Assembly: GCA_041491005.1 (NCBI GenBank)
Contig: JBGPUE010000010.1
Coordinates: 178-64,177, forward strand
From: Candidatus Binataceae bacterium
GTDB lineage: Bacteria > Desulfobacterota > Binatia > Binatales > Binataceae
Length of the DNA: 64,000 bases
Reading direction: 5' to 3'
The position numbers were made by a program, and so were the translations under genes. Below the pieces are notes generated by a model. The model had not been told where the DNA came from. It searched no databases and was given only the letters and a program-made list of their open reading frames with translations. The number at the start of each line of letters is the position of its first letter. Positions within the stretch are counted from its first letter, which is position 1. Shown in pieces: positions 1 through 64,000 of this stretch.

Positions 1-196
1 CCCCAGGGGGAAGCACGATGTCTACATTCAGGTAAGTGTAATAGACCGCCACTGAGTGATTCGCAGCAGCAATGTGCGTGATTATGAGTCACGTGTGCTC
101 CAAGCGACTCCATCGTAGCAATGGACACCCTTGGCATATCAGCTTTGCCGACTCGGCATCAGTTGCTGTATGATTCACGCCGCCTAGGGGGAACAA

Positions 197-2293
197 TTGC
201 CCACGTTAACCGACATGCGCGCGCTAATGCGAGACCTCGCCGCCGAGCCGGCTCACAGTCAAAGACGGAGCAACCTTCCTCGCGACCAGGCACACTCACT
301 CGAATCGTCCGAAGCGCAAGAACAGATAGCAACGACAGATGACATGGCATCACGTCTGAGAGATTCCGAAGAGGAGCGCGCCGAGATTCTCAACCGCCTC
401 CAGTTTGCTTCACTGAGCCAACAGCATCTCGAGCAGCGAATCCTGGCCCTGGAGAACAGTTTTGTTTCCCGCTGCTTTCGGTCACTGGGCCGGGTCTACG
501 ATACCACCCGGGCGAGACTCGCCTACAAACTCGCCAATTCCCGCTTCAACCCTTACTATCTGAAGCTCAGGCGCACGGACCCACGAGGACGCCTTTACCG
601 GCAGTGGGCGCAGCTCGAGGAGGCATGCGCCCCATCACCCGAGTGGCATCGGCAGCAAGCGCATCGATGGCACTATCGCCCGCTGGTCAGCATCGTTACG
701 CCGGTGCACAACCCCAAGCGACAGTGGCTGGATGCCGCGGTCTCCTCGGTTGTCGGTCAAACGTACGATAACTGGGAGTTGTGCGTTTGCGACGACGCTT
801 CCCGCGAGGAATGGGTGGCCAAATTCCTCGACGCTAAAGCAAAGGCTGACTCTCGCATCCGGGTTGTCGGGTCAAACACGCCTATCGGCATCTCGGGCGC
901 TCTCAACCTCGCCGGAAGCCTTGCCCGCGGCGAATATGTAGGCTTCCTTGACCATGATGATCTCCTAAGCCCCTACGCTCTCCATTACGTCGTCGAGGCG
1001 CTTCAGGATTCGAACTTCGATCTCATCTACACAGACGAAGACATCGTGAACGAACAAGGAAACCGCATCTTGCCTAACTTTAAGCCAGGATGGTCGCCGG
1101 AGCTGTTGGCCGCCTGCATGTACATCAATCATTTCATGGTGGTATCGCGGCGGCGGCTCGATCAGGTTGGTTGGTTTAGATCTGAATGCGACGGCGCCCA
1201 GGACTACGACCTCGCCCTGCGCCTCAGCGACCTTACGCCGAGCGTTCAGCACTTGCCGCGCGTCCTGTATCACTGGCGTCGGCATGAGGGTTCGTCGATA
1301 GCTGATTCATCGGCGAAGCCTTATACTCACAACGCGGGGCGCCGCGCCCTCGCGGACGCCGTTGAGCGGCGTGGCCAGGACGCGGAAGTGGAAGATGGCC
1401 CGCGCCCGAACACGTACCATCTCAAATACCGGCCGTCCCGCACACCGTTGGTCAGTCTTATAGTTTGTTCGAGGCGCCACAAACTGCTTAGGCGCTGTCT
1501 ATCCGCGTTGAAATCCAGAACTGATTATCCAAACCGTGAAATCATCGTCGTCGAGCACTCGGGCGACGACGAAGCGATAGAGAAGCTGATCGAGCGCTTC
1601 GCGTGCCGGCGGGTTGTTTACTCGGCACCGTTCAACTTCTCATCAATGAACAACAGCGGAGTTGCGGTCGCCGAAGGCGAAGTGCTGGTCCTTCTGAACG
1701 ATGATGTCAAGCCGCTCGACTCGCGCTGGCTTGGCTATCTGGTGAGCCAGTTGGAGCGCCCTGAAGTGGGCGTCGTAGGCGCGAAGCTGCTCTACCCTTC
1801 CGGAGCGATCCAGCACGCGGGCTTGGTCATCGACGCGCTTGTCGGGGCGGCGCATCCCGGGCGCGGTTCCTTCACCAGTGGCTACTGGCCCTGGCTGGAT
1901 CTCACGCGCGATGTTTCCGCCGTTACCGGAGCATGCCTTGCGATTCGTAAGGACCTTTTTGAGCGGGTAGGTGGTCTGGACCCTTCGTTTCCGATGAACT
2001 ACAACGACGTAGATCTCTGCCTTAGAGTGAGGCAGTTGGGTTTCCGCGTTGTCTACGAGGCACGTGCTGTATTGTGCCACTATGAGGCCAGCACTCGCGC
2101 GCCAGGCATCGGCTACAAAGAACGGGAATCGTTCTTCGGGCGCTGGCCAGAGTCGTTCGCAAAGGGGGACCAGTACTACAATCCCAACCTTACTGCCGAG
2201 GCCGAAGTGTTGCCGGACTTAGAAGTGCTTCAACGGCGGGTCAGCGCTAGGCAAGTGACGGCGTTTTCTGGCACGCAGATCGCTCGATCCTAA
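197..2293 (+). CDS. Tandem two-module family-2 (GT-A) glycosyltransferase with coiled-coil-like N-terminus
   Basis: 698-aa ORF. Two GT2 modules each open with the typical first strand and an acidic DxD-type motif: VSIVTPVHNPKRQWLDAAVSSVVGQTYDNWELCVCDDAS...GFLDHDD and VSLIVCSRRHKLLRRCLSALKSRTDYPNREIIVVEH...VLLNDDV. The N-terminal ~100 aa are acidic and heptad-like (EEERAEILNRLQFASLSQQHLEQRILALEN). The true start among several in-frame Met is not resolved. Confidence 0.85.
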   Translation: MPTLTDMRALMRDLAAEPAHSQRRSNLPRDQAHSLESSEAQEQIATTDDMASRLRDSEEERAEILNRLQFASLSQQHLEQRILALENSFVSRCFRSLGRVYDTTRARLAYKLANSRFNPYYLKLRRTDPRGRLYRQWAQLEEACAPSPEWHRQQAHRWHYRPLVSIVTPVHNPKRQWLDAAVSSVVGQTYDNWELCVCDDASREEWVAKFLDAKAKADSRIRVVGSNTPIGISGALNLAGSLARGEYVGFLDHDDLLSPYALHYVVEALQDSNFDLIYTDEDIVNEQGNRILPNFKPGWSPELLAACMYINHFMVVSRRRLDQVGWFRSECDGAQDYDLALRLSDLTPSVQHLPRVLYHWRRHEGSSIADSSAKPYTHNAGRRALADAVERRGQDAEVEDGPRPNTYHLKYRPSRTPLVSLIVCSRRHKLLRRCLSALKSRTDYPNREIIVVEHSGDDEAIEKLIERFACRRVVYSAPFNFSSMNNSGVAVAEGEVLVLLNDDVKPLDSRWLGYLVSQLERPEVGVVGAKLLYPSGAIQHAGLVIDALVGAAHPGRGSFTSGYWPWLDLTRDVSAVTGACLAIRKDLFERVGGLDPSFPMNYNDVDLCLRVRQLGFRVVYEARAVLCHYEASTRAPGIGYKERESFFGRWPESFAKGDQYYNPNLTAEAEVLPDLEVLQRRVSARQVTAFSGTQIARS

Positions 2294-2408
2294 CCTGCGC
2301 ACGGGAAGCACGGGGTGCTCCTGCGCAAAAGATTCGTGATGCCAGTGGGCTGCGCCGAGAATTTGGAGCCGGGTCCAGCGGCCTCGAGAGAGGAGTCGAC
2401 GCTTCAAG

Positions 2409-5400
2409 ATGGCGAGCGACAGGCACAGCCCGAGCACGCAGGCGGCAGGTAGTCAGGGATTGGAGGTCAAGCCCGACGGTATCCGCGCTGACGGCGGTTC
2501 GGGGCGGCAGGCCGCTGCGATGCGATCCGAGATCGTTTCACCGGACGGCACGGAGCTCTCTCGTCTCTATAACGAGCACTATTTCCAGACCGGTTGCGGC
2601 CCGATCCCTTACGATCGCACGGAACCTTGGCTCACGTTTTTTGGAAACATTGCGGAACAGGTGATCCGTAGCCTCCGGCCGCGCAAGGTTCTCGACGCCG
2701 GCTGTGCGATGGGATTCCTCGTCGAGTCCTTTTGGGATCGAGGTGTCGAAGCTTGGGGGATAGACATCTCTCCTTACGCCATCTCCAGGGTTCGACCTGA
2801 CATGAGGCCGTTTTGCGCAGTTGGTTCGCTTACCGATCCGCTGCAAGGCCCCTTCGATATAGTCGTTTGCACCGAGGTCATCGAGCACATTCCCTCAGAG
2901 CATGAACGGACCGTGGCGGAGAATCTGTGTGCCGCCACCAGCACAATCCTCTTCTCTTCCACGCCCTCTGACTTCGCGGAGGCGACCCACTTCAACGTCC
3001 GGCCGCTTATCTACTGGCTGAGACTATTCTCCGAGTTCGGTTTCTGGCCAGATCTACTATTCGATACGAGCTTTGTCGCGCCTCACGCAATGCTGCTCAG
3101 GAAGAGCGAACAGCGACTGCCGGAAGAAGTGCTGGTGCTGTTCGCCGAGACCCTCCGTCACAAGGCGGCAATTCATGAGCTCAACACCCAGCTCGGTTCG
3201 GCAACCAGTGCATTGCAACAGGCGCGCGGCGATCTCGAAACGGTCCGAGCTCAGGAAGGGCGTGTCCGGCAAGAGACCGTGAGGCTCAAGCAAGCACTCA
3301 ACGCCGCCGAGCGCCGCCTCAGCGATACCTTCGCCAGCCCGGGCTGGAGAGTGATCGAGCGATACCGCGGCTGGGTTCAAAGGCAGCGACGGCTCCGCCC
3401 GCGATTATTCAATCGATACGAGAGAGTCGCGCTCTGGGCGCTTAGGCGGATAGCTCACGAACAGCGCCCAAGTAGACAGCCTGATAGAGGCCGTCGCGCG
3501 ACCGACCAACCTGTGACGCCCGACAACGATCCATCGGAGCCTCCGGCAAGTGCAATCGCGGAGGCCCAAGAACGTCCCGACCAAAGCATCTCCCGGTTCC
3601 TGCTGATCATCAGCGGCTGCCCAGGCGATGCCTACCGGTATCGCGTCGAGCACCAGGCGGAGGAGCTTCGCCTGCTCGGGTTGTCTGTCGAGGCCGCCCT
3701 ATTCGACGCAGTCGACTACACCAGCGTCATAACTCAATACAGCGCCTTTGTTCTCCATCGGGTGCCGCACACTTCAGGCATCGAGCAGTTCATCGATCGG
3801 GCAAAGAGGCTGGGCAAACCCGTTATCTTCGATACGGATGATTTGATTTTTAGCGAGAGCTTCATCGGAGACATTAAGGCAATACGTGACTTCGCGCCCG
3901 ACGAGTACAATCTCTACATAGATGGCGTGAGGCGCTACCACAGAACGCTCTCGCAATGCGCAGCCGCAATCGTTACCACGGAGCCTCTGCGCGACCGGGT
4001 CAAAGAGTCATTCCCCGATCGGCCTGTGTACGTCAATCGAAACGCCGTCAGCGACGAGATGCTCCAGCAGGCCGACTTCGCGCTCGAGCATATACCGAAA
4101 ACTGACGATGGTCTGGTCCGAATTTTATACATGAGCGGAACCAGCACACACAACGATGACTTCGCCCAGTGTGTTCCGGCGCTCGCGCGAATACTCGAGG
4201 CGTACCCGAACGTGCGCCTTATGATTGTCGGTCATCTCGACGTACCTGAACGTCTACGTAGCACGGTGGACCGGCTGGAGATTAGTCCGTTCATGCCATG
4301 GCAGGAATTGCCAGCGCTCATGCGCCGCGCAGACATCAATCTTGCGCCGCTCGAGCTGAATAACGCCTTCACGGAATGCAAGAGCGAACTGAAGTATTTC
4401 GAAGCCGGTCTGCTGGAGCTTCCGACGGTGGCCTCCGACCTGCCCGCCTATCGAGTCGCGATCACCCACGGCGAGAACGGGTTTCTGTGCCGAAGCGAGC
4501 AGGAGTGGTTCGAAACGCTTGAGCGGCTGGCGCTGGACCCCGCGCTGAGACGACGGGTCGGAAGCCGGGCGCGCACGGACGTACTCGCCCGTTACACAAC
4601 CCGCAGTCGTGCCCCTCAGCTCGCGACGGCGTTGCGCCGGATATTCACTGACCTCCGCCTCAATGCTCAAGGCCGTCTTTCTGTGGCGATCGTGATGCGA
4701 GCGCCTATAGCGCAGACGGGGGGAGGGTACCGGAATATCTTCGCCCTTGCGAACCATCTTGCGGCACGCGGACACGACGTACATCTGTATGTCGAGGCGA
4801 TTGCTCACCTCGAGGGAATGAACGATGCTCAGATAGTCTCGTTTTGTCACCGACATTTCGGAGAGAGTGCGGCTCAAATTCACGTTGGCCACGATCAGAT
4901 TCTCGCCAGTGACATTGCCGTCGCCACCAACTGGCCCACGGCCTATGCCGTCACCGCGCTCGAGAGCACGAGATGCAAGGCGTACCTGGTTCAGGACTTC
5001 GAACCGGATTTCTACGATCGGGTGGATCCGGCCCATGAACTGGCAGAACGGACCTACGACCTTCCGCTCAGGAAGATCACGTTGGGGAAGTATCTCCAGA
5101 AGCTGTTTTGCGAGCGTGACCGCCTGCCAACCCACCACATCCCCTTTTCCATTGACTCATCAATCTACCGCAACCTCAACACTCGGCCCCAATCGCCCGT
5201 CCGAGTCCTGTTCTTTGCGCGGCCGGGCCTGAAACGGCGCGCGTACCCGGTCGGCGTGAAAGCCTTGCGAATCTTGGCGCGCGCGTGCCCTGAAGTTGAG
5301 ATCGCGTTCTACGGTATGGTCGAGCGAGAGGAACTGGGGTTCGCCTATCAACACCTCGGGGAATTGTCCTCATCCGAACTCGCGCGGGAGATGAACCGCA

Positions 5401-6629
5401 GTCACATTCACCTCTCATTCTCCTTGACCAACATCTCGTGGGTGCCTTTCGAGGCGATGGCGTGTGGCTGCGCCGTCGTCGAAGCCAGGGTTCCCACCGT
5501 CGAGTCGTGGATGGAAGGGGAAGGCACCAACTCGCTGCTGGTTGACCCGGAGCCGAGAGCCGTCGCAGACGCTCTCATCACGCTCGTTAGAGATGCCGGC
5601 TTGCGCAAGCGGATAGCGGCCAATGGCGAAAAGCATGTAGCAAGGATCTCGTCGAGTTGGGAAGCGGCCTGTGCCCAGTTTGAAAGCATACTGCTTGACG
5701 CAGTATTCAAACAGTATCTTCCTACAGAGGGAGCGCTAATCACATCGCGAGACGGCCGCTTCGATGGGAAGATATTCTACGTACGCGGCGGGAGGCGTCG
5801 CTGGGTGCAGGATCTGGCACGGGCAGGGGAAGCGGGGTTGCGCACTACCGACGGCGTGTTGCGGCTGTCCGACGATGAGATAGCCAAGCTACCGCTGGGC
5901 GGGTACGTTCCTCGCGACTGGACGCTCGCTGATTGGAAATCGCCGCCGGCGACGGCACCGCTGCGCGAGATCGCAGCGTCAAGACTGACAGGCTCCGGCC
6001 TTGAGTTCGGAGCAGGCGACAATCCTTTCCCCACCCCATTGCACTGCGAGGTCCGCTACGTCGATAGGCTGCCACAGGAAGAGTTTGCCGCGCAGTATCA
6101 TCCAAACGAGAACATCGACGCCGTACGGCCTGATATGATCACAGGCCTTTGCCAAATGGAGGGCATTTCAAACGAGAGCGTCGACTTCGTCATCGCATGC
6201 CATGTGCTCGAGCATACGGCAAATCCGCTTCTTGCTTTGCGAACGGCATACTTGCGTCTGAAGCCGGGCGGCCAGTTGGTGCTCGTCATTCCGGACAAGC
6301 GCTATACCTTTGACCGGCAGCGCGAGCTGACTCCACTCGAACACCTGATTCTAGACTACGAGTCGCCCTCGCCTGACAGAGATCGTCAACATTGGCAGGA
6401 GTGGTACACGAAAGCCTTTCCAGTGTCTCCTGAGCAGATCGACGGATCAATCGCGTCTGCGTTGGAGCGCGACGCTGACATTCACTACCATACCTGGACC
6501 TACGAGAGTTTTACGGAAATGGTCGAATATGCGCGCCGCGACCTCGCTCCGTGGTCCGCCGTGTGGTCCCATCCTGTACGAAGAAATACCGAGGAGGGAA
6601 TCGAGTTCTACTTCGTCCTGACAAAATAG
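2409..6629 (+). CDS. Giant multidomain glycan-assembly enzyme: SAM methyltransferase - coiled coil - two GT-B (GT4-like) glycosyltransferase modules - second methyltransferase-like domain
   Basis: 1406-aa ORF. N-terminal class I MTase motif I VLDAGCAMGFLVESF and EVIEHIP. Heptad-like stretch HKAAIHELNTQLGSATSALQQARGDLETVRAQEGRVRQETVRLKQALNAAERRL, then SPGWRVIERYRGW. GT-B module 1 (VIFDTDDLIF, ILYMSGTSTHNDDF, SELKYFEAGLLELPTVAS). GT-B module 2 (GGGYRNIFALANHLAARGHDVHLYVE, WVPFEAMACGCAVVE). C-terminal MTase-like domain (GLEFGAGDNP, FVIACHVLEHTANP, LKPGGQLVLVIPDKRYTFD). The start could be the internal Met at 2520. Confidence 0.8.
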   Translation: MASDRHSPSTQAAGSQGLEVKPDGIRADGGSGRQAAAMRSEIVSPDGTELSRLYNEHYFQTGCGPIPYDRTEPWLTFFGNIAEQVIRSLRPRKVLDAGCAMGFLVESFWDRGVEAWGIDISPYAISRVRPDMRPFCAVGSLTDPLQGPFDIVVCTEVIEHIPSEHERTVAENLCAATSTILFSSTPSDFAEATHFNVRPLIYWLRLFSEFGFWPDLLFDTSFVAPHAMLLRKSEQRLPEEVLVLFAETLRHKAAIHELNTQLGSATSALQQARGDLETVRAQEGRVRQETVRLKQALNAAERRLSDTFASPGWRVIERYRGWVQRQRRLRPRLFNRYERVALWALRRIAHEQRPSRQPDRGRRATDQPVTPDNDPSEPPASAIAEAQERPDQSISRFLLIISGCPGDAYRYRVEHQAEELRLLGLSVEAALFDAVDYTSVITQYSAFVLHRVPHTSGIEQFIDRAKRLGKPVIFDTDDLIFSESFIGDIKAIRDFAPDEYNLYIDGVRRYHRTLSQCAAAIVTTEPLRDRVKESFPDRPVYVNRNAVSDEMLQQADFALEHIPKTDDGLVRILYMSGTSTHNDDFAQCVPALARILEAYPNVRLMIVGHLDVPERLRSTVDRLEISPFMPWQELPALMRRADINLAPLELNNAFTECKSELKYFEAGLLELPTVASDLPAYRVAITHGENGFLCRSEQEWFETLERLALDPALRRRVGSRARTDVLARYTTRSRAPQLATALRRIFTDLRLNAQGRLSVAIVMRAPIAQTGGGYRNIFALANHLAARGHDVHLYVEAIAHLEGMNDAQIVSFCHRHFGESAAQIHVGHDQILASDIAVATNWPTAYAVTALESTRCKAYLVQDFEPDFYDRVDPAHELAERTYDLPLRKITLGKYLQKLFCERDRLPTHHIPFSIDSSIYRNLNTRPQSPVRVLFFARPGLKRRAYPVGVKALRILARACPEVEIAFYGMVEREELGFAYQHLGELSSSELAREMNRSHIHLSFSLTNISWVPFEAMACGCAVVEARVPTVESWMEGEGTNSLLVDPEPRAVADALITLVRDAGLRKRIAANGEKHVARISSSWEAACAQFESILLDAVFKQYLPTEGALITSRDGRFDGKIFYVRGGRRRWVQDLARAGEAGLRTTDGVLRLSDDEIAKLPLGGYVPRDWTLADWKSPPATAPLREIAASRLTGSGLEFGAGDNPFPTPLHCEVRYVDRLPQEEFAAQYHPNENIDAVRPDMITGLCQMEGISNESVDFVIACHVLEHTANPLLALRTAYLRLKPGGQLVLVIPDKRYTFDRQRELTPLEHLILDYESPSPDRDRQHWQEWYTKAFPVSPEQIDGSIASALERDADIHYHTWTYESFTEMVEYARRDLAPWSAVWSHPVRRNTEEGIEFYFVLTK

Positions 6630-6764
6630 AGCGCGACCGGACCTGGCAAAGAACATTCTCCGCTCGCATTCTGCCACACTCGGCGCCGATGCTTAGTTGA
6701 ATGCTCGACGTCATACGATGACCCTCGCAAGCAATCGCTTGTCACACTTCTCAAAGGATAGAGA

Positions 6765-7499
6765 ATGATAACGCGCGCGGACTACCAGCGGAATAGGTTC
6801 GCTTTCCTCACCGGTCTAACGGACGTGAAGAAAGGCCTCGGTTTGGAAATTGGCGCCGGCGATCTGCCCACGGTCCTGCCCGGCGCCGGCAGATGCCTGC
6901 ATGCAAACATGTACGGCAAGAGAGATCTGGTGACGCTCTTCAATCTTCCTGCCGAGCAGGTGCCTGAGGTCAATTACGTAGTGAGTCGGCGGCAGCCCCT
7001 GTCGGAGCAGATTGGATTGCAAACCTTCGACTACGTTTTTCTGGCCCACGTGATTGAGCATGTGGCCGACCCGATTGGTTATGTCAAGGATCTGACAAAT
7101 CTCTTGAGACAAGATGCGCTGATCGTGATGGCAGTTCCCGACAAGCGCAGAACGTTCGACAATCCCCGACCGGCAACTGCGATTGAGCATATCCTCAGCG
7201 ACTATCACGAGAGAGCCATGTACCCGTCGGTGGAACACATAATGCAGTTCGCACCGTGCATCATCGACGAGCTCAAAGGCAAAGATTCGGTCGAGCTATA
7301 CCAATGGGCACAGGCCAACCACGAAAGTGGTGCGGCAGATGTCCATTGTCACGTTTGGACAGACGAAGACTTCTTCCGCCAAGTCGACGAGATCAGACGA
7401 GCTGGTCTTTGGACCGGGCTGACAGTCGTGGCCAAATGGCCGAACAGTGGTGACTTCAACGAATTCATGATCGCGTTGAGGTACACGGGAGGGCGATAG
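6765..7499 (+). CDS. Class I SAM-dependent methyltransferase-like protein, paralogue of the C-terminal domain of the preceding giant ORF
   Basis: 244-aa ORF. GLEIGAGDLP, FDYVFLAHVIEHVADP, IVMAVPDKRRTFD and VHCHVWT align by eye with GLEFGAGDNP, VDFVIACHVLEHTANP, LVLVIPDKRYTFD and IHYHTWT encoded at about 5990-6629. Confidence 0.7.
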   Translation: MITRADYQRNRFAFLTGLTDVKKGLGLEIGAGDLPTVLPGAGRCLHANMYGKRDLVTLFNLPAEQVPEVNYVVSRRQPLSEQIGLQTFDYVFLAHVIEHVADPIGYVKDLTNLLRQDALIVMAVPDKRRTFDNPRPATAIEHILSDYHERAMYPSVEHIMQFAPCIIDELKGKDSVELYQWAQANHESGAADVHCHVWTDEDFFRQVDEIRRAGLWTGLTVVAKWPNSGDFNEFMIALRYTGGR

Positions 7500-7519
7500 G
7501 GGTACTGTCGGTGTTGGTG

Positions 7520-8330
7520 TGAATTGGAGTACATCCGCCAAGAATCGTGGCGCGGCGAGTTTCGCAAACATGCGCTGTTCGGCTTGAGCGCCCCCGGCCC
7601 TTCGGGCTGGTAGTAGAATGCCCACGATAGTCGCCCCAGTGCTGATGAGGTCGAGCGCCAGCCGCGCGCGACCACCTTGAGCAAAGCCAGATCTGGCCCC
7701 GGCGACGTGGGCGCCTGATTCCCGTTCAGGATGATGCGACTCACTCCGCCTCCGCAAGCGATTTCGAACGGAACTTCGAGTGGCGTGAGCTCCAACTGCT
7801 CAGGCGTTTTGGAATGAACTTCCATCGCTGAGTCATTCGTGCGACAAGGGTCGATGCTGATCCGAAGTCGCCCCTTCGCAACCACGACCTTCGGACAACA
7901 AGACGCAGTATCCGGTGGCGCTCGGACTCGTCGACAGACTTGAACCGCGCCATAGCGGCTCTCGCGCGCTCATCTTTGGACAAGGTCTTGAGCGTGGAGT
8001 CGATGACCAGCTGTTCCAGCTCGTGAGCTGCGACACGTGGCAGGCTACCGGCTTCTTCGGGCCGATGCTGAACGACTGCCTGACTTACATAGTAGCGATA
8101 GCGGCGGCCTCCCTTACTCGTATGCGGACCGATTCAGTTGTTCTTCTTAGCGCGCGCTCCCGCCTGATGCCCGTTTGCGCCACCTCGCTTCGTGATCCGC
8201 ATTGCAGCCGTTTGGACATCACCAGAACCCACAACGCAAGTAGTTCTTTCTTGCCAAGTCCGCTGACCAGATCTGTCGGCATTTTCGGCAACGAAGCCGA
8301 TCGCCGCCGATCAAGTCGACGCCGACGCCT
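7520..8330 (-). pseudogene. Degraded large serine recombinase (C-terminal half only, multiple frameshifts)
   Basis: There is no single long ORF. Three minus-strand frames together read recombinase-like pieces: RLQCGSRSEVAQTG; GGRRYRYYVSQAVVQHRPEEAGSLPRVAAHELEQLVIDSTLKTL (zinc-ribbon/YRYYV region, Cys positions lost); ERHRILRLVV; VVAKGRLRISID...PDLALLKVVARGW; LISTGATIVGI...AAPRFLADVL. There is an in-frame stop (AKKNN*) and at least three frame changes. The N-terminal catalytic resolvase domain is absent. Boundaries are approximate. Confidence 0.45.
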
Positions 8331-8577
8331 CTGAGGACAAACTCCGCACCCGCGCCGGAAAGCTTTGGAGTATCCGGACACATCGGCGCCTCCGATTCGC
8401 ACGATGCTTCACCGCCCTGCCACCACGACCTTCATCGTTATAAGACTTTAGAGATAATCTTAATAATTCATGAGACGTCATAGTGGGTCAAGACCATCGA
8501 GTCTCCCCGGTCGCCGCCAGAGCAACTAGCGCCCTGCCGGTCACCACATGGCGACGAGGTACGTCTCGTTCCCTCGA

Positions 8578-11500
8578 TCATCCGAGGGTGATGCGTACTC
8601 GATGGGTCACGCCGTCGTTAGCCAGGGGGATAACGGGTCGGTTTCTCGACAGAGCTTCGCCGTCGAGCTCGATGGAGGCAATTCCGCGACTCACTCCGCG
8701 CGGGTTCTCCACCGCGATCTCATAGCGCGCAGAATGGTATAGGAAGACGATTTCGAAGCGTGGCCAAGCCTTCGGCACACACGGATCGATGACCAGGGTT
8801 GCGCCCCGCAAACGAAATCCGAGTATCCGCTCAAGGCCCACCCGATACATCCACGCGGCCGAGCCAGTGTACCAAGTCCATCCACCGCGTCCGACATGGG
8901 GAGGCGTAGCGTAGATGTCGGCACAAGCGACGTACGGTTCCACCTTGTAGCGATGAATGCCGGCGCGCGTGCTGGCGTGATTGATGGGATTCAGCATCGA
9001 GAATAGCTCGCCGGCTTTGTCTCCCTCGCCCAGCATGGCGAATGCAAGCACCGACCAAATTGCGGCATGTGTGTACTGGCCACCGTTTTCCCGGATTCCA
9101 GGTGGGTATCCTTTAACGTATCCAGGGTCGAGCGGTGCCAGATCGAACGGAGGGGTGAAGAGTAGGACCAGTTTTTCGTTCCGGCGGACGAGATATTTCT
9201 CCACCGCCGCCATCGCGGTTGCAGCGCGAGCCGGATCGGCGGCACCGGAGATCACTCCCCACGATTGCGCGATCGAATCAATTCGACATTCGGTACTCGA
9301 AGCCGAACCGAGCGGTGAGTCGTCGTCGAAGTAGCCCCGCCGGTACCAGTCGCCATCCCAGCCGTCTCGCTCAAGGGATTGCTTGAGAGCGGCCGCGTGT
9401 CGGCTCCAGTTTGCAGCGCGCGCATTCTCTCCGCGGTCATCGGCCAGGTGAGCGAAGTCGGAAAGCGTGGAATAAAGGAACCAGCCAAGCCAGATGCTCT
9501 CGCCTTTTCCCTTCTCACCGACCCGGTTCATGCCGTCGTTCCAATCGCCGGTGCCGATCAGTGGCAGGCCGTGGTGACCCACCGCGAGACTCACGTCAAG
9601 GGCCCGGGCGCAGTGCTCGAAGAGCGTGACGCGTTGCTCGGAAACCATCGGTCGAAAGTACGATTCGTGCTCGTCGGCACGGAGGGTTGGGCCTTCGACA
9701 AAGGGGACCATCTCGTCGAGGACTGCGAGGTCGCCTGTGACCTCCACATAATGGGCTGCCGCATACGGCAACCATACCCGGTCGTCGGAGATCCGGGTGC
9801 GAACCCCCTGGCCAGATGGCGGGAGCCACCAATGCTGAACGTCGCCCTCGGCGAACTGCCGCGCGGCCGCACGCAACAGATGCTCCCGCGTCACTTCAGG
9901 CGTCGATGCAGCGAGCGCCATCACATCCTGAAGCTGGTCGCGAAAGCCGTAGGCGCCGCTCGCTTGGTAAAACGCCGACCGAGCCCACACGCGGCATGCC
10001 AGTGTCTGGTAGAGCAGCCAGCGGTTCATCAGAATGTCCATCGCTCGGTCGGGTGTCTTCACTTGAACTGCGCCGAGGATCTCGTCCCATTGCCGAGTGA
10101 CCGCCCTGAAGACCGAATCCAGGTCTGTGGTTCGGTAGCGCGTGATCAAGGAAAGCGCCTCCGCCTTCGTCGCCGCCTCGCCGAGAAAGAAGACAATTTC
10201 GGCCGCACTGTTCGGCGCAAGCTGAAGCTGAGTCTGCAGGACGCCGCAGGGATCGAGACCGGCGCCGACCCGATCGGAGAGCGGCGTTGCGCTGGCGAGC
10301 GCGGCCGGAGAATCGAGCGTGCCGTTGCGGCCAACGAACTCCGTGCGGTCGCCGGTCCAAGCGCTTTGGCGTCCGGCGAGGTCGGCGAACGCCACGCGAC
10401 TACCGAAATCGTTACTCCGAGGGTTCCGCGCAAGCATCGCTCCGGTCGTCGAATCGATTTCCGTGACGACGAACGGCGCAGAAGTGATGCGGGAAGCGCC
10501 GAGCACCCACTCCACGTATGCGGTGACCGAAAGACGCCGCGATCGCGCCGAGAGATTCCGAATCTTCAACCGGGAAATCTTGATCGGATCCTCGGGGGAT
10601 ACATATTGCAGAAGTTCGAGCGAGATCCCGTGCGAAGTGTGCTCGAAGCGGCTGTAACCTTGGCCATGCCGAACGACGTACGGCGAGGTCTCCTCGCGAA
10701 TCGGCAGAGCGGTGGGACTCCAGAACGCACCTGTCGCTTCGTCACGAACATAGATCACCTCGCCCGGAGGGTCGGAGACGGGGTCGTTGGACCAAGGAGT
10801 GATCTGGTTCTCGCGGCTGCTGATCGACCATGTGTAGCCAGAGCCGGCGGCCGACACTTGGAAGCCAAACGAGCGATTCGCGATCACATTCACCCATGGC
10901 GCCGGTGTCCATAGCGCCTCGCTGAAGATTGTCACGTATTCTCGCCCGCCGGCGGCGAAGCCGCCGATGCCATTGAAAAACTCCAGGCTCGTTTGGGGCG
11001 GCGTAGCCTTCGGCTGTTCGTTCGCCGGCGCAGACTCGCGTCTCGGGGGCGGCGCGATGGCGGGTTGAGATTCCTCCAGGCGATTGACCTGCTCGGTGAG
11101 GCTTCCGTGGTGGCTGAGAAGCACCGCCCGGGCGGTGCTCTGAAGCAGGCTTCGCACCTCGACCGAGATCAGATCGGAGCGCAACACAAACACTGCTCCC
11201 CGCGCCGCTTCTCCGTCGGCCTGCGGCCGCGATTGGTTCGCACGGACCAGCGCTTCCAACGTGGCCTGCAGATCCTGATCGTAGGACGAAGGCTTTTCAT
11301 TCAGAATCACGAGATCGACGTCGAGCTGCTTCATCCGCCAGTATTCGTGGGCGCGGACCAATTGCCGAACGATCTCTCGATCCTCTGCTTCATCGATCCG
11401 GACCAACACGATCGGCAGGTCCCCGGAGATTCCGTGGGCCCATAGCGTCGAAGATCCGCGCTCGCTCCGCTTGAGCACCTCGGACGAAGGCCGCATCGTC

Positions 11501-14500
11501 GGGTTGGCATAGATGACGTGATTGGCGATGCGCTGGAAGAGGTGCGCTTCGTCGGGACTGACGCCGAGATGGTGCAGCTCCACCTGAGCCTGCGTCCAGG
11601 CCAGAGTGACCGCGCGCTCGAAGGCTGTAAAGTCGTGGTGCTTGTCTGCCAAGTCAAGCGCTTCGACTCGGGAGGGTGCGATCAGGGTCCAGAATGCGAC
11701 GCGCGCCCGGCCACCCGGCGGAATTCTTAAACGGTGGCGAAGGCTGAAGATCGGATCGAGCACGGTGCCGACCGTGTTGGAAAGCGGCCGGCCGTCGATC
11801 ACGGATATCGGCGTTCGGATCCCTCGCGCACGCCCAAGGAACGCCGCCCGGTCGGTCTCGAATTGCAAGTCGCCCACCGTCTCGCCTTCTACTACGGCAA
11901 GGTGGGCTGCCCAGACCGGCGCCTCGCCGGGCGACCGCAGCCGCCGCGTTGCCATCACAGCGCCCACGTCGGCGACGAATTCCGTCTGCACGAACAGCTT
12001 GGAGAAGGCGGGGTGCGCGGCGTCTTCCGCTGGGGGCGCCAAGACGACCTCAGCATAGGAGGTCACCTCGATTTCCCGATACCGGTTTCCAAGGTTTGAG
12101 ATCGATACGCGGCGAACCTCGGCGTCGTCCTCGGGCGAAACCGCGATCTCGAGTGTTGTCGTGAGCGTCCCGTCGCGCCTCGTGATTTCGGCTCGATCCT
12201 CGGAGAACACCACCCCGTAACTATCCGGCTCGACGCCGGTCGGTTGATATCCCGCCGACCATACTTCGCCGGTACGCACATCGCGCAGAAAAACGTACGT
12301 TCCCCAGGAGTCGCAGGTAACGTCTTCTCGCCAACGCGTGACCGCGAGGTCCCGCCAACGGCTGTATCCGGAACCCGCTGCAGTGATCATCACTGCGTAT
12401 CTGCCGTTCGAGAGAAGGTGCGTGCGCGGAATCACGTCGTGTGGCGATCGGAATCGTCGCAGCATCGGCGCAACGATCTCGCGGATGTTGGGGGCCACCT
12501 TCACTTCCTCGGCACGCGGACGCGCAACCAAAACGTCGCGCGGAGTTCGTTCTTGCAGCAAGAGTTCCGTCGCCTGCATGACTGGCGCGGCGTGAAAACG
12601 GGCGCGCATCGTTCCGTTCCGGAGAGCGTCGTCAATCGCGACCAGAGTCATCCCCTGGTGATGCGCCATAAAAGCTCGAACGACCGCCACGTCTTCGCCC
12701 TCAGGGAGGCGCGTCGGCGTGTAGTCAAGAGCCTCATAGTAGCCATAGCGGCCGAGGCCACCGGCCGCAGCGAGACGTGTGAAGTTTCGCGCCGCAGCTT
12801 TGGCATCTACCATCGCGGCGAGGGCCGTTGCGTAAGGGGCGACGACGACGTTCTCGCTGAGTCCGCGCTTGAGCCCCAGTCCAGGGACGCCAAAATTTGA
12901 GTACTGATAGGTGAGCTCCAGATCTCGCGCGCTGTAAGCCGATTCCGAGACACCCCACGGCACGCCGAGCTCGGCGCCATACTTCATTTGCCGGCGGACG
13001 ACGAGGCGATTCGACTGCGCGAGCAGGCTCCCCTCCGGTGCGCGCATCACCAACGACGGCATCAGGTACTCGAACATCGAACCCGACCACGAGATCAGGG
13101 CCGAACCGCGATCTACCGGCGTCAGGTCGCGCCCGAGCCGGAACCAATGGCGCGCCGGCACGTCTCCCTTGGCGATCGCCACGAAGCTGGCCAAGCGTGC
13201 CTCAGAGGCGAGCAAGTCATAGCAGTTTGGATCGAGGCTGCCTTCCGCGACCCGGTACCCAATCGCAAGAAGTTGCCGCGCTGGGTCGAAGAGGAAGCCG
13301 AACTCCATGGCCTCGAACATTTTCCCCGCCATTTCGCCGAGCGCCGCGAGGCGACGTTCGAGCACGCGTGCGGCGTTCGCGGAACGTTCGAAGGCGTCAA
13401 TCAGAGCGTCGGCTCGCACCACCGCGGCAGATACTCCACGGGCGTGCGGGTCAAGTTCCGATCGGTAACGCGTCAGGCCTCTGATCGCCTCTTCGCAGTG
13501 ACCCGGCAGATCGGCAATGGTCGGAACGGATTCGAACAGATAGCCGAGCACCTCCTCCAGCGGAGCGTCTCCATCTACCGCTCTCTCAGCGGCGACGAAC
13601 GCGACGTCGCCCGCGAGCTTCGCCCATGGCATCAACTGTTCGACGTCGCGCTGATGACTCAGGATCGACGCCCGCACCGCTTCTACCCAGTTCAGCACTT
13701 GGGCGCTAGCGTCGTCTCCCCGTTCCTGGTTGAGCGTCCACGCAATGTCGACGGCCGTGTGGGCGTCAAGCGCGAGCCCCGCAAGGCGCCTTCCAACATC
13801 CGCCGGAGTCGTGGCAGGACTTCGCAGCGAAGCGGTGAGAGCGTCGAGTGCGTCCTCGATATGCTTTCGAGTTACCGTTTGAGTCCGCCGATCGTCAGCG
13901 AGCAAACGCAGACACTCGCGGGCGATTTCCAGCGCGTCATCGATCCCGGCGAGCCATCCCGGCCTCGGCACTGGACCGCCGATCATCTCCCGCAAAGCGT
14001 TCTCAAGGGCGATCAGGTGTCCCGCCAGATTCCCGCTATCCACAGACGAGACATATTTGGGGTCTAGCGGACGAAGCTTCCGCGTGTCGTACCAGTTGTA
14101 GAAGTGGCCGTGGAAGCGTTCGAGTCCGCTCATCGTCGTGAGAGTCGCGTCCAACCGCTCCAATGTTTCGAGCACACCCAGCCAGCCGAAATCGTGCGCG
14201 GCGGTCACGGACAGAAGATACAATCCGAGGTTGGTGGGCGACGTCCGATGAGCCAGCATTGGGATTGGTTCTTCCTGGAAGTTGTCAGGCGGAAGCATGT
14301 GATCCTCCGCGGTGACGAAGGTCTCGAAGAAGCTCCAGGTGCGGCGGGCGATGAGCTTGAGTGTCTGCGCATCTGTCTCGGAGGGCGGATTTGGGCCCAC
14401 CATGGGCGGTGGAAGGCTCGCCCATCGCGCGACCGCCGGCGATAGCATCCACAGGATCACGAATGGAGCCGCGATCGGCCATGACCCACCCCCCAAGCAT

Positions 14501-17442
14501 GCGACGATGACGACGGCCACAACCGCAAGGGCGACACCGCCAGCCATTCGCCAATACGATCCGCGAAGATCAAGCCGGGTGCGGAACTTCGCCTGAGCGG
14601 CAGTAACCCACTCGAGCAGCCTCCGACGCCTCACGAACAGGCGGAAGAGCGTTCGCGAGATGGCGTCGGTCATCAACCACGCCTGATGCGCGAGGAATGT
14701 GACCACGAGCGCGATCTGTAAGAGAGCGACCAGGAGATCCGCGCCCACCGCGCGCAGATGGGTCCGCTTGGAGATACCGAGCCGTCGGGGCGCGATCCCG
14801 GCGAGCAGAGGCAACAGGGCAGGCACCGCGATCGTGACGAGCACGAAGGCGCTCCAGATTTTCGCGGAAAACAAGGGAAGAGACCATCCTGCCAGCAATG
14901 CCAGCAAGGCGGCCGGCGCCGACAGCGTTCGGCGCAGGTTGTCGATCATTTTCCAGCGGCCGATCAACGGAATCGCCGTGCGGCCCGGTTCGCCTTTTGG
15001 GTCGCGTCCCCGGCCGAAGATCCAGGGAAGTAATTGCCAATCGCCGCGCGCCCACCGATGCTGCCGCGCCGCGGCGACGTCATAGCGTGATGGAAACTCC
15101 TCGACCACCTCGATGTCAGAGACCAGTCCGGCCCGCGCGAAAATTCCTTCAAGCAGATCGTGACTCAGGAGCGTGCTGTCGGGAACCCGCCCTTCGAGAG
15201 CGGCTTCAAAGGCGTCCACGTCGTAGATTCCCTTACCGCTGTACGAACCCTCGCCGAAGAGGTCCTGGTATACGTCGGAGACGGCAGCCGCATACGGGTC
15301 GACGCCGCTGGCGCTCGAAAAGACACGCTGGAAAAGCGACCCGTCCCGACCGCTCGGCAACGACGGAGTAACTCGCGGCTGAAGCACCCCGTACCCCTCG
15401 ATCACGCGGCAGGAATGCGGGTCGAGGGTCGGACGGTTGAGCGGATGCGCCATCTTACCGATTAGCCGCTTGACGGCTCCCCGCGGTAGTCGCGTATCCG
15501 CGTCGAGCGTGATCACGTAGCGGACGCCGGGAGGCACGACCGGGAGGCGGGAGCCCATTGGCAGGAAGGTTGTGTCAGTCGCTCCGCGAAGCCATCGATT
15601 CAGCTCGTGTAGCTTGCCGCGCTTGCGTTCCCACCCGATCCACTTTCCCTCCCCGTCGTTCCAGATCCGCCGACGATGGAGCAGGAGGAATCGTTCCCCG
15701 TCCGGCGCCGGACCGTACAGCCGGTTCAGCCGCTCGATTCCCGCGACGGCTGCGCCGAGGAGCTTGTCGTCGCCCGGAGCATTCTCGGTGGCGCAGTCTG
15801 TCCAGTCCGAGAGGAGAGCGAAACGAAGATCGCCATCGGGAGTCGCGAGATGATGGACCTCGAGACGCTCGATCTGCTCCTCAAGTTCCGTTGGTGTCGT
15901 CAAGAGGGTGGGCACGACAACCATCGTGCGCAGACTCGACGGGACCCCGTCTCGAAGCTCCAGCCCAGGCAGTATCTTCGGGCCGAAGCAATTCATGACG
16001 CCGAGGTTCACCAGGGCCACACTCGCATCCAACGCCGGAAGGAATGCCAGGAGCGCGAGCATGACGAGAGTCCATCCGCCGACACCGGACTTTGCCACGC
16101 CGAGCAACAGTAGCGCGGAAATAAGCGTGACGACGATCGCGATGGTTCCGAGATAGCCCAGAATTCCCGCGGCCGCGTTGGCGCGAACGAGCCGTTGTCG
16201 CACCGGAACCTGAAATCCGATCTCGTTCTCGAGGGCCCGACGCCCTTTCGAGATGAGGTAATAGCCCGGCTCTTGCTCGCGGCGTGGGGTCGCCTCATCG
16301 CCGTTCACAGGATCTGCTGCCGCCCGCTTGGCGGCCACAATCGCCGATCGCGCGATATCGAGTTCCGTATGCGCCGACCCTCGCGCGAGCTCTTCGATCG
16401 CGTGCCTGTAGCGATCTCGAGTCGGGAAGTCCATTTCGGCAAAGTTGCCGCCGGCGCGGAGCACCGCATCAACGAGACTGACACTCTCGAAGAGTTCCGC
16501 CCAATCCACCGCGGACATCAGGCGCATGCTCATGATCGCATTGCGCACTGTCACGTTCATCGCGCCCTGCCTCTGATGCTCCTGACGGACGATCTCGTCG
16601 GCGGTCGTTCCCTGGGCTGCAAGGCGTTGGTCCAGCCAAAGGAGCGCTGGCGTCACGGTTGGGTCCTGATCGCGTAACCGCTGGACCAACTGAACCGCAA
16701 AGGCCGTCGGCAACGAGGTCTGATCGAAGCGTCGCAGAACAGTCTCCAGCGTCTCGCCCTTGCCATTGCCGACTCCCAATAGCCTGTCGGCTAGAGCGTC
16801 GGCCTCCTGGCGAGCCGCTCGACCCCTCACGATCCGCTCGGCCAAGCGCCGCAAATTCTCCACGAGCACGATTCGAAGCGTAATGGCAACGGCCCAGAGT
16901 TCGCCGATCGTCAGAGGCTGCACGCGCTGATAGGCCTGTAGGAACCGGGACAGCATCTGCGGATCGAAGCGGCTGTCGGTATGCGCAACGAAGGCCCAGG
17001 CAATTCCGAATACGCGGGGATAGCCTTCAAGTGGTCCTTCTGCAATTTTGGGCAACTGGCGATAGAAACCACGCGGAAGATCGTCCCGGACCTCGCGAAT
17101 TTGTTTTTCTACGACGTGGAAGTTGTCGACCAGCCATTCCGCCGCAGGCGTAATTGCGCGTTCCTCACGGATCGCTGCCGCGATCGCGCGATACGCTTTG
17201 AGCAGCACGCGACCATTTTCGCGCAGGCGTTTCAGCAGCCGTGAAGTAGTACCCGGCCTCGTCGTGACAGGCTGAGCAGCCGCAAGGCTCTCCGCATGCT
17301 GTTCGAGGCGCTCGATGCTGAACAATTCGGCGCGAATCGGCTCTTCAGCGTCTCCGGCGGTGGCCGCCAGCGGACCGTTAAGAGCTCGAAAAAATGAATA
17401 CTTCAAGTTTGCCTCTCGGCTTGGTGAACGCACCGAGAGCAA
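8578..17442 (-). CDS. ndvB: Cyclic beta-1,2-glucan synthase (ChvB/NdvB/Cgs type; GT84 + cyclisation + GH94-like domains)
   Basis: Single 2954-aa ORF. N-terminal PIRAELFSIERLEQHAESLA and several hydrophobic TM blocks. GT84-type module (VITLDADTRLPRGAVKRLIGKMAHPLN; QHRWARGDWQLLPW). Central helical glucan-binding region (SPTNLGLYLLSVTAAHDFGW). C-terminal GH94 phosphorylase-like region (GTGDWNDGMNRVG; RENGGQYTHAAIW). Size and domain order match the known cyclic glucan synthases. Confidence 0.9.
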   Translation of the reverse strand: MLSVRSPSREANLKYSFFRALNGPLAATAGDAEEPIRAELFSIERLEQHAESLAAAQPVTTRPGTTSRLLKRLRENGRVLLKAYRAIAAAIREERAITPAAEWLVDNFHVVEKQIREVRDDLPRGFYRQLPKIAEGPLEGYPRVFGIAWAFVAHTDSRFDPQMLSRFLQAYQRVQPLTIGELWAVAITLRIVLVENLRRLAERIVRGRAARQEADALADRLLGVGNGKGETLETVLRRFDQTSLPTAFAVQLVQRLRDQDPTVTPALLWLDQRLAAQGTTADEIVRQEHQRQGAMNVTVRNAIMSMRLMSAVDWAELFESVSLVDAVLRAGGNFAEMDFPTRDRYRHAIEELARGSAHTELDIARSAIVAAKRAAADPVNGDEATPRREQEPGYYLISKGRRALENEIGFQVPVRQRLVRANAAAGILGYLGTIAIVVTLISALLLLGVAKSGVGGWTLVMLALLAFLPALDASVALVNLGVMNCFGPKILPGLELRDGVPSSLRTMVVVPTLLTTPTELEEQIERLEVHHLATPDGDLRFALLSDWTDCATENAPGDDKLLGAAVAGIERLNRLYGPAPDGERFLLLHRRRIWNDGEGKWIGWERKRGKLHELNRWLRGATDTTFLPMGSRLPVVPPGVRYVITLDADTRLPRGAVKRLIGKMAHPLNRPTLDPHSCRVIEGYGVLQPRVTPSLPSGRDGSLFQRVFSSASGVDPYAAAVSDVYQDLFGEGSYSGKGIYDVDAFEAALEGRVPDSTLLSHDLLEGIFARAGLVSDIEVVEEFPSRYDVAAARQHRWARGDWQLLPWIFGRGRDPKGEPGRTAIPLIGRWKMIDNLRRTLSAPAALLALLAGWSLPLFSAKIWSAFVLVTIAVPALLPLLAGIAPRRLGISKRTHLRAVGADLLVALLQIALVVTFLAHQAWLMTDAISRTLFRLFVRRRRLLEWVTAAQAKFRTRLDLRGSYWRMAGGVALAVVAVVIVACLGGGSWPIAAPFVILWMLSPAVARWASLPPPMVGPNPPSETDAQTLKLIARRTWSFFETFVTAEDHMLPPDNFQEEPIPMLAHRTSPTNLGLYLLSVTAAHDFGWLGVLETLERLDATLTTMSGLERFHGHFYNWYDTRKLRPLDPKYVSSVDSGNLAGHLIALENALREMIGGPVPRPGWLAGIDDALEIARECLRLLADDRRTQTVTRKHIEDALDALTASLRSPATTPADVGRRLAGLALDAHTAVDIAWTLNQERGDDASAQVLNWVEAVRASILSHQRDVEQLMPWAKLAGDVAFVAAERAVDGDAPLEEVLGYLFESVPTIADLPGHCEEAIRGLTRYRSELDPHARGVSAAVVRADALIDAFERSANAARVLERRLAALGEMAGKMFEAMEFGFLFDPARQLLAIGYRVAEGSLDPNCYDLLASEARLASFVAIAKGDVPARHWFRLGRDLTPVDRGSALISWSGSMFEYLMPSLVMRAPEGSLLAQSNRLVVRRQMKYGAELGVPWGVSESAYSARDLELTYQYSNFGVPGLGLKRGLSENVVVAPYATALAAMVDAKAAARNFTRLAAAGGLGRYGYYEALDYTPTRLPEGEDVAVVRAFMAHHQGMTLVAIDDALRNGTMRARFHAAPVMQATELLLQERTPRDVLVARPRAEEVKVAPNIREIVAPMLRRFRSPHDVIPRTHLLSNGRYAVMITAAGSGYSRWRDLAVTRWREDVTCDSWGTYVFLRDVRTGEVWSAGYQPTGVEPDSYGVVFSEDRAEITRRDGTLTTTLEIAVSPEDDAEVRRVSISNLGNRYREIEVTSYAEVVLAPPAEDAAHPAFSKLFVQTEFVADVGAVMATRRLRSPGEAPVWAAHLAVVEGETVGDLQFETDRAAFLGRARGIRTPISVIDGRPLSNTVGTVLDPIFSLRHRLRIPPGGRARVAFWTLIAPSRVEALDLADKHHDFTAFERAVTLAWTQAQVELHHLGVSPDEAHLFQRIANHVIYANPTMRPSSEVLKRSERGSSTLWAHGISGDLPIVLVRIDEAEDREIVRQLVRAHEYWRMKQLDVDLVILNEKPSSYDQDLQATLEALVRANQSRPQADGEAARGAVFVLRSDLISVEVRSLLQSTARAVLLSHHGSLTEQVNRLEESQPAIAPPPRRESAPANEQPKATPPQTSLEFFNGIGGFAAGGREYVTIFSEALWTPAPWVNVIANRSFGFQVSAAGSGYTWSISSRENQITPWSNDPVSDPPGEVIYVRDEATGAFWSPTALPIREETSPYVVRHGQGYSRFEHTSHGISLELLQYVSPEDPIKISRLKIRNLSARSRRLSVTAYVEWVLGASRITSAPFVVTEIDSTTGAMLARNPRSNDFGSRVAFADLAGRQSAWTGDRTEFVGRNGTLDSPAALASATPLSDRVGAGLDPCGVLQTQLQLAPNSAAEIVFFLGEAATKAEALSLITRYRTTDLDSVFRAVTRQWDEILGAVQVKTPDRAMDILMNRWLLYQTLACRVWARSAFYQASGAYGFRDQLQDVMALAASTPEVTREHLLRAAARQFAEGDVQHWWLPPSGQGVRTRISDDRVWLPYAAAHYVEVTGDLAVLDEMVPFVEGPTLRADEHESYFRPMVSEQRVTLFEHCARALDVSLAVGHHGLPLIGTGDWNDGMNRVGEKGKGESIWLGWFLYSTLSDFAHLADDRGENARAANWSRHAAALKQSLERDGWDGDWYRRGYFDDDSPLGSASSTECRIDSIAQSWGVISGAADPARAATAMAAVEKYLVRRNEKLVLLFTPPFDLAPLDPGYVKGYPPGIRENGGQYTHAAIWSVLAFAMLGEGDKAGELFSMLNPINHASTRAGIHRYKVEPYVACADIYATPPHVGRGGWTWYTGSAAWMYRVGLERILGFRLRGATLVIDPCVPKAWPRFEIVFLYHSARYEIAVENPRGVSRGIASIELDGEALSRNRPVIPLANDGVTHRVRITLG

Positions 17443-17518
17443 GCCGCGCAGGGTCGCGAGAGGTCAGACAATCTGGCCGGGCTGCGGTCCTGGAATCATT
17501 CCCGCGAGGTCGGCATCC

Positions 17519-17806
17519 TTACCGATTGCCAGTTCGGTTCTTGGCTCCGAAGCTCGATTCGCGGGGTTTGGCTTCGTTCACCTTGATGTTCCTGCCCTTG
17601 AGCTCGGTATCGTTGAATTGCTGTATCGCCTTGGCAGCGTCGTCCGCACTTGCCATTTCGACAAAGCCGAAGCCCTTGGATTGGCCGGAGACCTTATCCG
17701 TTATTACAGCCACACTTTGAACCTGACCTACCTGAGCGAAAAGTTCTTCGAGGTCGCCCTGAGTAACCGAATAGGCCAGATTGCCTACGTACAATTTGCT
17801 GGGCAT
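17519..17806 (-). CDS. RRM-type RNA-binding protein
   Basis: 95-aa ORF with RNP-2 (KLYVGNL) and RNP-1 (KGFGFVEM) motifs. GGAGGG Shine-Dalgarno lies 6 nt upstream of the ATG. Only 76 nt separate its stop from the glucan synthase start. Confidence 0.9.
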   Translation of the reverse strand: MPSKLYVGNLAYSVTQGDLEELFAQVGQVQSVAVITDKVSGQSKGFGFVEMASADDAAKAIQQFNDTELKGRNIKVNEAKPRESSFGAKNRTGNR

Positions 17807-17850
17807 TTATTGCCCTCCATAAGCTGTGCCGGGGAGTTCTCGAACAGAAA

Positions 17851-17870
17851 ACCCGGGCTTATTCCCGGGT
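17851..17870 (-). promoter_or_regulatory. Terminator-like hairpin in the leader of the RRM gene
   Basis: The minus strand reads ACCCGGG-AATAAG-CCCGGGT (7-bp stem, 6-nt loop) followed by TTTCTGTT, about 45 nt upstream of the RRM start codon. It is either an intrinsic terminator of an unseen upstream transcript or a leader/attenuator structure. Confidence 0.35.
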
Positions 17871-18502
17871 CTAGATGAAAGGAACAATCCAAGCGTTACA
17901 ACGCGCAGCGTATGCTTTTCGGGCCGCTAATGATACGGACACAAGCTTCGTGGCCAGTCGTGTCCCCTTTGATGCGAAATGTTCAACCGTGTTGGAGTCT
18001 CCTTGCATCTACTGAGAATTCCGAAAGCCAAGGGTCTTGCAATTCGCCGCTCCTGCGCTTGGCAAGATAGAGGTTCGTCGACGACACAATGTGCCTGACG
18101 GTGACCCGCCCCTTGGCCGGCGGTGCACACAAGACGATGAAGGTCGCGGTTACGGTCGGCGATTTCACCGCAGCTTCATCGCGGCCGCTGCTGGTCGACC
18201 CGATGGGCGCCGAGCAGTATGCGTTCTAGCCGGCGGGGGTCGCCCCGCCCCACACCGGTTGCTAGGCGACGACCCAACTGTTGCAAGTTGCGGCGCCGTA
18301 GGAAACGGATCTCCGCTTTGAGCAGGCCGGCGAGTAAAACTCAAGGGGCTCTCAGGAACCCATCTCCTCTACCGGGCGCTCTGGTAGTCGAGAGACAAAC
18401 GCTGGCCGCTCGGCTGCGGGCTGTCAGCGCCCCAGCTTCTCTGTGCGGGACGCAGGTAACCGTGTAGTTTGACTCGAAGTCTGTCCGTGAAGGAGACAAG
18501 TC

Positions 18503-19183
18503 ATGGCGGCGGCAGCATCGAGCACACCATCGCAGATCATCCGGATCAGCGAACGCCAATGGGAACAAATGTCACCCACGATCAAATTAAAGAGTCTGTG
18601 GTCCGATCCCGCAACCAAACGGCGCGCACAGTTAACTCGCTTCGAGCCCGGCGCGGTGTTGCCGATGCATCGTCACATCGGCGACGAACTGCTCTACGTA
18701 ATCGAGGGAGCAATTTCTGACGAGTCCGGGACCGTTCTTGCAGGCAGCGTGGGCTATCGACCCAACGGATGCGTGCATTCGGTAAGCAGCAAGACCGGCG
18801 CTACCGTGTTCGCGATCATCACCGGCGGCATCGAGCCGGCATCCGAAATCGGCAACGCGCCGCGCTCACAAACCCTCGTGCTGAGTGACATAGCGTGGGT
18901 CGACGCGATGGCGGGCGTACGTCAGAAGCCGATTTGGACCGATCGCGAGACGAAGCGGCGAGGCCTTTTGGTGCGCTTTGAACCTGGCGCCAGGCTTCCG
19001 CTTCATCGGCACGTCGGGGACGAACTGATCTTCGTCATCGAAGGCTCAAACGCGGACGAGTCCGGTGAGGTGATGACCGGTGACATGAACTACCGGCCCA
19101 ACGGATGCGTACATAGCGTTATGAGCAGGAATGGCGCGACGGCGCTGGCGCTAGTAACTGGCGGCGTCGAAATGCTCGAATGA
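18503..19183 (+). CDS. Bicupin protein made of two ChrR-like cupin domains
   Basis: 226-aa ORF with an internal duplication: W(S/T)D..TKRR..L.RFEPGA.LP.HRH.GDEL..VIEG...DESG.V..G...YRPNGCVHSV.S..GAT....TGG.E occurs twice. About two thirds of positions are identical in my hand alignment. AAGGAG lies upstream of the ATG. Confidence 0.8.
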   Translation: MAAAASSTPSQIIRISERQWEQMSPTIKLKSLWSDPATKRRAQLTRFEPGAVLPMHRHIGDELLYVIEGAISDESGTVLAGSVGYRPNGCVHSVSSKTGATVFAIITGGIEPASEIGNAPRSQTLVLSDIAWVDAMAGVRQKPIWTDRETKRRGLLVRFEPGARLPLHRHVGDELIFVIEGSNADESGEVMTGDMNYRPNGCVHSVMSRNGATALALVTGGVEMLE

Positions 19184-19197
19184 GCCGATGGCATTGG

Positions 19198-19986
19198 TTA
19201 CGCGTTGCGGATCGTGAGACCTCCATCGACCGGAATGATCGCGCCCGTGAGGTAGGAAGCCGCCGGAAGACATAGGCTGAACGTGATGTGGGCGACCTCC
19301 TCCGGGTAACCGTAGCGCTTCAACGCGGTCCTGCGCTTGCCAAAAATCGTCTTGTGCTCTTCGGGAATCGCGTCAGTCAGTGCCGTCCGAATCGGTCCGG
19401 GGCAAATGCAATTGACCGTGATCCCTTCCGGGCCGAGGTCTACGGCCAATGCACGAGTGAGCCCGATCACCCCGGTCTTGGCAACCACGTAAGGACTGTC
19501 TCCAGGGGTAGCGCCGAGACCTTCGGTCGAGGCGATATTGACGATTCGCGCCGCGTCGGACTTTCTTAGATGTGGAAGCGCCGCCCGGACCAGCTGCTGC
19601 TGCGCCGTCAACAAGCCGGCGATCGTTCTGTCCCAGACTTGATCGTAGTCCTCCGCGTCGAGCGGACGAAAGCCGCCAAATCCGGCGTTGTTGATCAGGA
19701 TGTCGAGTCTGCCGAAGCGATCGGCGATTTCCGCGACGACGCGTTTGATCTCAGCGTGGTCCATCACGTCGAGGCGCCAAGCCTCCGCTCGCCCTCCTTC
19801 CGCTTTGATTTCCTCAACGACCCGCGCGACTCCCGGCTCGTTGATGTCAGTGGCCGCGACGAGCGCGCCTTCCTGAGCGAACACGTGAGCCGTGGCGCGT
19901 CCCATACCGCTCGCCGCGCCTGTAACCATTACTGCACGCCCTTTTACCGAGCGGTCTAGTTTCCTGATCGCGTCCATATCCGTCAT
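19198..19986 (-). CDS. Short-chain dehydrogenase/reductase (SDR)
   Basis: 262-aa ORF with VMVTGAASGMGRATA (TGxxxGxG), NNAG and YVVAKTG (YxxxK). Confidence 0.9.
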   Translation of the reverse strand: MTDMDAIRKLDRSVKGRAVMVTGAASGMGRATAHVFAQEGALVAATDINEPGVARVVEEIKAEGGRAEAWRLDVMDHAEIKRVVAEIADRFGRLDILINNAGFGGFRPLDAEDYDQVWDRTIAGLLTAQQQLVRAALPHLRKSDAARIVNIASTEGLGATPGDSPYVVAKTGVIGLTRALAVDLGPEGITVNCICPGPIRTALTDAIPEEHKTIFGKRRTALKRYGYPEEVAHITFSLCLPAASYLTGAIIPVDGGLTIRNA

Positions 19987-20102
19987 CTCCTCGTTCTGCT
20001 TGAAAAGCCATGGCGCAGAGAAACGCTCGCGTGCCGCAGACGCAGACCCATGCTATCGCGCTGCCGCCGCAGACACTCGACTACCGGTCGTAGAGCTTCT
20101 TC

Positions 20103-21128
20103 TCAACCCGGCTGGGGCCACACCAAGGGGACGCTGGTGGCCAGCCACTTCACAAGAGCCGCATTCACTTCGAGGGGCTTTTCCTGCGCCATCCAGTGGC
20201 TCGTGCGAAGCGTCTCTTCTGTGAGCTTGCGACAGTAGGTGCGCATGGGCTCCGCGAGTCGCGAATGCGTGCATTCGCACACATAGTCGTATTGAGCATT
20301 GAGGAATAAGACCGGCATGTCGAGGTAGCCATCATTGCGGGCTGCTTTTGCGTAGCCAGCATTCGCGGCGTGGTTCATATACCACGATGATGGACCAAAG
20401 AAACCGTTGCGTTCCAGCGCGGAGACATAAACGCTCAAGTCTTCCTCGCTGACAACGTCCTGGTCTCGCGGCAGATCGGGAATCTCGCCACCACCCAGCA
20501 TACCGTGACTGCGACGCGCCGTAGCCGTGATTGCGCGCTGCCCCTCGCCTTCTGGATTCCCCTTGCGGAAGATGAGTTTCATGAACCGGTAGACGTTAGC
20601 ATCCATCGGTGCGATGGCCTCGGCGAAACTCTCTTCGTAATAGCGCATGTAATCCCATTGGCCGGCGGGGAATTCCTTCTCGGGATAGAGATTCCGATCG
20701 ACCAAGGTGAGCGTATGGTCAAGACCACGCTCAATCGTGTAGTACGGAACACACAAGTTCGCGACCGAATTGCAGCGGTCGGGGTGATGACTGGCCATAT
20801 TCCACACGACCGGGCTACCCCAGTCATGTCCTACCCATACGGCTCTGTCTCTTCCGACGGAATCCAGCAACTCCAGCATGTCGCGCACAATATGTTCCTG
20901 TGCGTAGTCGCCGCGTTGACAATAGACGGAAGAACGCCCATAGCCGCGCATGTCGGGCGCGATGGCGCGAAAACCTAACGCAGCAAGGGCTGGAAGTTGA
21001 TGTCGCCAGCTAATGGACAGCTCGGGCCAGCCGTGGATGAAGACAATGAGCGGCCGATTTTCAGGTCCCGCAGCGAGATAGAAGGTAGTATGCCTAGCCG
21101 TTTTGGCCGTGTGCTCTGTGATTGACAC
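20103..21128 (-). CDS. Alpha/beta hydrolase, epoxide hydrolase-like
   Basis: 341-aa ORF with FIHGWPELSISWRHQLPALAALGFRAIAPDMRGYGRSS and the nucleophile motif GHDWGSPVVW, typical of the epoxide hydrolase / haloalkane dehalogenase-like fold. Confidence 0.85.
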   Translation of the reverse strand: MSITEHTAKTARHTTFYLAAGPENRPLIVFIHGWPELSISWRHQLPALAALGFRAIAPDMRGYGRSSVYCQRGDYAQEHIVRDMLELLDSVGRDRAVWVGHDWGSPVVWNMASHHPDRCNSVANLCVPYYTIERGLDHTLTLVDRNLYPEKEFPAGQWDYMRYYEESFAEAIAPMDANVYRFMKLIFRKGNPEGEGQRAITATARRSHGMLGGGEIPDLPRDQDVVSEEDLSVYVSALERNGFFGPSSWYMNHAANAGYAKAARNDGYLDMPVLFLNAQYDYVCECTHSRLAEPMRTYCRKLTEETLRTSHWMAQEKPLEVNAALVKWLATSVPLVWPQPG

Positions 21129-21353
21129 GCTGGTGGCTCCTCTTCATTGGCGATCGTAAGATGCGCCGAACGCTTGAGTTGAAATAGGCTTCACTATTTG
21201 GTGGCGCCACTTCTTGCGCGAGCCGACTGCGTCCCTGGAGGGTTCGTTGGACGCGTTTAGGACGCGGTGGTCGCGGCTTCGATTGTGGATTTCGACAACG
21301 CACTCATCGGATAAATCAGGTATACTTCGCCCGGTGTCTTTGACGCAAAGCAT

Positions 21354-21848
21354 GTGACACCGATCGCGACAGCACAGGGTGATGCCATGGGGGAGCGGGG
21401 TATTTCGGGTAATCTCGGGTTTTGTTGGCTCGCTATAATGATGGTTCTGTTGGTTCAGGGTCGAGCGGCGGCTCAGTGGACCGGCCGCGACGGTTGGGTC
21501 GAAGAGCCCGCTGCCAAATCGCTCAACGTGGAAGGAGACCCGGGTCATGCGTACCTGGACCCCGCGTCCGTCCGCCGCGGCGATGACGGACTGGTATATT
21601 TCAACGAAAGCTCCAACGTGTCCCGACCGGGGGAAATAGGCAACGTGGGTTTAATGAAGGATGCCTACGATTGTGCGAAGAACATCAAGTACATGTGCGT
21701 AGGGGTTGGGGATTGGCGCAACGATCTGAAGAGCACGATCAACGCCGCCAATGACCCCGCTTTGCCAGTTTACCGCAAGTACCTGTGCGGCGACGCGAAA
21801 CCCGGCGAGGACAGCCCGAGCTACCTCCGGGAGCATCAACAGCCGTAG
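21354..21848 (+). CDS. Hypothetical secreted protein
   Basis: 164-aa ORF (the Met at 21387 may be the true start). Signal-like hydrophobic segment LGFCWLAIMMVLLVQGRAAAQ and several Cys in the mature part. I do not recognise a family with confidence. Confidence 0.5.
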   Translation: MTPIATAQGDAMGERGISGNLGFCWLAIMMVLLVQGRAAAQWTGRDGWVEEPAAKSLNVEGDPGHAYLDPASVRRGDDGLVYFNESSNVSRPGEIGNVGLMKDAYDCAKNIKYMCVGVGDWRNDLKSTINAANDPALPVYRKYLCGDAKPGEDSPSYLREHQQP

Positions 21849-21989
21849 GGCCAGATCAGCCGACGGGTATGTATGCGGCTGCGGCACTTGAAGTGTAACG
21901 CGCAACACTTCGCAGCATCCGTCACCTCAGACCTTTACGCCGGCAGTTTGGTGATGCAAAGCTCTCGCAATCAGAAATGAGGAGGGTCC

Positions 21990-22994
21990 ATGGCGTCTAA
22001 AGAGACTTGGCTCGCGCAGGTGCGGGAGGAAATCATCGAGCCGGATCTTCCGATCATCGATCCGCACCATCATCTTTGGGATCATCCCGATGACCGCTAC
22101 ACGCTCGATGAGCTAAGGGCGGATACCAGTAGCGGCCACAACGTCCGTGCGACCGTCTTCGTCGAGTGCATGTCGATGTATCGCGCTGATGGCTCCGCGC
22201 CGCTGAAGCCCGTCGGCGAAACGGAATTCGTCAATGGCATCGCCGCGCAGAGCGCAAGCGGCAACTATGGCGAGATGCGCGCGGCGGCGGGCATCGTGAG
22301 CTTCGCCGATCTGACGCTGGGGACTGCCGTCGACGAGGTGCTCGAAGCGCATCGGTCGGCAGCGCCCGCCCGCTTCCGCGGTATTCGCCACGCGTCGGCC
22401 TTCGATCCGAATCAAGACATCCGCCGATCGCACACTAACCCTCCGCCGGGCCTGCTGGGTCTGCCAAAGTTCCGCGAAGGCTTCGCCCGGCTCGGCTCGT
22501 ACGGGCTCAGCTTCGATGCCTGGCTCTACCATCACCAGATTCCGGAGCTCACCGCACTTGCCCGTGCAAACCCTGAGGTCACGATCATCCTCGACCACTT
22601 CGGGGGGCCTTTGGGCATCGGCCCTTATCAGGGCAAGCGCGGCGAGATCTTCGCACAATGGAAGCTCGACATCACCGAGCTCGCGCGCTGCCGGAATGTC
22701 GTCGCCAAGCTCGGGGGAATCAATATGCCAGTTAGCGGCTTCGCGTGGCACAAGCGCGCGCTGCCGCCCAGCTCCAACGAGCTCGTCGCCGCGACGCGAG
22801 ATTACTATCTGCATGCGATCGATTGCTTCGGGACGGATCGCTGCATGTTCGAGAGCAATTTTCCGGTCGACAAGCTGTCCTGCTCCTACCCAGTGCTATG
22901 GAACGCCTTCAAAAAAATCGCACAGAACTTCAGCTCGAGCGAAAAAGCGTCTCTCTTCCACGAGACCGCAGCGAGGGTCTATCGGCTGCGCTGA
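21990..22994 (+). CDS. Amidohydrolase-2 (TIM-barrel metal-dependent hydrolase) family protein
   Basis: 334-aa ORF with the N-terminal IIDPHHHLWD metal-binding motif, ILDHFGGP and C-terminal FESNFPVD. GAGGAGGG lies upstream of the ATG. Confidence 0.85.
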   Translation: MASKETWLAQVREEIIEPDLPIIDPHHHLWDHPDDRYTLDELRADTSSGHNVRATVFVECMSMYRADGSAPLKPVGETEFVNGIAAQSASGNYGEMRAAAGIVSFADLTLGTAVDEVLEAHRSAAPARFRGIRHASAFDPNQDIRRSHTNPPPGLLGLPKFREGFARLGSYGLSFDAWLYHHQIPELTALARANPEVTIILDHFGGPLGIGPYQGKRGEIFAQWKLDITELARCRNVVAKLGGINMPVSGFAWHKRALPPSSNELVAATRDYYLHAIDCFGTDRCMFESNFPVDKLSCSYPVLWNAFKKIAQNFSSSEKASLFHETAARVYRLR

Positions 22995-23048
22995 ACGGAG
23001 GTGCTGCTTGCGCCGATTCGCAGCACCTCCACTCAACTCGATCATTCC

Positions 23049-23891
23049 TCAGCCCTCGAACGACGGCCCCATGAAGCGAGTTGGCGCAATTGCCTGCGGA
23101 ACGGCGCGGTCTTCAGGGCGCGTGAACGAAGCGCCAACGGTCAACCCGCCATCAACGACGATCGCCTGACCGGTCACGAACTCAGAGTCGTCGCTTGCCA
23201 GGAACAGCGCCGTAGCGGCGATGTCCTCGGGATGCCCGGCGCGCGGAATCGGCTGGCCCTTCGCCAGCCATTCTTCCATCGCTTCCTTCACGCCCGGTTG
23301 GTTGCGATGCAGAATCGGCGTGTTGATTCCGCCTGGGCAGATGCAGTTAACGCGGATCTTGTCCTTGGCGAACTCCAGCGACGCCGACCGCGTGAGGTTC
23401 ACCACGCCAGCCTTTGCGGCGCAGTAAGCGTGCAGGCCTGCGAATCCCCGGATTCCCGCGATCGAAGCTGTTGAAATGATCGATCCGCCGCCTACCTTTC
23501 TCATCTCGGGCACCGAATGCTTGATTCCCAAGAACACGCCGCGTAGCAGGACTGCCTGGCTCCGGTCCCAGTCTTCGACCGAGATTTGCTCCAGCGGCCC
23601 GACCGCGCCACCGATTCCGGCGTTGTTGTAGATGATATCGAGGCGGCCGAATTCCTTGATCGCTCGCGCGACCATCGCCTTGATTTCGGTCTCGGCCGAG
23701 ACGTCGGTTTTCTGGAACACCGCGCGCCCGCCGTTTTCCTTGCACTCGCGGACCGTTCCCTCGCCCCCGTCCTGGTTCAGGTCAGCGATCACTATCGCGG
23801 CGCCTTCGCCAGCGAACCGAATCGCTGTGGCACGCCCCATCCCACTCGCCGCGCCGGTGATCACGGCCACTTTTCCATCGAGTCTGCCCAT
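23049..23891 (-). CDS. Short-chain dehydrogenase/reductase (SDR)
   Basis: 280-aa ORF with VAVITGAASGMGRATA, NNAG and YCAAKAG. Confidence 0.9.
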   Translation of the reverse strand: MGRLDGKVAVITGAASGMGRATAIRFAGEGAAIVIADLNQDGGEGTVRECKENGGRAVFQKTDVSAETEIKAMVARAIKEFGRLDIIYNNAGIGGAVGPLEQISVEDWDRSQAVLLRGVFLGIKHSVPEMRKVGGGSIISTASIAGIRGFAGLHAYCAAKAGVVNLTRSASLEFAKDKIRVNCICPGGINTPILHRNQPGVKEAMEEWLAKGQPIPRAGHPEDIAATALFLASDDSEFVTGQAIVVDGGLTVGASFTRPEDRAVPQAIAPTRFMGPSFEG

Positions 23892-24183
23892 TGCACTTTT
23901 CCTCTGCTTTGGAAGGTTGGATTGTTACGCGATGTCTTAACTAGCAGGCGATGAGGCGAACCGGTTAGCGCCGCGAGCTCTAGGTCTGCTAGTCGCCGCG
24001 CCCGATCTCCCCAATCATTGATTGAAACAGCGGGCGACCCAAAGAACGGAGCGAGTTCCCGGAAAGCGACCGTCGATGGAGGGTCGCGGTTGTGATAGCG
24101 TCGCGCAACACCATGCCCAGGCGCAATCCTGACGGAACGTTTCGGAATCGCCTCCTCTAACGAAACAAGAAACGAGGACAATC

Positions 24184-24636
24184 ATGAAAACAACAGATGA
24201 ACTGGTAATCGAGCTTGCTGATCGCGAAGCGATTCGTGAACTGCCCGTGCGCTATTGCGATTGTGTTTGGCAAAACGATCTCAAGACGATGGTCGAGCTT
24301 TTCGCCGAGGATGGGACATTTGTCGTAAAGGGACGTGAGCGAGAGGCGACGACCAAAGGACGCGCCGAACTTCGCAAGATGTACGAGCGGGCACTCGGTG
24401 AAGTGTCGCCGCGCCCTTATATCCACAACCATGTTGTGAATCTGCAGAGCAAAACCAAGGCGACTGGCAGATGCTACGTGGAACTGCGCAGCGCTGCGCG
24501 TGAGATGGAATGGATTGGAACTGGCTATTACGACGACGAGTACGTGAAAGTCGGTGATCAGTGGAAGTTCGCGACGCGACGCTTTACTAGTATCAGGATC
24601 CCGACCCCGCCTGCCAAAAGCGCAAGCAAATCGTAG
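24184..24636 (+). CDS. SnoaL-like / NTF2-fold protein
   Basis: 150-aa ORF. ADREAIRELPVRYCDCVWQNDLKTMVELFAEDGTF is the typical N-terminal helix pattern of SnoaL_4/NTF2-like proteins. It is a paralogue of the ORF at 47859-48332. Confidence 0.75.
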   Translation: MKTTDELVIELADREAIRELPVRYCDCVWQNDLKTMVELFAEDGTFVVKGREREATTKGRAELRKMYERALGEVSPRPYIHNHVVNLQSKTKATGRCYVELRSAAREMEWIGTGYYDDEYVKVGDQWKFATRRFTSIRIPTPPAKSASKS

Positions 24637-24821
24637 CTCAGAGACGGACGTCTTTGTACCGGCTCGGGCGCGAATTCCAAGATTTGGTTCAGCGAAGTCT
24701 CATGAGGTCTGGCCTTTGAGCTGGCTCATAGTTCACGATCGTCGCTATCGACTTGTTTCGGCGCTAACCTGTATAAGGCGCATAGCCCGGCTGGCTGCCG
24801 CCATTCGACCCGGCGGCGGAA

Positions 24822-25658
24822 TTGGCCAAGGGAGCGGTGAACTTGATTTTGAAAGATTCTGTCTATCGCGAAAAGCTCTATCGCGCATATCTCGATTTCT
24901 TCAAATCGGCCGAGACCAAACGGCGATGGAATGTCTTCGATGACGTTCCATGGGACCGGCTCGACCCTTCCAGGGCAAGCGAACAGACCCTGCAGGGAGT
25001 GGAACACGCCTGTGCCGAGGAGCTCTATCTCCCGGACTATGGTTCCAAAGTGATGCATCTTTTGCGCTCTTCATTCGGTGAGGCCTGGTTCTGGGCCAAT
25101 TGGTGCTACGAAGAATCCAAGCATGGCCTCGCCTTGCGCGAATACATGGTTCGTTCGGGTTATCGTTCAAGTGAAGGGATGGCTGAATTCGAGGACGTCC
25201 TCTCATCGGTTCAATGGGAACTGCCCTTCACAAAAATCCGCCAGATGACCTGCTACGGCGCGCTCCAGGAAGCCGCGACCTATCTCGGCTACAAAATCCT
25301 CCGAGACCGGGTAATCGCAGCCGACGACCAGCTGCTTGAAGCGATCTTCTCCTTCATCGGCCGCGACGAAGCCGCTCACGCCGGTTTCTACCGAACGCTC
25401 ATGGCGATCGATATGGAACAGGATCGCGAAGGAACCATGGCCGATATGGCGTTCGTCATCCCGCGGTTCAAGATGCCGGGTGATGGCCTCATCCCGGGCT
25501 ACAGCGAAAGGCTCGTTGCCTCTGGCCTGGCGCATGACACCCGCTGGTATGTTGAGAAGGTCGTCATGCCGACCCTCAAATCCGCGGGTACGAGCTGGGA
25601 GGAATTGAGGGCTCACTCTCGCAAGCGGCTGTCCGACCGCACCGTCGCGCGCGCCTGA
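24822..25658 (+). CDS. Soluble diiron acyl-ACP desaturase-like (ferritin-like) protein
   Basis: 278-aa ORF (TTG start as listed). It has paired carboxylate/His diiron motifs YEESKHGLALREY and GRDEAAHAGFY plus LQEAATY, as in DesA-type soluble desaturases. Confidence 0.8.
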   Translation: MAKGAVNLILKDSVYREKLYRAYLDFFKSAETKRRWNVFDDVPWDRLDPSRASEQTLQGVEHACAEELYLPDYGSKVMHLLRSSFGEAWFWANWCYEESKHGLALREYMVRSGYRSSEGMAEFEDVLSSVQWELPFTKIRQMTCYGALQEAATYLGYKILRDRVIAADDQLLEAIFSFIGRDEAAHAGFYRTLMAIDMEQDREGTMADMAFVIPRFKMPGDGLIPGYSERLVASGLAHDTRWYVEKVVMPTLKSAGTSWEELRAHSRKRLSDRTVARA

Positions 25659-25791
25659 CCCTCTGGTAGCATTCCGAGCGTCGCAGAATTCAAGGCAGAG
25701 ACCTCCAAACAGTCAGCACCGAGACTCTTCCAGCGTTGAAGCAACGACGATTTTGCGCTTGAACGGGGGCTACGCTACGCTTTGTGCTGCC

Positions 25792-26139
25792 ATGAAGAAG
25801 GTACTGATGGTCTGCACAGGAAACTTGGATAGGAGTCCGACTGCCGCGGTGGTGCTGGCGCAAATGCGCGTCCCGATGTGGGTGACCTCGGCCGGCACTG
25901 AGCCTTGGGCGCACAATCAGCTCACCCTCGAACTGGTCGAAGAGGCAGACGTGATTTGCGTGATGGAGGAGGCCCATCGGCGCTTCATCCGCGACCGGTT
26001 CGGCGATTCTCATGAGGCCAAGGTCGTCGTGCTCGACATTTCCGACAACTACATCAGCGGCGAGGATGCGCTCATACATCTGCTTCGCCCGAAATTGCTT
26101 GCCGCGCTGGGCTTGTCGGGTACGCGCCAGAACCCCTAA
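25792..26139 (+). CDS. Low-molecular-weight phosphotyrosine phosphatase / arsenate-reductase-fold protein
   Basis: P-loop VLMVCTGNLDRSP (CX5R-S) lies directly after the Met at 25792. The listed ORF start at 25753 is probably an upstream extension. Confidence 0.75.
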   Translation: MKKVLMVCTGNLDRSPTAAVVLAQMRVPMWVTSAGTEPWAHNQLTLELVEEADVICVMEEAHRRFIRDRFGDSHEAKVVVLDISDNYISGEDALIHLLRPKLLAALGLSGTRQNP

Positions 26140-26273
26140 TAGGGCTGAAATCGCCGCTCTCCGGACCGAGACGCACGGCACAATCGAGCGAACCGGAGCT
26201 AGCTGCGATGTGATTGTGCGCGCCTGAGCGACAGGCCTTGGCAAAGAACGATACTGCGAGAGGACAATGAGCC

Positions 26274-27245
26274 ATGGAAAAGAGGAAACTTGGCAGCCAA
26301 GGACTGGAAGTGTCGGAACTGGGCCTTGGATGCATGGGGATGTCGCAATTCTACGGTCCACGTGACGACAAGGAATCGCGTGCGACGATCGAACGGGCGG
26401 TCGAGCTCGGTATCAATTTCTTCGACACCGCGGACGTTTACGGCGCCGGTCACAATGAAGAGCTGGTCGGCGAAGCGCTGAAAAAACACCGCGCCAAGGT
26501 GATCATCGCGACCAAGTTCGGGAATCAGGTCCTCCCCGACGGCAAACGCGCGATCAACGGCAAGCCGGATTACGTGCGCTCCGCCTGCGAAGGATCGCTG
26601 AAGCGGCTCGGCGCCGATTACATCGATCTTTATTACCAACATCGGGTGGACAAGAAAGTGCCGATCGAGGAGACCGTTGGCGCGATGGCGGAGCTTGTGC
26701 GCCAGGGAAAGGTCCGCTACCTGGGCCTGTCGGAGGCGGGGGCGAAAACGATTCGCCGGGCCCACATGACGCATCCGATTACCGCGCTTCAGTCGGAATA
26801 CTCGCTGTGGACGCGCGACTACGAGGACGAGGTGATTCCGACCCTTCGCGAACTCGGGATCGGATTCGTTCCGTTCAGCCCGCTGGGGCGCGGGTTCCTG
26901 AGTGGAAATATACGCGACCTGCCCGCTGACGATATGCGAGTACGCATTTCGCCGCGCTTCGAGCGCGAGAATATGGAACGGAATCTCAAGGTCGTCGATC
27001 GCATCAAGGAAATTGCGAACGAGAAGGGAATCACCCCAAGCCAACTCGCGCTCGCCTGGGTGCTTTCACAAGGAAGGGACCTGGTCCCGATTCCCGGCAC
27101 CAAGCGTCGCCGCTATCTGGAAGAGAATGCTGCGGCGACCAGGATCGAGCTATCGAAGAGCGACCTGGCGCGAATCGAGGAAGTCGCGCCGAAGGGCTTC
27201 GCAGCCGGAGGACGTTACCATGATATGAGCACCGTGAACGTTTGA
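26274..27245 (+). CDS. Aldo/keto reductase
   Basis: 323-aa ORF with [36 protein letters not shown] and [13 protein letters not shown]. Confidence 0.9.
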
Positions 27246-27354
27246 GCCTGGTGAAGCTGAACCCTTCCAGCGGAAGGCCCGCCGGCCCGCAACGATTCGG
27301 CTGCGTACGCCTTCTGAGCACCCGCACGGATCGCTGGCGGGATAAAAGTGCCGG

Positions 27355-27999
27355 TCAGGTCGGCGGTGGAAAACATGGCAGCGTGTGGGTCAACGCATAC
27401 TGATACACGCGGCCACTCCAGTTGAAGGTTCCGACTGCTGTACCAAAATTGGTAGTCAAGGCGGCGATGCGCTCTTGCTCGGCCAGAGACTCAGATTTCG
27501 CCGGCGCATATGCCAGGTAGTCGATTTCCGTGCCGGAGAGTGCGCCGTCAAGCGGCGGTGCGAAATTCATCTGCAAAAAATTCACCGCCGGACGCCAGCC
27601 ATCAGCGGCCGTGTCACTGTCGACTACCGTCATCCAGCGCCCATCGTCGAGCGAACCGCCCAGGCTAAGTTCACGGTATTCCGGGACCCCGGCGGCATTC
27701 TTGTGCAGTTCAATCACACCCGGAACCTCGACTTGGAGCTGTTCGCAGCGATCCCGGCGATCCCCCTCGTCTTCACCGGGGCGGAGGTCTTCGTGCGGAG
27801 GCGCGGAGCCGTGATGCGCGAGCATGACCGCCCCCTCGACCGTACGGACGACAGCACTCAAGGCGACTGGCGCGAGTTGGATTGCAGCGTACCAGCATCC
27901 GCTCAGGCCGATCATTGCCGCCCCCGCGAGAAGCACGAGGAGTATCGTAGAACGATTTGACTTCAGACGCTCGATACCGCCTCCAACCTGCTCCGCCAC
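27355..27999 (-). CDS. Hypothetical lipoprotein
   Basis: 214-aa ORF with a lipobox-like LLVLLAGAAMIGLSGC. No family recognised. Confidence 0.55.
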   Translation of the reverse strand: MAEQVGGGIERLKSNRSTILLVLLAGAAMIGLSGCWYAAIQLAPVALSAVVRTVEGAVMLAHHGSAPPHEDLRPGEDEGDRRDRCEQLQVEVPGVIELHKNAAGVPEYRELSLGGSLDDGRWMTVVDSDTAADGWRPAVNFLQMNFAPPLDGALSGTEIDYLAYAPAKSESLAEQERIAALTTNFGTAVGTFNWSGRVYQYALTHTLPCFPPPT

Positions 28000-28145
28000 A
28001 CAACCACTTTCGCGGCTATCCGCCAGCCTAGCACGCGCGCGAACGCCAAACTGCTGCGAAACGAACGAGCAGCACAGCCGCTATCGACGGAAAAGATTCC
28101 CTCGGCTATCTGAAATGAAGTAGAGAAACTTGGGAGATTAGTAGT

Positions 28146-30722
28146 GTGCCCACCGAAATCGCAGAAGCCCAACCGGATCCCGTGTCGATCGAGGCGTTAT
28201 TCGAGCGCTGTCAAGTCACCGAGGCGGGCCTCTCGAGCGAAGAGGCTTCCCGCCGCCTCGTGCGATACGGCCCGAACGAACCAGTTCCGCTCCGCCGTGG
28301 TACCGCGATCACTCAGTTCATCCGGTTTTGCAGCAATCCGCTGGTCCTGATTCTCCTATCGGCGTGTGCTATTTCGGCCCTGGTCGGCCAGAGAATCGAT
28401 GCCGCGATCATTGCCGCGATGGTGGCAATCAGCATCGCGCTGAATTTCGTCCAGGCGTACCGGTCAGAACGCGCAGTGCTCCGCCTCCGTGAGCAGGTCG
28501 CACCGAGCGCAACCGCTCTGCGCAACGGACGGTACGTTGAGGTGCCCCGCCGCGCGATCGTGCCGGGAGATATCGTGCGGCTTGCCGCCGGCGATCTGGT
28601 ACCCGCTGACGCGCAGCTCATTCAGAGCCGCGATCTTCACCTTCAGCAGGCGGCGCTGACCGGAGAATCGATGCCGGTCGAAAAGTTCGCCATCGGGAGT
28701 GAACCCGTGGCAGACAAGTCGGCGAGCCTGATCTTTCTTGGCAGTTCGGTCGTTAGCGGCAGTGGCACAGCAGTAGTCATCGCCACGGGATCGGCCACGG
28801 CCTTCGGCGGCATCGCGGCCCGGCTGGCGGTCCGGCCGCCTGAGACCGAGTTCGATCGCGGCACGCGACAGTTCGGTTTCCTGATCATGAGGACGGTCTC
28901 TTTCCTCATCCTGTTCATCCTGCTGGTCAACCTGAGCGCGCATCGCAACGCACTCGAATCACTCCTTTTCGCAGTCGCTCTGGCAGTCGGGCTGACCCCT
29001 GAGTTCCTGCCGATGATCACGACGGTGACGCTCTCGATGGGCGCGGTGAGGATGGCGCGCAAGAAGGTGATCGTAAAGCACCTCATCGCGATCGAAGACT
29101 TCGGCAGTATCGATGTGCTGTGCAGCGACAAGACTGGCACGCTTACTACCGGCACGATGTCACTCGATCGTTCGCTCGACCCCTTCGGTCAGCCGTCGGA
29201 TCGTGCTCTATCGCTCGCCTATCTCAATAGCCGCTTCGAAACGGGCATCAAGAGTCCGCTTGATGCCGCGATATTGGCGAATCCGCGCGACGATGCAGAG
29301 CCTTACCAGAAGCTCGACGAAATCCCGTTTGACTTCGAGCGTCGCCGTCTTTCGATCCTGGCCGGAAGGAACGGCGCCCGTCTCCTTGTTACCAAGGGAG
29401 CGCCTGAGAGCGTCATCGGTGTCAGTGCATATTTCGAAGCTGGCGGAACTACGCATCCGCTGGAGGAAGAGCCACGACGCCGATGCGAAAAGACTTTCCG
29501 GGAGCTCAGCGCGCAGGGCTTTCGCGTGCTCGCGGTGGCGTGTCGCCAGATCGAGGGCCGTGATCGACTGGCGACGGACGATGAGCACGATCTCATCCTC
29601 ACCGGATTCCTAACCTTCTTCGATCCTCCAGTCGGAGATGCGTCAGAATCGCTTGCGGCGCTGCGACGGGACGGAGTGCAGGTAAAGATTCTGACCGGTG
29701 ACAATGAGCTGGTCACAAGGCATGTCTGCGAGCAGGTCGGGATAAAGGCTGAGCGGATCGTGCTCGGAGACGAGGTCCAGGGCATGAGCGACTCGGCATT
29801 GGGTCACGTCGCCGAACAGGTGGACGTCTTCGCGCGTGTGTCGCCGGCTCAGAAAAATCGGATCATTCAGGCTCTCAGGCAGCGCAGCCACGTGGTCGGC
29901 TTCCTGGGTGACGGCATCAATGACGCGCCCTCTCTGCACACCGCCGATGTCGGGATCTCAGTGGCCGGAGCTGTCGATGTAGCCAAGGATGCTGCCGATA
30001 TCATTTTGCTGGAGCACAATCTTCAGGTGCTCCACAGCGGCATCATCGAGGGCCGCAAGGCCTTCGGCAATGTTCTGAAGTATTTGCTGATGGGGACCAG
30101 TTCGAATTTCGGCAACATGTTCAGCATGGCGGCTGCGTCGGTCTTTTTACCATTCCTTCCGATGCTGCCGACCCAGATCCTGCTGAACAATTTCCTCTAT
30201 GATCTTGCCCAGGTGACGATTCCCACCGACAATGTCGACCCGCTGTACATCCGCAAGCCTCAACGCTGGGACATCACGATAATCCGCAACTTTATGCTGG
30301 TGATTGGTCCGATCAGTTCTATCTACGACTTCCTGACCTTCTACGTCCTGTTGAAGGTCTTTCACTCTTCCGAGCAGCTGTTTCACACCGGTTGGTTCGT
30401 CGAGTCGCTCGCGACGCAGACTCTGGTGCTTTTCGTGATCCGAACGGCGGGCGTCCCCTGGAGCAGTCTGCCCAGCCGGCCGCTGGCGGCGACGACCGTG
30501 TTGGTCGTCGTGATCGGCGTGTTGCTGCCGTTCTCTCCGCTCGCGCAGGCTTTGGGGTTTGTGCCCCTCCCCGGCCGCTACTTTGTCTTCCTGACAGTAG
30601 CGACGCTGACCTACCTGTGTCTGGTCGAAGTCGCGAAGCGCTGGCTCATGGGGCGGCTGCTGGCCAAGCCGGACCGGCGCGTCGGCCATCGTGTGCGCCG
30701 ACACTCTGGAGCCGTCGCATGA
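28146..30722 (+). CDS. mgtA: Magnesium-translocating P-type ATPase
   Basis: 858-aa ORF (GTG start) with TGES, DKTGTLT, GDGINDAPSL, LTPEFLPMI and SSNFGNMFSMA, characteristic of the MgtA/MgtB subgroup. Confidence 0.9.
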   Translation: MPTEIAEAQPDPVSIEALFERCQVTEAGLSSEEASRRLVRYGPNEPVPLRRGTAITQFIRFCSNPLVLILLSACAISALVGQRIDAAIIAAMVAISIALNFVQAYRSERAVLRLREQVAPSATALRNGRYVEVPRRAIVPGDIVRLAAGDLVPADAQLIQSRDLHLQQAALTGESMPVEKFAIGSEPVADKSASLIFLGSSVVSGSGTAVVIATGSATAFGGIAARLAVRPPETEFDRGTRQFGFLIMRTVSFLILFILLVNLSAHRNALESLLFAVALAVGLTPEFLPMITTVTLSMGAVRMARKKVIVKHLIAIEDFGSIDVLCSDKTGTLTTGTMSLDRSLDPFGQPSDRALSLAYLNSRFETGIKSPLDAAILANPRDDAEPYQKLDEIPFDFERRRLSILAGRNGARLLVTKGAPESVIGVSAYFEAGGTTHPLEEEPRRRCEKTFRELSAQGFRVLAVACRQIEGRDRLATDDEHDLILTGFLTFFDPPVGDASESLAALRRDGVQVKILTGDNELVTRHVCEQVGIKAERIVLGDEVQGMSDSALGHVAEQVDVFARVSPAQKNRIIQALRQRSHVVGFLGDGINDAPSLHTADVGISVAGAVDVAKDAADIILLEHNLQVLHSGIIEGRKAFGNVLKYLLMGTSSNFGNMFSMAAASVFLPFLPMLPTQILLNNFLYDLAQVTIPTDNVDPLYIRKPQRWDITIIRNFMLVIGPISSIYDFLTFYVLLKVFHSSEQLFHTGWFVESLATQTLVLFVIRTAGVPWSSLPSRPLAATTVLVVVIGVLLPFSPLAQALGFVPLPGRYFVFLTVATLTYLCLVEVAKRWLMGRLLAKPDRRVGHRVRRHSGAVA

Positions 30723-30782
30723 CGGTGTTACCGATCGGGCCGCTCGAGAAATGACGCAAAGCAGCGGCCAGGATCCGCGGCA

Positions 30783-31940
30783 TCATTGTAGACGAAACCG
30801 CGCGTACTGCTCCGCAGAGCTGTCGAAATCGATGCTCGCGTGCTGTGCGCCAACATTGATGTTTCGGAACGCAGCCTGCAACGCGCTGGGATCGTAGACC
30901 GCATGCGCGCCCGAGCCGGTAAACATCCTAACGACCGCGCGCCGGCATAGCTCCGCGGCGTATGCCGCGTGCCATTTGGCACGCACGCGTCCTTCGGTAC
31001 CGGCGGGATCCGCGCTGCCCATCAGCTGGTCGAATTCGGCGAACGTCTCTTGAAGGAGCAACTCGGCCGACTCGATTTCCGCAGCCGCTTCCGCCAATCG
31101 GACCTGAGTCGGTCCATGTTCGGCCTTCGAGGCGCCGGTCAGGATAACCTTGCGCTCGCGCGTCCGGTTGACGAACTGTTCGAGTGCGAATTTGGCGGAT
31201 CCCAGAACAGCGGTCGCGACCGAAACCGACAGGATGGCCTCCGCGGACAGCCGGTACACCGAGGTCGCGTGATTCTTACTGTGCGGGCTCTCACCGCGAA
31301 ACATGATTCGCGTATCGATCGCGCGATGAGCCGGGACCAGGATGCCGCGGGCTACGACGTCCTTGCTGCCGGTCCCCCGCAGACCCATCACATGCCAGGT
31401 GTCGTCGACCTCGATCTCGTGTCGCGGAACGACCACATGCACCAACGGTCCATGCGTCGACGAGTCCGCACAGCCAAGCATCACCCATTGCGCATTGTCC
31501 ACGCCACTGCAGAACTCCCATCGGCCGTCGACCCGGTAGCCGTCGCCTTCCTGCATCGCCGCGCCCTGCCAAGAGAGAGTTCCTGCGACCAACCCGTCAC
31601 GGCCCGCTCCGAATACTTCGTCCTGGGCGCCTTCCGGGAAAGATCCGAGACACCAGTGATGCGCCTCCATCACCATCAGCACCCACCCGCTCGATGGACA
31701 AGCCTGCGAGATGAGCGTGACAGCGTTCCCCAGTGTTCGGAGATTCATTTCGAAGCCGCCGGTGCGCGCGGGTTGTGAGATGCGAAACATACCGGCGGAG
31801 ATCATCGCCTCCATGCTTTCAGGGATGACACGCCGGGCCGCATCGCAAGCCTGGGCGTTGCGGGCAAGCGTTGGCGAGATAGCTGATACGCGCCGCATTA
31901 TTTCGCCGTGGTCGATCCGCATCTGCTCTTCACTCGGCAT
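30783..31940 (-). CDS. Acyl-CoA dehydrogenase-fold flavin-dependent monooxygenase-like protein
   Basis: 385-aa ORF. N-terminal ARNAQACDAARRVIPESMEAMISAGMFRISQPARTGGFE and the overall length resemble the ACAD type-2 / two-component oxygenase (HsaA/C2-like) group. Substrate unknown. Confidence 0.7.
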   Translation of the reverse strand: MPSEEQMRIDHGEIMRRVSAISPTLARNAQACDAARRVIPESMEAMISAGMFRISQPARTGGFEMNLRTLGNAVTLISQACPSSGWVLMVMEAHHWCLGSFPEGAQDEVFGAGRDGLVAGTLSWQGAAMQEGDGYRVDGRWEFCSGVDNAQWVMLGCADSSTHGPLVHVVVPRHEIEVDDTWHVMGLRGTGSKDVVARGILVPAHRAIDTRIMFRGESPHSKNHATSVYRLSAEAILSVSVATAVLGSAKFALEQFVNRTRERKVILTGASKAEHGPTQVRLAEAAAEIESAELLLQETFAEFDQLMGSADPAGTEGRVRAKWHAAYAAELCRRAVVRMFTGSGAHAVYDPSALQAAFRNINVGAQHASIDFDSSAEQYARFRLQ

Positions 31941-32115
31941 CTGCTTGGCAGTTCAACGGATTCTATCGTCGCCGGTTCGTTTGATCGAGCGGCGTTTCAG
32001 AATATCGATTCCGCGAAGTTCTGCGCAGCCGCGCAGCCCGATATTTCGAGCGAGAGTTACCCGATTCGCACACTTTAATGAGTCCTCTTAGAGGAAGGTC
32101 CCCGAAGGGCCGCTT

Positions 32116-33054
32116 CTACGCGTGGACGATTAGATCGGCGAGCGATCGATCGCTATGCAGGCGGTCGATTGCGTCCGCGAGCAGTGGTGCGAGGCTGACG
32201 CGCTGGACCGGGACAACCGCCGGGTCGGGCCCCCTCACGCTGTCGGTATAAAATAGTCGCTTTATGGGTAGTCCGCGCAGGCGCTCGATGGCCGGCCCGA
32301 CGAACAACCCATGGGTGCATACCACCGTGATCTGCGGATCGCATCCCGCCGCGAGCAGGGCGTTGATTGCCGCTTCGATCGTCCCCGCCGTCGTGATCAT
32401 GTCGTCGACGATCAGCGGCGCGAGTCCGCGCACGTCGCCCACCACGCCCCGCGCTTCGACCCGCTCTCCGCTCAGACGGCGCTTGTAGACCACCGCGGTC
32501 GGCGCGTGAAGAGTCCGGGCGTAGCGCTCAGCGAGCTTTACGCCGCCAAGGTCGGGGCTGACGATAACGGTTCGTGACCCGGCTACGGCGCTGATCGCGG
32601 GCACCAGAATCGGCAATGCAGCGAGATGCTCCAGCGGAACGGGAAAGAAACCCTCCAGCGACGTCATATGAAGGTCGACGGCGACGATCCGGCTGACGCC
32701 GACAGTCGCAATCAGATCCGCCGCGATTCGCGCACCGACCGGGCCGCGGCCCGTCGCCCGTCGATCCTGGCGCGCATACCCGAAGTACGGGATGATCGCC
32801 GTCATCCTTTCTGCGCCTGCCCGCCGGCAGGCATCGGCGAGGAAGATTAACTCGAGCAGATGTTCGTCGACGGGCGGCCCCGTAGGCTGCACAAGATAGA
32901 CATCCTGCCCACGCACACTCTGCTCGAGCTCGATGTTGAGCTCGCTGTCGGGAAACCGGCCCACGATGCGCCCCCCCAGCGGGACGCCGAGTCGGTCGGC
33001 GATTGACTCTGCAAGCGGGAGGTTGGCCGATCCGGCAAGGATAGTCAGGTTCAT
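32116..33054 (-). CDS. prs: Ribose-phosphate pyrophosphokinase
   Basis: MNLTILAGSANLPLAESIADRLGV N-terminus (Met at 33054; the listed ORF extends 16 codons further). Also IIPYFGYARQDR, DLH and the PRPP loop LIVDDMITTAGT. Confidence 0.9.
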   Translation of the reverse strand: MNLTILAGSANLPLAESIADRLGVPLGGRIVGRFPDSELNIELEQSVRGQDVYLVQPTGPPVDEHLLELIFLADACRRAGAERMTAIIPYFGYARQDRRATGRGPVGARIAADLIATVGVSRIVAVDLHMTSLEGFFPVPLEHLAALPILVPAISAVAGSRTVIVSPDLGGVKLAERYARTLHAPTAVVYKRRLSGERVEARGVVGDVRGLAPLIVDDMITTAGTIEAAINALLAAGCDPQITVVCTHGLFVGPAIERLRGLPIKRLFYTDSVRGPDPAVVPVQRVSLAPLLADAIDRLHSDRSLADLIVHA

Positions 33055-33191
33055 TGTGCTCTTCCTGCATTCCCGATTCTGCATCGAGAACGTGACGAGC
33101 AATGCTTGCCGCGCCGCGCGGTGACGCTGTCATCGAGCCTAGGCGAGCCAGTGCGGCTGGGCAACTGCACCTCCTCTATCTGAACCGCATG

Positions 33192-33980
33192 CTATTTCGC
33201 CAACGCTTGGCCTTCTTTGGCGGCGCCCGTGCAGCGGAGGGCACACTTGTCGGGGACCGGCCAAAGGCCCGGCGCGTTCGGCTCTATGCGCTCGCCCAGT
33301 GCAATCAGAAAAGGACCTGAAAGTAGATAGCCGGTAGCGAAGAGAAATGCTGCGAGCTGGGGTAAGGCCACTAGAACGCTCAAGGTGACGATCATCGCGA
33401 TCATCGTTGGAAGCGATAGGCGCCGAAGGTTGAGTGATTTGAAGCTCGGATATGGAACGCGTGAAACCATCAGGCCCCCCAAAATCAATGTCAATCCAGC
33501 GATCACTGCACATAGTGTGCGGGGCGCGGTGATCTCGAAGTATTGGTATGCGAGCACGACGCCCGCGACCATTGCGGCGGCAGCGGGAACGGGCAGACCG
33601 ACGAAGCGGCTCTTGTCGACACTACCTGCCTGGATATTGAAGCGCGCGAGGCGCAGCGCCGCACACACGACATAGAGGCCGCAAATCGTCGCGCCCCATA
33701 CACCCAGTGGCTCGAGCGCCCAGGTATAGACGAGCACTGCGGGCGCCACGCCGAAGGCCGTTACATCGGAAAGGCTGTCAAATTCCACTCCAATGGCGCT
33801 GGTGGTGCGCAGGGCGCGAGCTATCGACCCATCGAGCCAGTCGAACACAACCGCGATTTCGGTCATGAGCGCGGCGCGTCCGTAATGACCATGAACGGCG
33901 AAGACCAGCGAGAAGAAACCAATCAAAAGTCCAAGCGAAGTAGTCGCTTCAGGTAGCAGCGCGCTCATAAGCGAGGTCAT
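33192..33980 (-). CDS. pssA: CDP-diacylglycerol--serine O-phosphatidyltransferase (CDP-alcohol phosphatidyltransferase family)
   Basis: DWLDGSIARALRTTSAIGVEFDSLSDVTAFGVAPA matches DG(x)2AR...G(x)3D(x)3D. Multiple TM segments. Start ambiguous (33980 chosen; the listed ORF starts at 34043). Confidence 0.85.
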   Translation of the reverse strand: MTSLMSALLPEATTSLGLLIGFFSLVFAVHGHYGRAALMTEIAVVFDWLDGSIARALRTTSAIGVEFDSLSDVTAFGVAPAVLVYTWALEPLGVWGATICGLYVVCAALRLARFNIQAGSVDKSRFVGLPVPAAAAMVAGVVLAYQYFEITAPRTLCAVIAGLTLILGGLMVSRVPYPSFKSLNLRRLSLPTMIAMIVTLSVLVALPQLAAFLFATGYLLSGPFLIALGERIEPNAPGLWPVPDKCALRCTGAAKEGQALAK

Positions 33981-34093
33981 CTCGCTGCGCGCCTCCTGTC
34001 TGGGAGATGCAGGTCGCACGGCGTCCCTTTTACAACCGTCCACAGCCTGATTTCTCCGGTATCTCGAACGATTCCGGTGCGAGAAATCGCGTT

Positions 34094-34109
34094 TGCAAGG
34101 TTATCGCCG
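34094..34109 (-). promoter_or_regulatory. Candidate sigma-54 promoter ahead of pssA (weakest of the set)
   Basis: The minus strand reads CGGCGATAACCTTGCA, with GG and TTGCA at exact -24/-12 spacing. It lies immediately downstream of the hpf stop codon (2 nt away) and is 52-115 nt from the alternative pssA starts. Confidence 0.3.
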
Positions 34110-34110
34110 G

Positions 34111-34644
34111 CTAGTCAGCCAACGTGACGGTGCTGGCCTGCGGACCCTTCTCGCCCTCTTCTTCGGCGAAGCGGACATGACTGCCGACTTCGAGACGCTC
34201 GAAGCCGGGCGCCAGCACGCTGTTGCGATGGAAGTAGATCTCGCGACCGTCGGGCGTCTCGAGGAATCCGTAGCCGTCATCGCTGAAGAGCCTCGCGACG
34301 CGCGCCAAGGCCGGCCCTTCGTGGCTCTTAACCGCGCCGCGCACCTCGCGCACGTGGTCTTCAAGCCGCCGCCGGGCCGCGTCGAAGGCCTCGCGGATCG
34401 CCGTCATGAGTTCCTCGTCGGACTGATGGCTAATCGCGAGTTCGCCCCTCGGGACCTTCAGGTCGATTCGAATCTTGAACGGACCGCCCCGGCGGTGATG
34501 GCGCACCGGAGCTTCGACCGCGATGCGGCATCCGCTGATTTGGGGATCAAACTGTTCGAGCTTCGCAGCCCTGCGCCGAAGCTCAGCCTCTTCTGCCTCG
34601 GTCAACTGAAAGTTACGCGCTGTGATTTGAACCGGATATTCCAC
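34111..34644 (-). CDS. hpf: Ribosome hibernation factor (HPF/RaiA, S30AE fold) fused to a C-terminal cold-shock domain
   Basis: 177-aa ORF with a GTG start and GAGAGGA SD. The N-terminal ~105 aa are HPF/RaiA-like (VQITARNFQLTEAEEAELRRRAAKLEQF...FKIRIDLKVPRGELAI...EELMTAIREAFDAARRRLED). The C-terminal ~65 aa are CSD-like (ARLFSDDGYGFLETPDGREIYFHRNSVLAPGFERLEVGSHVRFAEEEGEKGPQASTV). Confidence 0.85.
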   Translation of the reverse strand: MEYPVQITARNFQLTEAEEAELRRRAAKLEQFDPQISGCRIAVEAPVRHHRRGGPFKIRIDLKVPRGELAISHQSDEELMTAIREAFDAARRRLEDHVREVRGAVKSHEGPALARVARLFSDDGYGFLETPDGREIYFHRNSVLAPGFERLEVGSHVRFAEEEGEKGPQASTVTLAD

Positions 34645-34670
34645 GTCGTTCCTCTCTTAGCCGAGCTTTC

Positions 34671-34686
34671 CGCAATCCCTGTGCCA
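34671..34686 (-). promoter_or_regulatory. Sigma-54 (-24/-12) promoter of hpf-CSD
   Basis: The minus strand reads TGGCACAGGGATTGCG, a full match to TGGCAC-N5-TTGCW. The -12 GC is 28 nt upstream of the GTG start. Confidence 0.6.
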
Positions 34687-34826
34687 CCAGTCACGAACGC
34701 CAGCTTGGCCGAATCGGCGGCCGTTGTGTCACCAAGAGAGACACGCGTGACCCCGTTGGGCGCAAACTTTGAAGTGACGGGCGTGGCGGTTGGCGGCCGA
34801 CCCTTCTGACGCACGATCGGCGTTCA

Positions 34827-34842
34827 CGGCGCACGTCTTGCA
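34827..34842 (+). promoter_or_regulatory. Candidate sigma-54 promoter of archease-rtcB
   Basis: CGGCGCACGTCTTGCA: GGC and TTGCA at exact consensus spacing, 37 nt upstream of the archease ATG. It is divergent from the hpf promoter. Confidence 0.45.
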
Positions 34843-34877
34843 AGTTGGCCTGATCGGGCTAGGCTCGTCACAGATCG

Positions 34878-35300
34878 ATGCCCAGCGACGAATTCTACCG
34901 TGAGATCGAGCACACCGGGGATGCGGGTGTCGAGCTCGTCGCCACGTCGCGCGCTGAACTGTTCCGCAGGGCCGCGATCGCGATCGCGCGGCTGATGGTG
35001 GCGCCCGAGGGCGTCCGCCCGATCGAGCGGCGCGAGGTGCGGGTCAGTGCAGTGAGCGATGCCGACCTGATGCACGACCTGCTCGCGGCGTTGCTCAACT
35101 TGTTCCTGGTTGAAGGGTTCATTTGGTGCGATGCGGTGGTGAATGAAGACGGCGATTCAGTGCGCGCGGACGTAGTCGGCGAACGCTATGATCCCGCGCG
35201 CCACGAGCTGCGCACCGAGATCAAAGCCGTGACCTACCATCAGCTGTCGGTCGAGCGCGTGGGAGATCGCTGGCAGGCGCAGGTGATTTTCGACATCTAG
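34878..35300 (+). CDS. Archease (RtcB activator)
   Basis: 140-aa ORF with the N-terminal YREIEHTGDAGVELVA (HT.D motif) and C-terminal IKAVTYHQLSVE typical of archease. It lies directly upstream of rtcB. Confidence 0.85.
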   Translation: MPSDEFYREIEHTGDAGVELVATSRAELFRRAAIAIARLMVAPEGVRPIERREVRVSAVSDADLMHDLLAALLNLFLVEGFIWCDAVVNEDGDSVRADVVGERYDPARHELRTEIKAVTYHQLSVERVGDRWQAQVIFDI

Positions 35301-35359
35301 GCTGCCCCGCGCGCAATCGTGCGAAGCGCGGCCGTCGAACGCGTCGGCGGTATCCGGTT

Positions 35360-36796
35360 ATGGAACTCCAGAAGATCAGCGACTTTCTATGGGAAATCCC
35401 GCGCCATGGAGCGATGCGCGTGCCGGGGCGGATTTACGCCAGCCAGCAGATGATCGACGAACTCCGCGATGATCCAGCGCTGACGCAGGTCGCGAACGTC
35501 GCGTGCCTGCCCGGCATCGTCGGCTACTCGCTCGCGATGCCCGATATCCATTGGGGCTACGGATTTCCGATTGGCGGTGTTGCCGCGACCGATGCCGACG
35601 AAGGAGTGATTTCACCCGGCGGTGTCGGCTACGACATCAACTGCGGCGTGCGGCTGATCAAGACCAACCTCGAGTACACGGCCATCGCGGACAAAGTTGA
35701 TCGTCTGGCTGACGCGCTCTTCGATGCTGTGCCCGCGGGCGTTGGCTCCAGCGGCGCGATTCCCGGCCTCGCGACCGACGAGCTCAAACGTCTGCTCGGC
35801 TCCGGCGCCGTATGGGCGATGAACCACGGCTACGCTTCGATGGATGATCTCGAGCACACCGAAGAGAGCGGCCGGCTCGAGATGGCTGACCCATCGGCCG
35901 TCAGCGAGATGGCGCTCAGGCGCGGGCGCATCCAGCTCGGCACACTCGGCTCGGGCAATCACTTCCTCGAATGCGACCGTGTCGATCAGATCTACGACCC
36001 CGACATCGCGCGCGCCTTCGGCCTCGAGCTCGGCCAAGTGACTGTGATTATCCATTCAGGCTCGCGCGGACTGGGCCATCAGATCTGCGACGACCATTTG
36101 CGCGTGATCGGCAAGGCGATGAGCGGTTACGGGATCACTCTACCCGACCGCCAACTCGCCTCGGTGCCGATCCGCTCGCCGGAGGGTCGTGCCTACCTGG
36201 GCGCGATGGCGGCGGCGGCCAACTTCGCCTGGTGCAACCGGCAGATCATGATGCATCTGGCCGAGCGCGCCTTCATGGAGACGCTGGGCACAGGGCCGCG
36301 CGAAGTCGGCTTCTCGTTGCTGTACGACGTTTGCCATAACATCGCCAAGTTCGAGCGCCATGTGGTGGGCGGTGTCGAACGGCGCGTATGTGTGCATCGC
36401 AAAGGTGCAACGCGCGCCTTCGGCCCAGGCCATCCGGCGCTGCCCATCGCCTTTCGAATGATCGGGCAGCCAGTGCTGATCCCCGGTGACATGGGCCGCT
36501 ATTCGTATGTGCTGGTGGGACGCGAACGTGCGATGGCCGAGACCTTCGGTTCGACCTGTCACGGCGCTGGGCGCTTAATGAGCCGCGCCGAAGCCAAGCG
36601 CCGGGCGCGCGGCCGCGACCTACTGGCGGAATTGCGGGAGGCCGGCGTGACGATCAGGTACCAAGGCCGTTCGACAGTCGCGGAGGAAATGCCGGCCGCT
36701 TACAAGGATGTCGCAGACGTGGTCGGAGTGATGGAAGCGGCTGGCGTCAGCAAGCGAGTGGCGCGGCTCAAACCCTTCGCCGTAATAAAGGGTTGA
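35360..36796 (+). CDS. rtcB: RNA 3'-phosphate ligase RtcB
   Basis: 478-aa ORF with MPDIHWGYGFPIGGVAA, GVGYDINCGVR, GSGNHFLE, HSGSRGLGHQ, HRKGATRA and CHGAGR. Confidence 0.95.
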   Translation: MELQKISDFLWEIPRHGAMRVPGRIYASQQMIDELRDDPALTQVANVACLPGIVGYSLAMPDIHWGYGFPIGGVAATDADEGVISPGGVGYDINCGVRLIKTNLEYTAIADKVDRLADALFDAVPAGVGSSGAIPGLATDELKRLLGSGAVWAMNHGYASMDDLEHTEESGRLEMADPSAVSEMALRRGRIQLGTLGSGNHFLECDRVDQIYDPDIARAFGLELGQVTVIIHSGSRGLGHQICDDHLRVIGKAMSGYGITLPDRQLASVPIRSPEGRAYLGAMAAAANFAWCNRQIMMHLAERAFMETLGTGPREVGFSLLYDVCHNIAKFERHVVGGVERRVCVHRKGATRAFGPGHPALPIAFRMIGQPVLIPGDMGRYSYVLVGRERAMAETFGSTCHGAGRLMSRAEAKRRARGRDLLAELREAGVTIRYQGRSTVAEEMPAAYKDVADVVGVMEAAGVSKRVARLKPFAVIKG

Positions 36797-37132
36797 TGCC
36801 GCGTCCATCGGCCTAGCCACCGCTATTGACGTTATTGAGTCCTACGAGTGTGTCAGGCGATGCGCCGAGCGCTCTGGATGCCGTAAGCGTCAGCCGCGTC
36901 GCCGCAGTGCGCGATTACGCGACGCGAATCTGCCTGATTGGCGCTGCTGCATCTAACGGAGTCATTGGTTCCCGGCTGACCCTCCTTACGAAAGCACCCA
37001 TCTCCGACATACTCTGTCTTTCGACATGGCGTTCCAATTCATAAGCAGCGATGGTGCGATTCGCTGGACTTAGACGCGAGCATCGGCGCATCCAGTTGAT
37101 TGTGCGGGGCTGAATACCTCCGCCTGTTTGTG

Positions 37133-37148
37133 CGGCAGGAGAATTGCT
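37133..37148 (+). promoter_or_regulatory. Candidate sigma-54 promoter of usp
   Basis: CGGCAGGAGAATTGCT: GGCA and TTGCT at exact -24/-12 spacing, 26 nt upstream of the ATG at 37173. Confidence 0.5.
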
Positions 37149-37172
37149 CAGGGCTCATGCAATAAGTCGGCG

Positions 37173-37583
37173 ATGAGACTGCTGTTCCGAAAGATTCTTT
37201 GTCCTATCGATTTCGACCGCATCGCGATCGGAGCAATCCAACTCGCGCGCGAGCTAGCCGGGCGAGACGGCGGCCTCGTCTACCTCTTGTGCGTCGTCCC
37301 CAAAGACCGGACTCGTCTGAAAGCCGACTTGGAGCAGGTCGCACACAACAGCTTGCGCGGGATTGGCCGCAAATGGTTCGAGGGAAAAGCGCCGTACGAG
37401 ATCCTCGTTCGCGCCGGCCGGCCAGCGCGGGCGGTGCTTGATGCGGCGGAGGAACTCGGCGTTGACGTCGTGGTGATGGCAACTCATGGGCGAACAGGAA
37501 CCAGGCGTGTGCGTCTGGGCAGCGTTACCGAGGAAGTGGTTCGGCAGTCGACACGACCGGTGGTGACAATCAGGCCAACGTAG
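37173..37583 (+). CDS. Universal stress protein (UspA family)
   Basis: MRLLFRKILCPIDFD... and the C-terminal VVVMATHGRTGTRRVRLGSVTEEVVRQSTRPVVTIRP (G-2x-G-9x-GS/T ATP-binding type). The listed ORF start at 37128 is probably an extension. Confidence 0.85.
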   Translation: MRLLFRKILCPIDFDRIAIGAIQLARELAGRDGGLVYLLCVVPKDRTRLKADLEQVAHNSLRGIGRKWFEGKAPYEILVRAGRPARAVLDAAEELGVDVVVMATHGRTGTRRVRLGSVTEEVVRQSTRPVVTIRPT

Positions 37584-37637
37584 GGCTTGGCCTGCTTCGT
37601 CGATCTTAACGCGCCAAATCGAGGAGGACATCGCACA

Positions 37638-37838
37638 ATGAGCAGATACAATTGGGACGAAATCAACCGCACGGTTGAGGACTTAACCAAGCGTTACAAC
37701 ATCGCAGCGGTCGACAGCGTGACCGTCGGTGGAAATAGCGATGGAGTCGAGTTGACGCTCACCTCGCTGACCCCCGAGCAAGCCGAGCAGATCTTCAGGC
37801 TCATCGGGCTCAAGCAAGTCGAGCTCACAGTGCTCTGA
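37638..37838 (+). CDS. Small hypothetical protein (66 aa)
   Basis: ATG at 37638 preceded by GAGGAGG at a good distance. The sequence MSRYNWDEINRTVEDLTKRYNIAAVDSVTVGGNSDGVELTLTSLTPEQAEQIFRLIGLKQVELTVL has no family I recognise. The coding call rests on the RBS and its position within the operon. Confidence 0.5.
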   Translation: MSRYNWDEINRTVEDLTKRYNIAAVDSVTVGGNSDGVELTLTSLTPEQAEQIFRLIGLKQVELTVL

Positions 37839-38109
37839 TCGCGCATCAAGCCGCCTCACTCTCTCGTTGACGGTCCGCAATGGTAGTCGTCGCGAAGAGC
37901 ACCCTTGTTCCGACGATACGGCGGAGTCGCGTAGATGCGGCGAGGCTGCTTCGTCCCCCGCTTCGATGCCGGGCCTCACGATGTTTGTGTGGAGCGATCC
38001 GGAGCGCGGCTGGCGCCTTTGGAAACACATCAGAGGGGGCTGGCTTACCGTGGTTCACTGTGGCCTACCCGGAAGCTGAGAATTCAGTGCAACGAATCCA
38101 GGAGTTCGA

Positions 38110-38125
38110 TGGCAAGTTTCTTGCG
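38110..38125 (+). promoter_or_regulatory. Candidate sigma-54 promoter of hsp20
   Basis: TGGCAAGTTTCTTGCG: TGGCA and TTGC at exact -24/-12 spacing, 47 nt upstream of the hsp20 ATG, which has a strong AAGGAGGAG SD. Confidence 0.55.
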
Positions 38126-38170
38126 ACACAGCATCATCGAACACCAACAATTTGAAAGGAGGAGAGATCA

Positions 38171-38623
38171 ATGGGAGCATTAACCCCATGGAGGCCGTTT
38201 CGCGAAATGGAGCGATGGGCGCGCAATCTGGAGGGCCGCTTTCCGCGAGTCTTTGAGGACTGGCCGTTTCGGGCCGAGGAAGCGGAGTTTCTGCCGCCGA
38301 TTGAGAGCTTCGTCCAGAACGGCAATATCGTCGTGCGCGCCGACGTTCCCGGACTGGAGGCCAAGGACATCGAGGTCAGCGTTTTGGGCAACGTGCTGAC
38401 GATCAAAGGCGAGCGCAGGGATCAGAAGGAAGTCAAGGCCGAGGATTACATCCGGCGCGAGATCTCCTACGGCTCCTTCGAGCGCAGGCTTACGCTGCCC
38501 GATGGCGCCGATGCCGACAAGGTCAAGGCGCAGTTCAAAAACGGGACGGTCGAGATCACGATGCCGATGGCCAAGGGCGCCAGCCCCAAGAAAGTGCTGG
38601 TGGAGAGCGCAGAGAAGAAGTAG
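38171..38623 (+). CDS. Hsp20 / alpha-crystallin family small heat-shock protein
   Basis: 150-aa ORF with an alpha-crystallin domain: PPIESFVQNGNIVVRADVPGLEAKDIEVSVLGNVLTIKGER...ISYGSFERRLTLP...KAQFKNGTVEITMP. Confidence 0.9.
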   Translation: MGALTPWRPFREMERWARNLEGRFPRVFEDWPFRAEEAEFLPPIESFVQNGNIVVRADVPGLEAKDIEVSVLGNVLTIKGERRDQKEVKAEDYIRREISYGSFERRLTLPDGADADKVKAQFKNGTVEITMPMAKGASPKKVLVESAEKK

Positions 38624-38734
38624 TCAATCGGTCACAGGGGCAGGCGGCTACCACGCATCGCAGTTGTGCCTGCCTCCCCCGCGGCACTGGATTGTCGCAG
38701 CTCACGCGGCCTGACGCGAAAGGAGGAGATTCAG

Positions 38735-39337
38735 ATGCCAGCCGGGTCGACGATCTTGAATACCAATCACGAGCGGGTCGAGAAGCTCCGAACAGTGCTA
38801 GTCAGCCAACGCGACCATGCGTGGGCAAGGGTGCGGGAGTTCCGTCACGACCAGGAAGGCGACGCGATTCCGCCGCCGGCGGATGAGATGGACCTGGCGC
38901 GTTCGACCGCCGACCTCGAGACTCATGCGAGCCTGATCGAACAAGCGGAAGACCGGCTCGCACAAATCGACGACGCGCTGGCGCGGCTCAACGAAGGCCG
39001 CTATGGGATCTGCGCAAAATGCGTCGAGGAGATCGCGGTCGAGCGTCTCAACACGCTGCCCTTCGTGCTGTACTGCGTCGATTGCCAGCGCGAACTCAAC
39101 CGTGCGCGCCGCCGCGGCGAGGGCAGCCTGTCGCGCAGTTTCGGCCGCCGCTGGGAGACGCCGCTGGAGATGGATGAATCGCTGGAGAGGACCGACGCGA
39201 TGAGCCAGCCCGAGGAAGAAACCACCATACGCGAAGGCCGGCCTTTCGGCCGCGAAGAGGGCACTCCAGACCACGGCCGGATGCCGCGTACGGGCAGGGG
39301 CTTGGTTCGGCGCGGACGGCCCAAGCGCAGTGCGTAG
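38735..39337 (+). CDS. DksA/TraR-family C4 zinc-finger protein with a long basic C-terminal extension
   Basis: ATG at 38735 after AAGGAGGA. It has a coiled-coil region with DEMDLA (DxxDxA tip motif) and the zinc finger CAKC-x17-CVDC. About 80 further residues are rich in Arg/Glu/Gly. Confidence 0.8.
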   Translation: MPAGSTILNTNHERVEKLRTVLVSQRDHAWARVREFRHDQEGDAIPPPADEMDLARSTADLETHASLIEQAEDRLAQIDDALARLNEGRYGICAKCVEEIAVERLNTLPFVLYCVDCQRELNRARRRGEGSLSRSFGRRWETPLEMDESLERTDAMSQPEEETTIREGRPFGREEGTPDHGRMPRTGRGLVRRGRPKRSA

Positions 39338-39355
39338 TCGCGCAGGGGATACCGG

Positions 39356-39802
39356 ATGAGCAAACTATTCAACCGGATTCTCTGCCCGATCGCGTTCGAG
39401 CACGAGTCGTTGAGCGCCCTCGATCTGGCCATAGCGATCGCGCAGCAGAACGACGCGACCCTCGTGCTGCTCAACGTCGCGCCGCTCCCAATCGGAGCCG
39501 GCGAATTCGCGCCGACGCTCGATCCGTATCCCGCGATCGAGCAAGTGGCGCGCGAACGGCTTGAGCGACTGGCCCACGATCGGCTTGAAGGCAAGGTCGC
39601 ATACAACACCCATGTCGTCGCGGGCGATCCGGCGACGCAGATCCTCCGTGCGATCGAGGCCTTCGCCGCCGATCTGGTCGTGATGGGGACGCATGGGCGC
39701 AAGGGCGTCAAACATCTGCTGTTGGGGAGCGTCGCGGAGAAGGTCGTGCGCGAGTCACCGCGGCCTGTGCTGACCGTGCGTCCCGCAGAGGAAGCGCGCT
39801 GA
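39356..39802 (+). CDS. Universal stress protein (UspA family)
   Basis: 148-aa ORF with NRILCPIAFEHES... and LVVMGTHGRKGVKHLLLGSVAEKVVRESPRPVLTVRP. Confidence 0.85.
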   Translation: MSKLFNRILCPIAFEHESLSALDLAIAIAQQNDATLVLLNVAPLPIGAGEFAPTLDPYPAIEQVARERLERLAHDRLEGKVAYNTHVVAGDPATQILRAIEAFAADLVVMGTHGRKGVKHLLLGSVAEKVVRESPRPVLTVRPAEEAR

Positions 39803-39828
39803 CGGCTTGATACGCGGGAGGCAGACAC

Positions 39829-40479
39829 TTGCAGATAACTACCGACTCAGTTGAACTTGAGGGCGACCTCGAGATGCCGGCGGGCGTTGCGCGGGGAATC
39901 GTGATCTTCGCGCATGGGAGCGGAAGCAGCAGGCTCAGCCCGCGTAACATGTACGTGGCTGCCCGTTTGCGTGCGGCCGGAGTCGCCACATTGCTTTTCG
40001 ACCTGCTCACCGAGGCCGAGGCGCTGGATCGCCAAAACGTCTTCGATATGGAGCTGCTCGCCCGCCGCTTGCGGGCCGCTACCGCATCGGTGCGCCGCCA
40101 TCGGCTCGCCGGGATACTACCGGTCGGCTATTTCGGCGCCAGTACCGGCGCTGCTGCTGCACTAATCGCCGCAACGCGCGATCCAGCGATCACCGCGATC
40201 GTGTCGCGCGGTGGGCGACCCGACCTCGCGGGAGATGCGCTCGCTCAGGTGAAGGCGCCGACGCTGCTCATCGTCGGCGGCGAAGACCGCGAAGTGCTGG
40301 AGTTGAATCGGCGCGCGCTCAGGCGCCTGAGCTGCGAGAAAGAACTCCGGGTAGTTCCGGGTGCGACGCATCTGTTCGAGGAGCCGGGAACGCTCGACGA
40401 GGTAGTGAAGCTCGCCAGCGATTGGTTCGTGCGCCATCTGCACGCTCACCCGGGCGAAAAGGAGACCCATGTTCACTAA
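39829..40479 (+). CDS. Dienelactone-hydrolase-like alpha/beta hydrolase
   Basis: 216-aa ORF (TTG start as listed) with GIVIFAHGSGSSRLSPRNMYVAARLRAAGVATLLFDLLT and the nucleophile elbow FGASTGAAAAL. Its 3' end overlaps the next gene by 11 nt. Confidence 0.8.
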   Translation: MQITTDSVELEGDLEMPAGVARGIVIFAHGSGSSRLSPRNMYVAARLRAAGVATLLFDLLTEAEALDRQNVFDMELLARRLRAATASVRRHRLAGILPVGYFGASTGAAAALIAATRDPAITAIVSRGGRPDLAGDALAQVKAPTLLIVGGEDREVLELNRRALRRLSCEKELRVVPGATHLFEEPGTLDEVVKLASDWFVRHLHAHPGEKETHVH

Positions 40480-41173
40480 TCGCCAGGATGCGGGACGCCG
40501 GCTCGCCAAGGCTCTCGCCCGCTACAAGGATGACCATCCCGTCGTGCTGGCACTGCCGCGCGGTGGAGTTCCGGTCGGTTTCGAGGTAGCCAAGGCGCTG
40601 AGCGCGCCGCTGGACATTATCGTCGTGCGCAAGCTGGGCGCTCCCGGACAACACGAGCTGGGGATCGGCGCGGTCGTCGACGGCGACCATCCGCAGACCG
40701 TGCTCAATGAGGAACTGCTGCGAAGGATCGATGTGCCCAAGAGTTACCTCGAAGCAGAGATCCTGCGCGAGCTTGAGGAGATCCACCGCCGCCAGCAGAC
40801 CTACCGCAAGGGGCATCCACCGGTCGATCCAGCCGGGCGGATTGTAATCGTCGTCGATGATGGGATCGCGACTGGCGCCTCGATACGCGCGGCGTTGCGC
40901 GGTCTGCGAAAGCTCGCTCCCCGCCGTCTGGTGCTCGCCGTGCCGGTCGCACCCGCCGAGACGATCGAGTCGCTCAGAGCCGAGGTCGACGAGGTGGTTT
41001 GTCTTGCGACCCCGCCCGATTTCTTCGCTATCGGACAGTACTATGACGATTTCAGGCAGACTTCTGACGCGCAGGTAGTCGAGCTGCTCGACAAGGCGCG
41101 CAATCGTGTGCTGGCGCCCTCGCCGCCAGCGGCACGCTCTCCATCAGAAGAGAGCAAAGCGCCCTCCTGCTAG
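40469..41173 (+). CDS. Phosphoribosyltransferase-domain protein
   Basis: 234-aa ORF with MFTNRQDAGRRLAKAL...VVLALPRGGVPVG and the PRPP-binding loop IVIVVDDGIATGAS. Confidence 0.85.
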   Translation: MFTNRQDAGRRLAKALARYKDDHPVVLALPRGGVPVGFEVAKALSAPLDIIVVRKLGAPGQHELGIGAVVDGDHPQTVLNEELLRRIDVPKSYLEAEILRELEEIHRRQQTYRKGHPPVDPAGRIVIVVDDGIATGASIRAALRGLRKLAPRRLVLAVPVAPAETIESLRAEVDEVVCLATPPDFFAIGQYYDDFRQTSDAQVVELLDKARNRVLAPSPPAARSPSEESKAPSC

Positions 41174-41235
41174 TCGAGTTGCGTATCGTCATTATTGTAG
41201 TTTCAGGCCGTCGCTCTATCTGTGATCCTTAGCTT

Positions 41236-42183
41236 GTGCGCTGGGAATCGCGGGCAAAGGCAGCCCTGGCACTAGCCCGATGGACTGGCGGGCTGGTCTT
41301 GTGCGTTCTGTTACTCGTCGCCGAAGCCGCCGCTGACGAACTACCGCCGCTTGGCACGGCGCTGGTTGGGGGCGAGTTCTCCTACGTCGTGCGGCGTAGC
41401 GACTCGCTGCGAAGCATCGGCTCGCGCTATGGCGTGGAGCCCACGGCGCTGGCGGCGGTCAACGGGTTTGCCGCCTCGGCGCGCCTGCGCGTCGGACGGA
41501 CGCTTCGGATCGACAACCGCCACGTCGTGCCGCGCGCAGTCGCACGCGGAATATTGATCAACATTCCTCAGCGCTACCTGTTCCTGTTCCGCGGCGGCAA
41601 AGCGGATGTTGCCTGCCCGGTGGGGCTCGGCAGGCCATCGTGGCGCACTGTCACCGGGAAGTTTACCGTCATCGGCAAACGGACCGATCCGGTATGGACC
41701 GTGCCGGAATCGATACAACGCGAGATGAAGCGCGAGGGCAAAGAAGTCCGCAGCTGCGTGCCGCCGGGCCCCGGCAACCCGTTGGGCAGTTACGCCCTCG
41801 ACTTGAGCATCGCCAGCTACCTGATTCACGGTACGATCGCGCCGTCGAGCATCTACGCATTCCAGACCCACGGATGTATCAGGCTCCATCCCGACGACAT
41901 CGCGGCGCTGTTTGGCCGCGTTGAAGTCGGCGAGCCGGGCGAGATCATTTACCAGCCCGTGTTGCTCGCGCGCCTGGACAACGGGCGCATTTTTCTGGAG
42001 GTCAACCGCGATATCTACCGCAAGGCGGGCGACGCGATGTTGCTGGTAAGGGCGTGGGCGGAGACCTCCGGTCTTGACGGCGAAATTGATTGGCGGCAGG
42101 CAACGGCTGTCATCGAACGAAGGGAGGGAGTGGCGCGCGAGGTCGATCGAGCGGGCGGGCGGCTGTCTTTGTGGCGACATTGA
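41236..42183 (+). CDS. LysM-domain L,D-transpeptidase (YkuD family)
   Basis: 315-aa ORF (GTG start) with an N-terminal hydrophobic signal/anchor, a LysM domain (YVVRRSDSLRSIGSRYGVEPTALAAVNG) and the YkuD catalytic region LIHGTIAPSSIYAFQTHGCIRLHPDD. Confidence 0.85.
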   Translation: MRWESRAKAALALARWTGGLVLCVLLLVAEAAADELPPLGTALVGGEFSYVVRRSDSLRSIGSRYGVEPTALAAVNGFAASARLRVGRTLRIDNRHVVPRAVARGILINIPQRYLFLFRGGKADVACPVGLGRPSWRTVTGKFTVIGKRTDPVWTVPESIQREMKREGKEVRSCVPPGPGNPLGSYALDLSIASYLIHGTIAPSSIYAFQTHGCIRLHPDDIAALFGRVEVGEPGEIIYQPVLLARLDNGRIFLEVNRDIYRKAGDAMLLVRAWAETSGLDGEIDWRQATAVIERREGVAREVDRAGGRLSLWRH

Positions 42184-42205
42184 TTGGCAACCCGTGGCGG
42201 CTATC

Positions 42206-42850
42206 ATGGATCGCATCGATGAGGTTCTTACGGGTCGGTCGATGAATCGCAAGAACAGGCCTCCATCCGAGCAGCGGGCCGCGGCTGAACTGAATGAGCC
42301 GCGCGTCATGCTGACCCGCCGCGGTTTCATGCGGGTCGCCACCGTAGCGGCCGCAACCGCGTTGATCCCGCATCGGGCGCTGGCCGGGCTGCGGCTGCCG
42401 GTCGCCCCGGCACGCTCTCTCGCGCTGCACAATCTCCATACCGGTGAATCGTTCCGTGCGGTCTACTGGACGGCGGGTGGCTACATCCGCGAAGCCGTGG
42501 AGAATATCAACTTCATTCTACGCGACTTTCGCACCGGCGAGATCAAGCCGATTAACCCGGGTTTGCTCGACCTGATGCACGCGATCGCGGGCCGCCTCGA
42601 TACCCGCGAACCCTTCCTCATCATCTCGGGCTACCGCTCGGCCGCGACCAATGCGATGCTGCGCGCGCACGGCGAAGGTGTGTCGCCGCGAAGCCTCCAT
42701 ATGAAGGGGATGGCCGCCGACATCCGCTTGCCGGGCCGGGAGCTCTCGGCGCTGCACAATGCGGCGCTCGCGCTGCACCGGGGCGGCGTCGGCTTCTATC
42801 CAAAGTCGGACTTCGTACATATCGACGTCGGCCGAGTGCGCTGGTGGTAG
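42206..42850 (+). CDS. DUF882 / peptidase M15A murein endopeptidase (MepK/YcbK-like), Tat-exported
   Basis: Twin-arginine signal TRRGFMRVATVAAATALIPHRALA, plus ISGYRS, SLHMKGMAADIRLPG and DFVHIDVGRVRWW. The start is ambiguous (Met at 42206, 42242 or 42308); the listed ORF start at 42074 overlaps the ldt gene. Confidence 0.8.
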   Translation: MDRIDEVLTGRSMNRKNRPPSEQRAAAELNEPRVMLTRRGFMRVATVAAATALIPHRALAGLRLPVAPARSLALHNLHTGESFRAVYWTAGGYIREAVENINFILRDFRTGEIKPINPGLLDLMHAIAGRLDTREPFLIISGYRSAATNAMLRAHGEGVSPRSLHMKGMAADIRLPGRELSALHNAALALHRGGVGFYPKSDFVHIDVGRVRWW

Positions 42851-42886
42851 GCCGGCCGGGTTCCGATCGCGTTCCTGGTTGCTCGC

Positions 42887-43384
42887 ATGTCGGCGGCGGC
42901 GAAAACATTCATGAAGCCTGACCGCAACTGGGATCGTACGGCGATTCTTGCGATTGCCTCGCGGCAAAGCGCAAAGCCGGGCGCGCTGATGCTGGTCCTG
43001 CGGGAGATTCAGGACCGCTTCGGTTTCATCCCTCCTGACTGCGTGCCGACAATCGCCCAGGCGCTCAACCTGTCGCGAGCAGAAGTCCACGGCGTCATCA
43101 GCTTCTACCATGACTTCCGCGCCAAGCCCGCAGGCAGACACCTCTTGCGCGTCTGCCGCGCGGAATCGTGCCAGGCGATGGGCGCAGTCGAGCTGCTCTC
43201 TCACATCAAGAAGCGCACGGGAATCGGCCTCGGCGAGACGAGCGAAGATGGCACGTTTACGCTCGAGCCCGTCTATTGTCTTGGCAACTGTGCCTGCTCG
43301 CCGGCAATCGTGATCGATGGCGAGCTTCATGGCCGCGTTACAGCCGACGCCTTCGATCATTTGATCGCGGGTCTCAGGGAATAG
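42887..43384 (+). CDS. fdsG: NAD-dependent formate dehydrogenase gamma subunit (NuoE-like 2Fe-2S)
   Basis: 165-aa ORF with the thioredoxin-like 2Fe-2S Cys pattern CRAESCQAMG...CLGNCACSP. Confidence 0.85.
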   Translation: MSAAAKTFMKPDRNWDRTAILAIASRQSAKPGALMLVLREIQDRFGFIPPDCVPTIAQALNLSRAEVHGVISFYHDFRAKPAGRHLLRVCRAESCQAMGAVELLSHIKKRTGIGLGETSEDGTFTLEPVYCLGNCACSPAIVIDGELHGRVTADAFDHLIAGLRE

Positions 43385-43386
43385 CA

Positions 43387-44988
43387 GTGGCGCTGTCCGT
43401 CTATGTCCCTTGTGATTCGGGCGCCCGCTCTTTGGGGGCGGACACGGTTGCACGCACTATCCGCGAGGAGGCATCACGCCGTGGCGTTGCGCTCGAAGTC
43501 GTGCGCACGGGCTCGCGCGGACTTTATTTTGCCGAACCCCTGGTCGAGGTCGCGACCGCGGCTGGCTGCGTCGCGTATGGGCCGGTATCGGCCGCTGACG
43601 TTGCATCGCTATTCGAAAGTGATTTCCTCGCGGGCGGCGAGCATCGTCTCCGGCTCGGCCTAGCCGACGATATCCCTTATCTCAGATCCCAACAGCGGCT
43701 CACGTTCGCACGCGCCGGAATTGTCGATCCGGCCTCTCTCGATGATTACTTGGCGCATGGCGGTTACAGCGCGCTCCGAATGGCTCTGGAAAGGACGCAG
43801 TCCGCCGTTATCGATGAGATTGCAGCGTCGGGGTTGAGGGGCCGCGGCGGCGCCGGATTCCCCACCGGCATCAAATGGCGAACCGTTCTCGAGACCGCTG
43901 CGGATACGAAATACGTTGTATGCAACGGCGACGAGGGCGACTCGGGCACTTTTTCGGATCGCATGATCATGGAGGGCGATCCGTTTGCGCTACTCGAAGG
44001 CATGACGATCGCGGCATTCGCCGTCGGCGCGACGCAGGGCTTCATCTATGTCCGCTCCGAATACCCGGATTCATATCGCCAGCTTGGCCAGACACTACAG
44101 ACCGCTCGCAAACACGGCTGCTTGGGCGACAAGATCCTTGGTTCGAGCCTGCGCTTCGACGTCGAACTCAGGCTCGGCGCCGGCGCTTACATCTGCGGCG
44201 AGGAGACCGCGATGCTCGAAAGCATTGAAGGCAAGCGCGGGATGGTGCGCGCAAAGCCGCCGGTGCCGGCAATCAGCGGGCTCTTCGCCAAGCCGACGGT
44301 GGTCAACAATGTCATCACGTTTGCGTCTGTCCCGGTTATCATTGCGAATGGAGCGCAGTCTTATCACCAGCGCGGCACGGGCCGCTCGCGGGGGACCTTG
44401 CCCTTTCAGCTCGCCGGCAACGTCAAGCGCCCGGGGTTGGTTGAACTGCCGTTCGGCGTCACCATCCGCGAACTCGTCTTCGACTACGGGGGTGGCACCG
44501 CAAGCGGCCGTCCAGTTGGAGCCGTGCAAGTCGGTGGCCCACTGGGTGCGTACTTCCCGCTCAAGATGTTCGACACGCCGCTGGATTACGAGGCGATGGA
44601 CGCGGCCGGGGGAATCCTCGGCCACGGTGGCATCGTAGTCTTCGACGACTCGGTAGATATGGCGCGAATGGCGCGATACGCGATGGAATTTTGTGCGCTG
44701 GAGTCATGCGGGAAGTGCACGCCATGCCGGATCGGCTCGGTGCGCGGGACGGAGGTGATCGATCGCATCGTGAACCGCCACAATCCGCGCGCGAACCTCG
44801 AGTTGCTGCGCGACCTCTGCGATACGATGATGCACGGCTCGCTGTGCGGTCTGGGCGGCCTCACTCCGCTTCCAGTGATGAGCGCGCTCAGATACTTTCC
44901 TGAGGACTTCGGCCTCGAGCCCGCTAACATCGAGGAAGTCTGGCCGAACCCCACACGACAGGCGGACGACGATGCTGTCAAAGGCTGA
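43387..44988 (+). CDS. fdsB: NAD-dependent formate dehydrogenase beta subunit (NuoF-like, FMN/NAD, 4Fe-4S)
   Basis: In-frame GTG at 43387, 2 nt after the fdsG stop, giving VALSVYVPCDSGARSLGAD. It has GRGGAGFPTG and ESCGKCTPCR. The listed ORF start at 43168 overlaps fdsG and is rejected. Confidence 0.9.
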   Translation: MALSVYVPCDSGARSLGADTVARTIREEASRRGVALEVVRTGSRGLYFAEPLVEVATAAGCVAYGPVSAADVASLFESDFLAGGEHRLRLGLADDIPYLRSQQRLTFARAGIVDPASLDDYLAHGGYSALRMALERTQSAVIDEIAASGLRGRGGAGFPTGIKWRTVLETAADTKYVVCNGDEGDSGTFSDRMIMEGDPFALLEGMTIAAFAVGATQGFIYVRSEYPDSYRQLGQTLQTARKHGCLGDKILGSSLRFDVELRLGAGAYICGEETAMLESIEGKRGMVRAKPPVPAISGLFAKPTVVNNVITFASVPVIIANGAQSYHQRGTGRSRGTLPFQLAGNVKRPGLVELPFGVTIRELVFDYGGGTASGRPVGAVQVGGPLGAYFPLKMFDTPLDYEAMDAAGGILGHGGIVVFDDSVDMARMARYAMEFCALESCGKCTPCRIGSVRGTEVIDRIVNRHNPRANLELLRDLCDTMMHGSLCGLGGLTPLPVMSALRYFPEDFGLEPANIEEVWPNPTRQADDDAVKG

Positions 44989-47758
44989 ACGAGACTACGG
45001 AACGCCCGCGGTCGCCACCACAGCAGCGCTCGTGGAGCTGCAAATTGACGGGATCCGCGTCGGCGTGCCACAGGGTACCTCGCTGATGCGCGCCGCCGCC
45101 GAGGCCGGCATCCATATTCCGAAGCTCTGCGCGACCGACTCGCTCGAGGCCTTCGGCTCGTGCCGGCTGTGCCTGGTTGAGATCGACGGCAAGCGCGGCT
45201 ACCCCGCCTCGTGCACTACACGCGTCGAATCGGGGATGCGGGTGCGCACCGAAACGCCGAGGCTCGCGGCGCTGCGGCGAAACGTGATGGAACTCTACGT
45301 CTCGGATCATCCGCTTGATTGCCTGACATGCCCGGCCAACGGCAATTGCGAACTGCAGAACATGGCGGGCGTCGTGGGGTTGCGCGAGGTCCGCTACGGC
45401 TACGACGGTGCGAACCATCTCGACTCCGCAAAGGACCGCTCGAATACCTACTTCACGTTCGATCCGGCCCGATGCATTGTGTGCTCGCGATGCGTGCGCG
45501 CATGCGAAGAGATACAGGGCACTTTCGCTCTGACTATTGACGGCCGGGGATTCCAGTCAGTCATTTCGCCGGGACAGAAGGGTCCGTTCGCCGAGTCTGA
45601 ATGCGTAACTTGCGGTGCATGCGTTTCTGCATGCCCGACCGCGGCGCTCACCGAAAAGTCGATCATTGAGCATGGACAGCCCGAGCGCGACGTAGTCACG
45701 ACCTGTGGCTACTGCGGGGTTGGATGCACGTTCAGAGTCGAGCTCAAAGGCGACACGATTGTAAGGCTGGCTCCGGAGCGCGATGGCCGCGCGAATCACG
45801 GGCACGCGTGCGTCAAGGGCCGTTTCGCGTGGGGCTTTGCCACTCATCCCGACCGCGTGAAGCGACCCCTGATTAGAGAGCGGATCGAGCAGCCGTGGCG
45901 CGAGGTGTCGTGGGAGGAAGCGATCGCTTTCGCGGCCGCGGGGTTCAAGCGCGTCCGGCAGCGCTATGGTCGTGGCGCGCTGGGCGGCATCACGTCGTCG
46001 CGATGCACGAACGAAGAAACCTACCTGGTGCAGAAGCTGGTGCGCGCGGCATTCGGCAATAACAACGTCGATACCTGCGCCCGCGTCTGCCACGCACCGT
46101 CGGGCTACGGGCTCAAGGTCGCCTTCGGCACTGGAGCCGCAACGCAGGACTTCGATTCCGTCCTGGATGCCGATGTCATCATGATAATCGGCGCCAATGT
46201 GACCGAAGCCCATCCGGTATTCGCCTCGCAGATCAAGCGGCGTGTCCGCGAGGGCGTGAAACTCATTGTGGTCGATCCGCGCGCTGTGGAAATCGCGCGG
46301 CTGCCGCACGTCGAGGCCAGCTATCACCTGCGGCTCCATCCCGGTACCAACGTTGCGCTGGTCAACGCATTCGCACATGTCATCATCGTTGAGGGGCTGG
46401 CTCGGGAGGATTTCGTCACTGAGCGATGCGAGCCCGGCGAGTATGCCGCGTGGAAGAAGTTCATTGCGGAAGAGCGCAACTCGCCCGAGGCCGTGGAGCA
46501 CATCACGGGCGTGCCGGCTCAGCAGATTCGCGCCGCCGCACGCCTGTACGCAAACGCACGTAACGGCGCGATCTACTACGGGCTGGGCGTTACGGAGCAC
46601 AGCCAGGGCAGCACGATGGTCCTGGCGATGGCTAACTTGGTGATGGTGACCGGGAACATCGGGAGGCCGGGTGTCGGACTGAATCCACTGCGTGGCCAGA
46701 ACAACGTCCAGGGTGCGTGCGACATGGGCTCATTTCCACACGAGCTGACCGGCAACCGGCCAATCTCGGATCCGATCGTGCGGGCCGAATTCGAGCAGGC
46801 CTGGTCGGCAAAGCTTGATCCGGCGCCCGGCTTCCGGATGCCGAACATGTGGGATGCCGCGCTCGCTGGCAGTTTCAAGGCGGTCTACATCGAAGGCGAG
46901 GATGTCGCCCAGTCGGAACCGAACCTCGATCACGTCGCTCAGGCCCTCCGCGCCATGGAGTTGGTTGTCGTCCAGGATCTCTTCCTCAATGAGACCTCGA
47001 AATTCGCGCACGTATTCCTGCCGGGTGCCTCCTTCCTCGAAAAGGACGGCACCTTCACGAACTCGGAACGCCGCATCTCGCGGATCAGGAAGGTCATGGC
47101 TCCACTCTCCGGCAAACCCGACTGGGAAATTACCTGCAATCTTGCTACCGCGCTCGGCTATCCGATGCACTACTCACACCCGTCGGAGATCATGGACGAG
47201 ATCGCCCGCCTCACGCCGACCTTTCGCGGCGTCAGCTTCGAGAAACTCGACCGGCTCGGCGGCATCCAGTGGCCATGCAACGATGCGGCGCCTGCGGGCA
47301 CGCCGGTCATGCACGTTGGTCAGTTCGTTCGTGGCAAAGGCCAATTCACGATCACCGAGTATGTGCCGACTCCGGAGAAGACCAGCGCGGCCTTTCCGCT
47401 CATCCTTACGACCGGACGAATACTCAACCAATACAACGTCGGGACGCAGACGCGGCGAACGCCGAACATGGAAATGCATACTGAGGATCGTCTCGAAATC
47501 CATCCGCATGATGCTGATCAGCGCGGGATTCGCGATGCCGACTGGGTCGAGGTCAGAAGCAGACAGGGTTCGACCCAGCTTCGCGCGCAACTATCCGGTC
47601 GCGTCCAGCCCGGTCTGGTCTATACGACGTTTCACCATCCGGAGTCGCATACAAATGCGCTCACCACCGACAACTCCGACTGGGCGACAAACTGTCCCGA
47701 GTTCAAGGTGACCGCCGTCGAAGTGGCGCCAGTCGTCGTCGCCCAGAGGAAGCAATGA
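44972..47758 (+). CDS. fdsA: NAD-dependent formate dehydrogenase alpha subunit (molybdopterin, Cys type)
   Basis: 928-aa ORF with a 2Fe-2S motif (CRLCLVEIDG), ferredoxin-type clusters (CIVCSRCVRACEE, CVTCGACVSACPT), the MopB cluster TTCGYCGVGC, and ARVCHAPSG carrying the Mo-ligand Cys (no in-frame TGA). Confidence 0.9.
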   Translation: MLSKAERDYGTPAVATTAALVELQIDGIRVGVPQGTSLMRAAAEAGIHIPKLCATDSLEAFGSCRLCLVEIDGKRGYPASCTTRVESGMRVRTETPRLAALRRNVMELYVSDHPLDCLTCPANGNCELQNMAGVVGLREVRYGYDGANHLDSAKDRSNTYFTFDPARCIVCSRCVRACEEIQGTFALTIDGRGFQSVISPGQKGPFAESECVTCGACVSACPTAALTEKSIIEHGQPERDVVTTCGYCGVGCTFRVELKGDTIVRLAPERDGRANHGHACVKGRFAWGFATHPDRVKRPLIRERIEQPWREVSWEEAIAFAAAGFKRVRQRYGRGALGGITSSRCTNEETYLVQKLVRAAFGNNNVDTCARVCHAPSGYGLKVAFGTGAATQDFDSVLDADVIMIIGANVTEAHPVFASQIKRRVREGVKLIVVDPRAVEIARLPHVEASYHLRLHPGTNVALVNAFAHVIIVEGLAREDFVTERCEPGEYAAWKKFIAEERNSPEAVEHITGVPAQQIRAAARLYANARNGAIYYGLGVTEHSQGSTMVLAMANLVMVTGNIGRPGVGLNPLRGQNNVQGACDMGSFPHELTGNRPISDPIVRAEFEQAWSAKLDPAPGFRMPNMWDAALAGSFKAVYIEGEDVAQSEPNLDHVAQALRAMELVVVQDLFLNETSKFAHVFLPGASFLEKDGTFTNSERRISRIRKVMAPLSGKPDWEITCNLATALGYPMHYSHPSEIMDEIARLTPTFRGVSFEKLDRLGGIQWPCNDAAPAGTPVMHVGQFVRGKGQFTITEYVPTPEKTSAAFPLILTTGRILNQYNVGTQTRRTPNMEMHTEDRLEIHPHDADQRGIRDADWVEVRSRQGSTQLRAQLSGRVQPGLVYTTFHHPESHTNALTTDNSDWATNCPEFKVTAVEVAPVVVAQRKQ

Positions 47759-47858
47759 GTATTCGGACCATCGAGCGTGAACGCTGACCCGACGAGCTTG
47801 CGCCGCGACGGCGGGCGTCACCACGCAAGCCCAAGCCTTGTCGCATCGGAGGCCGGCC

Positions 47859-48332
47859 TCAGTCGCTCCGCTTGGTTTCCTTGTTCGCCCAGCCGGTTTC
47901 ATATGGTGCCGACATTCGACCGATCGCGCGCAGGTGCTTGAACTTCCACTCGCCGTTGACTTTCACGTAGTCCTCTTCGTATCGCGCGGCGAGCCACATC
48001 GCGCGGTTGCCTTTGCGAAAAGTGAATGGCCCCAGGAAGTACCAGGTGCCTTTTGCCTGGTTGCCGTCGACCTCGATGATCGGGTTCATCACGTTATGCT
48101 GCGAAAAGCTGATCCTCTTTTGAAACCCAAGGAACAGGGCGCGAATCGCCTCGTGCCCCTGATGGCGCCCGATTTCTTCGCCTTCCCAGATACCGTCGGC
48201 GGCAAACAGCTTGGTAATCTCGTCAGGATTGTGATCATTGTCGCATACGGCGCAGTACCGCGCCTTCAGCTTCCTGATAGCTTCGATGTCTTCGATAATC
48301 GTAGTGCGTTTCTCGAGTTCTTCTGTAGTCAT
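47859..48332 (-). CDS. SnoaL-like / NTF2-fold protein
   Basis: 157-aa ORF with EDIEAIRKLKARYCAVCDNDHNPDEITKLFAADGIWEG. It is a paralogue of the ORF at 24184-24636. Confidence 0.75.
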   Translation of the reverse strand: MTTEELEKRTTIIEDIEAIRKLKARYCAVCDNDHNPDEITKLFAADGIWEGEEIGRHQGHEAIRALFLGFQKRISFSQHNVMNPIIEVDGNQAKGTWYFLGPFTFRKGNRAMWLAARYEEDYVKVNGEWKFKHLRAIGRMSAPYETGWANKETKRSD

Positions 48333-48342
48333 CGTTGTCTCC

Positions 48343-48660
48343 TTATGCCTGATTGAATATGCGTGCGTAAGTCTTCTGAGTGGCTGCCGCTTGTTCCTGA
48401 GCTTTGCGGCGTTCCTCCGGCGTTGCCATCTCGCCGATCATCTTCCGCTCCAGCGCGATGCCCTCTTTCAACGAAAGCTCCACGCCGCGGTTCATAAGCC
48501 GCTTCACAGTTTTCAGCGCATAAGCCGCCCGCTCGATATAAACGCGCGCCATCTCTTCGCATGTCCCGATCAGCTCGCCCGGGGGCACTACTCGATTCAC
48601 GAGGCCCACGCGAAATGCTTCCTGTGACGTCCACGGAAGACCGCTGCATTCCGGCCTGAC
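48343..48660 (-). pseudogene. 3' fragment of an enoyl-CoA hydratase/isomerase (crotonase) gene
   Basis: Only the C-terminal ~100 aa of a crotonase are readable (LPWTSQEAFRVGLVNRVVPPGELIGTCEEMARVYIERAAYALKTVKRLMNRG...). The upstream part of the listed ORF (SNGGSGLRPSPSPARARAAS...) is an out-of-frame reading of the neighbouring ATPase remnant. No N-terminal oxyanion-hole region exists. Confidence 0.6.
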
Positions 48661-49515
48661 CATGAGCGCCACCGGATAGGTCGAAGAAAAAGGGTGCTTG
48701 CGCCATCTTGTTGCAGCCCAAGATGCTGACGCCGCGCGCGCTCTCGCTGGGGATGGACTTGGCCGTAAACCCGAACCACCATTTGACACTGCCTACCCCA
48801 AGCACATTTTCCCATCCATCATTCTCTCCTTGGAAGCGAAATTGCCGGGTTGGGCTGTACACCGCGATTGGGTTGCCATTGATTTCGACCTCAAAGCTCT
48901 TCCCGAGGATGGAGAAGCGTCGCGACATGGACTGACGGAAATCATCTTCGTCGATTGAGCGGGCGATCTGCAGGTCTCTCAACAGTACGACCGTTCCATT
49001 AGCATCCTTTGTCTTGGCATCTTCCAAGATCGTTGGCTCATAGTTCTCCACCAGATTGCCTGCCCGCCCTTCGTTATCTTCTCGAAGTCCATCTGGAAAT
49101 GCGTGGCCCACCGGGAACACACCGTCCGCACCTCCACGACCTGAGCGATGCCGAAACCAGCGCGCTTGCCCAAGCCTTTCCGGCCCATCACGACCCGGTT
49201 GCCCGGCGTCTTCTCCCCTTCAGCTTTTCGGCGGTCGCGGCCCACGACGAGATATGCCTGCTGCACCTCGTCCCAAGTCATACCGCGGCCGTTGTCGGCC
49301 ACGATGATCCGCTGGTCCTTCATGCCCACGCCGAAAGGAACGGTCACTGTGACCTTGGTGGCGTCAGCGTCCCAAGAGTTTGATATCAGCTCGGCAAGAG
49401 CCGGTACCGCGCCCCTATACATGGACAGACCAAGGTGCTTCACCAAGCCACCCGCGTACTGCATCTGCAGGCGACGCGGGCGTTTCAGAACAATGGCCGT
49501 CTTGCTTGAAGGCAT
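48661..49515 (-). pseudogene. GHKL (HATPase_c_3-type) ATPase remnant: one frameshift, 3'-truncated
   Basis: From the Met at 49515: N box ALAELISNSWDADAT, G1 VADNGRGMTWDEV, G2 GRKGLGKRAGFG. The reading frame changes by 1 nt near 49060-49075 (..FQMDFEKITKGGQ / GNLVENYEPTILEDAKTKDANGTVVLLRDL..) and continues to ..ARGVSILGCNKMAQAPFFFDLSGGAHGQAGMQ. Homology stops at about 48660, where the crotonase fragment begins in another frame. Confidence 0.6.
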
Positions 49516-49763
49516 CTGAAGATAGTAACGCGGTCGTGTCAGCACGTCGACGAATGTCGATGTTTGCAAACGGTTTTGGCGCCAGCAGGATTGGAATCTT
49601 GCCGACCGGCAAACGTACAACTGAAGGTCTGGTGAGATGGCCGATTTTGTGACCGGCGAGAGCATGGTCATCTTGTGCCAGTTGCGATAAGGAATAGGGC
49701 AGGATCAACCATTAGACTGCGCGTCGATGCGGCCCTATGCGGCGCACGACAACGGAGGTCGCG

Positions 49764-51470
49764 ATGTACGATCTGATCATTCGCAATGGCACCGTCATAG
49801 ATGGCACCGGCATGCCGCGCTTTCGGGCCGATGTCGGCATCGCCCAACGCAAGGTCGTGGCGATCGGGAGAATCCGCGAGAGTGCCCGGGAGACGATCGA
49901 TGCAGAAGGCCATATTGTGGCTCCGGGCTTCGTCGACGCACACACCCATATGGACGCGCAGGTCTTCTGGGATGCGCTCGGCACCTGCTCATGCTGGCAT
50001 GGCGTCACCTCGGTGGTGATGGGCAATTGCGGCTTCTCGCTGGCGCCATGCGCAGAGAAGGACAAGCTTTTGGTGATGCGAAATCTCGAACGGGCCGAGG
50101 ACATCGCTCGCGAAGCGATGGAGGCGGGCATCAAGTGGTCGTGGACCACCTTCCCGCAGTACCTCGATGCCGTCGACGGATTGCCCAAAGGCATCAACTA
50201 CGCGGCCTACATAGGCCATTCCGCCCTGCGCACCTATGTGATGGGCGAACGTGCGTTCAATGAGACCGCGACCACCGAAGACCTGGCGCTGATGAAGCAT
50301 GAGCTGCGCAGCGCGATTCGCGCCGGCGCGATCGGCTTCACCACTTCGCGGACCAGCAACCATCAGACGCCGGATGGGCATCCCGTCGCCAGCCGCATCG
50401 CCAACTGGGATGAAGTCAGGCAACTGGTGGGCGAGATGGGCGATCTGAACGCGGGCATCTTTGAAATCGCCGGCGAAGATACCGGTGCCGAGGGCGAACG
50501 TCTGGACAACTACCTCGCCCGCCTCAAGGCGCTGGCGGTCGACACCGGCGTTCCCGTGACTTATGGCATGTTCAGCTCGCGCCGCGCCCCGGGCTATTGG
50601 CGGCGTTACTTTGCGATGGCGGATGAAGCCGAGGCTGCTGGTGGACGGATGTTTGTCCAGGTGCACAGCCGGGCGCTCAACCTGCTGCTCTCCTTCGAAA
50701 CATACATGCCCTTCGACCGGCTGCCGGCCTGGCGCGAAATTCGCAAATTGCCGCTGGCCGAACAGGAAGCCGCGCTACGCAATCCCGAAGTGCGGCGCAA
50801 GCTGGTTGAGGCATCCCACGAACGGTCCCCATCGAGCCAGCATGAGGTTGGCGCGGAGGCGCGGCCAGCGAACTACAACTGGATTTTCCCGCTCGACAAG
50901 CCAACTCCGCCTTATCGTTCGATCGCTCAGATCGCCGATGAACTGAAGAAGGATCCGGTTGACGTAGTCATCGATCTGGCCCTGGACAAGCACCTGAAGC
51001 AGTTCTTCCTGCAGACTCTGGTCAACGAAAACCAGGACGACGTGCTCGAGATGATGCGCCATCCGCGCTCAGTGGTCACCTTCTCGGATTCTGGCGCACA
51101 CGTCTCGCAGATCATGGATTCGTCGCTGCAGACGCACGTGCTGAGCCATTGGGTGCGCGAACGACAAGCGCTGACGTTGGAAGACGCGGTCCGGATGCTG
51201 AGTTTCGTCCCGGCGTATCGCTGGGGTCTCACCGGACGCGGGATGCTGCGCGAAGGCAGCTTTGCCGACGTCATCGTGTTCGATCCTGAAACGATAACGC
51301 CGAAACTTCCCGAACTGGTTTACGACCTGCCGGCCGGTGCGCGGCGCCTCAAGCAGAAGTCAACGGGCCTGCTCGCCACAGTCGTGAACGGCGAGGTCGT
51401 GCTGCGCAATAACGAACATACCGGTGCGCTTCCTGGCCAGCTATTGCGCGGCCCCCTGGCCGGAAACTGA
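49764..51470 (+). CDS. N-acyl-D-amino-acid deacylase (D-aminoacylase) family amidohydrolase
   Basis: MYDLIIRNGTVIDGTGMPRFRADVGI...GHIVAPGFVDAHTHMD and C-terminal FADVIVFDPETI. Met at 49764 chosen (the listed ORF starts 9 codons earlier). Confidence 0.85.
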   Translation: MYDLIIRNGTVIDGTGMPRFRADVGIAQRKVVAIGRIRESARETIDAEGHIVAPGFVDAHTHMDAQVFWDALGTCSCWHGVTSVVMGNCGFSLAPCAEKDKLLVMRNLERAEDIAREAMEAGIKWSWTTFPQYLDAVDGLPKGINYAAYIGHSALRTYVMGERAFNETATTEDLALMKHELRSAIRAGAIGFTTSRTSNHQTPDGHPVASRIANWDEVRQLVGEMGDLNAGIFEIAGEDTGAEGERLDNYLARLKALAVDTGVPVTYGMFSSRRAPGYWRRYFAMADEAEAAGGRMFVQVHSRALNLLLSFETYMPFDRLPAWREIRKLPLAEQEAALRNPEVRRKLVEASHERSPSSQHEVGAEARPANYNWIFPLDKPTPPYRSIAQIADELKKDPVDVVIDLALDKHLKQFFLQTLVNENQDDVLEMMRHPRSVVTFSDSGAHVSQIMDSSLQTHVLSHWVRERQALTLEDAVRMLSFVPAYRWGLTGRGMLREGSFADVIVFDPETITPKLPELVYDLPAGARRLKQKSTGLLATVVNGEVVLRNNEHTGALPGQLLRGPLAGN

Positions 51471-51513
51471 TTTGGAGATCGCCAACCATCGATAGAACGG
51501 AGGCGAACCCGCG

Positions 51514-52668
51514 ATGGCATCGACAGCAATCAAGGTAATCTCCGCCGATTCGCACATGATGGAGCCAGCGGATCTGTGGACGCAGCGGCTTGATCAGAAG
51601 TTCAGAGACCGCTCGCCGCGTGTCATCAAGACCGAAGACAAGGGGCAGTTCGTTTTCGTCGCGCCCGATATTCCTCCCTTTCCGGTCGCCGGAGGATTTG
51701 CGGCTGGCCGTAGCGGCCAGGAGCTGAAGGAATTCATGAAGCGGGCGAACACCGACGAGGGCTACAAGGCGGCGCGCCCCAGCGGCTGGGATCCTGTCGA
51801 GCGCATCAAGGACCAAGACATCGATGGCGTCCAGGCCGAGGTGCTTTATACGACACTCGGCATGCCGCTCTTCGGCCTTCATGATGTCGAGCTGCAGCAA
51901 GCCTGCTTCCGGGTCTATAACGATTGGGTTGCCGAGTTCGCATCGCACGATCCTCGCCGTTTCCATGCGATCGCGCTGATCTCGCTGGAGGATGTCGGCG
52001 AAGGCGCAAAGGAGCTCGAGCGCGCCGCCAAGCTGGGGCTCAAGGGCGCGATGATTTGGGGATCGCCACCCAAAGAGAAACCTTACTGGCAGAAGTCTTA
52101 CGATCCGTTCTGGCAGGTAGCCCAGGACCTCGAGATGCCGCTATCGCTCCATGTCATCACCGGCAAGAAGCCGCCCAAGTCCAAGGAAGAGCAGGAAAAG
52201 ATCCGTTCGCGAGAGCCGTCGTTCATCCGCGGCTACATGAACATCCTGCACGAGGTGCAGCGCTCGCTTACCGACATCATCTGCGGGGGAGTGCTGATGC
52301 GCTTTCCGCGTCTGAGGATCGTTTCGGCGGAAAACGACAGCGGCTGGATTGCTCACTACATGTATCGGTTGGACCACGCCTTCGAGAAGTTCGGCGCGAT
52401 GATGCAAGAGCCGCTGGACATGAAGCCCAGTGACTACCTCCGCCGCAATGTCTGGGCGACCTTCCAGGACGACCCGATCGGGCCGATGTTGTTCAGGTTC
52501 TTCGGCGAAGACAATTTCATGTGGGCTTCGGACTTCCCGCATACCGATTCGACCTGGCCGAATTCGCTGCAGGTCATCGCGCGGGATTTCGAGCAAGTGC
52601 CACCGGCAGTTCGACAGAAGATCATTTGCGGGAACGCGGCCAAGCTCTATCGAGTCGATCTGAACTAG
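51514..52668 (+). CDS. Amidohydrolase-2 family protein (ACMSD-like hydrolase/decarboxylase fold)
   Basis: 384-aa ORF with VISADSHMMEP, LSLHV and C-terminal WASDFPHTDSTWP. Confidence 0.85.
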   Translation: MASTAIKVISADSHMMEPADLWTQRLDQKFRDRSPRVIKTEDKGQFVFVAPDIPPFPVAGGFAAGRSGQELKEFMKRANTDEGYKAARPSGWDPVERIKDQDIDGVQAEVLYTTLGMPLFGLHDVELQQACFRVYNDWVAEFASHDPRRFHAIALISLEDVGEGAKELERAAKLGLKGAMIWGSPPKEKPYWQKSYDPFWQVAQDLEMPLSLHVITGKKPPKSKEEQEKIRSREPSFIRGYMNILHEVQRSLTDIICGGVLMRFPRLRIVSAENDSGWIAHYMYRLDHAFEKFGAMMQEPLDMKPSDYLRRNVWATFQDDPIGPMLFRFFGEDNFMWASDFPHTDSTWPNSLQVIARDFEQVPPAVRQKIICGNAAKLYRVDLN

Positions 52669-52701
52669 AGATGCTGGCGAGCTCGCCGGAGAGGATTGCC
52701 T

Positions 52702-53145
52702 ATGGTAGTTCGAGAGCTGGGGCATATTGTCCTCTACGTGAGAGACATCGAGCGGTCCCGGCACTTCTATCGCGACCTGCTCGGCTGGAAGGAAGTAGTG
52801 GGCGGGCGAGCGGCGGCGGCTTTTTCCTCCGGCCGGACGCATCACGAGTTGCTGCTCATCCAGGTGGGAGCGGAGGCCGCGGCGATTCCTCACAAACCGC
52901 GCGTGGGCCTGTATCACTTCGGGCTCAAGGTCGGAGATAGCGACGACGAGTTGCGCCAGACCATTGAGCAGTTGCGCGCGGCGGACGTGCAGATAGACGG
53001 GATGTCAGATCACGGAGTCAGCCACAGCATCTACATTCGAGACCCGGACGGAAACGAAGTGGAGCTGTATATCGACGTTCAGCCCGAGGTTTGGCGCGAT
53101 CAGCCGGTCGCAAATTTGATGACCACCCGTCCGCTGCGCATCTGA
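52702..53145 (+). CDS. VOC-family protein (glyoxalase / extradiol dioxygenase fold)
   Basis: VRELGHIVLYVRDIERSRHFYRDLLGW, GLYHFGLKV and HSIYIRDPDGNEVELY. ATG at 52702 follows GGAGAGGA (the listed TTG at 52696 is less likely). Confidence 0.85.
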   Translation: MVVRELGHIVLYVRDIERSRHFYRDLLGWKEVVGGRAAAAFSSGRTHHELLLIQVGAEAAAIPHKPRVGLYHFGLKVGDSDDELRQTIEQLRAADVQIDGMSDHGVSHSIYIRDPDGNEVELYIDVQPEVWRDQPVANLMTTRPLRI

Positions 53146-53358
53146 ACTACTCAGTAGCTCGATAACCTGCCCCTAAGCCACGGGATGGAGGTGTTCGGCG
53201 TTCATCTCCGCGCATGCAAGCACCGTTATCCGCGCTCGCACTAGATGCTGTCGGCATTCCCGACGACGGTCTTCAGCGCGGGTAGCATCTCTGATGGCTT
53301 CTCGGCCATAATCCGAAGCCCGTGCTCGCGAGTTGATCTGACAGGAGCGAAAGTCGCC

Positions 53359-54540
53359 ATGGCCGACCCTGAGACGTTCCGCGAAGAGACCTTGGCTTGG
53401 CTCGAGGCCAACTGCCCACCGGAGATGCGCCGCCCTGCGCAGGGCGAGAAAGACACCTGTTGGGGCGGACGGCGCTGGGTCTTCCAATCCGATGCCCAGC
53501 GGATCTGGCTCGAACTGATGGCTGAAAAAGGCTGGACCGTACCGGAGTGGCCGCGCGAATACGGCGGCGGTGGATTGTCGCGCGACGAAGCCAAGATCCT
53601 CCACCAGCAGATGCGCGCACTGGATTGTCGCTCGCCGCTGGACAGCTTTGGCATCTGGATGCTGGGGCCGGCGCTGCTGAAATACGGCTCCGAGGCGCAG
53701 AAGCGTGAATACCTGCCCAAAATCGCGCGCGGCGAAATCCGCTGGTGCCAGGGCTACTCCGAACCCGGTGCGGGCTCCGACCTCGCCTCGCTCCAAACCA
53801 AGGCGGAGCTCAAGGGCGATCACTTCGTGATCAACGGCCAGAAGATCTGGACCTCATACGCCGACCAGGCGGATTGGATCTTCTGCCTCGTTCGCACTGA
53901 CCCCAAGGCGCCGAAGCACGAAGGTATCAGTTTCGTCCTCTTCGACATGGAGAGTCCCGGCGTCTCTACGGCGCCGATCACTTTGATCTCCGGCAATTCG
54001 CCCTTTTGTCAGACTTTCTTCGAGGATGTGGTGGTGCCGCGGGAAAACCTCGTTGGCGAGATCAATAAGGGATGGGGGATCGCCAAGTATCTGCTCACCC
54101 ATGAGCGGGAGATGATCAGCGGCGTGGGTAATTCGACGGGCAGCCGTCCGCTGGGCCAGATCGCCGCCGACACGCTGGGAACCGAGAACGGCCTGCTGGC
54201 CGACACGGTGCTGCGCGGCCAGATGGCATTGTTCGAGGTCGATGCCCTCGCGTTTCGCCTGACGGGCGAGCGAATCGGGGATATGGCAAAAGTCGGCCAG
54301 GCGCACCCGGCGCTGTCTTCCCTGCTTAAATACTACGGCGCTGAGCTCAACAAACGCCGGTTCGAGTTGATAATGGCCGCTGGCGGCTCGGACGCGCTGG
54401 AATGGGAAGGGCAGCGGTCCCGCGACGGCGACTTGGCCCGCGCATGGTTGCGCACGAAGGCCAACTCGATCGAAGGCGGAACCAGCGAGGTTCAGCTCAA
54501 CATCATCGCCAAGCGCATACTCGGTCTGCCGGGAGCGTAG
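53359..54540 (+). CDS. Acyl-CoA dehydrogenase (catalytic-Glu-containing partner)
   Basis: ATG at 53359 after AGGAG. It has GYSEPGAGSDLASL, and the C-terminal ANSIEGGTSEVQLNIIAKRILG keeps the Glu at the MCAD-type YEG position. Confidence 0.9.
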   Translation: MADPETFREETLAWLEANCPPEMRRPAQGEKDTCWGGRRWVFQSDAQRIWLELMAEKGWTVPEWPREYGGGGLSRDEAKILHQQMRALDCRSPLDSFGIWMLGPALLKYGSEAQKREYLPKIARGEIRWCQGYSEPGAGSDLASLQTKAELKGDHFVINGQKIWTSYADQADWIFCLVRTDPKAPKHEGISFVLFDMESPGVSTAPITLISGNSPFCQTFFEDVVVPRENLVGEINKGWGIAKYLLTHEREMISGVGNSTGSRPLGQIAADTLGTENGLLADTVLRGQMALFEVDALAFRLTGERIGDMAKVGQAHPALSSLLKYYGAELNKRRFELIMAAGGSDALEWEGQRSRDGDLARAWLRTKANSIEGGTSEVQLNIIAKRILGLPGA

Positions 54541-54594
54541 CTCGCAAGATGCTCACGGGCCGCAATTGTAGCCAGATCGTTCGGAACTGCTGAC

Positions 54595-55734
54595 ATGCCG
54601 CTGGTCCTCACCGAAGAACAGGCCATGCTTCGCGACAGCGCGCGGGGCTTCTTGCGCAAGAATGCGCCGATCGCACATCTGCGCCAGCTCCGCGACAGCC
54701 GTGACCCGGCGGGTTTCTCGCGTCCGCTTTGGAAGGACTTCGCGCAACAAGGCTGGGCGGGCATCCTCGTCCCCGAGGCGTTAGGCGGTCTGGGCTTGGG
54801 CTATGTCGAAGCCGGTATCGTGATGGAGGAATTGGGACGGACGCTGACGCCCTCTCCTTTTCTGGCGACGGCGGTGCTCACCGCCACCGCTATCGCGCGC
54901 GCCGGTAGCAATGCCCAAAAGAATGAGTATCTCGCGCGCATCGCCGGGGGCGATTTGATCGCGAGCTTGGCGGTCGATGAGACCACCAAACACCGACCCG
55001 AGAAAACCGCGTTGACCGCGACTCGATCGGGAAACGGTTTCGTTCTCAATGGCGCCAAGACTTTCGTGCTGCATGGTCATGTGGCCGACATTCTGCTCGT
55101 GGTCGCCCGAACCGCCGGCACGCCGGGCGAAACTCGAGGTCTCACGCTCTTCGCGGTGGATGCGAAGACGAAGGGACTCCATCCTGAGCGCACATTGATG
55201 GTCGACAGCCACGACGCTGCGCGGGTGGCCTTCGACAAGGTGGAGGTCGGCCGCGATGCCGTTTTGTGCGAGGTCGACGCAGGCTGGGGCGTGCTCGAAG
55301 GCGTGCTGAACGCCGGACGGGCCGCAGTCGCTGCGGAACTCGTGGGAGCGAGCGAGGAAGCCTTCAGTCGGACCGTCAGCTACCTCAAGGAACGCAAGCA
55401 ATTCGGCCGGCCGATCGGCGAGTTCCAAGCCCTCCAGCATCGTGCCGCCAACATCTATATCGAACTGGAACTCACGCGCTCGGCTGTGCTGAAAGCCCTG
55501 CAGACGCTCGACGAGTCTTTCGACAGCGCTGGCACGATTTGCTCCGCAGCAAAGGCGAGGGCTGGCATCAGCGCTACGCTCGCTGTGCAGGAGGCCGTCC
55601 AGATGCACGGCGGAATCGGTATGACCGACGAATTCGACGTCGGATTGTTCATGAGACGCGCCCGCGTCGCCCAGGAGTTATTCGGCGACTCGAACTTTCA
55701 CGCGGACCGGCTGGCGCGGCTGAACCACTACTGA
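54595..55734 (+). CDS. Acyl-CoA dehydrogenase family protein (possible non-catalytic partner)
   Basis: 379-aa ORF with MPLVLTEEQAMLRDSARGFL, FQALQHRAA and VQMHGGIGMTDEF. In my hand alignment the C-terminal AQELFGDSNFH has Phe where the catalytic Glu normally sits. Confidence 0.85.
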   Translation: MPLVLTEEQAMLRDSARGFLRKNAPIAHLRQLRDSRDPAGFSRPLWKDFAQQGWAGILVPEALGGLGLGYVEAGIVMEELGRTLTPSPFLATAVLTATAIARAGSNAQKNEYLARIAGGDLIASLAVDETTKHRPEKTALTATRSGNGFVLNGAKTFVLHGHVADILLVVARTAGTPGETRGLTLFAVDAKTKGLHPERTLMVDSHDAARVAFDKVEVGRDAVLCEVDAGWGVLEGVLNAGRAAVAAELVGASEEAFSRTVSYLKERKQFGRPIGEFQALQHRAANIYIELELTRSAVLKALQTLDESFDSAGTICSAAKARAGISATLAVQEAVQMHGGIGMTDEFDVGLFMRRARVAQELFGDSNFHADRLARLNHY

Positions 55735-55830
55735 TCGCGAAGGCAGCTCAACCCTGCTCCAAGCGGCGAGCGCTTTGAGCGGCACTCAGAGCGCCTAGCC
55801 TCACGGATAACTAGTATCCATGCGCGCCAC

Positions 55831-57162
55831 TCATTCGATTCCATAGCGTCTGCGTTTGCGCCAGAGCGTGGTGGCGTTGATTCCGAGCGTTGCGGCGGCC
55901 TCATCAAGTGTCGCGCTCTCGGCCAGCACTCGCGCGATATGTTCTCGTTCGACGTCTTCGAGACTCGCGGCAGGCGAGGTGGTGCCCGGCGCCTGCGGTA
56001 TATCGCGGAAGATCGAATCGGGCAGATCGTCGGGCCCGATGGTATCGCTGCGGCTTAGCACCGCGGCGCGCTCAAGAGCGTTACGCAACTCGCGCACGTT
56101 TCCCGGCCATTGATAGCGGGCCAGGGCCGCGCCGGCCTGCGGCGCGAGCCGGAGCTGCGGACGGTGGTTGCGAATCGCCGCCGCACGCAGCATCCACTCC
56201 GCCAGCGCCGGGATGTCCTCGCGGCGCTCGCACAGCGGCGGCACGCGGAGCGTAATCACGTTGAGCCGGTAGAACAGATCTTCGCGGAAGCGGCGCGCCT
56301 TGACCTCGTCTTCCAGATCGCGATTGGACGCGGCGATGATTCGCGCGTCGACCCGGATCGTGCGTTCTCCGCCCACGCGTTCGAAGCTCTGTTCCTGGAC
56401 GAAGCGTAGAAATTTGGTCTGCAGTGCGGCCGAGAGGTCGGCGATCTCGTCGAGAAATACCGTGCCGCCGTCGGCCGCCTCCAGGCGGCCGGGCTTGTCC
56501 TTGATGGCGCCGGTGAATGAACCGCGCATATGGCCGAAGAGCTCGCTTTCGAGCAGCTGCTCCGAGAGCGTCGTGCAGTTGACCACGACGAACGGGCGCT
56601 CGCATCGCGGACTCCATCTGTGAATCTGGCGGGCGAGGACGTTCTTGCCGGTGCCGCTCTCGCCGCTGAGCAGGATCGTCGCCTCGCTGCGCGCAGCCTG
56701 CCGCGCGGTTTCCAGCATGCGAACCATTGCGGCGCTGCGCGATTCCAGCATCGGCATCTCGTCGATAGTCTCGCGTAGCACCTGGTTCTCCGCCTGCAGG
56801 CTGTGCATCTGCAGCGCGCGATCGACCACATGGCGTATCTGGTCGAGCGAGAAAGGCTTGGCAATATAGTCGGAGGCGCCGGCCTTCATCGCGGCCACTG
56901 CGTTCTCGACGGTCGCGTAAGCCGTCATCAGGATCACCGGCGTGTAGGGATGCAGCCGCTTCGCCTCGTTGAGCAGCTCGAGTCCGTTCATCTCCGCCAT
57001 CCGGAAGTCGGTCAAAACCAGATCCAGCGGTCCTGCGGCGAGCGTCTGTATCGCCGCGACGCCGCTGGCGGCTTCGCGCACCTCGTGTCCGAGCGACTGG
57101 AAGAACGCCGCGAGGCTGCGGCGAATGTTCTTCTCGTCGTCGACGATGAGCAGTCGCGCCAT
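55831..57162 (-). CDS. Sigma-54-dependent response regulator (NtrC family)
   Basis: Met at 57162 (MARLLIVDDEKNIRR). It has a receiver domain (LVLTDFRMAEMNG), an AAA+ sigma-54 interaction domain (GESGTGKN, GSFTGA variant of GAFTGA) and a C-terminal HTH (ATLGINATTLWRKRRRYGI). An ATGA overlap joins it to the kinase stop. The listed 551-aa ORF has a spurious 108-codon extension. Confidence 0.9.
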   Translation of the reverse strand: MARLLIVDDEKNIRRSLAAFFQSLGHEVREAASGVAAIQTLAAGPLDLVLTDFRMAEMNGLELLNEAKRLHPYTPVILMTAYATVENAVAAMKAGASDYIAKPFSLDQIRHVVDRALQMHSLQAENQVLRETIDEMPMLESRSAAMVRMLETARQAARSEATILLSGESGTGKNVLARQIHRWSPRCERPFVVVNCTTLSEQLLESELFGHMRGSFTGAIKDKPGRLEAADGGTVFLDEIADLSAALQTKFLRFVQEQSFERVGGERTIRVDARIIAASNRDLEDEVKARRFREDLFYRLNVITLRVPPLCERREDIPALAEWMLRAAAIRNHRPQLRLAPQAGAALARYQWPGNVRELRNALERAAVLSRSDTIGPDDLPDSIFRDIPQAPGTTSPAASLEDVEREHIARVLAESATLDEAAATLGINATTLWRKRRRYGIE

Positions 57163-58949
57163 CAGGCCTCCGTCATCGCCGGCAATTCGACTACGAAGCG
57201 GCTGCCGCGATCGCCGTTGCTTTCGACGAAGATCCGGCCGCCGTGTGCCTCGACGATGTCCCTTACGATTGCGAGTCCCAGTCCTGCCGAACCGGCTCCA
57301 CCGCCGTTGGCGGCGTATTGAGCGAAGCGCTCGAAGATGTAGTCGCGAATCTCCGGCGCAATCCCGGGCCCCGAGTCCGCGACTTCGAGTATCACCGTAT
57401 GATTGCGCGGCCGCGCAACGATCTCGATTTTTCCGCCGCTGGGCGTATAGCGCAGCGCATTGCCGATCAGATTGGAGACCATCCACGACAGCTTCACAGG
57501 ATCTCCGTTGAGCTGCGGCACAGGCTCGATGCGCCGCTCAAGCACGACTTGCTTCTCGCGCGCCTGCAGGGCGAAGCGTTCGCTCACCTCCTCCGCGAGG
57601 CGGCCGATGTCGAGCGGCCGGCGCTGCACCGCGATCGCGGCTGCTTCGCCGCGGGCGAGGCTCAGCAGGTTGTCGCTAAGCTGCTTCATCCGCGCGCATT
57701 CCTCAAGGATAGCGCCCAACAACGCCCGCTGTCTTGGCTCCAGGCCCTCATGCTCGCGGCCGAGCAGCTCGGCAGAAAGCGCGAGCGAGGTGAGCGGCGT
57801 GCGGAGCTCATGCGAGAGCGTCGCGACCAGGTTCGTGCGTGCGCGATCCTGATCGCGCAGGTAGGTAACATCCTGCATGATGAGCAGCGTACCCAGCGCG
57901 CCGCCCTCGGGATGGCGCAGCGGCACCGGCTTCAGCACGTAAGAGTGTTCGCGGCCGCGCACGTGGAGTTCCACCTCGATGCGCTGGGCGCCGGAAGCGG
58001 ACTTGCGCGACGTCCTGAGCGCGTCCCGGATGCGCAGGTAGTGCGGATGGTTGCTGCTCAGATCATCGAAGATGCTGCCGAGCGCGTCGGCCGCATCGAT
58101 GCCCAGAATGATCGCCGCGATCTCGTTGATGTGTGCGACGACACCTCCCGAGTCAATCAGCACGACGCCGTCCTCGAGGCTCTCGATGATCGCCTCGGTC
58201 TTGCTCTTCTCATAGACCAGCCGCTCGACGTTGAGCTTCTCATACTGTTCCAGCCGCTCGGCCATCTCGTTGAACTCGCGCGCCACGATATCGAGTTCGG
58301 TGAGTCGCTGCGGGCCGAGCCGCAAATGCGTGTCGCGGCGGCTGATTCCGCGCAGCCGCTCGGCAAGTTCCGTCAGCGGCCTCGACAGTGTCCACGACAG
58401 CCCCCACGACAGTGCCACGCCGGTGAAAATGAGCACCAGCAATCCGGCTGCGAACTCGTAGGTCAGGCGCATGCCAAGCCGCATCGCGCGGCTATCGGCA
58501 CGGAACATCGCCGCCCGGTTCATCTGGATCAGATCGTCGAGCAACCCATGAAGCCGGTCATACCCTGCGTCGCGCTCCGCCTGGGGCTGCCCAGCGGCGA
58601 TCTCGCGAAATAACTCGAGAGCATTCGACTCGACGCTGTGTGCCAGCTCCGGCTCACCCACTTCCGTATGGATATGATTCTCGACGTCAATCCAGTGCAT
58701 AAAGGCAGCGCTCGAGGAGGGCAGCGCCGCGCGCCCTTGGCCCGCACGATCGGCAAGTTGCAACCGCCTGAGCTCTGAGTGCATGTGCTGAGCGGCGTCG
58801 ATGCTGACGTAGTTGCGGTACAGTGTCTCGCGAATCGCACCGCCGAGCCGGTACAAGTGCGGCAGGGCGTATCCGCCAAGAATCAAAACCACCGCCAGCA
58901 TCAGCAACGTACCGTTGCGAATCCGGCCGCGGAGCGATGGCGTCTTCAT
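57162..58949 (-). CDS. Sensor histidine kinase (TM-sensor-TM, HAMP, PAS, HisKA, HATPase)
   Basis: Met at 58949 (MKTPSLRGRIRNGTLLMLAVVLILGGY), with a second TM LLVLIFTGVALSWGLSW followed by a HAMP-like segment. H-box LSHELRTPLTSL; ATPase boxes GNALRYT, DSGPGI and GLGLAIV. An ATGA overlap joins it to the kdpD-N stop. Confidence 0.9.
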   Translation of the reverse strand: MKTPSLRGRIRNGTLLMLAVVLILGGYALPHLYRLGGAIRETLYRNYVSIDAAQHMHSELRRLQLADRAGQGRAALPSSSAAFMHWIDVENHIHTEVGEPELAHSVESNALELFREIAAGQPQAERDAGYDRLHGLLDDLIQMNRAAMFRADSRAMRLGMRLTYEFAAGLLVLIFTGVALSWGLSWTLSRPLTELAERLRGISRRDTHLRLGPQRLTELDIVAREFNEMAERLEQYEKLNVERLVYEKSKTEAIIESLEDGVVLIDSGGVVAHINEIAAIILGIDAADALGSIFDDLSSNHPHYLRIRDALRTSRKSASGAQRIEVELHVRGREHSYVLKPVPLRHPEGGALGTLLIMQDVTYLRDQDRARTNLVATLSHELRTPLTSLALSAELLGREHEGLEPRQRALLGAILEECARMKQLSDNLLSLARGEAAAIAVQRRPLDIGRLAEEVSERFALQAREKQVVLERRIEPVPQLNGDPVKLSWMVSNLIGNALRYTPSGGKIEIVARPRNHTVILEVADSGPGIAPEIRDYIFERFAQYAANGGGAGSAGLGLAIVRDIVEAHGGRIFVESNGDRGSRFVVELPAMTEA

Positions 58950-60163
58950 CGCGCGTTCTCCTGCTCGGAGTCGCCCACAATCTCGACGTCGACACCACGC
59001 GCCTGCGCGAGTATGCGCATGGTCACATCGAGGTGAAGCCACCGCCGCCAGATCGGCTGATGAGTACGCCCGAGGATGATTTTCGTGATGCCCTTTTCGC
59101 GGGCAAAGTCAAGCATCGTCCTGACGATGTCATCGCCCTTGAGCCAGACTGATTCCGCGCCCAGATCGCCAGCCAGGTTGATGTTGTCGAGCAGCGCCAC
59201 GAAGTCGCTGGTGCGCACCTTGTGCACCGATTCGGACGGCGTTTCCACGTGGATGGCATACCACTCGGCGTTGAGCCGCCCCGCGATACGCGAGGCCTTG
59301 CGCAACAGCTTGTCACCGTCGGCCGGATTGGAGGAGAGCCCGACCATGATCCGCTCGGTGATTTGGAGCCGGCGGCCGCCTTCGCGCTTGAGCGCTTCCT
59401 GCCCTTCGCGCTGGCGGCTGAGCCCGCGCGCAACCTCACGAAGAGCCATCTCGCGCAACGAGGCAAGATTGCTCGGCTTGAAGAAGTTTCGCAGCGCCTG
59501 CTCGATCTGCGCGGCAGGATAGATCTTGCCTTCTCGCAGCCGCTCACGGAGCGCCTCGACCGTCACGTCGACGTTTACGACCTGATCCGCACGCGCAAGG
59601 AAGGCGTCGGGCACGGTCTCGCGCACCTCGATACCCGTCACCCGTTTCATCAGCGGGTTGAGGCTCTCGACGTGCTGGATGTTCATCGCCGAGATGACGT
59701 TGATGCCTGCGGCAACCAGATCCTCGACGTCCTGGTAGCGCTTTTCGTGTTTGGAGCCGGGTACGTTGGTATGCGCCAGCTCGTCGACGATCGCGACCTC
59801 CGGTTTGCGCGCGAGGATGGCGTCGACATCCATCTCCTGCAACGTCACGCCCCGGTGCGCAATCGTGCGGCGCGGGACGACCTCCAATCCCGCGATTTTC
59901 TCGGCAGTTTCGGCGCGCCCATGAGTCTCGACCACCCCGATTACAGCGTCGACGCCTTTGGCGCGCAGCTGATGCGCCTCTTCGAGCATCTCGTACGTCT
60001 TGCCGACACCCGCTGCAGCGCCGACGTAGATCTTGAGGCGGCCCTTGAACGCCTGCGGAACGAGATCGAGAAACGACTCGGGCTCGGGGCGCACATCGTC
60101 AGGGGGCCGGGCAGAGCCACGGTCCGCTTCACCCTTCGGCGACTGCGTCATTCGCCAAGTCAT
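58946..60163 (-). CDS. kdpD: Stand-alone KdpD N-terminal sensor domain + Usp-like domain (no transmitter)
   Basis: 405-aa ORF with LKIYVGAAAGVGKTYEMLEEAHQLRAKGVDAVIGVVETHGRAET (KdpD N-domain with Walker A), then a Usp-like region (ERIMVGLSSNPADGDKLLRKASRIAGRLNAEWYAIHVE). The ORF ends before any membrane, GAF or kinase domain. Confidence 0.85.
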   Translation of the reverse strand: MTWRMTQSPKGEADRGSARPPDDVRPEPESFLDLVPQAFKGRLKIYVGAAAGVGKTYEMLEEAHQLRAKGVDAVIGVVETHGRAETAEKIAGLEVVPRRTIAHRGVTLQEMDVDAILARKPEVAIVDELAHTNVPGSKHEKRYQDVEDLVAAGINVISAMNIQHVESLNPLMKRVTGIEVRETVPDAFLARADQVVNVDVTVEALRERLREGKIYPAAQIEQALRNFFKPSNLASLREMALREVARGLSRQREGQEALKREGGRRLQITERIMVGLSSNPADGDKLLRKASRIAGRLNAEWYAIHVETPSESVHKVRTSDFVALLDNINLAGDLGAESVWLKGDDIVRTMLDFAREKGITKIILGRTHQPIWRRWLHLDVTMRILAQARGVDVEIVGDSEQENAR

Positions 60164-60238
60164 TTGCGCGGCTGCCCTGTCGATCCGGTCTCGGCAGGGA
60201 TCCCTTCCTATTATCCATCTAAGGTCAGCTCGATAGTA

Positions 60239-60844
60239 TCATCTCTCGTTGCGAACTTGCCGAGTGCGGTCCGGGGACAATGCGTCGAGGGCGAGGTTCA
60301 GGCGCAAAACATTCACCCCGGGCTCGCCGAAGATTTCGGCCCATCGCCGACTTGTATTCACCCTGACTAGCCGGCGTACCGCGTCTTCGGCCAAGCCTCT
60401 GGTCTTTGCGACGCGGGCGACCTGGATATCCGCGGCGGCCGGGCTGATCTCGGGATCCAATCCACTACCCGACGCAGTGACCAGATCGATCGGTACCTGT
60501 GCCGGCCGCACGCCCTCGGTTTCGACCACCGCCTTGAGCCGCGTCTGGACGGCGTCGATCAGCGTCTTGCTGGTTGGGCCGAGGTTCGAGCCGCCCGAAC
60601 TCAATCCATCGTAGCCCTTCGCCCCAGCCGTTGAGGGCCGCCCGTGAAAGTTGCGCGCACTTGAGAAGTTCTGTCCGATAAGTGACGACCCGACCAGCTT
60701 GCCGTTCACATATACGAGGCTGCCATTGGCCTGTAGCGGGAAGAGCAACTGGGCCACCGCCCAGACTGCCAGCGGGTAGATGACGCCCGTTAGCAACGTC
60801 ATCACCACGGTAAGCCGGGTTGCGATCCACAGTGAACGCATCAT
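60239..60844 (-). CDS. kdpC: Potassium-transporting ATPase subunit C
   Basis: 201-aa ORF with an N-terminal TM, FHGRPS and SGGSNLGPTS...SGSGLDPEISPAAA, typical of KdpC. Confidence 0.9.
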   Translation of the reverse strand: MMRSLWIATRLTVVMTLLTGVIYPLAVWAVAQLLFPLQANGSLVYVNGKLVGSSLIGQNFSSARNFHGRPSTAGAKGYDGLSSGGSNLGPTSKTLIDAVQTRLKAVVETEGVRPAQVPIDLVTASGSGLDPEISPAAADIQVARVAKTRGLAEDAVRRLVRVNTSRRWAEIFGEPGVNVLRLNLALDALSPDRTRQVRNER

Positions 60845-60851
60845 CTGTACC

Positions 60852-62894
60852 TCAGGCCAGATGCAGAGCAGTAATCATCAGATCGATCGCCTTGATCCCG
60901 ATGAACGGAACTACCACTCCGCCGAATCCATAAATGAAGAGATTGCGCGTGAAGATCGCGGCAGCGCCCAATGGCCGATACCGCACGCCGCGCAGCGCAA
61001 GCGGGATTAGCGCGATGATAATCAGGGCATTGAAGATGACTGCAGAGAGGATCGCGCTTTGGGGCGTCGCGAGACGCATCACGTTGAGCGCCTGGAGCTC
61101 GGGATAGCCAACCACGAACATGGCCGGGATGATCGCGAAATACTTGGCGACATCGTTGGCGATCGAGAACGTGGTCAATGCGCCACGCGTCATCAGCAAC
61201 TGCTTGCCGATCTCGACCACCTCCATGATCTTGGTCGGATTCGAATCGAGATCGACCATGTTGCCGGCCTCGCGCGCGGCCTGAGTGCCGGCGTTCATTG
61301 CGATACCCACGTCGGCCTGCGCCAGCGCCGGCGCATCGTTGGTGCCGTCGCCGATCATCGCGACCAGCTTGCCTTGCGCCTGTTCCTCGCGGATCAATCT
61401 GAGCTTGGCTTCAGGAGTGGCCTCGGCCAGAAAGCCGCCGACTCCCGACTCGCGAGCGATTGCCGCCGCGGTTAGAGCGTTATCGCCGGTGATCATCACC
61501 GTTCGCATGCCCATCGCATGCAGCCGCTCGAAGCGTTCGCGGATGCCCTCCTTGATGACGTCCTTCAGATGGATGACGCCGAGCGCGCGCGGCCCATCGG
61601 CCACCACCAGCGGCGTGCCACCATCGCGCGCGATTCGCTCGACAGCCGCGGCGAGATCGGCTGGCACGGTACCACCCTGCTCGCGCACGAACGCGATGAC
61701 CTGATCGGCGGCGCCTTTGCGGATGCTGCGGTTTGCGATATTGACGCCGCTCATCCGCGTCTGAGCAGAGAATGGGATGAACTCGACACCGTCCTCGGAC
61801 AGTGGACGGCCGCGGAGATTGAAATCACGCTTGGCGAGCACCATGATCGACCGCCCCTCCGGTGTCTCATCAGCGAGCGAGGCGAACTGTGCGGCCTCTG
61901 CCAGCGCGGCGATCTCGACGCCCTCGACCGGAACGAACTCGTACGCCATCCGATTGCCCAGCGTGATCGTACCGGTCTTATCCAGCAACAGCGTATCGAC
62001 GTCACCCGCCGCCTCGACCGCCCGCCCGGACATCGCGAGCACGTTGTGCTGCACCAGCCGGTCCATGCCGGCAATTCCGATCGCGGACAGCAACCCGCCA
62101 ATGGTGGTCGGAATAAGACAGACCAGCAACGACACCAGCACTGGCAGCGAAAGAGCTACGCTTGCGTACCGTGCGAACGGATAGAGTGAGACAATCACCA
62201 GCATAAAGATGATAGTCAGTCCGGCAAGAAGGATTTCGAGTGCGATTTCGTTGGGTGTCTTCTGACGCCGTGCGCCTTCGACCAGGGCGATCATCCTGTC
62301 CAGGAAGGTTTCACCCGGGTTGGCAGTGATGCGGACCTTAATCCAGTCCGAGATCACGGTCGTGCCGCCGGTGACCGCACTGCGATCGCCGCCGCTCTCA
62401 CGAATCACGGGCGCCGATTCGCCGGTGATCGCGGCCTCGTTGACCGCGGCGACGCCTTCGATCACTTCGCCGTCGCCCGGGATCACCTCGCCTGCCTCGA
62501 CCAGTACTACGTCGCCACGCCTGAGCGAGGTCGCAGAGACCAATGTGGTCGCGCTGGTTTCGGTCACGAGTTTGGCCTGGGTCTCGATGCGGGTCTTGCG
62601 CAGATTGTCGGCCTGCGCCTTGCCGCGGCCCTCGGCCATCGCTTCTGCGAAATTGGCGAACAGCACTGTGAACCAAAGCCATAGCGTGATTTGCAGTTCG
62701 AAGACCGCCAGCGCGTGGCGTCCGGCTGCGAAATCGCGGATCAGGATCATCGCGGTCATGAGGCTGGTGACTTCGACCACGAACATCACCGGATTGCGAA
62801 TCATCAGGCGCGGATCGAGTTTGTACAACGCATCCAGGGCCGCACGCGTAACGATCGCGCGATCCCATACAGCAATCTGCTTTTTCGATGCCAT
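60852..62894 (-). CDS. kdpB: Potassium-transporting P-type ATPase subunit B
   Basis: 680-aa ORF with [18 protein letters not shown] and [16 protein letters not shown]. Confidence 0.95.
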
Positions 62895-62900
62895 GACTTC

Positions 62901-64000
62901 CTAGAAAAGCCTGCCGGTCATCATTGCGAGCTGTTCAACAATCGGGCCGAGCGCGAGTGCCGGAAAGAAGGTCAGCGCGCCCACGATCACGACAACGGAA
63001 ACCAGCAGTACCACGAAGGTCGCACCGTTGGTGGGAAAAGTCCCGGCGCTCGGCGCCGCGATTTTCTTGCCGGCCAGCGAACCCGCGATCGCCAGCGCGG
63101 GAATCGCCATCATGAAGCGGCCGGAGAGCATCGTGATTCCGAGGGTCACGTTGTAGAAGGTCGTGTTGGCGTTGAGCCCCGCGAACGCCGACCCGTTATT
63201 TGCCACTGCCGATGAGAATGCATAGAGAATTTCCGAAAAGCCATGCGGCCCCATATTGGCGCGGCTCGCAAGCCCCGCCTCGGTGACGCTTGCGGCGGCT
63301 GCGGGCAGCAGGATAAGCGCGGGGAAGATCAGCACGTAGAGCATCACCAGCTTCATCTCGCGCGCCTGAATCTTCTTACCCAGGTATTCTGGCGTGCGGC
63401 CCACCATCAGCCCTGCGATGAAGACCGCGAGCACCGCCATCACGAGCATCCCGTACAAGCCCGATCCCACGCCGCCAAAAACCACTTCGCCCAGATGCAG
63501 GTTCACCAGCGCCATCAGCCCGCCCAATGGCGTGAAGCTGTCATGCATCGAGTTAACCGAGCCGTTGGAGGCCGCGGTCGTGGCCGTCTCCCAAATCCCG
63601 GAGCTGACGATGCCGAAGCGGACTTCCTTGCCCTCCATGTTGCCACCGCTTTGACCGCCGGTGGCTGCCTGATTGATTCCCATGCTCGCGAACTGCGGGT
63701 TGCCATGCTGCTCCGACCAGACCGCGGGCACGAGCGTCATCACATAGAGCACGGCCATCGCGGCAAACAACGCCCATCCTTGCCGCATGTCGCCGGCCAT
63801 CTTGCCGAACGTCAAAGTGAGCGCTCCGCCGAGCGCCAGGATTGCCAGCATCTCGATCAGATTTGTCAGCCTGGTCGGATTCTCGTACGGATGCGCCGAG
63901 TTGGCGTTGAAGAAGCCGCCGCCGTTGGTGCCGAGCTGTTTGATTGCGATTTGCGACGCGACGGGGCCCTGCGGGATGGTCTGCGCAGCGCCTTCGAGCG
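62901..64000 (-). CDS. kdpA: Potassium-transporting ATPase subunit A (5' end outside the window)
   Basis: The frame stays open to the window edge. The translation upstream of the listed Met reads ..[33 protein letters not shown].., the conserved KdpA selectivity-filter-like region. The stop is 6 nt before the kdpB start. Confidence 0.9.

Follow-up and report, generated by a model that had tools for sequence, protein, structure and literature searches.

Candidate sigma-54 promoters of a small heat-shock gene and a universal stress protein gene in an uncultured soil bacterium

What drives transcription of hsp20, a small heat-shock gene, and of usp, a universal stress protein gene, in an uncultured soil bacterium whose relatives are named Binataceae? 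We analysed a stretch of 64,000 nt of contig JBGPUE010000010.1 (GCA_041491005.1), hereafter the window, for which a preliminary description had proposed a separate sigma-54-type promoter in front of each gene. The coordinates of both boxes and their exact -24/-12 spacing are confirmed; the distances to the start codons, given there as 26 and 47 nt, are off by two because the measured gaps between box and start are 24 nt for usp and 45 nt for hsp20. The features in question are as follows.

37133-37148, + strand: candidate sigma-54-type box of usp, CGGCAGGAGAATTGCT (sequence; matrix rank)
37173-37583, + strand: usp, universal stress protein, 136 aa (Pfam Usp, E 5e-24; weak RBS)
37638-37838, + strand: orf66, 66 aa, no assigned function (annotated gene of the source contig)
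38110-38125, + strand: sigma-54-type box of hsp20, TGGCAAGTTTCTTGCG (sequence; matrix rank; conservation in relatives)
38171-38623, + strand: hsp20, Hsp20/alpha-crystallin, 150 aa (Pfam HSP20, E 1.4e-23; strong RBS GGAGGAG)

The boxes, chance expectation and other control elements

With Pfam, the HSP20 domain of the hsp20 product scores 83.4 bits (gathering cutoff 20.8) and the Usp domain of the usp product 85.9 bits (gathering cutoff 24). For the boxes we used two sigma-54 matrices, no. 1 being an approximation and no. 2, the E. coli matrix, being built from the 18 known E. coli promoters in PMC2831329. In the hsp20 box the GG and GC lie 12 nt apart as in TGGCAC-N5-TTGC (canonical GG-N10-GC), and there is no mismatch to TGGCA-N6-TTGC. 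This box is the top match of matrix no. 1 in the window (intergenic shuffle, P = 0.0028), and the E. coli matrix places it at rank 5-6. The consensus as such is not enriched, as TGGCA-N6-TTGC with at most one mismatch occurs 16 times in the window against 15.3 expected; matrix no. 1 finds 4 matches scoring 13 bits or more, where shuffles yield 2.1. The top four matches of that matrix among 128,000 positions (38110+, 2269+, 34686- and 37133+) each precede a start codon on the same strand by 10-140 nt, a zone that covers only 4.7% of positions, so that the probability of this placement is ~5e-6.

Scans for competing elements agree with the preliminary description, which had seen no sigma-32, sigma-B, HrcA/CIRCE or ROSE element in the 330 bp before hsp20. 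Upstream of this gene the best CIRCE match has 8 mismatches in 18 positions, the best HAIR match 5 in 14 and the best sigma-32 match 4-5 in 14, and the best sigma-70 and sigma-B matches are likewise poor. Neither the usp nor the hsp20 intergenic region contains a sigma-70-type site, and an Rfam scan that included ROSE returned no match at E up to 1. Transcription of hsp20 is predicted to start at ~38136, which would leave a 35-nt leader, unstructured at -1.5 kcal/mol. An RNA thermometer in the leader is therefore unsupported, the window leader being without a hairpin; hairpins are present in the leaders of some relatives, and one of the four that were folded beat its shuffles.

Conservation of the hsp20 box and its upstream dyad

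We compared 66 metagenome loci with hsp20 homologues at 40-70% identity, accepting boxes of at least 10 bits. On the coding strand, the box TGGCgCG-N4-TTGCt precedes the hsp20 homologue at 31 of the 66 loci, mostly 26-66 nt from the start; on the opposite strand it does so at none. The TGG, CG and TTGC are nearly invariant while the N4 spacer and the flanks are unconserved, and in the aligned boxes only the -24 and -12 elements carry information. One Binataceae assembly (L138) has the same arrangement, with both box and dyad at hsp20. Since some homologues have no box at all, for example that of another Binataceae assembly (L003), sigma-54 control of hsp20 is not universal in the family. L003 was also the one relative above 45% identity (59%) in a contig search with the single Hsp20 protein; the distant matches of that search are irrelevant. 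Strains with the same Hsp20 (L035-L040) are more than 98% identical and uninformative, with no variable site upstream of hsp20 and with ~14 variable sites in the rtcB-usp spacer, none of them in the usp box.

The form of this conservation bears on whether 38110-38125 might instead be the operator of a dimeric repressor. The site contains a palindromic GCAAG-TTT-CTTGC, its reverse strand matches with one mismatch, and an 11-nt inverted repeat (38101-38111 / 38135-38145) brackets it; however, the boxes of relatives, such as TGGCGCGTTGCTTGCT, are non-palindromic and lack the bracketing repeat, and what is conserved tracks the asymmetric sigma-54 consensus. We therefore regard an operator as exceedingly unlikely.

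Gibbs sampling of the upstream regions of relatives uncovered a second conserved element.

38010-38029, no strand: conserved dyad CTGGCGCCTTTGGAAACACA, probable enhancer (UAS) (Gibbs sampling of relatives' upstream regions)
38040-38060, no strand: possible degenerate second dyad copy CTGGCTTACCGTGGTTCACTG (below the matrix threshold; read from sequence)
55831-57162, - strand: sigma-54 activator with a receiver domain, AAA+ Sigma54_activat, HTH_8 and a GSFTGA loop of the GAFTGA type (Pfam)

The dyad has a 17-bp consensus, TG-N3-C-N5-G-N3-CA, of which positions T2, G3, C7, G13, C17 and A18 are invariant and symmetric. In relatives it stands 35-115 nt upstream of the box, often as a pair spaced 29-34 nt apart. 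Because the loci counted had also served to train the dyad matrix, only the window site and the loci lacking a box are independent tests. With a leave-one-out matrix the window dyad, which begins 100 nt upstream of the hsp20 box, scores 21.4, the best in 64 kb, while shuffles reach at most 19.3. A scan with the dyad matrix found no dyad upstream of hsp20 homologues that lack the box. Enhancers of sigma-54 promoters are typically dyads lying ~70-150 nt before the transcription start. These observations suggest that the dyad is probably the enhancer at which an activator of the hsp20 promoter binds, and a sequence 30 nt after it may be a degenerate second copy.

The activator gene at 55831-57162 follows a gene for a PAS/HAMP histidine kinase, and on its domain content it shows that the organism uses sigma-54; for the activator of these particular promoters its product is a candidate only. 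Among the window ORFs scanned with Pfam no rpoN was noted, and activator genes serve as its proxy. Such genes also adjoin related gene islands; the activator beside one of them (L136) has an N-terminus without any Pfam match.

Could both genes nevertheless be served by promoter types outside our scans, such as ECF-sigma promoters or a housekeeping consensus peculiar to the phylum, with the conserved box being something else? In favour of this, some hsp20 homologues do without the box. Yet conservation falls on precisely the sigma-54 promoter positions (TGG, C, G, N4, TTGC) at fixed spacing on one strand, and the box is paired with an upstream dyad at enhancer distance and with activator genes, which makes it very improbable that neither box functions. 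Judged by box, spacing, conserved position and dyad, the hsp20 site is very likely a genuine sigma-54 promoter.

The usp box and the neighbouring genes

The case for usp is less uniform, and it has to be read together with the genes around it.

34111-34644, - strand: hpf-CSD, ribosome hibernation factor fused to a cold-shock domain (Pfam Ribosomal_S30AE and CSD)
34671-34686, - strand: sigma-54 box TGGCACAGGGATTGCG of hpf-CSD (exact TGGCA-N6-TTGC match)
34725-34744, no strand: weak dyad-like element, flanked by the boxes of hpf and archease (matrix score ~11)
34827-34842, + strand: weaker sigma-54-like box CGGCGCACGTCTTGCA (score 9.4)
34878-36796, + strand: archease and RtcB RNA-ligase genes (Pfam Archease, RtcB)
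38735-39337, + strand: DksA/TraR zinc-finger gene, 200 aa, 3' of hsp20 (Pfam zf-dskA_traR)
39356-39802, + strand: second USP gene, 148 aa (Pfam Usp, E 2.9e-32)

The usp box has the exact 12-nt offset of GG and GC, one mismatch to TGGCA-N6-TTGC and a perfect -12 half; its -24 half, CGGCAGG, departs from the consensus at two positions, with G where C stands in 33 of 34 hsp20 boxes, the window's included. Fourth in rank with matrix no. 1, it comes only 15-17 with the E. coli matrix, for which ~0.8 promoter-zone matches of that rank are expected by chance. Its predicted start at ~37159 would give a leader of 14 nt with a poor RBS, and dyad-like matches before it are weak (10.5-11.3 bits). Among usp orthologues at 60-74% identity, not one is immediately preceded by a box reaching 10 bits. 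The closest of them come second, after a box-bearing orf214, in a sigma-54/enhancer-type operon divergent from hsp20; a weak TGGTTCATTGCTTGCC is present in L125-L127.

These features raise the possibility that only the hsp20 (and hpf) promoters are real, that the usp 16-mer matches by chance and that usp-orf66 owes its transcription to archease-rtcB read-through or to some promoter not recognised here. The imperfect -24 half, the low rank with the E. coli matrix, the orthologues without a strong box, the lack of a strong dyad, the very short leader and the weak RBS all speak for it. Against it, the box stands in the correct place and orientation with a per-region P of 0.011 by intergenic shuffle, boxes that start with CGGC recur before genes in relatives, and boxes precede other USP genes at four loci (L082, L119, L134 and L136). 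Another promoter is disfavoured by the missing sigma-70-type site, and read-through by the 376-nt gap between rtcB and usp, which contains a terminator-like hairpin at 37104-37123, before the usp box; hairpins of this kind are no commoner than chance predicts (1 against an expected 4.0). We consider a chance match unlikely on balance. Of the two promoters first proposed, that of hsp20 is well supported, and a sigma-54 promoter of its own for usp is only plausible on the present sequence comparisons. Downstream of usp, orf66 follows after 54 nt with a strong RBS and without a Pfam match, and is probably co-transcribed with it. Kinship of orf66 to the ORFs of 61-62 aa divergent from hsp20 in L136 and L138 was ruled out, the sequences being unrelated.

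The near-consensus hpf-CSD box lies 26 nt before a GTG start (intergenic shuffle with matrix no. 1, P = 0.0022) and ranks 2-8 with the E. coli matrix. The element at 34725-34744 starts 58 nt upstream of it, a spacing favoured in hsp20 loci, and is only suggestive. On the other side, the CGGCGCACGTCTTGCA box lies 35 nt before archease-rtcB. The tie to the hpf and rtcB promoters, also part of the original proposal, gains support from relatives in which hsp20 shares a single enhancer with rtcB, usp or ftsH: one dyad lies between divergent sigma-54 boxes of hsp20 and rtcB in L074, between those of hsp20 and orf214-usp in L121 and L123 (usp orthologue at 73-74% identity), and between those of hsp20 and orf62-ftsH in L136 and L138. 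No Pfam domain was found in orf154, orf214 or orf62. The pairing of hsp20 with a dksA-like gene also recurs in relatives. The dyad matrix gave no match before the 2269 box, nor before a number of boxes in relatives, among them some of usp and dksA genes, so that one enhancer common to all boxes does not follow.

Taking these results together, we think it probable that hsp20 is transcribed from a sigma-54 promoter with an activator bound at the dyad, and that hpf-CSD, archease-rtcB and usp are probably driven along with it. In the mechanism we favour, RNA polymerase carrying sigma-54 (RpoN) would bind the GG (-24) and GC (-12) of 38110-38125 in a closed complex. An ATP-driven enhancer-binding activator, answering an inducing signal, would sit on the dyad at 38010-38029, and perhaps also on the weak copy at 38040-38060, loop over to the promoter and open the complex, so that transcription would begin near 38136 with a short unstructured leader. 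With an activator-opened promoter and such a leader, control of hsp20 would therefore be transcriptional and signal-dependent. The same activator and sigma-54 would probably drive hpf-CSD, archease-rtcB and usp as one regulon, in which the usp box would be the least certain member, acting either as a weak promoter of usp-orf66 or not at all, with usp read through from archease-rtcB.

Known systems and a proposed regulon

Several known systems share parts of this arrangement. The DosR regulon of Mycobacterium tuberculosis contains the alpha-crystallin hspX, several USPs, a hibernation-factor-like protein and a P-type ATPase; DosR is of the LuxR type and acts at sigma-70-family promoters, and the resemblance is limited to gene content. 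The HsfA/HsfB system of Myxococcus xanthus has lonD as its target. Like our proposal it places a heat-shock gene under a sigma-54 enhancer-binding response regulator, but the target is the Lon protease, not Hsp20. E. coli ibpB, whose sigma-54 promoter was reportedly described by Kuczynska-Wisnik et al. in 2001, is likewise a gene of the Hsp20/alpha-crystallin family behind a -24/-12 promoter; it differs in being under sigma-32 control too, via ibpA, and in having its box, TGGTAAATGGTTTGCT, ~170 nt before the start, whereas the hsp20 of the window has no sigma-32-like site that we could find, a box much closer to the start and a conserved dyad alongside.

In the literature, HsfA/HsfB is listed as an NtrC-type heat-shock regulator (PMC3892784) and ibpB is an accepted sigma-54 target that has served as a ChIP positive control (PMC2831329). 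The rtcBA genes of E. coli and Salmonella are activated by RtcR under sigma-54 control and respond to damage of the translation apparatus (PMC2831329, PMC9650030, PMC7790460). Here too an RtcB gene has a sigma-54-like box, though the archease box is weak; in contrast to rtcBA, there is neither an RtcR (a CARF-domain activator) nor an rtcA beside rtcB, archease precedes rtcB, and in relatives one enhancer is common to rtcB and hsp20. In the NmpRSTU system of M. xanthus, the NtrC-like NmpR drives sigma-54 promoters of a single-domain USP and of CBS-domain proteins (PMC11841059), and CBS genes accompany hsp20 or dksA in the relatives studied here. The NmpR site, GCGCA-N5-TGCGC, is however unlike the window dyad and occurs in the window at chance level (122 matches against 120.6 expected), and the NmpR regulon is not reported to include an Hsp20 or a hibernation factor. 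Predicted sigma-54 regulons in a 2025 survey include groups of IbpA and of UspA (PMC12316311).

Sigma-54 control of such genes is thus uncommon, as the preliminary description held, but not new (ibpB, PMC2831329; Myxococcus USP, PMC11841059; survey, PMC12316311). A sigma-54 promoter before a small heat-shock gene or a USP gene is already documented, and the gain here is one of extent and detail, not of kind. Our literature search found no publication on a sigma-54 system in Binatota.

We know of no cultured, genetically studied member of Binatota. On a tentative reading, to which we give somewhat less than even credence, Binataceae and allied soil bacteria would possess a dedicated regulon covering stress, hibernation of ribosomes and RNA repair, run by sigma-54 and one activator acting on a previously undescribed dyad of 17 bp, TG-N3-C-N5-G-N3-CA. 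Its members might be hsp20, hpf-CSD, archease-rtcB, the usp genes and the DksA-like protein, with ftsH and groEL in some genomes. Enhancer-dependent promoters have essentially zero basal activity, and control of this kind would therefore mean strict gating of protective genes by a signal, not tuning by competition among sigma factors. The conserved module of promoter and enhancer before hsp20, which in relatives is shared with promoters of rtcB, usp, ftsH and hpf, provides a concrete, testable regulon and a DNA motif by which to look for the cognate activator. If this tentative reading is true, the proposed regulon would do, through enhancer-dependent transcription, what the sigma-32 heat-shock regulon or the DosR dormancy regulon does elsewhere.

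Sigma-54-type boxes in the window

The two sigma-54-type boxes that a preliminary description had placed ahead of a usp and an hsp20 gene were re-found exactly, with the same sequence, position, strand and spacing, and the observation of two boxes is thereby confirmed. The distance from box end to start codon is 24 nt for usp and 45 nt for hsp20, slightly off from the 26 and 47 nt of that description.

Features of the window
34686, minus strand: hpf-CSD box TGGCACAGGGATTGCG, 26 nt ahead of the GTG start
34725-34744: weak dyad-like site (about 11 bits) between the hpf and archease boxes, its start 58 nt from the hpf box on the upstream side
37133-37148, plus strand: usp box CGGCAGGAGAATTGCT, GG/GC offset 12 nt, canonical sigma-54 geometry
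37173-37583: usp (Usp family, Pfam E 5e-24)
38010-38029: upstream dyad, starting 100 nt ahead of the hsp20 box
38110-38125, plus strand: hsp20 box TGGCAAGTTTCTTGCG, GG/GC offset 12 nt, canonical sigma-54 geometry
38171-38623: hsp20 (HSP20, Pfam E 1.4e-23)
55831-57162, minus strand: NtrC-type activator gene (REC, Sigma54_activat and HTH_8 domains; GSFTGA loop)

The gene order is PRPP synthetase (-), CDP-alcohol transferase (-), a fusion of hpf (S30AE) with a cold-shock domain (hpf-CSD, -), archease and RtcB, usp, a 66-aa ORF, hsp20, a DksA/TraR-like protein, a second usp, a hydrolase and a phosphoribosyltransferase. The closest named relatives of the window proteins are from Candidatus Binataceae, phylum Binatota, and the sequence is also a portion of JGI contig Ga0534150_0000107. 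The 66-aa ORF (37638-37838, +) has a strong ribosome-binding site and no Pfam match, and was found only in near-identical strains; it shows no relation to the 61-62-aa ORFs that diverge from hsp20 in two related loci (L136, L138). A very large ORF of about 2950 aa (8578-17442, -) fills 9 kb of the window.

By count alone, the boxes are not beyond chance: TGGCA-N6-TTGC with at most one mismatch has 16 matches in the window versus 15.3 expected, and a first, approximate matrix, its frequencies based on the Barrios compilation, gives 4 matches of at least 13 bits versus 2.1 in Markov shuffles. Position changes that picture. The four best matches to this matrix over 128,000 positions, at 38110 (+, hsp20), 2269 (+), 34686 (-, hpf-CSD) and 37133 (+, usp), each have a same-strand start codon 10-140 nt downstream, a zone covering 4.7% of positions, so that P is about 5e-6 for all four. 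Shuffling each intergenic region gave P = 0.0028 for hsp20, 0.011 for usp and 0.0022 for hpf. A second matrix was built from the table of 18 known promoters of E. coli in PMC2831329; in the window it ranked hsp20 5-6, hpf 2-8 and usp only 15-17. Both the hsp20 and the hpf site thus withstand a change of matrix, whereas the usp site does not.

No rpoN was noted among the window ORFs scanned with Pfam. The window's activator gene follows a gene for a PAS/HAMP histidine kinase, and relatives encode further activators. Activators of this kind are not known to act with other sigma factors than sigma-54. A search for literature on sigma-54 in Binatota found nothing.

The hsp20 box and its upstream dyad

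Using an Hsp20 homologue alignment, 80 metagenome loci were fetched, 66 of them with enough upstream sequence. In 31 of the 66, hsp20 is preceded on the coding strand by a box scoring 10 bits or more, mostly 26-66 nt from the start codon, versus none of 66 on the opposite strand. In 34 distinct sequences anchored on the box (consensus TGGCgCG-N4-TTGCt), information content is high at T1, G2, G3, C6, G7, T12, T13, G14 and C15 and about zero in the flanks and the N4 spacer. Position 5 favours G, contrary to the first matrix, and this preference is therefore not an artefact of selection by that matrix. Among the 34, the window's box alone has A at position 6; its sequence is very similar to that of the nac promoter of E. 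coli, TGGCAAGCATCTTGC (tabulated in PMC2831329). Some hsp20 homologues, among them those of L003 (a Binataceae assembly), L045, L060 and L068, have entirely different, box-less upstream regions; the predicted sigma-54 control covers part of the hsp20 family, not all.

The reported absence of other heat-shock elements near hsp20 held up. Neither intergenic region has a sigma-70-type site, the established CIRCE, HAIR, sigma-32, sigma-70 and sigma-B consensus sequences are matched poorly at best, and an Rfam search matched no family, ROSE included; the predicted hsp20 leader is unstructured (-1.5 kcal/mol). The box could also be read as an operator: it contains the palindrome GCAAG-TTT-CTTGC, and an 11-nt inverted repeat, GGAGTTCGATG / CATCGAACACC (38101-38111 and 38135-38145), flanks it and the predicted transcription start. 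Relatives conserve neither palindrome nor repeat, and an operator is therefore unlikely.

Gibbs sampling of the 175 nt ahead of the boxes returned a 20-nt element, consensus CTGGCGCnATTGGnnACAg. All 24 sites share T2, G3, C7, G13, C17 and A18, which are placed symmetrically around position 10; complementarity is 56% on that axis versus 11-34% on others, which makes the core a dyad, TG-N3-C-N5-G-N3-CA. The element begins 35-115 nt ahead of the box (58-60 nt in about 10 loci), and many loci carry two copies, 29-34 nt apart. Counting dyads within box-bearing loci is circular, since those loci trained the matrix; the site in the window and the loci without a box serve as independent tests. With a matrix trained without it, the window copy scores 21.4, the top of the 64 kb, against a shuffle maximum of 19.3 (mean of maxima 14.5). 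The dyad is absent from box-less hsp20 homologues, none of which scores above 6.6 apart from L003 (10.1). In the window, 38040-38060 may be a second, degenerate copy. Position, symmetry and tandem copies are as expected of an enhancer-binding-protein site, which we predict this to be. With box conservation and the upstream dyad, sigma-54 control of hsp20 is well supported from sequence, and the box is very probably a working promoter.

Two further sites were seen with these matrices. The high-scoring box TGGCACGCAGATCGCT (2269-2284, +) overlaps the end of a family-2 glycosyltransferase gene, 124 nt ahead of a 1406-aa methyltransferase/glycosyltransferase gene; the dyad matrix found no element upstream of it. 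With the dyad matrix, the palindrome CTGTCGCGATCGGTGTCACAG (21353-21373) reaches 13.5-14.3 on the two strands; it is located between divergent genes, and no proper sigma-54 box is close to it.

The usp box

The proposal of a separate sigma-54 promoter for usp is plausible. Position, orientation and a perfect -12 half (TTGCT) favour it, as does the 376-nt rtcB-usp gap with a terminator-like hairpin at 37104-37123, itself not above chance. Other USP genes in relatives have boxes (L082, L119, L134, L136), reading TGGCA[CT]GTTGAATGCT at 57-61 nt upstream in L082 and L119, and the closest usp orthologues sit in a sigma-54/dyad-driven operon. Against it, two bases of CGGCAGG differ from the consensus, the rank shifts with the matrix, upstream dyad-like matches are weak only, the predicted leader is 14 nt with a poor ribosome-binding site, and in none of 8 distinct loci is the usp orthologue (60-74% identity) immediately preceded by a box of 10 bits or more. 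On balance, we lean towards a working promoter.

L134 (1-8465, Binataceae assembly GCA_035650475.1) holds two usp genes, a P-type cation ATPase, a luciferase-like monooxygenase gene with the strong box CGGCTCGATATTTGCT and a receiver-type sigma-54 activator that shares 49% identity with that of the window; a P-type ATPase gene also occurs in the window, at 28146-30722.

Links to hpf, rtcB and other stress genes

The preliminary description had tied hsp20 and usp to the hpf/rtcB promoters. In relatives, divergent sigma-54 boxes flank a single dyad, and three gene pairings of this kind were seen: hsp20 with rtcB (L074), with an orf214-usp operon (L121, L123; usp 73-74% identical to the window's) and with orf62-ftsH (L136 and L138, the latter from a Binataceae assembly), orf214 and orf62 being ORFs without a Pfam domain. 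Neighbours of hsp20 are often an hpf-CSD fusion or a DksA-like gene, some with their own boxes. Together, shared dyads and neighbours therefore support the link, which is well supported; in the window, the weak dyad-like site is only suggestive of a shared enhancer at hpf.

The window's hibernation factor (34111-34644, -) is an S30AE domain fused to a C-terminal cold-shock domain, and such fusions adjoin hsp20 in at least 9 related metagenome loci. Its DksA/TraR zinc-finger gene (200 aa, 38735-39337, +) lies downstream of hsp20, a pairing seen in a dozen or more related loci; in several this gene has its own sigma-54 box, for example TGGCACAGGATTCGCT in L121.

L136 (JGI 3300054965, 1-Mb contig) carries at 1-10468 a stress gene island ordered activator, orf154 (no Pfam domain), usp, ftsH, orf62 / hsp20, CBS-domain gene, groEL / archease, rtcB, PRPP synthetase, with boxes preceding hsp20, orf62-ftsH and usp. 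Its activator, whose N-terminus has no Pfam match, is a candidate cognate regulator.

Sigma-54 control of a small heat-shock gene or a USP is already known. E. coli ibpB is an accepted target and rtcB a classic one (PMC2831329). In Myxococcus, the NtrC-like NmpR activates a USP at a sigma-54 promoter (PMC11841059), and HsfA/HsfB form a heat-shock system of NtrC type (PMC3892784); the NmpR site is not enriched in the window. The orthologous groups of IbpA and UspA are assigned to predicted sigma-54 regulons in a 2025 survey (PMC12316311), and elsewhere hibernation genes have been seen to cluster with Hsp20, RaiA and RtcB (PMC10901736). To these the window would add a new case. What it contributes beyond them is a conserved and apparently undescribed enhancer dyad, together with a probable stress, hibernation and repair regulon.

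Follow-up and report, generated by a model that had tools for sequence, protein, structure and literature searches.

According to the current understanding, DksA, TraR, Gre factors and Gfh factors work through RNA polymerase alone, with their specificity stemming from promoter kinetics and not from the recognition of DNA. Some members of the Bacillus YteA/YocK/YlyA family (TIGR02890), which comprises DksA/TraR-type proteins that are longer than DksA, have been associated with general stress or with sporulation. For DksA and TraR it is established that the coiled coil enters the secondary channel of the polymerase, where D74 and A76 of E. coli DksA (D6 and A8 of TraR) act at the active site and the bridge helix; substitution of either residue abolishes function, with binding being retained (bioRxiv 10.1101/188680). 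The C-terminal helix of E. coli DksA reaches as far as the beta lobe/i4 domain, which forms one of the pincers of the main DNA channel, and TraR was found to act without ppGpp (bioRxiv 10.1101/188680).

A different design is known from Myxococcus xanthus, whose CarD protein joins a folded RNA-polymerase-binding domain to an acidic segment and RGRP AT hooks, the HMGA-like part being intrinsically unfolded (PMC4374960). In other myxobacteria, a histone H1-like tail takes the place of the hooks (PMC4374960 and its reference 5). SutA of P. aeruginosa is a small RNA-polymerase-binding regulator of growth arrest with disordered acidic tails near beta1/lobe (bioRxiv 10.1101/423384).

The gene described here is located in a window of 64,000 nucleotides (the whole stretch of DNA that was analysed) from Candidatus Binataceae bacterium, contig JBGPUE010000010.1, and its product joins a DksA-type core to a long C-terminal tail. 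To our knowledge, the Binatia, to which this soil bacterium belongs, have no cultured member and a transcription machinery that is still unstudied.

The DksA-like gene and its reading frame

The gene and the Shine-Dalgarno sequence in front of it are located as follows:

38721..38726, plus strand: Shine-Dalgarno sequence AGGAGG, 8 nt 5′ of the ATG, read from the sequence
38735..39337, plus strand: DksA-like gene, open reading frame of 200 amino acids plus stop codon

The start codon of this open reading frame is ATG, and an identical product of 200 amino acids was obtained from the JGI and the NCBI gene callers. The protein is present on eight public contigs and is labelled in the sources either as "DnaK suppressor protein" or as "RNA polymerase-binding transcription factor DksA". 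As automatic annotation thereby already assigns it to the DksA/TraR superfamily, its membership as such is not new. A phmmer search through all six-frame open reading frames of the window yielded no second DksA/TraR gene.

The part of the gene which encodes the tail is overlapped by an antisense open reading frame of 275 amino acids (39001-39828, minus strand), whose GC3 of 0.79 equals that of the tail in the DksA-like frame. The idea that the tail might be a translated non-coding or antisense artefact was nevertheless rejected, as the plus-strand tail motifs are conserved in the family and as the plus strand carries a gene for a universal stress protein (Usp) with a strong Pfam match. Judged by its GC3 and by its motifs, which are kept in more than 80 homologues at 38–58% identity, the tail is real coding sequence. 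Among the strain-level variants of the window protein (n = 4), two positions vary in the core, and the tail is free of substitutions.

The DksA-type core

The following elements were assigned to the core of the protein:

38747..38866, plus strand: coiled-coil helix 1, amino acids 5-44 (AlphaFold model, block pLDDT 79-94)
38882..38899, plus strand: coiled-coil tip motif D50-E-M-D53-L-A55 (loop 45-50 and start of helix 51-87 in the AlphaFold model; alignment)
38885..38995, plus strand: coiled-coil helix 2, amino acids 51-87 (AlphaFold model; Foldseek)
39011..39085, plus strand: C4 zinc finger C93-x2-C96-x17-C114-x2-C117, including R104, the equivalent of E. coli R125 (Pfam, alignment)
39077..39115, plus strand: C-terminal helix, amino acids 115-127, counterpart of the C-terminal helix of DksA (AlphaFold model)

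The AlphaFold model was built on 19 homologues and has a high confidence in the core. The Pfam family PF01258 (zf-dskA_traR) was matched by residues 88-121 with 35.7 bits (cut-off 24.9). In a sequence search against the PDB, significant matches were obtained only with DksA-type proteins, namely 2kq9 (3.5e-10), DksA2 4ijj (9e-9), Chlamydia DksA 6ptg (5.7e-5) and E. coli DksA 1tjl (5e-4). The top matches of a Foldseek search with the AlphaFold model were likewise all DksA structures, including the RNA-polymerase-bound chains 5vsw_M and 7khi_M; DksA2 (4ijj) was superposed with a TM of 0.81 and an rmsd of 1.5 Å and E. coli DksA (1tjl) with a TM of 0.71. The protein belongs to the DksA/TraR superfamily and is predicted to adopt the DksA fold.

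From the tip motif to the first cysteine, the alignment with E. coli DksA (D71 to C114) is free of gaps, and D50, D53 and A55 are therefore taken as the equivalents of D71, D74 and A76 in E. coli DksA and of D3, D6 and A8 in TraR. The helices and the loop of the AlphaFold model, together with the Foldseek superposition on DksA structures, place the DxxDxA motif at the tip of the coiled coil. An earlier note, which was made from the DNA sequence alone, had described a CAKC-x17-CVDC finger and a DEMDLA motif 43 residues before its first cysteine, the same spacing as in E. coli DksA. Both descriptions hold (C93-A-K-C96 and C114-V-D-C117; 43 residues from D50 to C93), and so does the assumption on which that note had staked its reading, as the acidic motif is found at the tip, and not away from it, in the model as well as in the alignment with E. 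coli DksA and TraR.

The protein shares with E. coli DksA (1tjl, 5vsw, 7khi) the coiled coil, the C4 finger, the C-terminal helix, the 43-residue spacing and an equivalent of R125, but the two are only about 21% identical and the Binatia protein has approximately 70 extra residues after its C-terminal helix. P. aeruginosa DksA2 (4ijj) is the best structural match and the short DksA-like protein 2kq9 from A. tumefaciens the best match by sequence; both have a core of similar size and neither of them has the tail. While the tip motif reads DEADLA in DksA2, it reads DEMDLA in the window protein. DksA2 is described as being without zinc-binding cysteines (PMC9213440, abstract), whereas the window protein keeps all four of them. 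TraR from the F plasmid has the same tip residues, and a zinc finger and a C-terminal helix are found in both proteins; however, TraR is a tailless protein of 73 amino acids with a single N-terminal helix, whereas the DksA-like protein is modelled with a full coiled coil.

None of the curated families reached its cut-off with the window protein. This applies to DksA_like (NF033459; 65.8 vs. 105 bits) and dksA (TIGR02420; 52.4 vs. 115.5) from NCBIfam as well as to yteA (TIGR02890; 65.1 vs. 134.4), TraR (TIGR02419; 30.8 vs. 59.7) and the E. coli DksA model NF008045 (24.7 vs. 289). The score for the YteA family is similar to that for DksA_like, but its cut-off is missed, and the tail motifs of the window protein are confined to the Binatia DksA-like family. 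Moreover, the N-terminal 33 residues or so of E. coli DksA, which are part of its globular domain, have no counterpart in the alignment, and the coiled-coil helix starts at residue 5 already. Scores below all curated equivalog cut-offs and the missing N-terminal segment are both in line with a DksA/TraR-superfamily zinc-finger protein which is no secondary-channel factor and has taken on another role, for example regulation as a small DNA-binding protein or the sensing of zinc or redox state in the stress cluster, and many PF01258 proteins are indeed uncharacterised. We regard such a role as very improbable, as D50, D53, A55 and R104 are invariant in all 84 family members, down to an identity of 38%, which is hard to explain without the mechanism of DksA and TraR, and as the long coiled coil is modelled at high confidence and superposes on RNA-polymerase-bound DksA.

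Site 2 of ppGpp binding in E. coli DksA involves contacts with R91, K94, L95, K98, R129 and K139 (bioRxiv 10.1101/188680). According to the alignment, the equivalent residues of the DksA-like protein are Q70, D73, R74, Q77, L108 and Q118, so that none of the basic residues R91, K94, K98, R129 and K139 is conserved in the window protein (Q70/D73/Q77/L108/Q118). Of the 84 family members, 79 have Arg at position 70; position 108 is either Ile or Leu, and position 118 is always Gln. As most of the residues contacting ppGpp in E. coli are missing, a synergy with ppGpp in the style of E. coli is not to be assumed. By analogy to TraR, the DksA-like protein may also act independently of ppGpp.

The C-terminal tail and its conservation

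After C117, the protein continues for 83 residues, in which, following the remainder of the short C-terminal helix, three segments and a core motif can be distinguished:

39140..39187, plus strand: Trp motif F136-GRRW140-ETPLEMDESLE151, family consensus PF..RW..PEEM.ES.E (family conservation)
39155..39274, plus strand: acidic linker, amino acids 141-180, net charge -9, predicted to be disordered (AlphaFold, charge count)
39275..39334, plus strand: basic C-terminal peptide, amino acids 181-200, net charge +8 (charge count)
39308-39328, plus strand: AT-hook-like core R192-R-G-R-P-K-R198, RGRP flanked by Arg/Lys (sequence)

The earlier note had spoken of a basic tail of about 80 residues which is probably disordered. 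Its length was estimated correctly, but the tail is not uniformly basic, as the net charge is -9 from residue 141 to 180 and only residues 181-200 are basic (+8). Disorder is supported by the AlphaFold model, with pLDDT values below 50 over most of residues 131-190 (131-140, 147-169 and 171-190), yet the sequence is under clear constraint. Based on sequence, the tail is a conserved module of two parts, an acidic linker and, at the very end, a basic peptide that resembles an AT hook.

A scan of species-representative genomes yielded 546 related stretches, and the best 80 of these 546 were analysed as loci. Almost all of these best 80 stretches are labelled as metagenome-assembled genomes (MAGs) of Binatia or of "uncultured delta proteobacterium". 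The 80 loci gave 83 family members; the invariance of residues refers to 84 sequences and the charge statistics to 81. A D[DE]xDxA motif exactly 43 residues before the first cysteine is present in all 83 members, and the median length of the tail is 82 amino acids. W140 is present without exception in the 84 sequences, and P143, E145 and E151 are mostly kept. The 19 database homologues (159-207 amino acids) share the motifs GEG..PF..RW..PEEM.ES.E, PEE and FGPEE as well as a terminal RRGRPRK. In the Binatus clade (34 distinct sequences), mean column conservation reaches 0.966 in the core and 0.945 in the terminal 32 amino acids, with a value of 0.86 in the linker between them.

When a profile of the tail alone was searched against 1.84 billion representative proteins, 25 matches were obtained, all of them DksA-like proteins or fragments with the PFAxYCVDCQ finger. 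The possibility that the tail is a portable module which also occurs on other proteins was rejected on the ground of these 25 of 25 matches. As the tail is conserved and as its profile is restricted to DksA-like proteins, it is considered to be a constrained, family-specific module. The sequences collected so far place this tailed DksA/TraR-type subfamily only in Binatia. Several MAGs encode two or three paralogues and at least seven subfamilies exist; a typical set of paralogues consists of one with an RGRP tail and one with a K/R-rich tail beside a Usp gene.

AT hooks, which are peptides that bind DNA in the minor groove, have as their core an RGRP with Arg and Lys on its flanks. The window protein ends with VRRGRPKRSA and thus has an R-G-R-P core with Arg/Lys flanks. 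Within the last 30 amino acids, RGRP was found in 57 of the 83 members as compared to only one of 1044 other open reading frame products from the same loci, which corresponds to an enrichment of about 700-fold. Five of the 83 members have a degenerate version, and roughly 18 carry K/R-rich ends without RGRP, some of which are rich in Lys, Ala and Pro and resemble histone H1 (L030, L014; e.g., ...GGKPKAKAKKPRARKAKKGK). If complete genes are considered, the basic end is missing only in L035, which has an acidic end, and in L079, which is truncated. The net charge of the last 20 residues is at least +5 in 66 of 81 members (median +9). Pfam AT_hook (PF02178; gathering threshold 17.4 bits) reported nothing for the terminus of the window protein itself, and the termini of relatives scored 17.3, 15.6 and 7.0 bits, which is below this cut-off of a model that has only 13 positions.

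The reading towards which we lean, with slightly better than even confidence, is that of a DksA-type secondary-channel factor which is tethered to DNA by its acidic linker and its terminal hook and whose binding to RNA polymerase and to DNA we infer. In this case, the core (amino acids 1-127) would correspond to a short DksA with a two-helix coiled coil, a DxxDxA tip, a C4 zinc finger and a C-terminal helix. Homology suggests that the coiled coil would insert into the secondary channel and bring D53 and A55 next to the active site and the bridge helix. DksA and TraR position their equivalent residues likewise, and this placement would change the stability of initiation complexes. The tail would exit from the end of the C-terminal helix and would thus start beside the main DNA channel, and a flexible acidic arm of 40-45 residues would allow the terminal hook to reach promoter DNA. 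There, the terminal peptide could contact the minor groove of AT-rich tracts and thereby tether the factor, or target it, to particular promoter complexes, with the acidic linker serving as a spacer or covering the hook within the same molecule, or doing both. That the terminal peptide may contact DNA is suggested by the C-terminal helix of E. coli DksA, whose orientation in the complexes is towards the beta lobe, next to the main DNA channel. However, the beta lobe insertion that is touched by this helix in E. coli is specific to its lineage, which counts against a transfer to Binatia. A single hook is also few when compared to CarD and HMGA, which have three or four of them per protein. Furthermore, both the absence of RGRP from about a quarter of the members and the acidic end of L035 speak against a tether. 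The curated cut-offs missed by the core, the Pfam AT_hook scores, the mostly absent ppGpp contacts and the lack of AT runs in the island around the gene likewise weigh against this reading.

No charge feature of the tail is as consistent as the linker, whose net charge is -5 or lower in 79 of 81 members (median -12). This consistency gives weight to the main rival reading, in which the core keeps its role in the secondary channel and the tail would act through its acidic linker, which would enter or guard the main DNA channel as a mimic of nucleic acid, with the basic end only balancing or masking it. Sigma region 1.1, the acidic C-terminal region of the B. subtilis delta subunit and the tails of P. 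aeruginosa SutA are acidic elements to which such a linker can be likened. It would fit with this that the linker starts directly after the C-terminal helix, which is directed in E. coli towards the beta lobe next to that channel, that L035 has the acidic part without the basic end and that SutA, which is specific for growth arrest, binds the beta1 domain and works via disordered acidic tails (bioRxiv 10.1101/423384). SutA, however, has no zinc finger, coiled coil or AT hook and shares neither sequence nor fold kinship with the Binatia protein. As conservation in the Binatus clade is higher for the basic end (0.945) than for the linker (0.86) and as this end bears the specific RGRP motif instead of generic charge, an active role of the linker of this kind is considered unlikely. 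It is nonetheless compatible with the tethering of the factor to DNA.

The low pLDDT values over most of residues 131-190 would also be expected of a disordered element for regulation or stability which has no role in binding nucleic acid, or which binds polyphosphate or RNA; such a tail could be a degron, promote condensates or dock a partner by means of a Trp-centred motif. The invariant W140 together with the PEEM-type acidic motif does resemble a short linear docking motif, and the scores of the Pfam AT_hook model below its cut-off are in agreement with this idea. We nevertheless find it rather improbable, given that an RGRP with Arg/Lys flanks occurs about 700-fold above background at the end of the tail and that its replacement in paralogues by K/R-rich, partly histone H1-like ends points to the binding of DNA and not to a degron.

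Tethering to DNA, the preferred reading, has its closest parallel in CarD, which likewise consists of a polymerase-binding domain, an acidic segment and hooks; the alternation between RGRP and K/R-rich ends in the Binatia family mirrors that between hooks and an H1-like tail. Unlike the DksA core, which is built for the secondary channel, the unrelated CarD_CdnL_TRCF domain binds the beta subunit, and CarD has four hooks compared to one in the window protein. The resemblance of the two proteins is an analogy and not a homology.

Full-text literature searches yielded no description of an acidic linker plus AT hook on DksA, and no member of the DksA family that is anchored to DNA is described in the literature covered by these searches. 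New here are the conserved module of acidic linker and AT-hook-like peptide on a DksA-type core and the diversification of this module in Binatia. If the DNA-binding peptide is real, it would provide a DksA-type core with a second route to promoter specificity. The family would then also represent an independent, second occurrence of the CarD-type design, in which a polymerase-binding domain is combined with an acidic segment and an AT-hook or H1-like tail, and such a second case would suggest a convergent evolution of tethered RNA polymerase regulators in high-GC soil bacteria. Tentatively, and with somewhat less than even confidence, it is proposed that the protein is the first secondary-channel factor with a DNA anchor of its own, that its effect is not global but selective for promoters or dependent on the chromatin context, and that paralogues with different tails form a targeted toolkit, one member of which is wired into a growth-arrest cluster.

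Genomic neighbourhood

The genes around the DksA-like gene are arranged as follows:

37173..37583, plus strand: universal stress protein (Usp; Pfam Usp, E = 5e-24)
38171..38623, plus strand: Hsp20/alpha-crystallin (Pfam HSP20, E = 1.4e-23), stop codon 111 nt upstream of the DksA-like start
39356..39802, plus strand: second Usp (Pfam Usp, E = 2.9e-32), 18 nt downstream of the DksA-like gene
39829..41173, plus strand: alpha/beta hydrolase (dienelactone-type, DLH) and phosphoribosyltransferase (PRT), overlapping genes (Pfam, gene calls)

An open reading frame of 66 amino acids between the upstream Usp and the Hsp20 gene has no Pfam match. With a spacing of 18 nt, the downstream Usp gene is probably co-transcribed with the DksA-like gene. 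Given these Usp, Hsp20, hydrolase and phosphoribosyltransferase neighbours, the expression of the DksA-like gene is probably part of a programme for stress or growth arrest. Usp, Hsp20 and PRTase/DLH proteins are hallmarks of the mycobacterial DosR dormancy regulon as well, although this is a resemblance only. The location among Usp, Hsp20 and related genes connects the DksA-like gene to the poorly understood field of transcription during growth arrest.

In the other loci, this arrangement is less common. Homologues of Usp, Hsp20, PRT or DLH are located within 4 kb in about 16 of the 80 related loci, which belong mostly to the closest relatives of the window protein, whereas the 37 members of the Binatus clade adjoin genes for a Na/H-exchanger-Usp fusion and for CBS, CYTH, two-component or hemerythrin proteins instead. 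A stress-gene neighbourhood was therefore rejected as a rule for the entire family. The suggestion that the gene is a paralogue specific for a stress island is consequently supported only in part. The Usp/Hsp20/Usp neighbours of this locus and the several MAGs encoding two or three paralogues speak for it, but it cannot be extended to the family (about 16 of 80 loci).

A scan for promoters and terminators from 36800 to 41400 yielded no sites above chance, and a sigma-54-type element 5′ of the DksA-like gene, which was checked by eye, was rejected because of its unsuitable spacing. The 11-nt motif TGWTTGTGYGG is absent from the loci of other species and occurs only in copies of the same contig. 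Runs of at least six A or T bases do not occur in the island from 36790 to 41190, so that its sequence gives no pointer to local targets of the hook, and in the whole window they are rarer than expected from its composition (59 observed vs. 127 expected). The scarcity of AT tracts near the DksA-like gene, however, says nothing about the targets of the hook. Further upstream than the first Usp gene, genes for archease, for RtcB and for a protein of the hibernation-factor type are found.

A repeated motif and two additional frames at the stress cluster

The 11-nt motif TGWTTGTGYGG occurs in three copies in the window, against 0.03 expected from shuffles. The first Usp gene has two of them, spaced by 28 nt, immediately upstream, and the remaining copy is located about 190 nt upstream of Hsp20. 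The motif, which was not found in the loci of other species, may serve the stress cluster as a promoter element or operator.

37097-37107, 37125-37135 and 37982-37992, plus strand: TGWTTGTGYGG copies
37638-37838, plus strand: 66-aa ORF with an AGGAGG of its own, located between the Usp and Hsp20 genes
39001-39828, minus strand: 275-aa antisense ORF (third-codon-position GC 0.79)

The 66-aa ORF is called as a gene on every copy of the contig. It has no match in Pfam, and the related loci showed no homologue of it. The antisense ORF overlaps the tail of the DksA-like gene and the downstream Usp gene; since family support exists for these two genes on the plus strand, the antisense ORF is almost certainly an artefact of high GC content.

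Paralogues and N-terminal variants of the DksA-like family

Some Binatia loci (here L015, L019 and L034) contain two DksA-like paralogues at most 16 kb apart.

L015: 7998-8591, plus strand; 10443-11294, minus strand
L019: 7998-8594, plus strand; 3254-4012, minus strand
L034: 7998-8573, plus strand; 2394-3020, minus strand

The members of these pairs differ in tail type, an arrangement which suggests that a gene was duplicated locally and that the tails then diverged. Depending on the gene caller, the orthologues of the Binatus clade (about 7920-8606 in loci L037-L084) comprise 202 vs 225 aa; with the upstream start codon, they may begin with an N-terminal extension rich in Lys, Arg and Thr (MKTRTKTRPTKSSKRQKTKM...).

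Other genes of the window

8578-17442, minus strand: 2954-aa ORF with GH94 supersandwich and catalytic domains and a glucoamylase-like domain
34111-34644, minus strand: 177-aa product with Ribosomal_S30AE (residues 5-99) and CSD (residues 120-175)
about 57160-63850, minus strand: run of ORFs of 316, 680, 201 and 405/626 aa

The 2954-aa ORF resembles a cyclic beta-1,2-glucan synthase. Judged from sizes and N-terminal sequences only, the ORF run looks like an operon for a potassium pump (kdpABC) that also includes a KdpD-like sensor. The 177-aa product, in which a ribosome hibernation factor domain precedes a C-terminal cold-shock domain, is an unusual fusion, and its gene adjoins those for archease and RtcB.

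Follow-up and report, generated by a model that had tools for sequence, protein, structure and literature searches.

A Hydrolase–Phosphoribosyltransferase Gene Pair in a Stress Island

The window studied here (the whole stretch of DNA that was analyzed, 64,000 nt of a Candidatus Binataceae bacterium) carries two overlapping genes on the + strand, which sequence checking placed at the same coordinates as an earlier note made from the letters alone. The first, ORF1 (39829–40479), starts with TTG and encodes a 216-aa product that Pfam and PDB matches, together with conservation, assign to the serine alpha/beta-hydrolases of the 2o2g family. A Shine–Dalgarno-like GGGAGG (39816–39821, + strand) lies 7 nt 5' of this start codon. 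The second, ORF2 (40469–41173), starts with ATG, is read in the +1 frame relative to ORF1, and encodes a 234-aa product that the same kinds of evidence identify as a TT1426-type (type I) phosphoribosyltransferase (PRT). Direct reading of the sequence bore out the 11-nt overlap of the hydrolase-like and PRT genes that had been described at 40469–40479 (+ strand; ORF2 ATG at 40469–40471, ORF1 TAA at 40477–40479). The Shine–Dalgarno sequence of ORF2 (AAGGAG; 40459–40464, + strand) falls inside ORF1 near its 3' end, with a 4-nt spacing to this ATG, and the start itself coincides with that of standalone homologs. The JGI annotation of the source contig contains the same two ORFs; these are real genes rather than chance ORFs in GC-rich DNA. 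Translational coupling of the pair, as earlier proposed, is consistent with this anatomy, and a physical ORF1–ORF2 complex is something that we only infer.

An hsp20/dksA-like/usp/hydrolase/PRT string ends with ORF1 and ORF2, which follow the genes for an Hsp20 (38171–38623), a DksA/TraR zinc-finger protein (38666 or 38735 to 39337; Pfam and gene calls) and a universal stress protein (USP; 39356–39802), all on the + strand and recognized by Pfam. As these genes share a strand and are separated by gaps of 18–110 nt, the five probably form one operon. Further 5' on the same strand, annotation of the window places a P-type cation ATPase (28146–30722), an archease (34878–35300; also Pfam), the RNA ligase RtcB (35360–36796) and a second USP (37128–37583). 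The – strand carries an island copy of PRPP synthetase (ribose-phosphate pyrophosphokinase; 32116–33102; annotation of the window) and a ribosome hibernation factor (HPF; Ribosomal_S30AE) with a C-terminal cold-shock domain (34111–34644; gene calls and Pfam). Pfam and gene calls thus confirm the island context named in the earlier note, i.e., two USPs, Hsp20, HPF, and archease–RtcB.

This content resembles that of the mycobacterial DosR regulon and of cross-phylum hypoxia or stasis islands, where USPs, Hsp20, HPF, a P-type ATPase and CBS proteins occur as they do here (DosR regulon content after PMC3177182 and PMC5309233); the P-type ATPase of the window is of the same kind as CtpF, the ATPase of the DosR regulon. 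The Burkholderia lxa locus is comparable as an island concept only, and the papers on it do not describe a PRT–hydrolase pair. Our literature search for PRT, dienelactone hydrolase, USP, and RtcB combined returned no relevant paper. No shared operator or regulator was recognized between 33900 and 41400, where a single promoter-like site and a single terminator-like site turned up, neither exceeding what shuffled sequence gives, and the repeats were of chance quality only.

Both Products Carry Conserved Active-Site Motifs

ORF1 matches the Pfam families Hydrolase_4 (2e-08) and, weakly, DLH (4.7e-06, 26.8 bits), and it matches PDB 2o2g at 4e-59 (4.1e-59 unrounded) over residues 3–204. The latter is a structural-genomics entry, the “dienelactone hydrolase” YP_324580.1 of Anabaena variabilis, whose name derives from the fold family rather than from a demonstrated activity. 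The predicted catalytic triad of ORF1 is Ser105/Asp153/His181, with the nucleophile in a GxSxG elbow (G-A-S105-T-G) that places the protein among the 2o2g-type serine alpha/beta-hydrolases. Across 102 hydrolase sequences the motifs HGSGSSRxSPRN and SRGGRPD are invariant, and at least 98% of the sequences retain H29–S33, R35, S37, R39, N40, G103–G107, S126–R130, D132, D153, and H181. Consistent with this family assignment, the hydrolase domain in a model of a fused homolog superposes on 2o2g with a TM score of 0.94 and an rmsd of 1.1 Å. ORF1 is not a canonical dienelactone hydrolase (carboxymethylenebutenolidase, EC 3.1.1.45), as it has Ser105 in GASTG where those enzymes have the Cys nucleophile of a Cys-His-Asp triad. 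A ClcD-type enzyme was likewise rejected, carboxymethylenebutenolidase chains matching at merely 8e-04 to 1e-03.

ORF2 matches Pfam Pribosyltran (2e-17) and PDB 1wd5 (4e-45; phmmer 4.2e-45), the structure of TT1426 of Thermus thermophilus, itself a predicted type I PRT and a structural-genomics protein. The similarity is full-length (query 2–206 to chain 3–202) and includes the inserted region and the C-terminal hood; ORF2 differs in an additional C-terminal tail of ~25 residues, which is of low complexity. The PRPP-binding loop IVIVVDDGIATGAS is found in ORF2, and among 156 family members the PRPP loop (VVDDGIATG), the PRGG loop and Arg54–Lys55 are invariant, with R31, G32, R54, K55, D130, D131, G132, A134, T135, and G136 retained in 98% or more. 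R31 and K55 have their counterparts in Arg32 and Lys56 of TT1426, two residues proposed as pyrophosphate ligands. Judged from these alignments, both active sites of the pair are under strong constraint.

Assignment of ORF2 to a characterized nucleobase PRT or PyrR (UPRT, HGPRT, OPRT, APRT) failed, as all NCBIfam equivalog scores fell far below their cut-offs (best match PyrR, 26 bits against a cut-off of 138). ShosT of the Shosta anti-phage system was also set aside: PADLOC gave ORF2 only 20.6 bits, in the PRPP-loop region (residues 85–160), and gave ORF1 no match (i.e., no ShosA partner). For TT1426/1wd5-type (COG1926-like) PRTs, we found no biochemical data in the literature, and COG1926 was mentioned in no paper that our search returned.

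The Pair Occurs in Split and Fused Forms

The split into two genes is genuine. Strains from sister samples (~93% nucleotide identity) have the two genes offset in frame as they are here, with a GTG start for the PRT, a 17-nt overlap, and start and stop positions that differ from those of the window. Separate proteins of 216–218 and 234 aa are encoded on several independent contigs, and the 90%-identity clusters contain seven separate PRT and nine separate hydrolase proteins, again from several contigs. In a rough neighbor-joining tree the PRT of the window sits within a clade of split forms, which are also its nearest relatives (64–68% identity, against ~61% for fused forms). Where the pair is split, its tight junctions vary, from ATGATG, TGATG, a 3-nt gap and 12–15-nt gaps on metagenome contigs to a 4-nt gap in Ralstonia and a 4-nt overlap in Sphingobium.

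The earlier note had proposed a gene-fusion (Rosetta-stone) census, and this turned up fused counterparts in both domain orders. More than 120 single polypeptides (427–516 aa) match the concatenated ORF1 and ORF2 with 58–63% identity over 93–98% of the query. Among such hydrolase–PRT fusions, those of Binataceae-type and other MAGs (~440–455 aa, from a lineage related to that of the window) are annotated “predicted phosphoribosyltransferase/dienelactone hydrolase” and have a domain order that equals the gene order here. They differ from the pair in being one polypeptide, with a linker of ~10–25 residues, whereas the window falls in a sister clade of split forms. It is the hydrolase–PRT proteins from the lineage of the window itself (Binataceae-type MAGs) that are the pair's direct fused counterparts. 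The reverse fusion, PRT–hydrolase (~443–450 aa), is abundant in Actinobacteria and was found in Rhodococcus, Nocardia, Amycolatopsis, and Mycobacterium by a search that started from the R. opacus fusion; of the 150 closest 50%-identity clusters, ~13 are PRT–hydrolase and ~7 hydrolase–PRT proteins. The PRT and the serine hydrolase are an evolutionarily linked pair, fused at least two times in opposite orders and elsewhere split with tight junctions.

AlphaFold2 models of both fusion orders (pLDDT 86 and 91) show well-folded domains and a disordered linker, with no fixed interdomain geometry (pTM 0.54 and 0.57, from shallow alignments of 60 and 82 rows). A fold search of the PDB with the fusion model found no solved two-domain relative and, beyond 2o2g and 1wd5, just generic esterases and lipases at 14–20% identity.

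Relation to the Mycobacterial Proteins Rv0571c and Rv2030c

The suggestion that the pair represents the separated halves of an Rv0571c-type protein held up when compared with the positional ortholog in M. gastri, which stood in for the M. tuberculosis sequences themselves. This 445-aa fusion matches ORF1 with 60% identity over 206 aa (3e-74) and ORF2 with 47% identity over 214 aa (2e-57). Its gene is flanked by NAPRTase/CBS/DUF2267 genes and NrdZ-like RNR/DUF1918 genes, an order that we take to correspond to that of Rv0569–Rv0574c. Two published residues of Rv0571c, Pro252 and Ala339 (PMC7753917), align with P254 and A341 of the M. gastri protein, the second of which therefore places Ala339 in the GASTGA nucleophile elbow of the hydrolase. 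A genome scan seeded with M. simiae P0318 extended the comparison to 80 Mycobacterium loci (closest to M. tuberculosis: M. gastri, M. innocens, and M. ostraviense), with 55–66% identity to ORF1, 43–50% identity to ORF2 and both halves present in 78 of the 80. The Nocardia farcinica match was rejected as an Rv0571c proxy, as its 206-aa PRT stands alone and no hydrolase gene lies in the vicinity.

Both domains of the Rv0571c-type fusions of Mycobacteriales are thus homologous to the pair and share its invariant motifs. The architecture differs: an Rv0571c-type protein is one polypeptide with the PRT followed by the hydrolase, whereas here there are two ORFs, and the hydrolase gene comes first. 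Rv0571c has two DevR boxes and a late, DosR/DevR-dependent hypoxic induction (PMC3177182), and reviews describe it with “function not yet characterized.”

Rv2030c is reported to combine a PRT with an erythromycin esterase (PMC4410610). The earlier claim that its PRT half is shared was substantiated through an Rv2030c-type 681-aa protein of Rhodococcus qingshengii, which is 48% identical to ORF2 and is encoded in an Hsp20/USP neighborhood. The likeness ends there, as the Erythro_esteras domain is absent from the window and ORF2 consists of the PRT domain and a short tail. The Erythro_esteras domain is present in the homologous loci L003 and L109; in the second, a metagenome locus, the PRT/erythromycin-esterase fusion lies directly 3' of an ORF1-like hydrolase gene.

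Adjacency and Gene Neighborhood in Other Genomes

Conservation of the adjacency in other genomes, on which the earlier note had staked its reading, proved frequent but not universal. Of 54 informative loci around the closest homologs of the PRT, 21 have a hydrolase gene immediately next to it, 8 have one within the flank and 25 have none, and both halves occur in only 38 of the 291 plasmid or chromid records that carry the PRT. Given this absence from 25/54 loci and from most plasmid and chromid records, the PRT does not strictly need this hydrolase. Adjacency nonetheless recurs across Binatia-type MAGs, Alpha- and Betaproteobacteria, and Actinobacteria.

The stress context also recurs, in Mycobacterium, Rhodococcus, Ralstonia, Cupriavidus, and Sphingobium, with USP, Hsp20, HPF, archease–RtcB, P-type ATPase, CBS, DksA, and a second PRPP synthetase as the repeated neighbors. 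Rv0571c-type loci share several of these kinds (archease–RtcB, HPF, Hsp20, USP, CBS, PRPP synthetase): archease–RtcB lies directly 3' of the fused homolog in 20 of the 80 Mycobacterium loci, and a PRPP synthetase gene lies within 6 kb of the module in 21. In R. opacus, the downstream PRPP synthetase gene overlaps the 3' end of the fusion gene, while in Sphingobium it is found 2 kb from the pair. A P-type ATPase 48% identical to that of the window abuts the split pair of Ralstonia wenshanensis, a DksA-like gene adjoins the pair in Cupriavidus, and an oxygen-independent ribonucleotide reductase occurs near the module in some genomes. The proposed association with a dormancy-type context in unrelated phyla therefore stands, as it recurs in Actinobacteria, Proteobacteria, and Binatia-type organisms.

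Discussion

On balance, we lean toward the view that ORF1 and ORF2 are the two-gene form of a PRT/hydrolase family that includes the Rv0571c-type proteins, and that they are co-translated at times of stress to serve the pathway of one metabolite. Under this model, the two proteins would be made in approximately equal amounts as part of a response to non-growing or hypoxic stress. The PRT may bind PRPP via its PRGG loop, Arg54–Lys55 and the DDGxATG loop—with the island's own PRPP synthetase as the likely source of this donor—and may transfer phosphoribose to a base-like acceptor. The hydrolase has four invariant arginines next to its oxyanion-hole and beta6 motifs; it would probably act on a substrate of the same pathway that is anionic and likely phosphorylated, splitting an ester, lactone, or thioester bond. 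That the substrate is phosphorylated is suggested by the position of the arginines in the sequence only. The cleavage could either free the acceptor or act on the product. In this picture, fusion would keep the two activities close and let them act consecutively on one metabolite, for which a rigid complex would be unnecessary.

Other domains to which the PRT is fused (BON ×3, a CBS pair, PRC-barrel, PIN, a DksA/TraR zinc finger, erythromycin esterase) sit poorly with a single two-step pathway. Many of these (BON ×3, the CBS pair, the PRC barrel, and the DksA/TraR zinc finger) are non-enzymatic stress-island domains and would fit a PRT that acts mainly as a PyrR-like sensor of a ligand (PRPP, a nucleotide or (p)ppGpp), not as a metabolic transferase, and that gates or recruits its fused or coupled partner. 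We regard such a role as unlikely, though less so than the other alternatives. By sequence, the nearest characterized relatives of ORF2 are PyrR regulators (PDB 1ufr, 3.9e-05, in agreement with the best NCBIfam match), a DksA-like gene belongs to the same presumed operon here as well as adjoining the pair in Cupriavidus, and the AlphaFold2 models predict no fixed catalytic interface. However, some of the odd PRT fusions may be gene-calling artefacts in metagenomes, and the invariant catalytic PRPP motif and pyrophosphate-binding Arg/Lys fit catalysis too, with PyrR itself keeping UPRTase activity. The dedicated PRPP synthetase genes are co-operonic with the module, which suggests substrate supply more than sensing.

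The two genes could instead be merely co-expressed in a stress island, with independent functions and an overlap that reflects compact operon packing. Compact operons often contain short overlaps, about half of the informative loci and the majority of plasmid records lack the adjacency, and the hydrolase gene is convergent or divergent to that of the PRT in 5 of 80 loci. Against this reading, fusions that arose independently, in either domain order and in different clades, and an adjacency across Binatia-type MAGs, Alpha- and Betaproteobacteria, and Actinobacteria that far exceeds what is expected for unrelated genes, lead us to consider independence improbable.

We give a similarly small chance to a more speculative proposal, namely that the pair does not serve nucleobase salvage and belongs to a conserved dormancy toolkit for RNA/ribosome upkeep, together with archease–RtcB and the hibernation factor. 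In one version, the pair could modify an RNA end or a nucleotide-linked substrate in a PRPP-dependent manner and hydrolyze an ester on it; in another, a PRT domain that senses PRPP or (p)ppGpp could turn partner modules on at the entry to or exit from stasis. The proposal draws on the operon-like arrangement of the fusion with archease and RtcB (and in places PRPP synthetase) in 20 of the 80 Mycobacterium loci, on the same neighbors in the phylogenetically distant window, and on the PRT fusions to DksA-, CBS-, PIN-, and PRC-type domains.

Least credible by a wide margin is that a fused hydrolase–PRT gene was split by artefact or by a recent pseudogenizing frameshift: one C less in the ACCC run before the ATG (a single-base deletion at 40465–40468) would join the frames into a single one of 447 aa with a 9–10-aa linker, and the same lineage has fused homologs at ~60% identity, but we rejected this reading on the tree and because the sister strains retain the split with a 17-nt overlap.

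Returning to the favored view of a linked PRT/hydrolase family, the pairing is real and widespread, and the window's pair is a typical member of a family that databases already contain. In M. tuberculosis, the DosR regulon still includes genes with no assigned function, Rv0571c and Rv2030c being two of them, and our comparison narrows this problem but does not solve it. It points to a linked PRT/hydrolase pair with constrained active sites and a repeatedly co-located, dedicated PRPP synthetase—a module that travels with archease–RtcB, HPF, Hsp20, USP, and P-type ATPase genes across Actinobacteria, Proteobacteria, and Binatia-type organisms, and whose split versions may be easier to express as separate domains.

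Anatomy and Family Assignment of the Gene Pair

Two overlapping forward-strand genes encode a 2o2g-type serine alpha/beta-hydrolase (ORF1, 39829-40479; TTG start, 216 aa) and a TT1426/1wd5-type phosphoribosyltransferase (PRT; ORF2, 40469-41173; ATG start, 234 aa; frame +1 relative to ORF1). The overlap spans 11 nt (40469-40479); GGGAGG lies 5' of the ORF1 TTG (39816-21, forward strand), and AAGGAG lies inside ORF1, 5' of the ORF2 ATG (40459-64, forward strand). Both ORFs are identical to JGI gene calls on Ga0534150_0000107 (106 kb; metagenome 3300053057), and the coordinates and overlap proposed in an earlier note are borne out. Among named homologs, the nearest belong to Candidatus Binatia/Binataceae MAGs, so the source organism is probably of this lineage.

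That note had described the genes as dienelactone-hydrolase-like and PRT-domain genes, and database matches confirm that both kinds are real. The Pfam matches of ORF1, to Hydrolase_4 and DLH, are weak, but it aligns over almost its full length with PDB 2o2g (an uncharacterised Anabaena "dienelactone hydrolase"; 4e-59), and ORF2 matches Pfam Pribosyltran (2e-17) and PDB 1wd5 (TT1426 of T. thermophilus, predicted to be a type I PRT; 4e-45). No curated NCBIfam model was reached; the top one, PyrR, scored 26 bits where the cut-off is 138. The "dienelactone hydrolase" label is not literal for ORF1, as the nucleophile is a Ser in GASTG rather than a Cys, and true carboxymethylenebutenolidases match at about 1e-03 only.

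Relationship to Rv0571c and Rv2030c

The likeness to a split Rv0571c was assessed through the positional ortholog in M. gastri. Against this PRT-hydrolase fusion (L012:6001-7338; 445 aa), ORF1 is 60% identical (3e-74) and ORF2 47% (2e-57), which supports the proposed likeness. The fusion gene is flanked on one side by AlaDH, NAPRTase, CBS and DUF2267 genes and on the other by archease, RtcB, HPF, NrdZ-like ribonucleotide reductase and DUF1918 genes, a locus to which we take the H37Rv order Rv0574c / pncB2 ... Rv0571c / nrdZ / Rv0569 to correspond. In M. tuberculosis, nrdZ (Rv0570) presumably adjoins Rv0571c, with RtcB elsewhere (Rv2631), and we assume a length of 443 aa for Rv0571c. In M. gastri (L012 447-13155), archease and RtcB separate the fusion gene from the NrdZ-like gene.

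Published coordinates partly corroborate the assumed order from Rv0574c to Rv0569, and the same paper gives Rv0571c residues Pro252 and Ala339 (PMC7753917). Their M. gastri counterparts are P254 and A341, a two-residue offset that the difference in length would explain; this correspondence puts Ala339 immediately C-terminal to the GAST nucleophile motif. Rv0571c belongs to the DevR targets; it has two primary Dev boxes and its hypoxic induction is late (PMC3177182), and its function is described as "not yet characterized" (PMC5309233). Whereas the mycobacterial protein is one polypeptide with the PRT preceding the hydrolase, the window has two genes in the order hydrolase, then PRT.

Rv2030c has been described as combining a PRT with an erythromycin esterase (PMC4410610). 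That such proteins share the PRT half is supported by a 681-aa Rhodococcus qingshengii protein, encoded next to Hsp20 and USP genes, whose N-terminal PRT is 48% identical to ORF2.

Fusion Proteins in Two Domain Orders

The gene-fusion census suggested earlier yielded fused hydrolase/PRT proteins in both domain orders. With the concatenated ORF1+ORF2 as query, the best 120 of 8000 matches were single proteins of 427-516 aa (58-63% identity, 93-98% query coverage), several annotated "predicted phosphoribosyltransferase/dienelactone hydrolase," with hydrolase then PRT as in the window. In Actinobacteria the opposite order occurs, in a 450-aa fusion on R. opacus pR1CP1, in at least 120 proteins from Rhodococcus, Nocardia, Amycolatopsis, Kribbella and Mycobacterium, and in 80 Mycobacterium genome loci; fusion thus arose at least twice. 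A 447-aa PRT fusion (~34% identical) on the C. necator H16 megaplasmid pHG1 (L167, 7989-9332) neighbours USP, hemerythrin, Rrf2 and anaerobic ribonucleotide reductase NrdD/NrdG genes.

Clustering of the PRT family at 50% gave 3436 clusters at E ≤ 1e-30, the best 150 of which comprise ~115 standalone, ~13 PRT-hydrolase and ~7 hydrolase-PRT forms. Elsewhere the domain occurs in predicted fusions, for which gene-calling error is possible (representatives P0368, P0370, P0378, P0476, P0500, P0440 and P0480), with three BON domains, a CBS pair, the membrane domain DUF2238, PIN_3, a PRC barrel, a DksA/TraR zinc finger or an erythromycin esterase. This variety of partners, together with PyrR being the nearest characterised relative, means that the PRT could be a PRPP or nucleotide sensor controlling its partners, a reading we consider unlikely. 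One metagenome contig (L109:7324-10007) carries an ORF1-like hydrolase gene followed after 5 nt by a 676-aa Rv2030c-type PRT/erythromycin-esterase fusion, so that all three domain types occur together in one operon.

Conservation of the Adjacency

Among the 80 nearest PRT homologs in metagenome contigs, a same-strand hydrolase gene lies immediately upstream of the PRT in 10 and immediately downstream in 4; the two are fused in 2, convergent in 4, divergent in 1 and 0.5-4.5 kb apart in 8. No hydrolase gene was found in 25 of the 80, each with flanks of 700 nt or more on either side, and the remaining contigs were too short for judging adjacency. Both halves occur in one place in 38 of 291 plasmid and chromid records. 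In Ralstonia wenshanensis the hydrolase gene comes first and the PRT gene follows after 4 nt, near HPF, nitroreductase, CBS and P-type ATPase genes; Cupriavidus has PRT then hydrolase, near TraR/DksA, CBS and BON genes; and the Sphingobium pair overlaps by 4 nt, near CBS, sensor and response regulator, PfkB and a PRPP synthetase/thymidine-phosphorylase-like pair. Across these censuses the PRT-hydrolase link is strong but not obligatory: adjacency recurs in other genomes, as the earlier note anticipated, but is not universal. That ORF1 and ORF2 are merely co-expressed, with no functional link, appears quite improbable to us.

The split itself is genuine. Dropping one C from the ACCC run 5' of the ORF2 ATG would join the frames, yet a frameshift artefact of a fused gene is scarcely credible: strains from two sister samples (DNA here ~93% identical) keep the same frame relation with a GTG start, a different stop and a 17-nt overlap; 90%-identity clusters from several contigs hold 7 separate PRT proteins (234-253 aa) and 9 separate hydrolases (188-218 aa); and a rough NJ tree places the window PRT inside a split-form clade whose sister is a fused-form clade. 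In metagenome contigs, the junctions of split pairs among the closest PRT homologs vary: ATGATG and TGATG occur, as do gaps of 3 nt and of 12-15 nt. A defence-system reading of the pair was rejected.

The Stress Island

The window island comprises genes for a P-type ATPase, PRPP synthetase, HPF with a cold-shock domain, archease-RtcB, USP, Hsp20, a DksA-like protein, a second USP and the pair, so that the USP/Hsp20/HPF/RtcB genes noted earlier are all present upstream of it. Gaps from Hsp20 to the PRT are short, which makes a single operon likely. The DksA/TraR zinc-finger protein of this presumed operon (38666-39337, forward strand) has long extensions around the zinc finger; TraR/DksA genes neighbour the pair in Cupriavidus too, and one predicted PRT-DksA fusion is known. 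The HPF gene (Ribosomal_S30AE; 34111-34644, reverse strand) encodes an unusual fusion to a C-terminal cold-shock domain; an overlapping forward-strand ORF (34093-34809) has no Pfam match and is probably spurious.

The PRPP synthetase gene (32116-33102, reverse strand) lies in the island, away from typical housekeeping neighbours. In R. opacus its counterpart (L004:9344-10276) overlaps the 3' end of the PRT-hydrolase fusion gene, and in Sphingobium (L170:11382-12266) it and a thymidine-phosphorylase-like gene share an operon that lies 2 kb from the split pair. Of the 80 Mycobacterium loci (L007-L086), 20 have fusion, archease and RtcB genes on one strand, 21 a PRPP synthetase within 6 kb and 11 an Hsp20 within 6 kb; archease-RtcB, which comes directly after the fusion gene in many mycobacteria, is sometimes followed by PRPP synthetase.

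Directly 3' of the pair (41236-47758, forward strand) lie genes for a LysM-YkuD L,D-transpeptidase, an M15 peptidase and a NuoE/NuoF-like plus molybdopterin oxidoreductase set that resembles a soluble formate dehydrogenase; these genes recur 3' of the pair in a sister strain (L168). Standalone PRT homologs in the metagenome sample neighbour a Memo-AMMECR1 fusion and radical-SAM gene (AmmeMemoRadiSam system) in ~6 of 80 loci and a PGA_cap gene (CapA-like, compare Rv0574c) in ~5 of 80 (e.g., L164:8790-10154, L149:7134-8279, L160:290-1447).

Active Sites and Proposed Function

PRT residues R31, G32, R54, K55 and D130-G136 show at least 98% conservation across 156 sequences; they represent the PRGG loop, the PRPP loop and the equivalents of Arg32 and Lys56, which were proposed as pyrophosphate ligands in TT1426. 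Hydrolase HGSGSSRxSPRN, GASTG, SRGGRPD, D153 and H181 are conserved to the same degree in 102 sequences, and Ser105/Asp153/His181 are the likely catalytic triad, on a spacing that we take to be comparable to that of ClcD-type enzymes. AlphaFold2 models of both fusion orders (pLDDT 86 and 91; pTM 0.54 and 0.57) have confident domains joined by a disordered linker, and a PDB fold search found no solved two-domain relative.

We propose that the gene overlap would couple translation and that the PRT may use PRPP from the co-located synthetase to transfer phosphoribose to an acceptor. Four invariant arginines of the hydrolase suggest that its substrate in the same pathway is an ester that is anionic and possibly phosphorylated.

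A literature search found no paper that analyses the PRT-hydrolase module or its chemistry; database annotations and the DosR literature already show the family, the fusions and the association with dormancy. The reading of the pair as a split dormancy-protein module is supported, with the caveats of a positional ortholog, reversed domain order and non-universal adjacency. The window pair is a further member of a known, uncharacterised PRT-hydrolase family, and the PRPP synthetase linkage, the archease-RtcB linkage and the evidence of fusion in two orders are useful by-products of its analysis.

What the first reader, a model, noticed from the sequence alone, without database searches (positions are those of the whole stretch)
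48343..49736. Chimeric scar: frameshifted, truncated GHKL ATPase gene abutting the 3' end of a crotonase gene
From the Met at 49515 the minus strand encodes clear GHKL/HATPase_c_3 boxes: ELISNSWDAD, DNGRGM, GRKGLGKRAGFG. The frame slips by one nucleotide around 49060-49075, close to a short GGCGGGC stretch. The protein then continues through a recognisable middle region (..ARGVSILGCNKMAQAPFFFDLSGG..).

At about 48660 the similarity ends abruptly and, in a third frame, only the last ~100 residues of an enoyl-CoA hydratase follow. So two genes were broken and joined by a deletion or rearrangement.

Stand-alone GHKL ATPases of this type are frequent components of phage-defence and mobile-element loci. 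The lower-GC 220 bp upstream (49516-49736) and the interruption of a catabolic operon fit a decayed accessory insertion. Alternatively, the single frameshift could be a sequencing error.
Basis: partly seen in the sequence, partly recalled or inferred. Interest (0 to 1): 0.5.

Follow-up and report, generated by a model that had tools for sequence, protein, structure and literature searches.

The report
Decayed restriction enzyme gene scar
This is a dead remnant: the front 45% of a restriction-enzyme gene, already frameshifted, joined by an old deletion to the last 100 codons of an enoyl-CoA hydratase gene. It is ordinary genome decay, not a working or new system.

Summary

- **Restriction gene remnant.** Minus strand 49515-48644 holds the first 291 of about 640 codons of a restriction endonuclease with an N-terminal GHKL ATPase domain. 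It is related to the BbrUII/HgiDII family. A 1-nt deletion at 49057-49060 breaks the frame.
- **Junction.** At 48646-48644, a 3-nt CAG shared by both parent genes, it is joined to the last 100 codons of a crotonase (48645-48346).
- **What is missing.** The nuclease domain, the partner cytosine-5 methyltransferase and the crotonase catalytic core are all absent from the window.
- **Normal state of the family.** Homologues are about 640 aa, with the GHKL domain at the N-terminus and a NucS-like nuclease at the C-terminus. In 72 of 80 metagenome loci a C5 methyltransferase lies next to the gene.
- **Not a sequencing error.** The frameshift and junction recur without gaps in four other assemblies (98.9-100% identical). 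A sister allele keeps the junction but has lost three more pieces of the GHKL remnant.

Best reading: a deletion removed the nuclease half of the restriction gene, the methyltransferase gene and the 5' part of the crotanase gene (and probably its operon). Neutral erosion followed. The gene is a restriction-modification remnant, not a stand-alone defence ATPase. Interest is low.

The parts
49516..49736 (.). 221-bp spacer between the divergent N-acyl-D-amino-acid deacylase gene and the start of the restriction-gene remnant. It presumably held the restriction gene's promoter. Its origin (host or element) is undetermined.
   Evidence: GC is 53.8%. No sigma-70-like promoter or terminator was found. 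It shows no similarity to the upstream regions of homologues L031 and L032.
49059..49515 (-). Restriction-endonuclease remnant, segment A: codons 1 to about 152, the GHKL ATP-binding domain (ELISNSWDAD, DNGRGM, GRKGLGKRAGFG).
   Evidence: HATPase_c_3 E=1.9e-20 and NF050001 E=3.3e-34. It is 70% identical to L037 over residues 4-145.
49057..49060 (-). Frameshift site: one base is missing, giving ...KGGQA | NLVENYEP....
   Evidence: Two tblastn segments, in frames -2 and -1, meet at 49057-49060. With one base restored, the corrected protein aligns to the homologues without a gap at this site. The site is present without gaps in L001, L002, L027 and L119; L028 (window 47871-48816) does not reach it.
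48644..49057 (-). Restriction-endonuclease remnant, segment B: codons about 153-291 (middle domain), ending ...FFFDLSGGAHGQAGMQ.
   Evidence: NF050001 profile positions 142-205, E=9.7e-10. P0020 and P0026 are 64-71% identical to it. Homologues continue with YMTGEV...; the window does not.
48644..48646 (-). Deletion junction: CAG, a 3-nt microhomology present in both parent genes (restriction gene ATGCAG|TAC; crotonase TTCAG|CGG).
   Evidence: Nucleotide alignment of the window with crotonase orthologues L029, L030 and L036 and with restriction-gene homologues L031 and L032. blastn homology to the crotonase orthologues starts at 48646.
48343..48645 (-). Crotonase (enoyl-CoA hydratase) remnant: the last 100 codons plus the stop. 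The catalytic core is missing.
   Evidence: ECH_1 profile positions 157-236 of 251. It is 77-80% identical to residues 82-180 of P0057-P0060. The full gene is about 270 codons in L029, L030 and L036.
47859..48332 (-). Intact SnoaL_4-family gene immediately downstream. Its AAGGAG ribosome-binding site overlaps the stop codon of the crotonase remnant.
   Evidence: SnoaL_4 E=1.7e-28. Sequence read.
49737..51470 (+). Divergent intact neighbour: an Amidohydro_3 protein that JGI names N-acyl-D-amino-acid deacylase. It bounds the scar on the other side.
   Evidence: ORF list; Pfam families on the L002 gene calls; source name.

Best explanation
The region is a non-functional scar left by loss of a Type II-like restriction-modification module.

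**Ancestral state.** The ancestor carried a gene of about 640 codons for a restriction endonuclease. It had an N-terminal GHKL ATPase, a middle domain and a C-terminal NucS/RecB-like PD-(D/E)xK nuclease. In most homologues a cytosine-5 DNA methyltransferase gene follows it on the same strand. Further downstream on that strand lay a crotonase gene and then a SnoaL-family gene.

**The deletion.** One illegitimate-recombination deletion, between two CAG triplets, removed four things:
- codons from about 292 to the end of the restriction gene, including the nuclease;
- the methyltransferase gene;
- whatever lay between it and the crotonase gene;
- the first 170 or so codons of the crotonase.

Removing the nuclease and the methyltransferase together is a non-lethal way to lose such a module (inferred).

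**The frameshift.** A 1-nt deletion at 49057-49060 also breaks the remnant. Its order relative to the large deletion cannot be determined.

**Afterwards.** The remnant has drifted since, and in a sister allele it has lost three more internal pieces.

**Shown:** the identity of both fragments, the frameshift, the exact junction, the absence of nuclease and methyltransferase from the window, recurrence in independent assemblies, and further erosion in a sister allele.

**Inferred:** that a methyltransferase was once present here, the single-deletion scenario, and the lack of any residual function.
For: **Identity of the fragments**
- both fragments match their families.
- full-length homologues are about 640 aa and end in a VDFFC...EVKRP nuclease motif.
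- a full-length homologue scores 317 bits on NF050001 and matches PADLOC REase_II (E=1.9e-46) and NucS (E=5.6e-6). Its neighbour is a dcm-type methyltransferase (E=1e-40).

**Normal state of the family**
- 72 of 80 metagenome loci have a C5 methyltransferase within about 630 bp. In 47 of them it lies downstream on the same strand.
- 67 of 80 restriction genes are full-length and uninterrupted.

**What is and is not in the window**
- no methyltransferase and no nuclease C-terminus anywhere in the window.
- the junction, with CAG microhomology.
- the frameshift coordinates.

**Recurrence and decay**
- the same lesions in L001, L002, L027 and L119; L028 spans the junction only.
- allele L117/L118 has the same junction plus three more deletions (79, 83 and 218 bp) that remove the ATP-binding motifs.
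- the crotonase remnant has L>P and P>R changes at positions conserved in all orthologues. Changed codons are 6 synonymous to 5 non-synonymous.
- other decayed copies of the same restriction-gene family exist (L031 frameshift, L032 nonsense, P0004 and P0011 5' remnants).
Against: - No relative with the intact site was found, so the presence of a methyltransferase here, the size of the deletion and the single-event scenario are all inferred.
- The remnant has no in-frame stop in about 291 codons. It is 100% identical across four assemblies whose flanks differ by up to 4-6%. On its own that pattern could also suggest constraint or a recent sweep.
- The synonymous and non-synonymous counts are too small to prove neutrality.
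- The full-length family scores below the NCBIfam cut-off (317 against 550 bits). It is a relative of BbrUII/HgiDII, not an equivalog, and restriction activity has never been tested for it.
Confidence: 0.88

Rival explanations
1. The frameshift, the junction, or both are sequencing or assembly errors. The real gene would then be a single long open reading frame.
For: A single-base indel is the commonest assembly error. Long-read contigs of relatives (L029, L030, L036) do show many such errors.
Against: - The identical indel state and junction appear without gaps in L001, L002, L027 and L119, which come from different assemblers and samples; L028 confirms the junction only. Three of them differ from the window at other positions.
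- Restoring the base would still give a protein that ends at the crotonase junction with no nuclease domain.
Confidence: 0.01
2. The remnant has been put to use. One version is a truncated GHKL domain protein (49515-48979, 178 aa) with a role such as interfering with incoming enzymes of the same family. The other is that the former restriction-gene promoter now drives the downstream SnoaL gene, so the DNA is kept by selection.
For: - There are no stop codons within either reading segment.
- The 870 bp are identical in strains whose flanks differ by 4-6%.
- SnoaL follows the crotonase remnant after 10 nt, with its ribosome-binding site on the remnant's stop codon. No terminator lies between the restriction-gene start and SnoaL.
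Against: - Sister allele L117/L118 has deleted the N-box, the DxGxG box and the GxxGxG box of the GHKL domain and still keeps SnoaL, so the protein is dispensable.
- There is an L>R change in the conserved GLGKLAGFG motif.
- No promoter-like site was found.
- Mosaic identity is also expected from recombination or from mixed-strain consensus contigs.
Confidence: 0.06
3. The gene was a stand-alone GHKL defence ATPase (paraMORC- or MzaB-like) that works with separate partners. On this view it was never a restriction endonuclease with its own methyltransferase.
For: - There are weak hits to MzaB (NCBIfam E=2.8e-6; PADLOC E=1.1e-7).
- GHKL ATPases are common in defence islands (Iyer et al. 2008, PMC2292703).
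Against: - The best matches by far are the BbrUII/HgiDII restriction enzyme and PADLOC REase_II.
- Every full-length homologue carries a fused NucS-like nuclease.
- 72 of 80 homologous loci have an adjacent C5 methyltransferase.
Confidence: 0.03
4. The frameshift is programmed or phase-variable, that is, a regulatory switch for the restriction gene.
For: A second homologue (L031) has an independent frameshift only about 5 codons away, next to an AAAA run.
Against: - 67 of 80 homologues read through this region in one frame.
- The window site has no long homopolymer or repeat (GCAAT).
- The gene lacks its nuclease half, so switching would have nothing to regulate.
Confidence: 0.01

Closest known systems
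R.HgiDII / R.BbrUII family restriction endonucleases (NCBIfam NF050001) with their cytosine-5 methyltransferases
   Same: - N-terminal GHKL ATPase domain followed by a long C-terminal part. Length is about 640-660 aa.
- The profile is matched over positions 10-205 by the window remnant and more widely by full-length homologues.
- The partner is a dcm-type C5 methyltransferase.
- Orlowski & Bujnicki 2008 (PMC2441816) describe R.HgiDII as having an N-terminal GHKL domain.
   Different: - The score is below the curated cut-off (317 bits for a full-length homologue against 550), so it is a relative and not an equivalog.
- The recognition site is unknown. GTCGAC is not avoided in the window.
- The window copy is a frameshifted fragment covering 45% of the gene, with no nuclease and no methyltransferase.
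paraMORC3-type GHKL proteins with a C-terminal RecB-like nuclease (Iyer, Abhiman & Aravind 2008, PMC2292703)
   Same: - The architecture is a GHKL ATPase plus a C-terminal PD-(D/E)xK (RecB/NucS-like) nuclease.
- It is associated with restriction-modification gene neighbourhoods.
   Different: - Membership in that particular family was not tested, because no model of it was available here.
- The paper notes that many nuclease-bearing paraMORC3 genes stand alone. This family is almost always next to a methyltransferase.
Decayed restriction-modification systems (inactivated restriction genes, orphaned or lost methyltransferases)
   Same: - The restriction gene is inactivated by a frameshift and a truncation.
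- Homologous loci show the same kinds of lesion (L031 frameshift and L032 nonsense, both with an intact methyltransferase).
   Different: - Here the methyltransferase is gone too.
- The deletion also ran into a host catabolic gene.
Crotonase / enoyl-CoA hydratase superfamily (Pfam PF00378)
   Same: The last 100 residues (the C-terminal helical part) are 77-80% identical to orthologues. In those orthologues the gene closes a TetR, CoA-transferase, SDR and crotonase operon.
   Different: The first 170 or so residues, which hold the GGGCE and LPEIRFG active-site segments, are deleted. It cannot be an enzyme.

Membership tests
BbrUII/HgiDII family restriction enzyme (NF050001) | N-terminal GHKL (Bergerat-fold) ATPase domain with N, DxGxG and GxxGxG boxes | tested here: met
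   HATPase_c_3 E=1.9e-20; NF050001 profile positions 10-134, E=3.3e-34. The boxes ELISNSWDAD, DNGRGM and GRKGLGKRAGFG were read.
BbrUII/HgiDII family restriction enzyme (NF050001) | Whole-protein score at or above the curated equivalog cut-off (550 bits) | tested here: not met
   The window segments score 118.5 and 37.6 bits. The full-length homologue from L031 scores 317 bits. It is a related family, not an equivalog.
BbrUII/HgiDII family restriction enzyme (NF050001) | C-terminal part carrying the nuclease | tested here: not met
   It is absent from the whole window. It is present in homologues: NucS E=5.6e-6, NucS_C E=0.004, motif VDFFC...EVKRP.
BbrUII/HgiDII family restriction enzyme (NF050001) | Adjacent cognate cytosine-5 DNA methyltransferase | tested here: not met
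   No methyltransferase similarity better than E=0.24 anywhere in the window. 72 of 80 homologous loci have one next to the gene.
BbrUII/HgiDII family restriction enzyme (NF050001) | Sequence-specific, methylation-sensitive cleavage (GTCGAC for HgiDII and BbrUII, stated from my own knowledge) | not testable with these tools
   Only an indirect look was possible: GTCGAC occurs 42 times against 31.5 expected, so it is not avoided.
paraMORC3 (GHKL + S5 + RecB-like nuclease; PMC2292703) | S5-fold domain after the GHKL domain, and a C-terminal E-D-ExK nuclease | not tested
   No family model or structure was run. The architecture of full-length homologues is compatible.
Crotonase / enoyl-CoA hydratase (PF00378) | Sequence match above the Pfam gathering score | tested here: met
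   34.5 bits against a cut-off of 27, covering profile positions 157-236 of 251 only.
Crotonase / enoyl-CoA hydratase (PF00378) | Complete fold with oxyanion hole and catalytic Glu segments (N-terminal 170 or so residues) | tested here: not met
   Homology to orthologues starts at their residue 82 of 182 (a partial gene call), which is about residue 170 of 270. Upstream of that point the DNA is restriction-gene sequence.
Functional (intact) gene | One uninterrupted reading frame that is maintained across close relatives | tested here: not met
   The region uses three frames. Sister allele L117 has three further internal deletions.

The most novel reading that the evidence does not exclude
The 5' remnant of the restriction gene is not merely junk. 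Its former promoter and leader may now supply transcription for the orphaned SnoaL gene. The 100% identity of the 870-bp remnant across strains whose flanks differ by 4-6% may then reflect a recent selective sweep or exchange of this rearranged block. More generally, 5' stubs of restriction genes (the window, P0004, P0011) may be the characteristic footprint of the only non-lethal one-step route for losing an R-then-M module.
Probability: 0.07. Interest if true: 0.35.

Novelty: new member of a known kind. Interest (0 to 1): 0.15.

Why it matters
The direct importance is small. The region should be annotated as two pseudogene fragments, not as a hypothetical ATP-binding protein plus a short enoyl-CoA hydratase, which is how the public gene calls treat it.

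It is a clean, base-resolved example of how a restriction-modification module is lost. The deletion took the nuclease and the methyltransferase together, used a 3-nt microhomology and damaged a host operon on the way. A sister allele shows the next stage of erosion.

It also shows that this GHKL-nuclease family, a relative of HgiDII/BbrUII, is widespread in environmental bacteria and almost always paired with a C5 methyltransferase.

Tried and rejected
**1. Recovering the intact ancestral site**
- The genome-collection scan with the SnoaL protein found Binataceae relatives at 74-82% identity. None has a crotonase or restriction-modification genes beside SnoaL.
- The protein search with the crotonase fragment found nothing intact closer than 80%. 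Those loci (L029, L030, L036) lack SnoaL.
- The size and content of the deletion therefore stay unknown.

**2. Searching the window for displaced pieces**
- I looked for the methyltransferase, the nuclease C-terminus and the upstream crotonase-operon genes. None is there. The only hits were two unrelated SDR paralogues at about 34% identity.

**3. Looking for mobile-element boundaries**
- There are no meaningful direct or inverted repeats in 47000-51000.
- There are no tRNA genes or Rfam matches in the window.
- There is no integrase or transposase within 10 kb either side (gene calls on L002).
- The upstream spacer shows no similarity to the upstream regions of homologues.

**4. Promoter and terminator scan**
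- Nothing above background.

**5. Avoidance of GTCGAC as a trace of past restriction pressure**
- The site is not avoided. The test is uninformative because the specificity of this family is unknown.

**6. Excess of unusual residues as a sign of relaxed constraint**
- The window has 4 unique changes at 103 otherwise invariant positions (L>R, M>I, P>S, R>C). Intact homologues show a similar number, so the result is only suggestive.

**7. Solved structures**
- Only weak HSP90/TRAP1 GHKL hits (E about 0.002). No structure prediction was run because it would not change the verdict.

**8. A programmed frameshift**
- Rejected, see the rival explanations.

Full report
**Observation**

The minus strand between 49515 and 48343 reads in three successive frames.

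- Frame -2, from the ATG at 49515, gives a GHKL ATP-binding domain. Pfam HATPase_c_3 scores E=1.9e-20. NCBIfam NF050001, the BbrUII/HgiDII family restriction enzyme, scores E=3.3e-34 over profile positions 10-134.
- Frame -1 continues the same profile at positions 142-205 with E=9.7e-10.
- A tblastn of the closest full-length homologue (L037) gives two segments that meet at 49057-49060. Residues 4-145 are 70% identical in frame -2. From residue 145 on, identity is 64% in frame -1.
- With one base restored...KGGQA-NLVENYEP... aligns without a gap to ...KGGQAEMVENYEP... in homologues. The lesion is therefore a single-base deletion in CAG-GC(N)-AAT.

The coordinates shift only slightly: the frameshift is at 49057-49060 and the end of the GHKL similarity is at 48644.

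**What the GHKL gene was**

A search of 5.8 billion proteins found 55 relatives.

- Reconstructed full-length genes are about 640 codons. They hold a GHKL domain, a conserved middle domain, a helical region and a C-terminal domain with the motif VDFFC...(R/K)xLxVE(V/I)KRP.
- A full-length homologue scores 317 bits on NF050001, below the 550-bit equivalog cut-off. It also matches PADLOC Type II REase models (E=1.9e-46 and 2.4e-27), NucS (E=5.6e-6) and, weakly, Pfam NucS_C.
- The gene next to it is a dcm-type cytosine-5 methyltransferase (TIGR00675, E about 1e-40).
- In 80 loci fetched from metagenomes, 72 have such a methyltransferase within about 630 bp. The arrangements are 47 downstream on the same strand, 18 upstream on the same strand and 7 on the opposite strand.
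- Each of the eight loci without a methyltransferase has a contig end within about 200 bp of the gene on at least one side.
- 67 of the 80 restriction genes are full-length and uninterrupted.

The family is therefore a restriction-modification pair. Its architecture is the one described for R.HgiDII (N-terminal GHKL domain; PMC2441816) and for nuclease-bearing paraMORC proteins (PMC2292703). It is not a stand-alone ATPase.

**The junction**

Homologues continue ...GQAGMQ-YMTGEV.... The window reads ...GQAGMQ-RSSVDV... and loses similarity at that point.

In the third frame, the sequence from 48645 onward is 77-80% identical to the C-terminal 100 residues of crotonases (SGLPWT...ARIF). Nucleotide alignment shows the following:

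- the restriction-gene parents read GG(C/T)ATGCAG|TAC;
- the crotonase parents read (C/T)TTCAG|CGG(A/T)CTTCC;
- the window reads GGAATGCAGCGGTCTTCC.

The breakpoint therefore lies within a shared CAG at 48646-48644. This is the signature of a deletion by illegitimate recombination.

Orthologous crotonases are about 270 codons. They close an operon of TetR, two family-III CoA-transferases, an SDR and the crotonase. The window keeps only the last 100 codons, without the GGGCE and LPEIRFG active-site segments.

Nothing resembling the nuclease half, the methyltransferase or the upstream operon genes is present anywhere in the 64-kb window.

**Not an artefact, and older than the strain splits**

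| Locus | Source | Identity to window | Lesions |
|---|---|---|---|
| L001 | Logan SRR29604879 | 100% | same frameshift and junction, no gaps |
| L028 | Logan SRR35960035 | 100% | same junction, no gaps (does not reach the frameshift site) |
| L002 | JGI 3300053057 | 99.89% | same frameshift and junction, no gaps |
| L119 | NCBI GCA_041495745.1 | 99.2% | same frameshift and junction, no gaps in the scar |
| L027 | NCBI GCA_041483395.1 | 98.94% | same frameshift and junction, no gaps |

A more divergent allele, L117 and L118 (NCBI GCA_041493145.1 and Logan SRR35968830, 96-97% identical), keeps exactly the same junction. It has three additional internal deletions in the GHKL remnant, at window 49426-49348, 49292-49210 and 49190-48973. 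Together they remove all three ATP-binding boxes.

In that allele the crotonase remnant carries L>P and P>R changes at positions conserved in every orthologue. Its changed codons are 6 synonymous to 5 non-synonymous, against 19 to 6 in the neighbouring formate dehydrogenase gene. The numbers are small, but the direction fits neutral decay. The big deletion predates a split of about 4% divergence.

**Surroundings**

- The scar lies between a divergent, intact N-acyl-D-amino-acid deacylase gene (49737-51470) and an intact SnoaL_4 gene (48332-47859). The AAGGAG ribosome-binding site of SnoaL overlaps the stop codon of the crotonase remnant.
- Within 10 kb on either side there is no integrase or transposase. 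No flanking repeats were found, and the window has no tRNA genes or Rfam matches.
- The host is probably a soil member of Binataceae. The evidence is that SnoaL relatives at 74-82% identity are nearly all from Binataceae or "delta proteobacterium" MAGs. This assignment is an inference.

**Mechanism (inferred)**

In the commonest arrangement, with the methyltransferase gene downstream of the restriction gene, a cell that loses the methyltransferase while keeping an active nuclease is expected to cut its own DNA. That follows from established knowledge of restriction-modification addiction.

A single deletion that starts inside the restriction gene, upstream of its nuclease domain, and runs through the methyltransferase gene removes both at once. 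It leaves exactly a 5' stub of the restriction gene, as seen here. The frameshift may have come before the deletion (inactivating the enzyme first) or after it (drift). The data cannot order the two events, because the only allele that differs has deleted the frameshift site.

Other decayed copies of this family support frequent inactivation:

- L031 has an independent frameshift about 5 codons away, with an intact methyltransferase.
- L032 has a nonsense codon before the nuclease domain, with an intact methyltransferase.
- P0004 is a 5' stub abutting an RHS gene, with a transposase nearby.
- P0011 is a 5' stub found on 12 contigs.

**Rivals**

- *Sequencing error:* excluded by the independent assemblies.
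- *Programmed or phase-variable frameshift:* excluded. There is no slippery repeat, homologues read through the site, and the gene has no nuclease left to regulate.
- *Stand-alone defence ATPase:* contradicted by the family's architecture and gene context.
- *A residual role* (truncated GHKL protein, or promoter capture for SnoaL): cannot be fully excluded. The remnant is 100% identical in four assemblies whose flanks differ by up to 4-6%, and no terminator separates it from SnoaL. However, the L117 allele dispenses with the GHKL motifs. Mosaic identity is also what recombination or mixed-strain consensus contigs would produce.

**Verdict**

This is a real, precisely mapped pseudogene scar. 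It is a decayed member of a known kind of system, an HgiDII/BbrUII-like GHKL-nuclease restriction-modification module, fused by deletion to the tail of a crotonase gene. The scientific surprise is low. The practical value is correct annotation and a tidy example of how a restriction-modification module is lost.

Noticed in passing
window 48016-50981 (against L027); 48646-49515 (against L119): Divergence between strains is mosaic. There are zero mismatches to L027 over 2,966 bp that include the scar, flanked by 4.3% divergence on the left and about 1% on the right. L119 is identical over the 870-bp GHKL remnant but differs by 4-6% in the adjacent spacer and in SnoaL. This could be recent recombination, a sweep, or mixed-strain consensus contigs.
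   Followed up: partly
L117 5823-5895 (window 49426-48973): A sister allele from NCBI GCA_041493145.1 and Logan SRR35968830 has three further internal deletions (79, 83 and 218 bp) in the GHKL remnant. It keeps the same junction with the crotonase remnant.
   Followed up: yes
L031 7486-9404; L032 701-2640: Two homologous restriction genes with intact downstream C5 methyltransferases are themselves inactivated. L031 has a frameshift next to an AAAA run, only about 5 codons from the window's frameshift site. L032 has a nonsense codon just before the nuclease domain.
   Followed up: partly
L121 7213-7977; L033-L035 8001-8552: There are further 5' stubs of the same restriction-gene family. P0004 (75% identical to the window's remnant) loses similarity after about residue 205 and abuts an RHS-repeat gene, with a Transposase_mut gene nearby. 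P0011 occurs on 12 contigs that all end about 140 bp after it, in at least two different upstream contexts, which suggests a repeated or mobile sequence.
   Followed up: no
L119 about 4215-4335 (window 50928): In MAG GCA_041495745.1 the neighbouring N-acyl-D-amino-acid deacylase gene carries a nonsense substitution (RSIAQIADE becomes RSIA*IADE). The gene is called there as two ORFs.
   Followed up: partly
L003 1-87 (window 48419-48333): A 97.7%-identical contig from the sister sample JGI 3300053058 ends 76 bp into the crotonase remnant. The break may mark strain heterogeneity upstream of that point, possibly a different allele of the scar.
   Followed up: no
L029, L030, L036: Long-read ENA assemblies (ERZ250395xx/ERZ250396xx) of relatives show many genes split by apparent indel errors, including the crotonase orthologue. 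As a result the protein database holds only pieces of it, 155-182 aa long.
   Followed up: partly
window 48329-49120, minus strand: A 263-aa ORF runs across the junction. It reads the restriction-gene middle domain in frame and then the crotonase DNA out of frame. It is an artefact of high GC content and the absence of stops, not a gene. Public gene callers instead call a 161-aa HATPase_c_3 ORF and an 88-aa ECH ORF here.
   Followed up: yes
whole window: GTCGAC, the HgiDII/BbrUII site, occurs 42 times against 31.5 expected, so it is not avoided. No tRNA genes and no Rfam matches occur in the 64 kb.
   Followed up: yes
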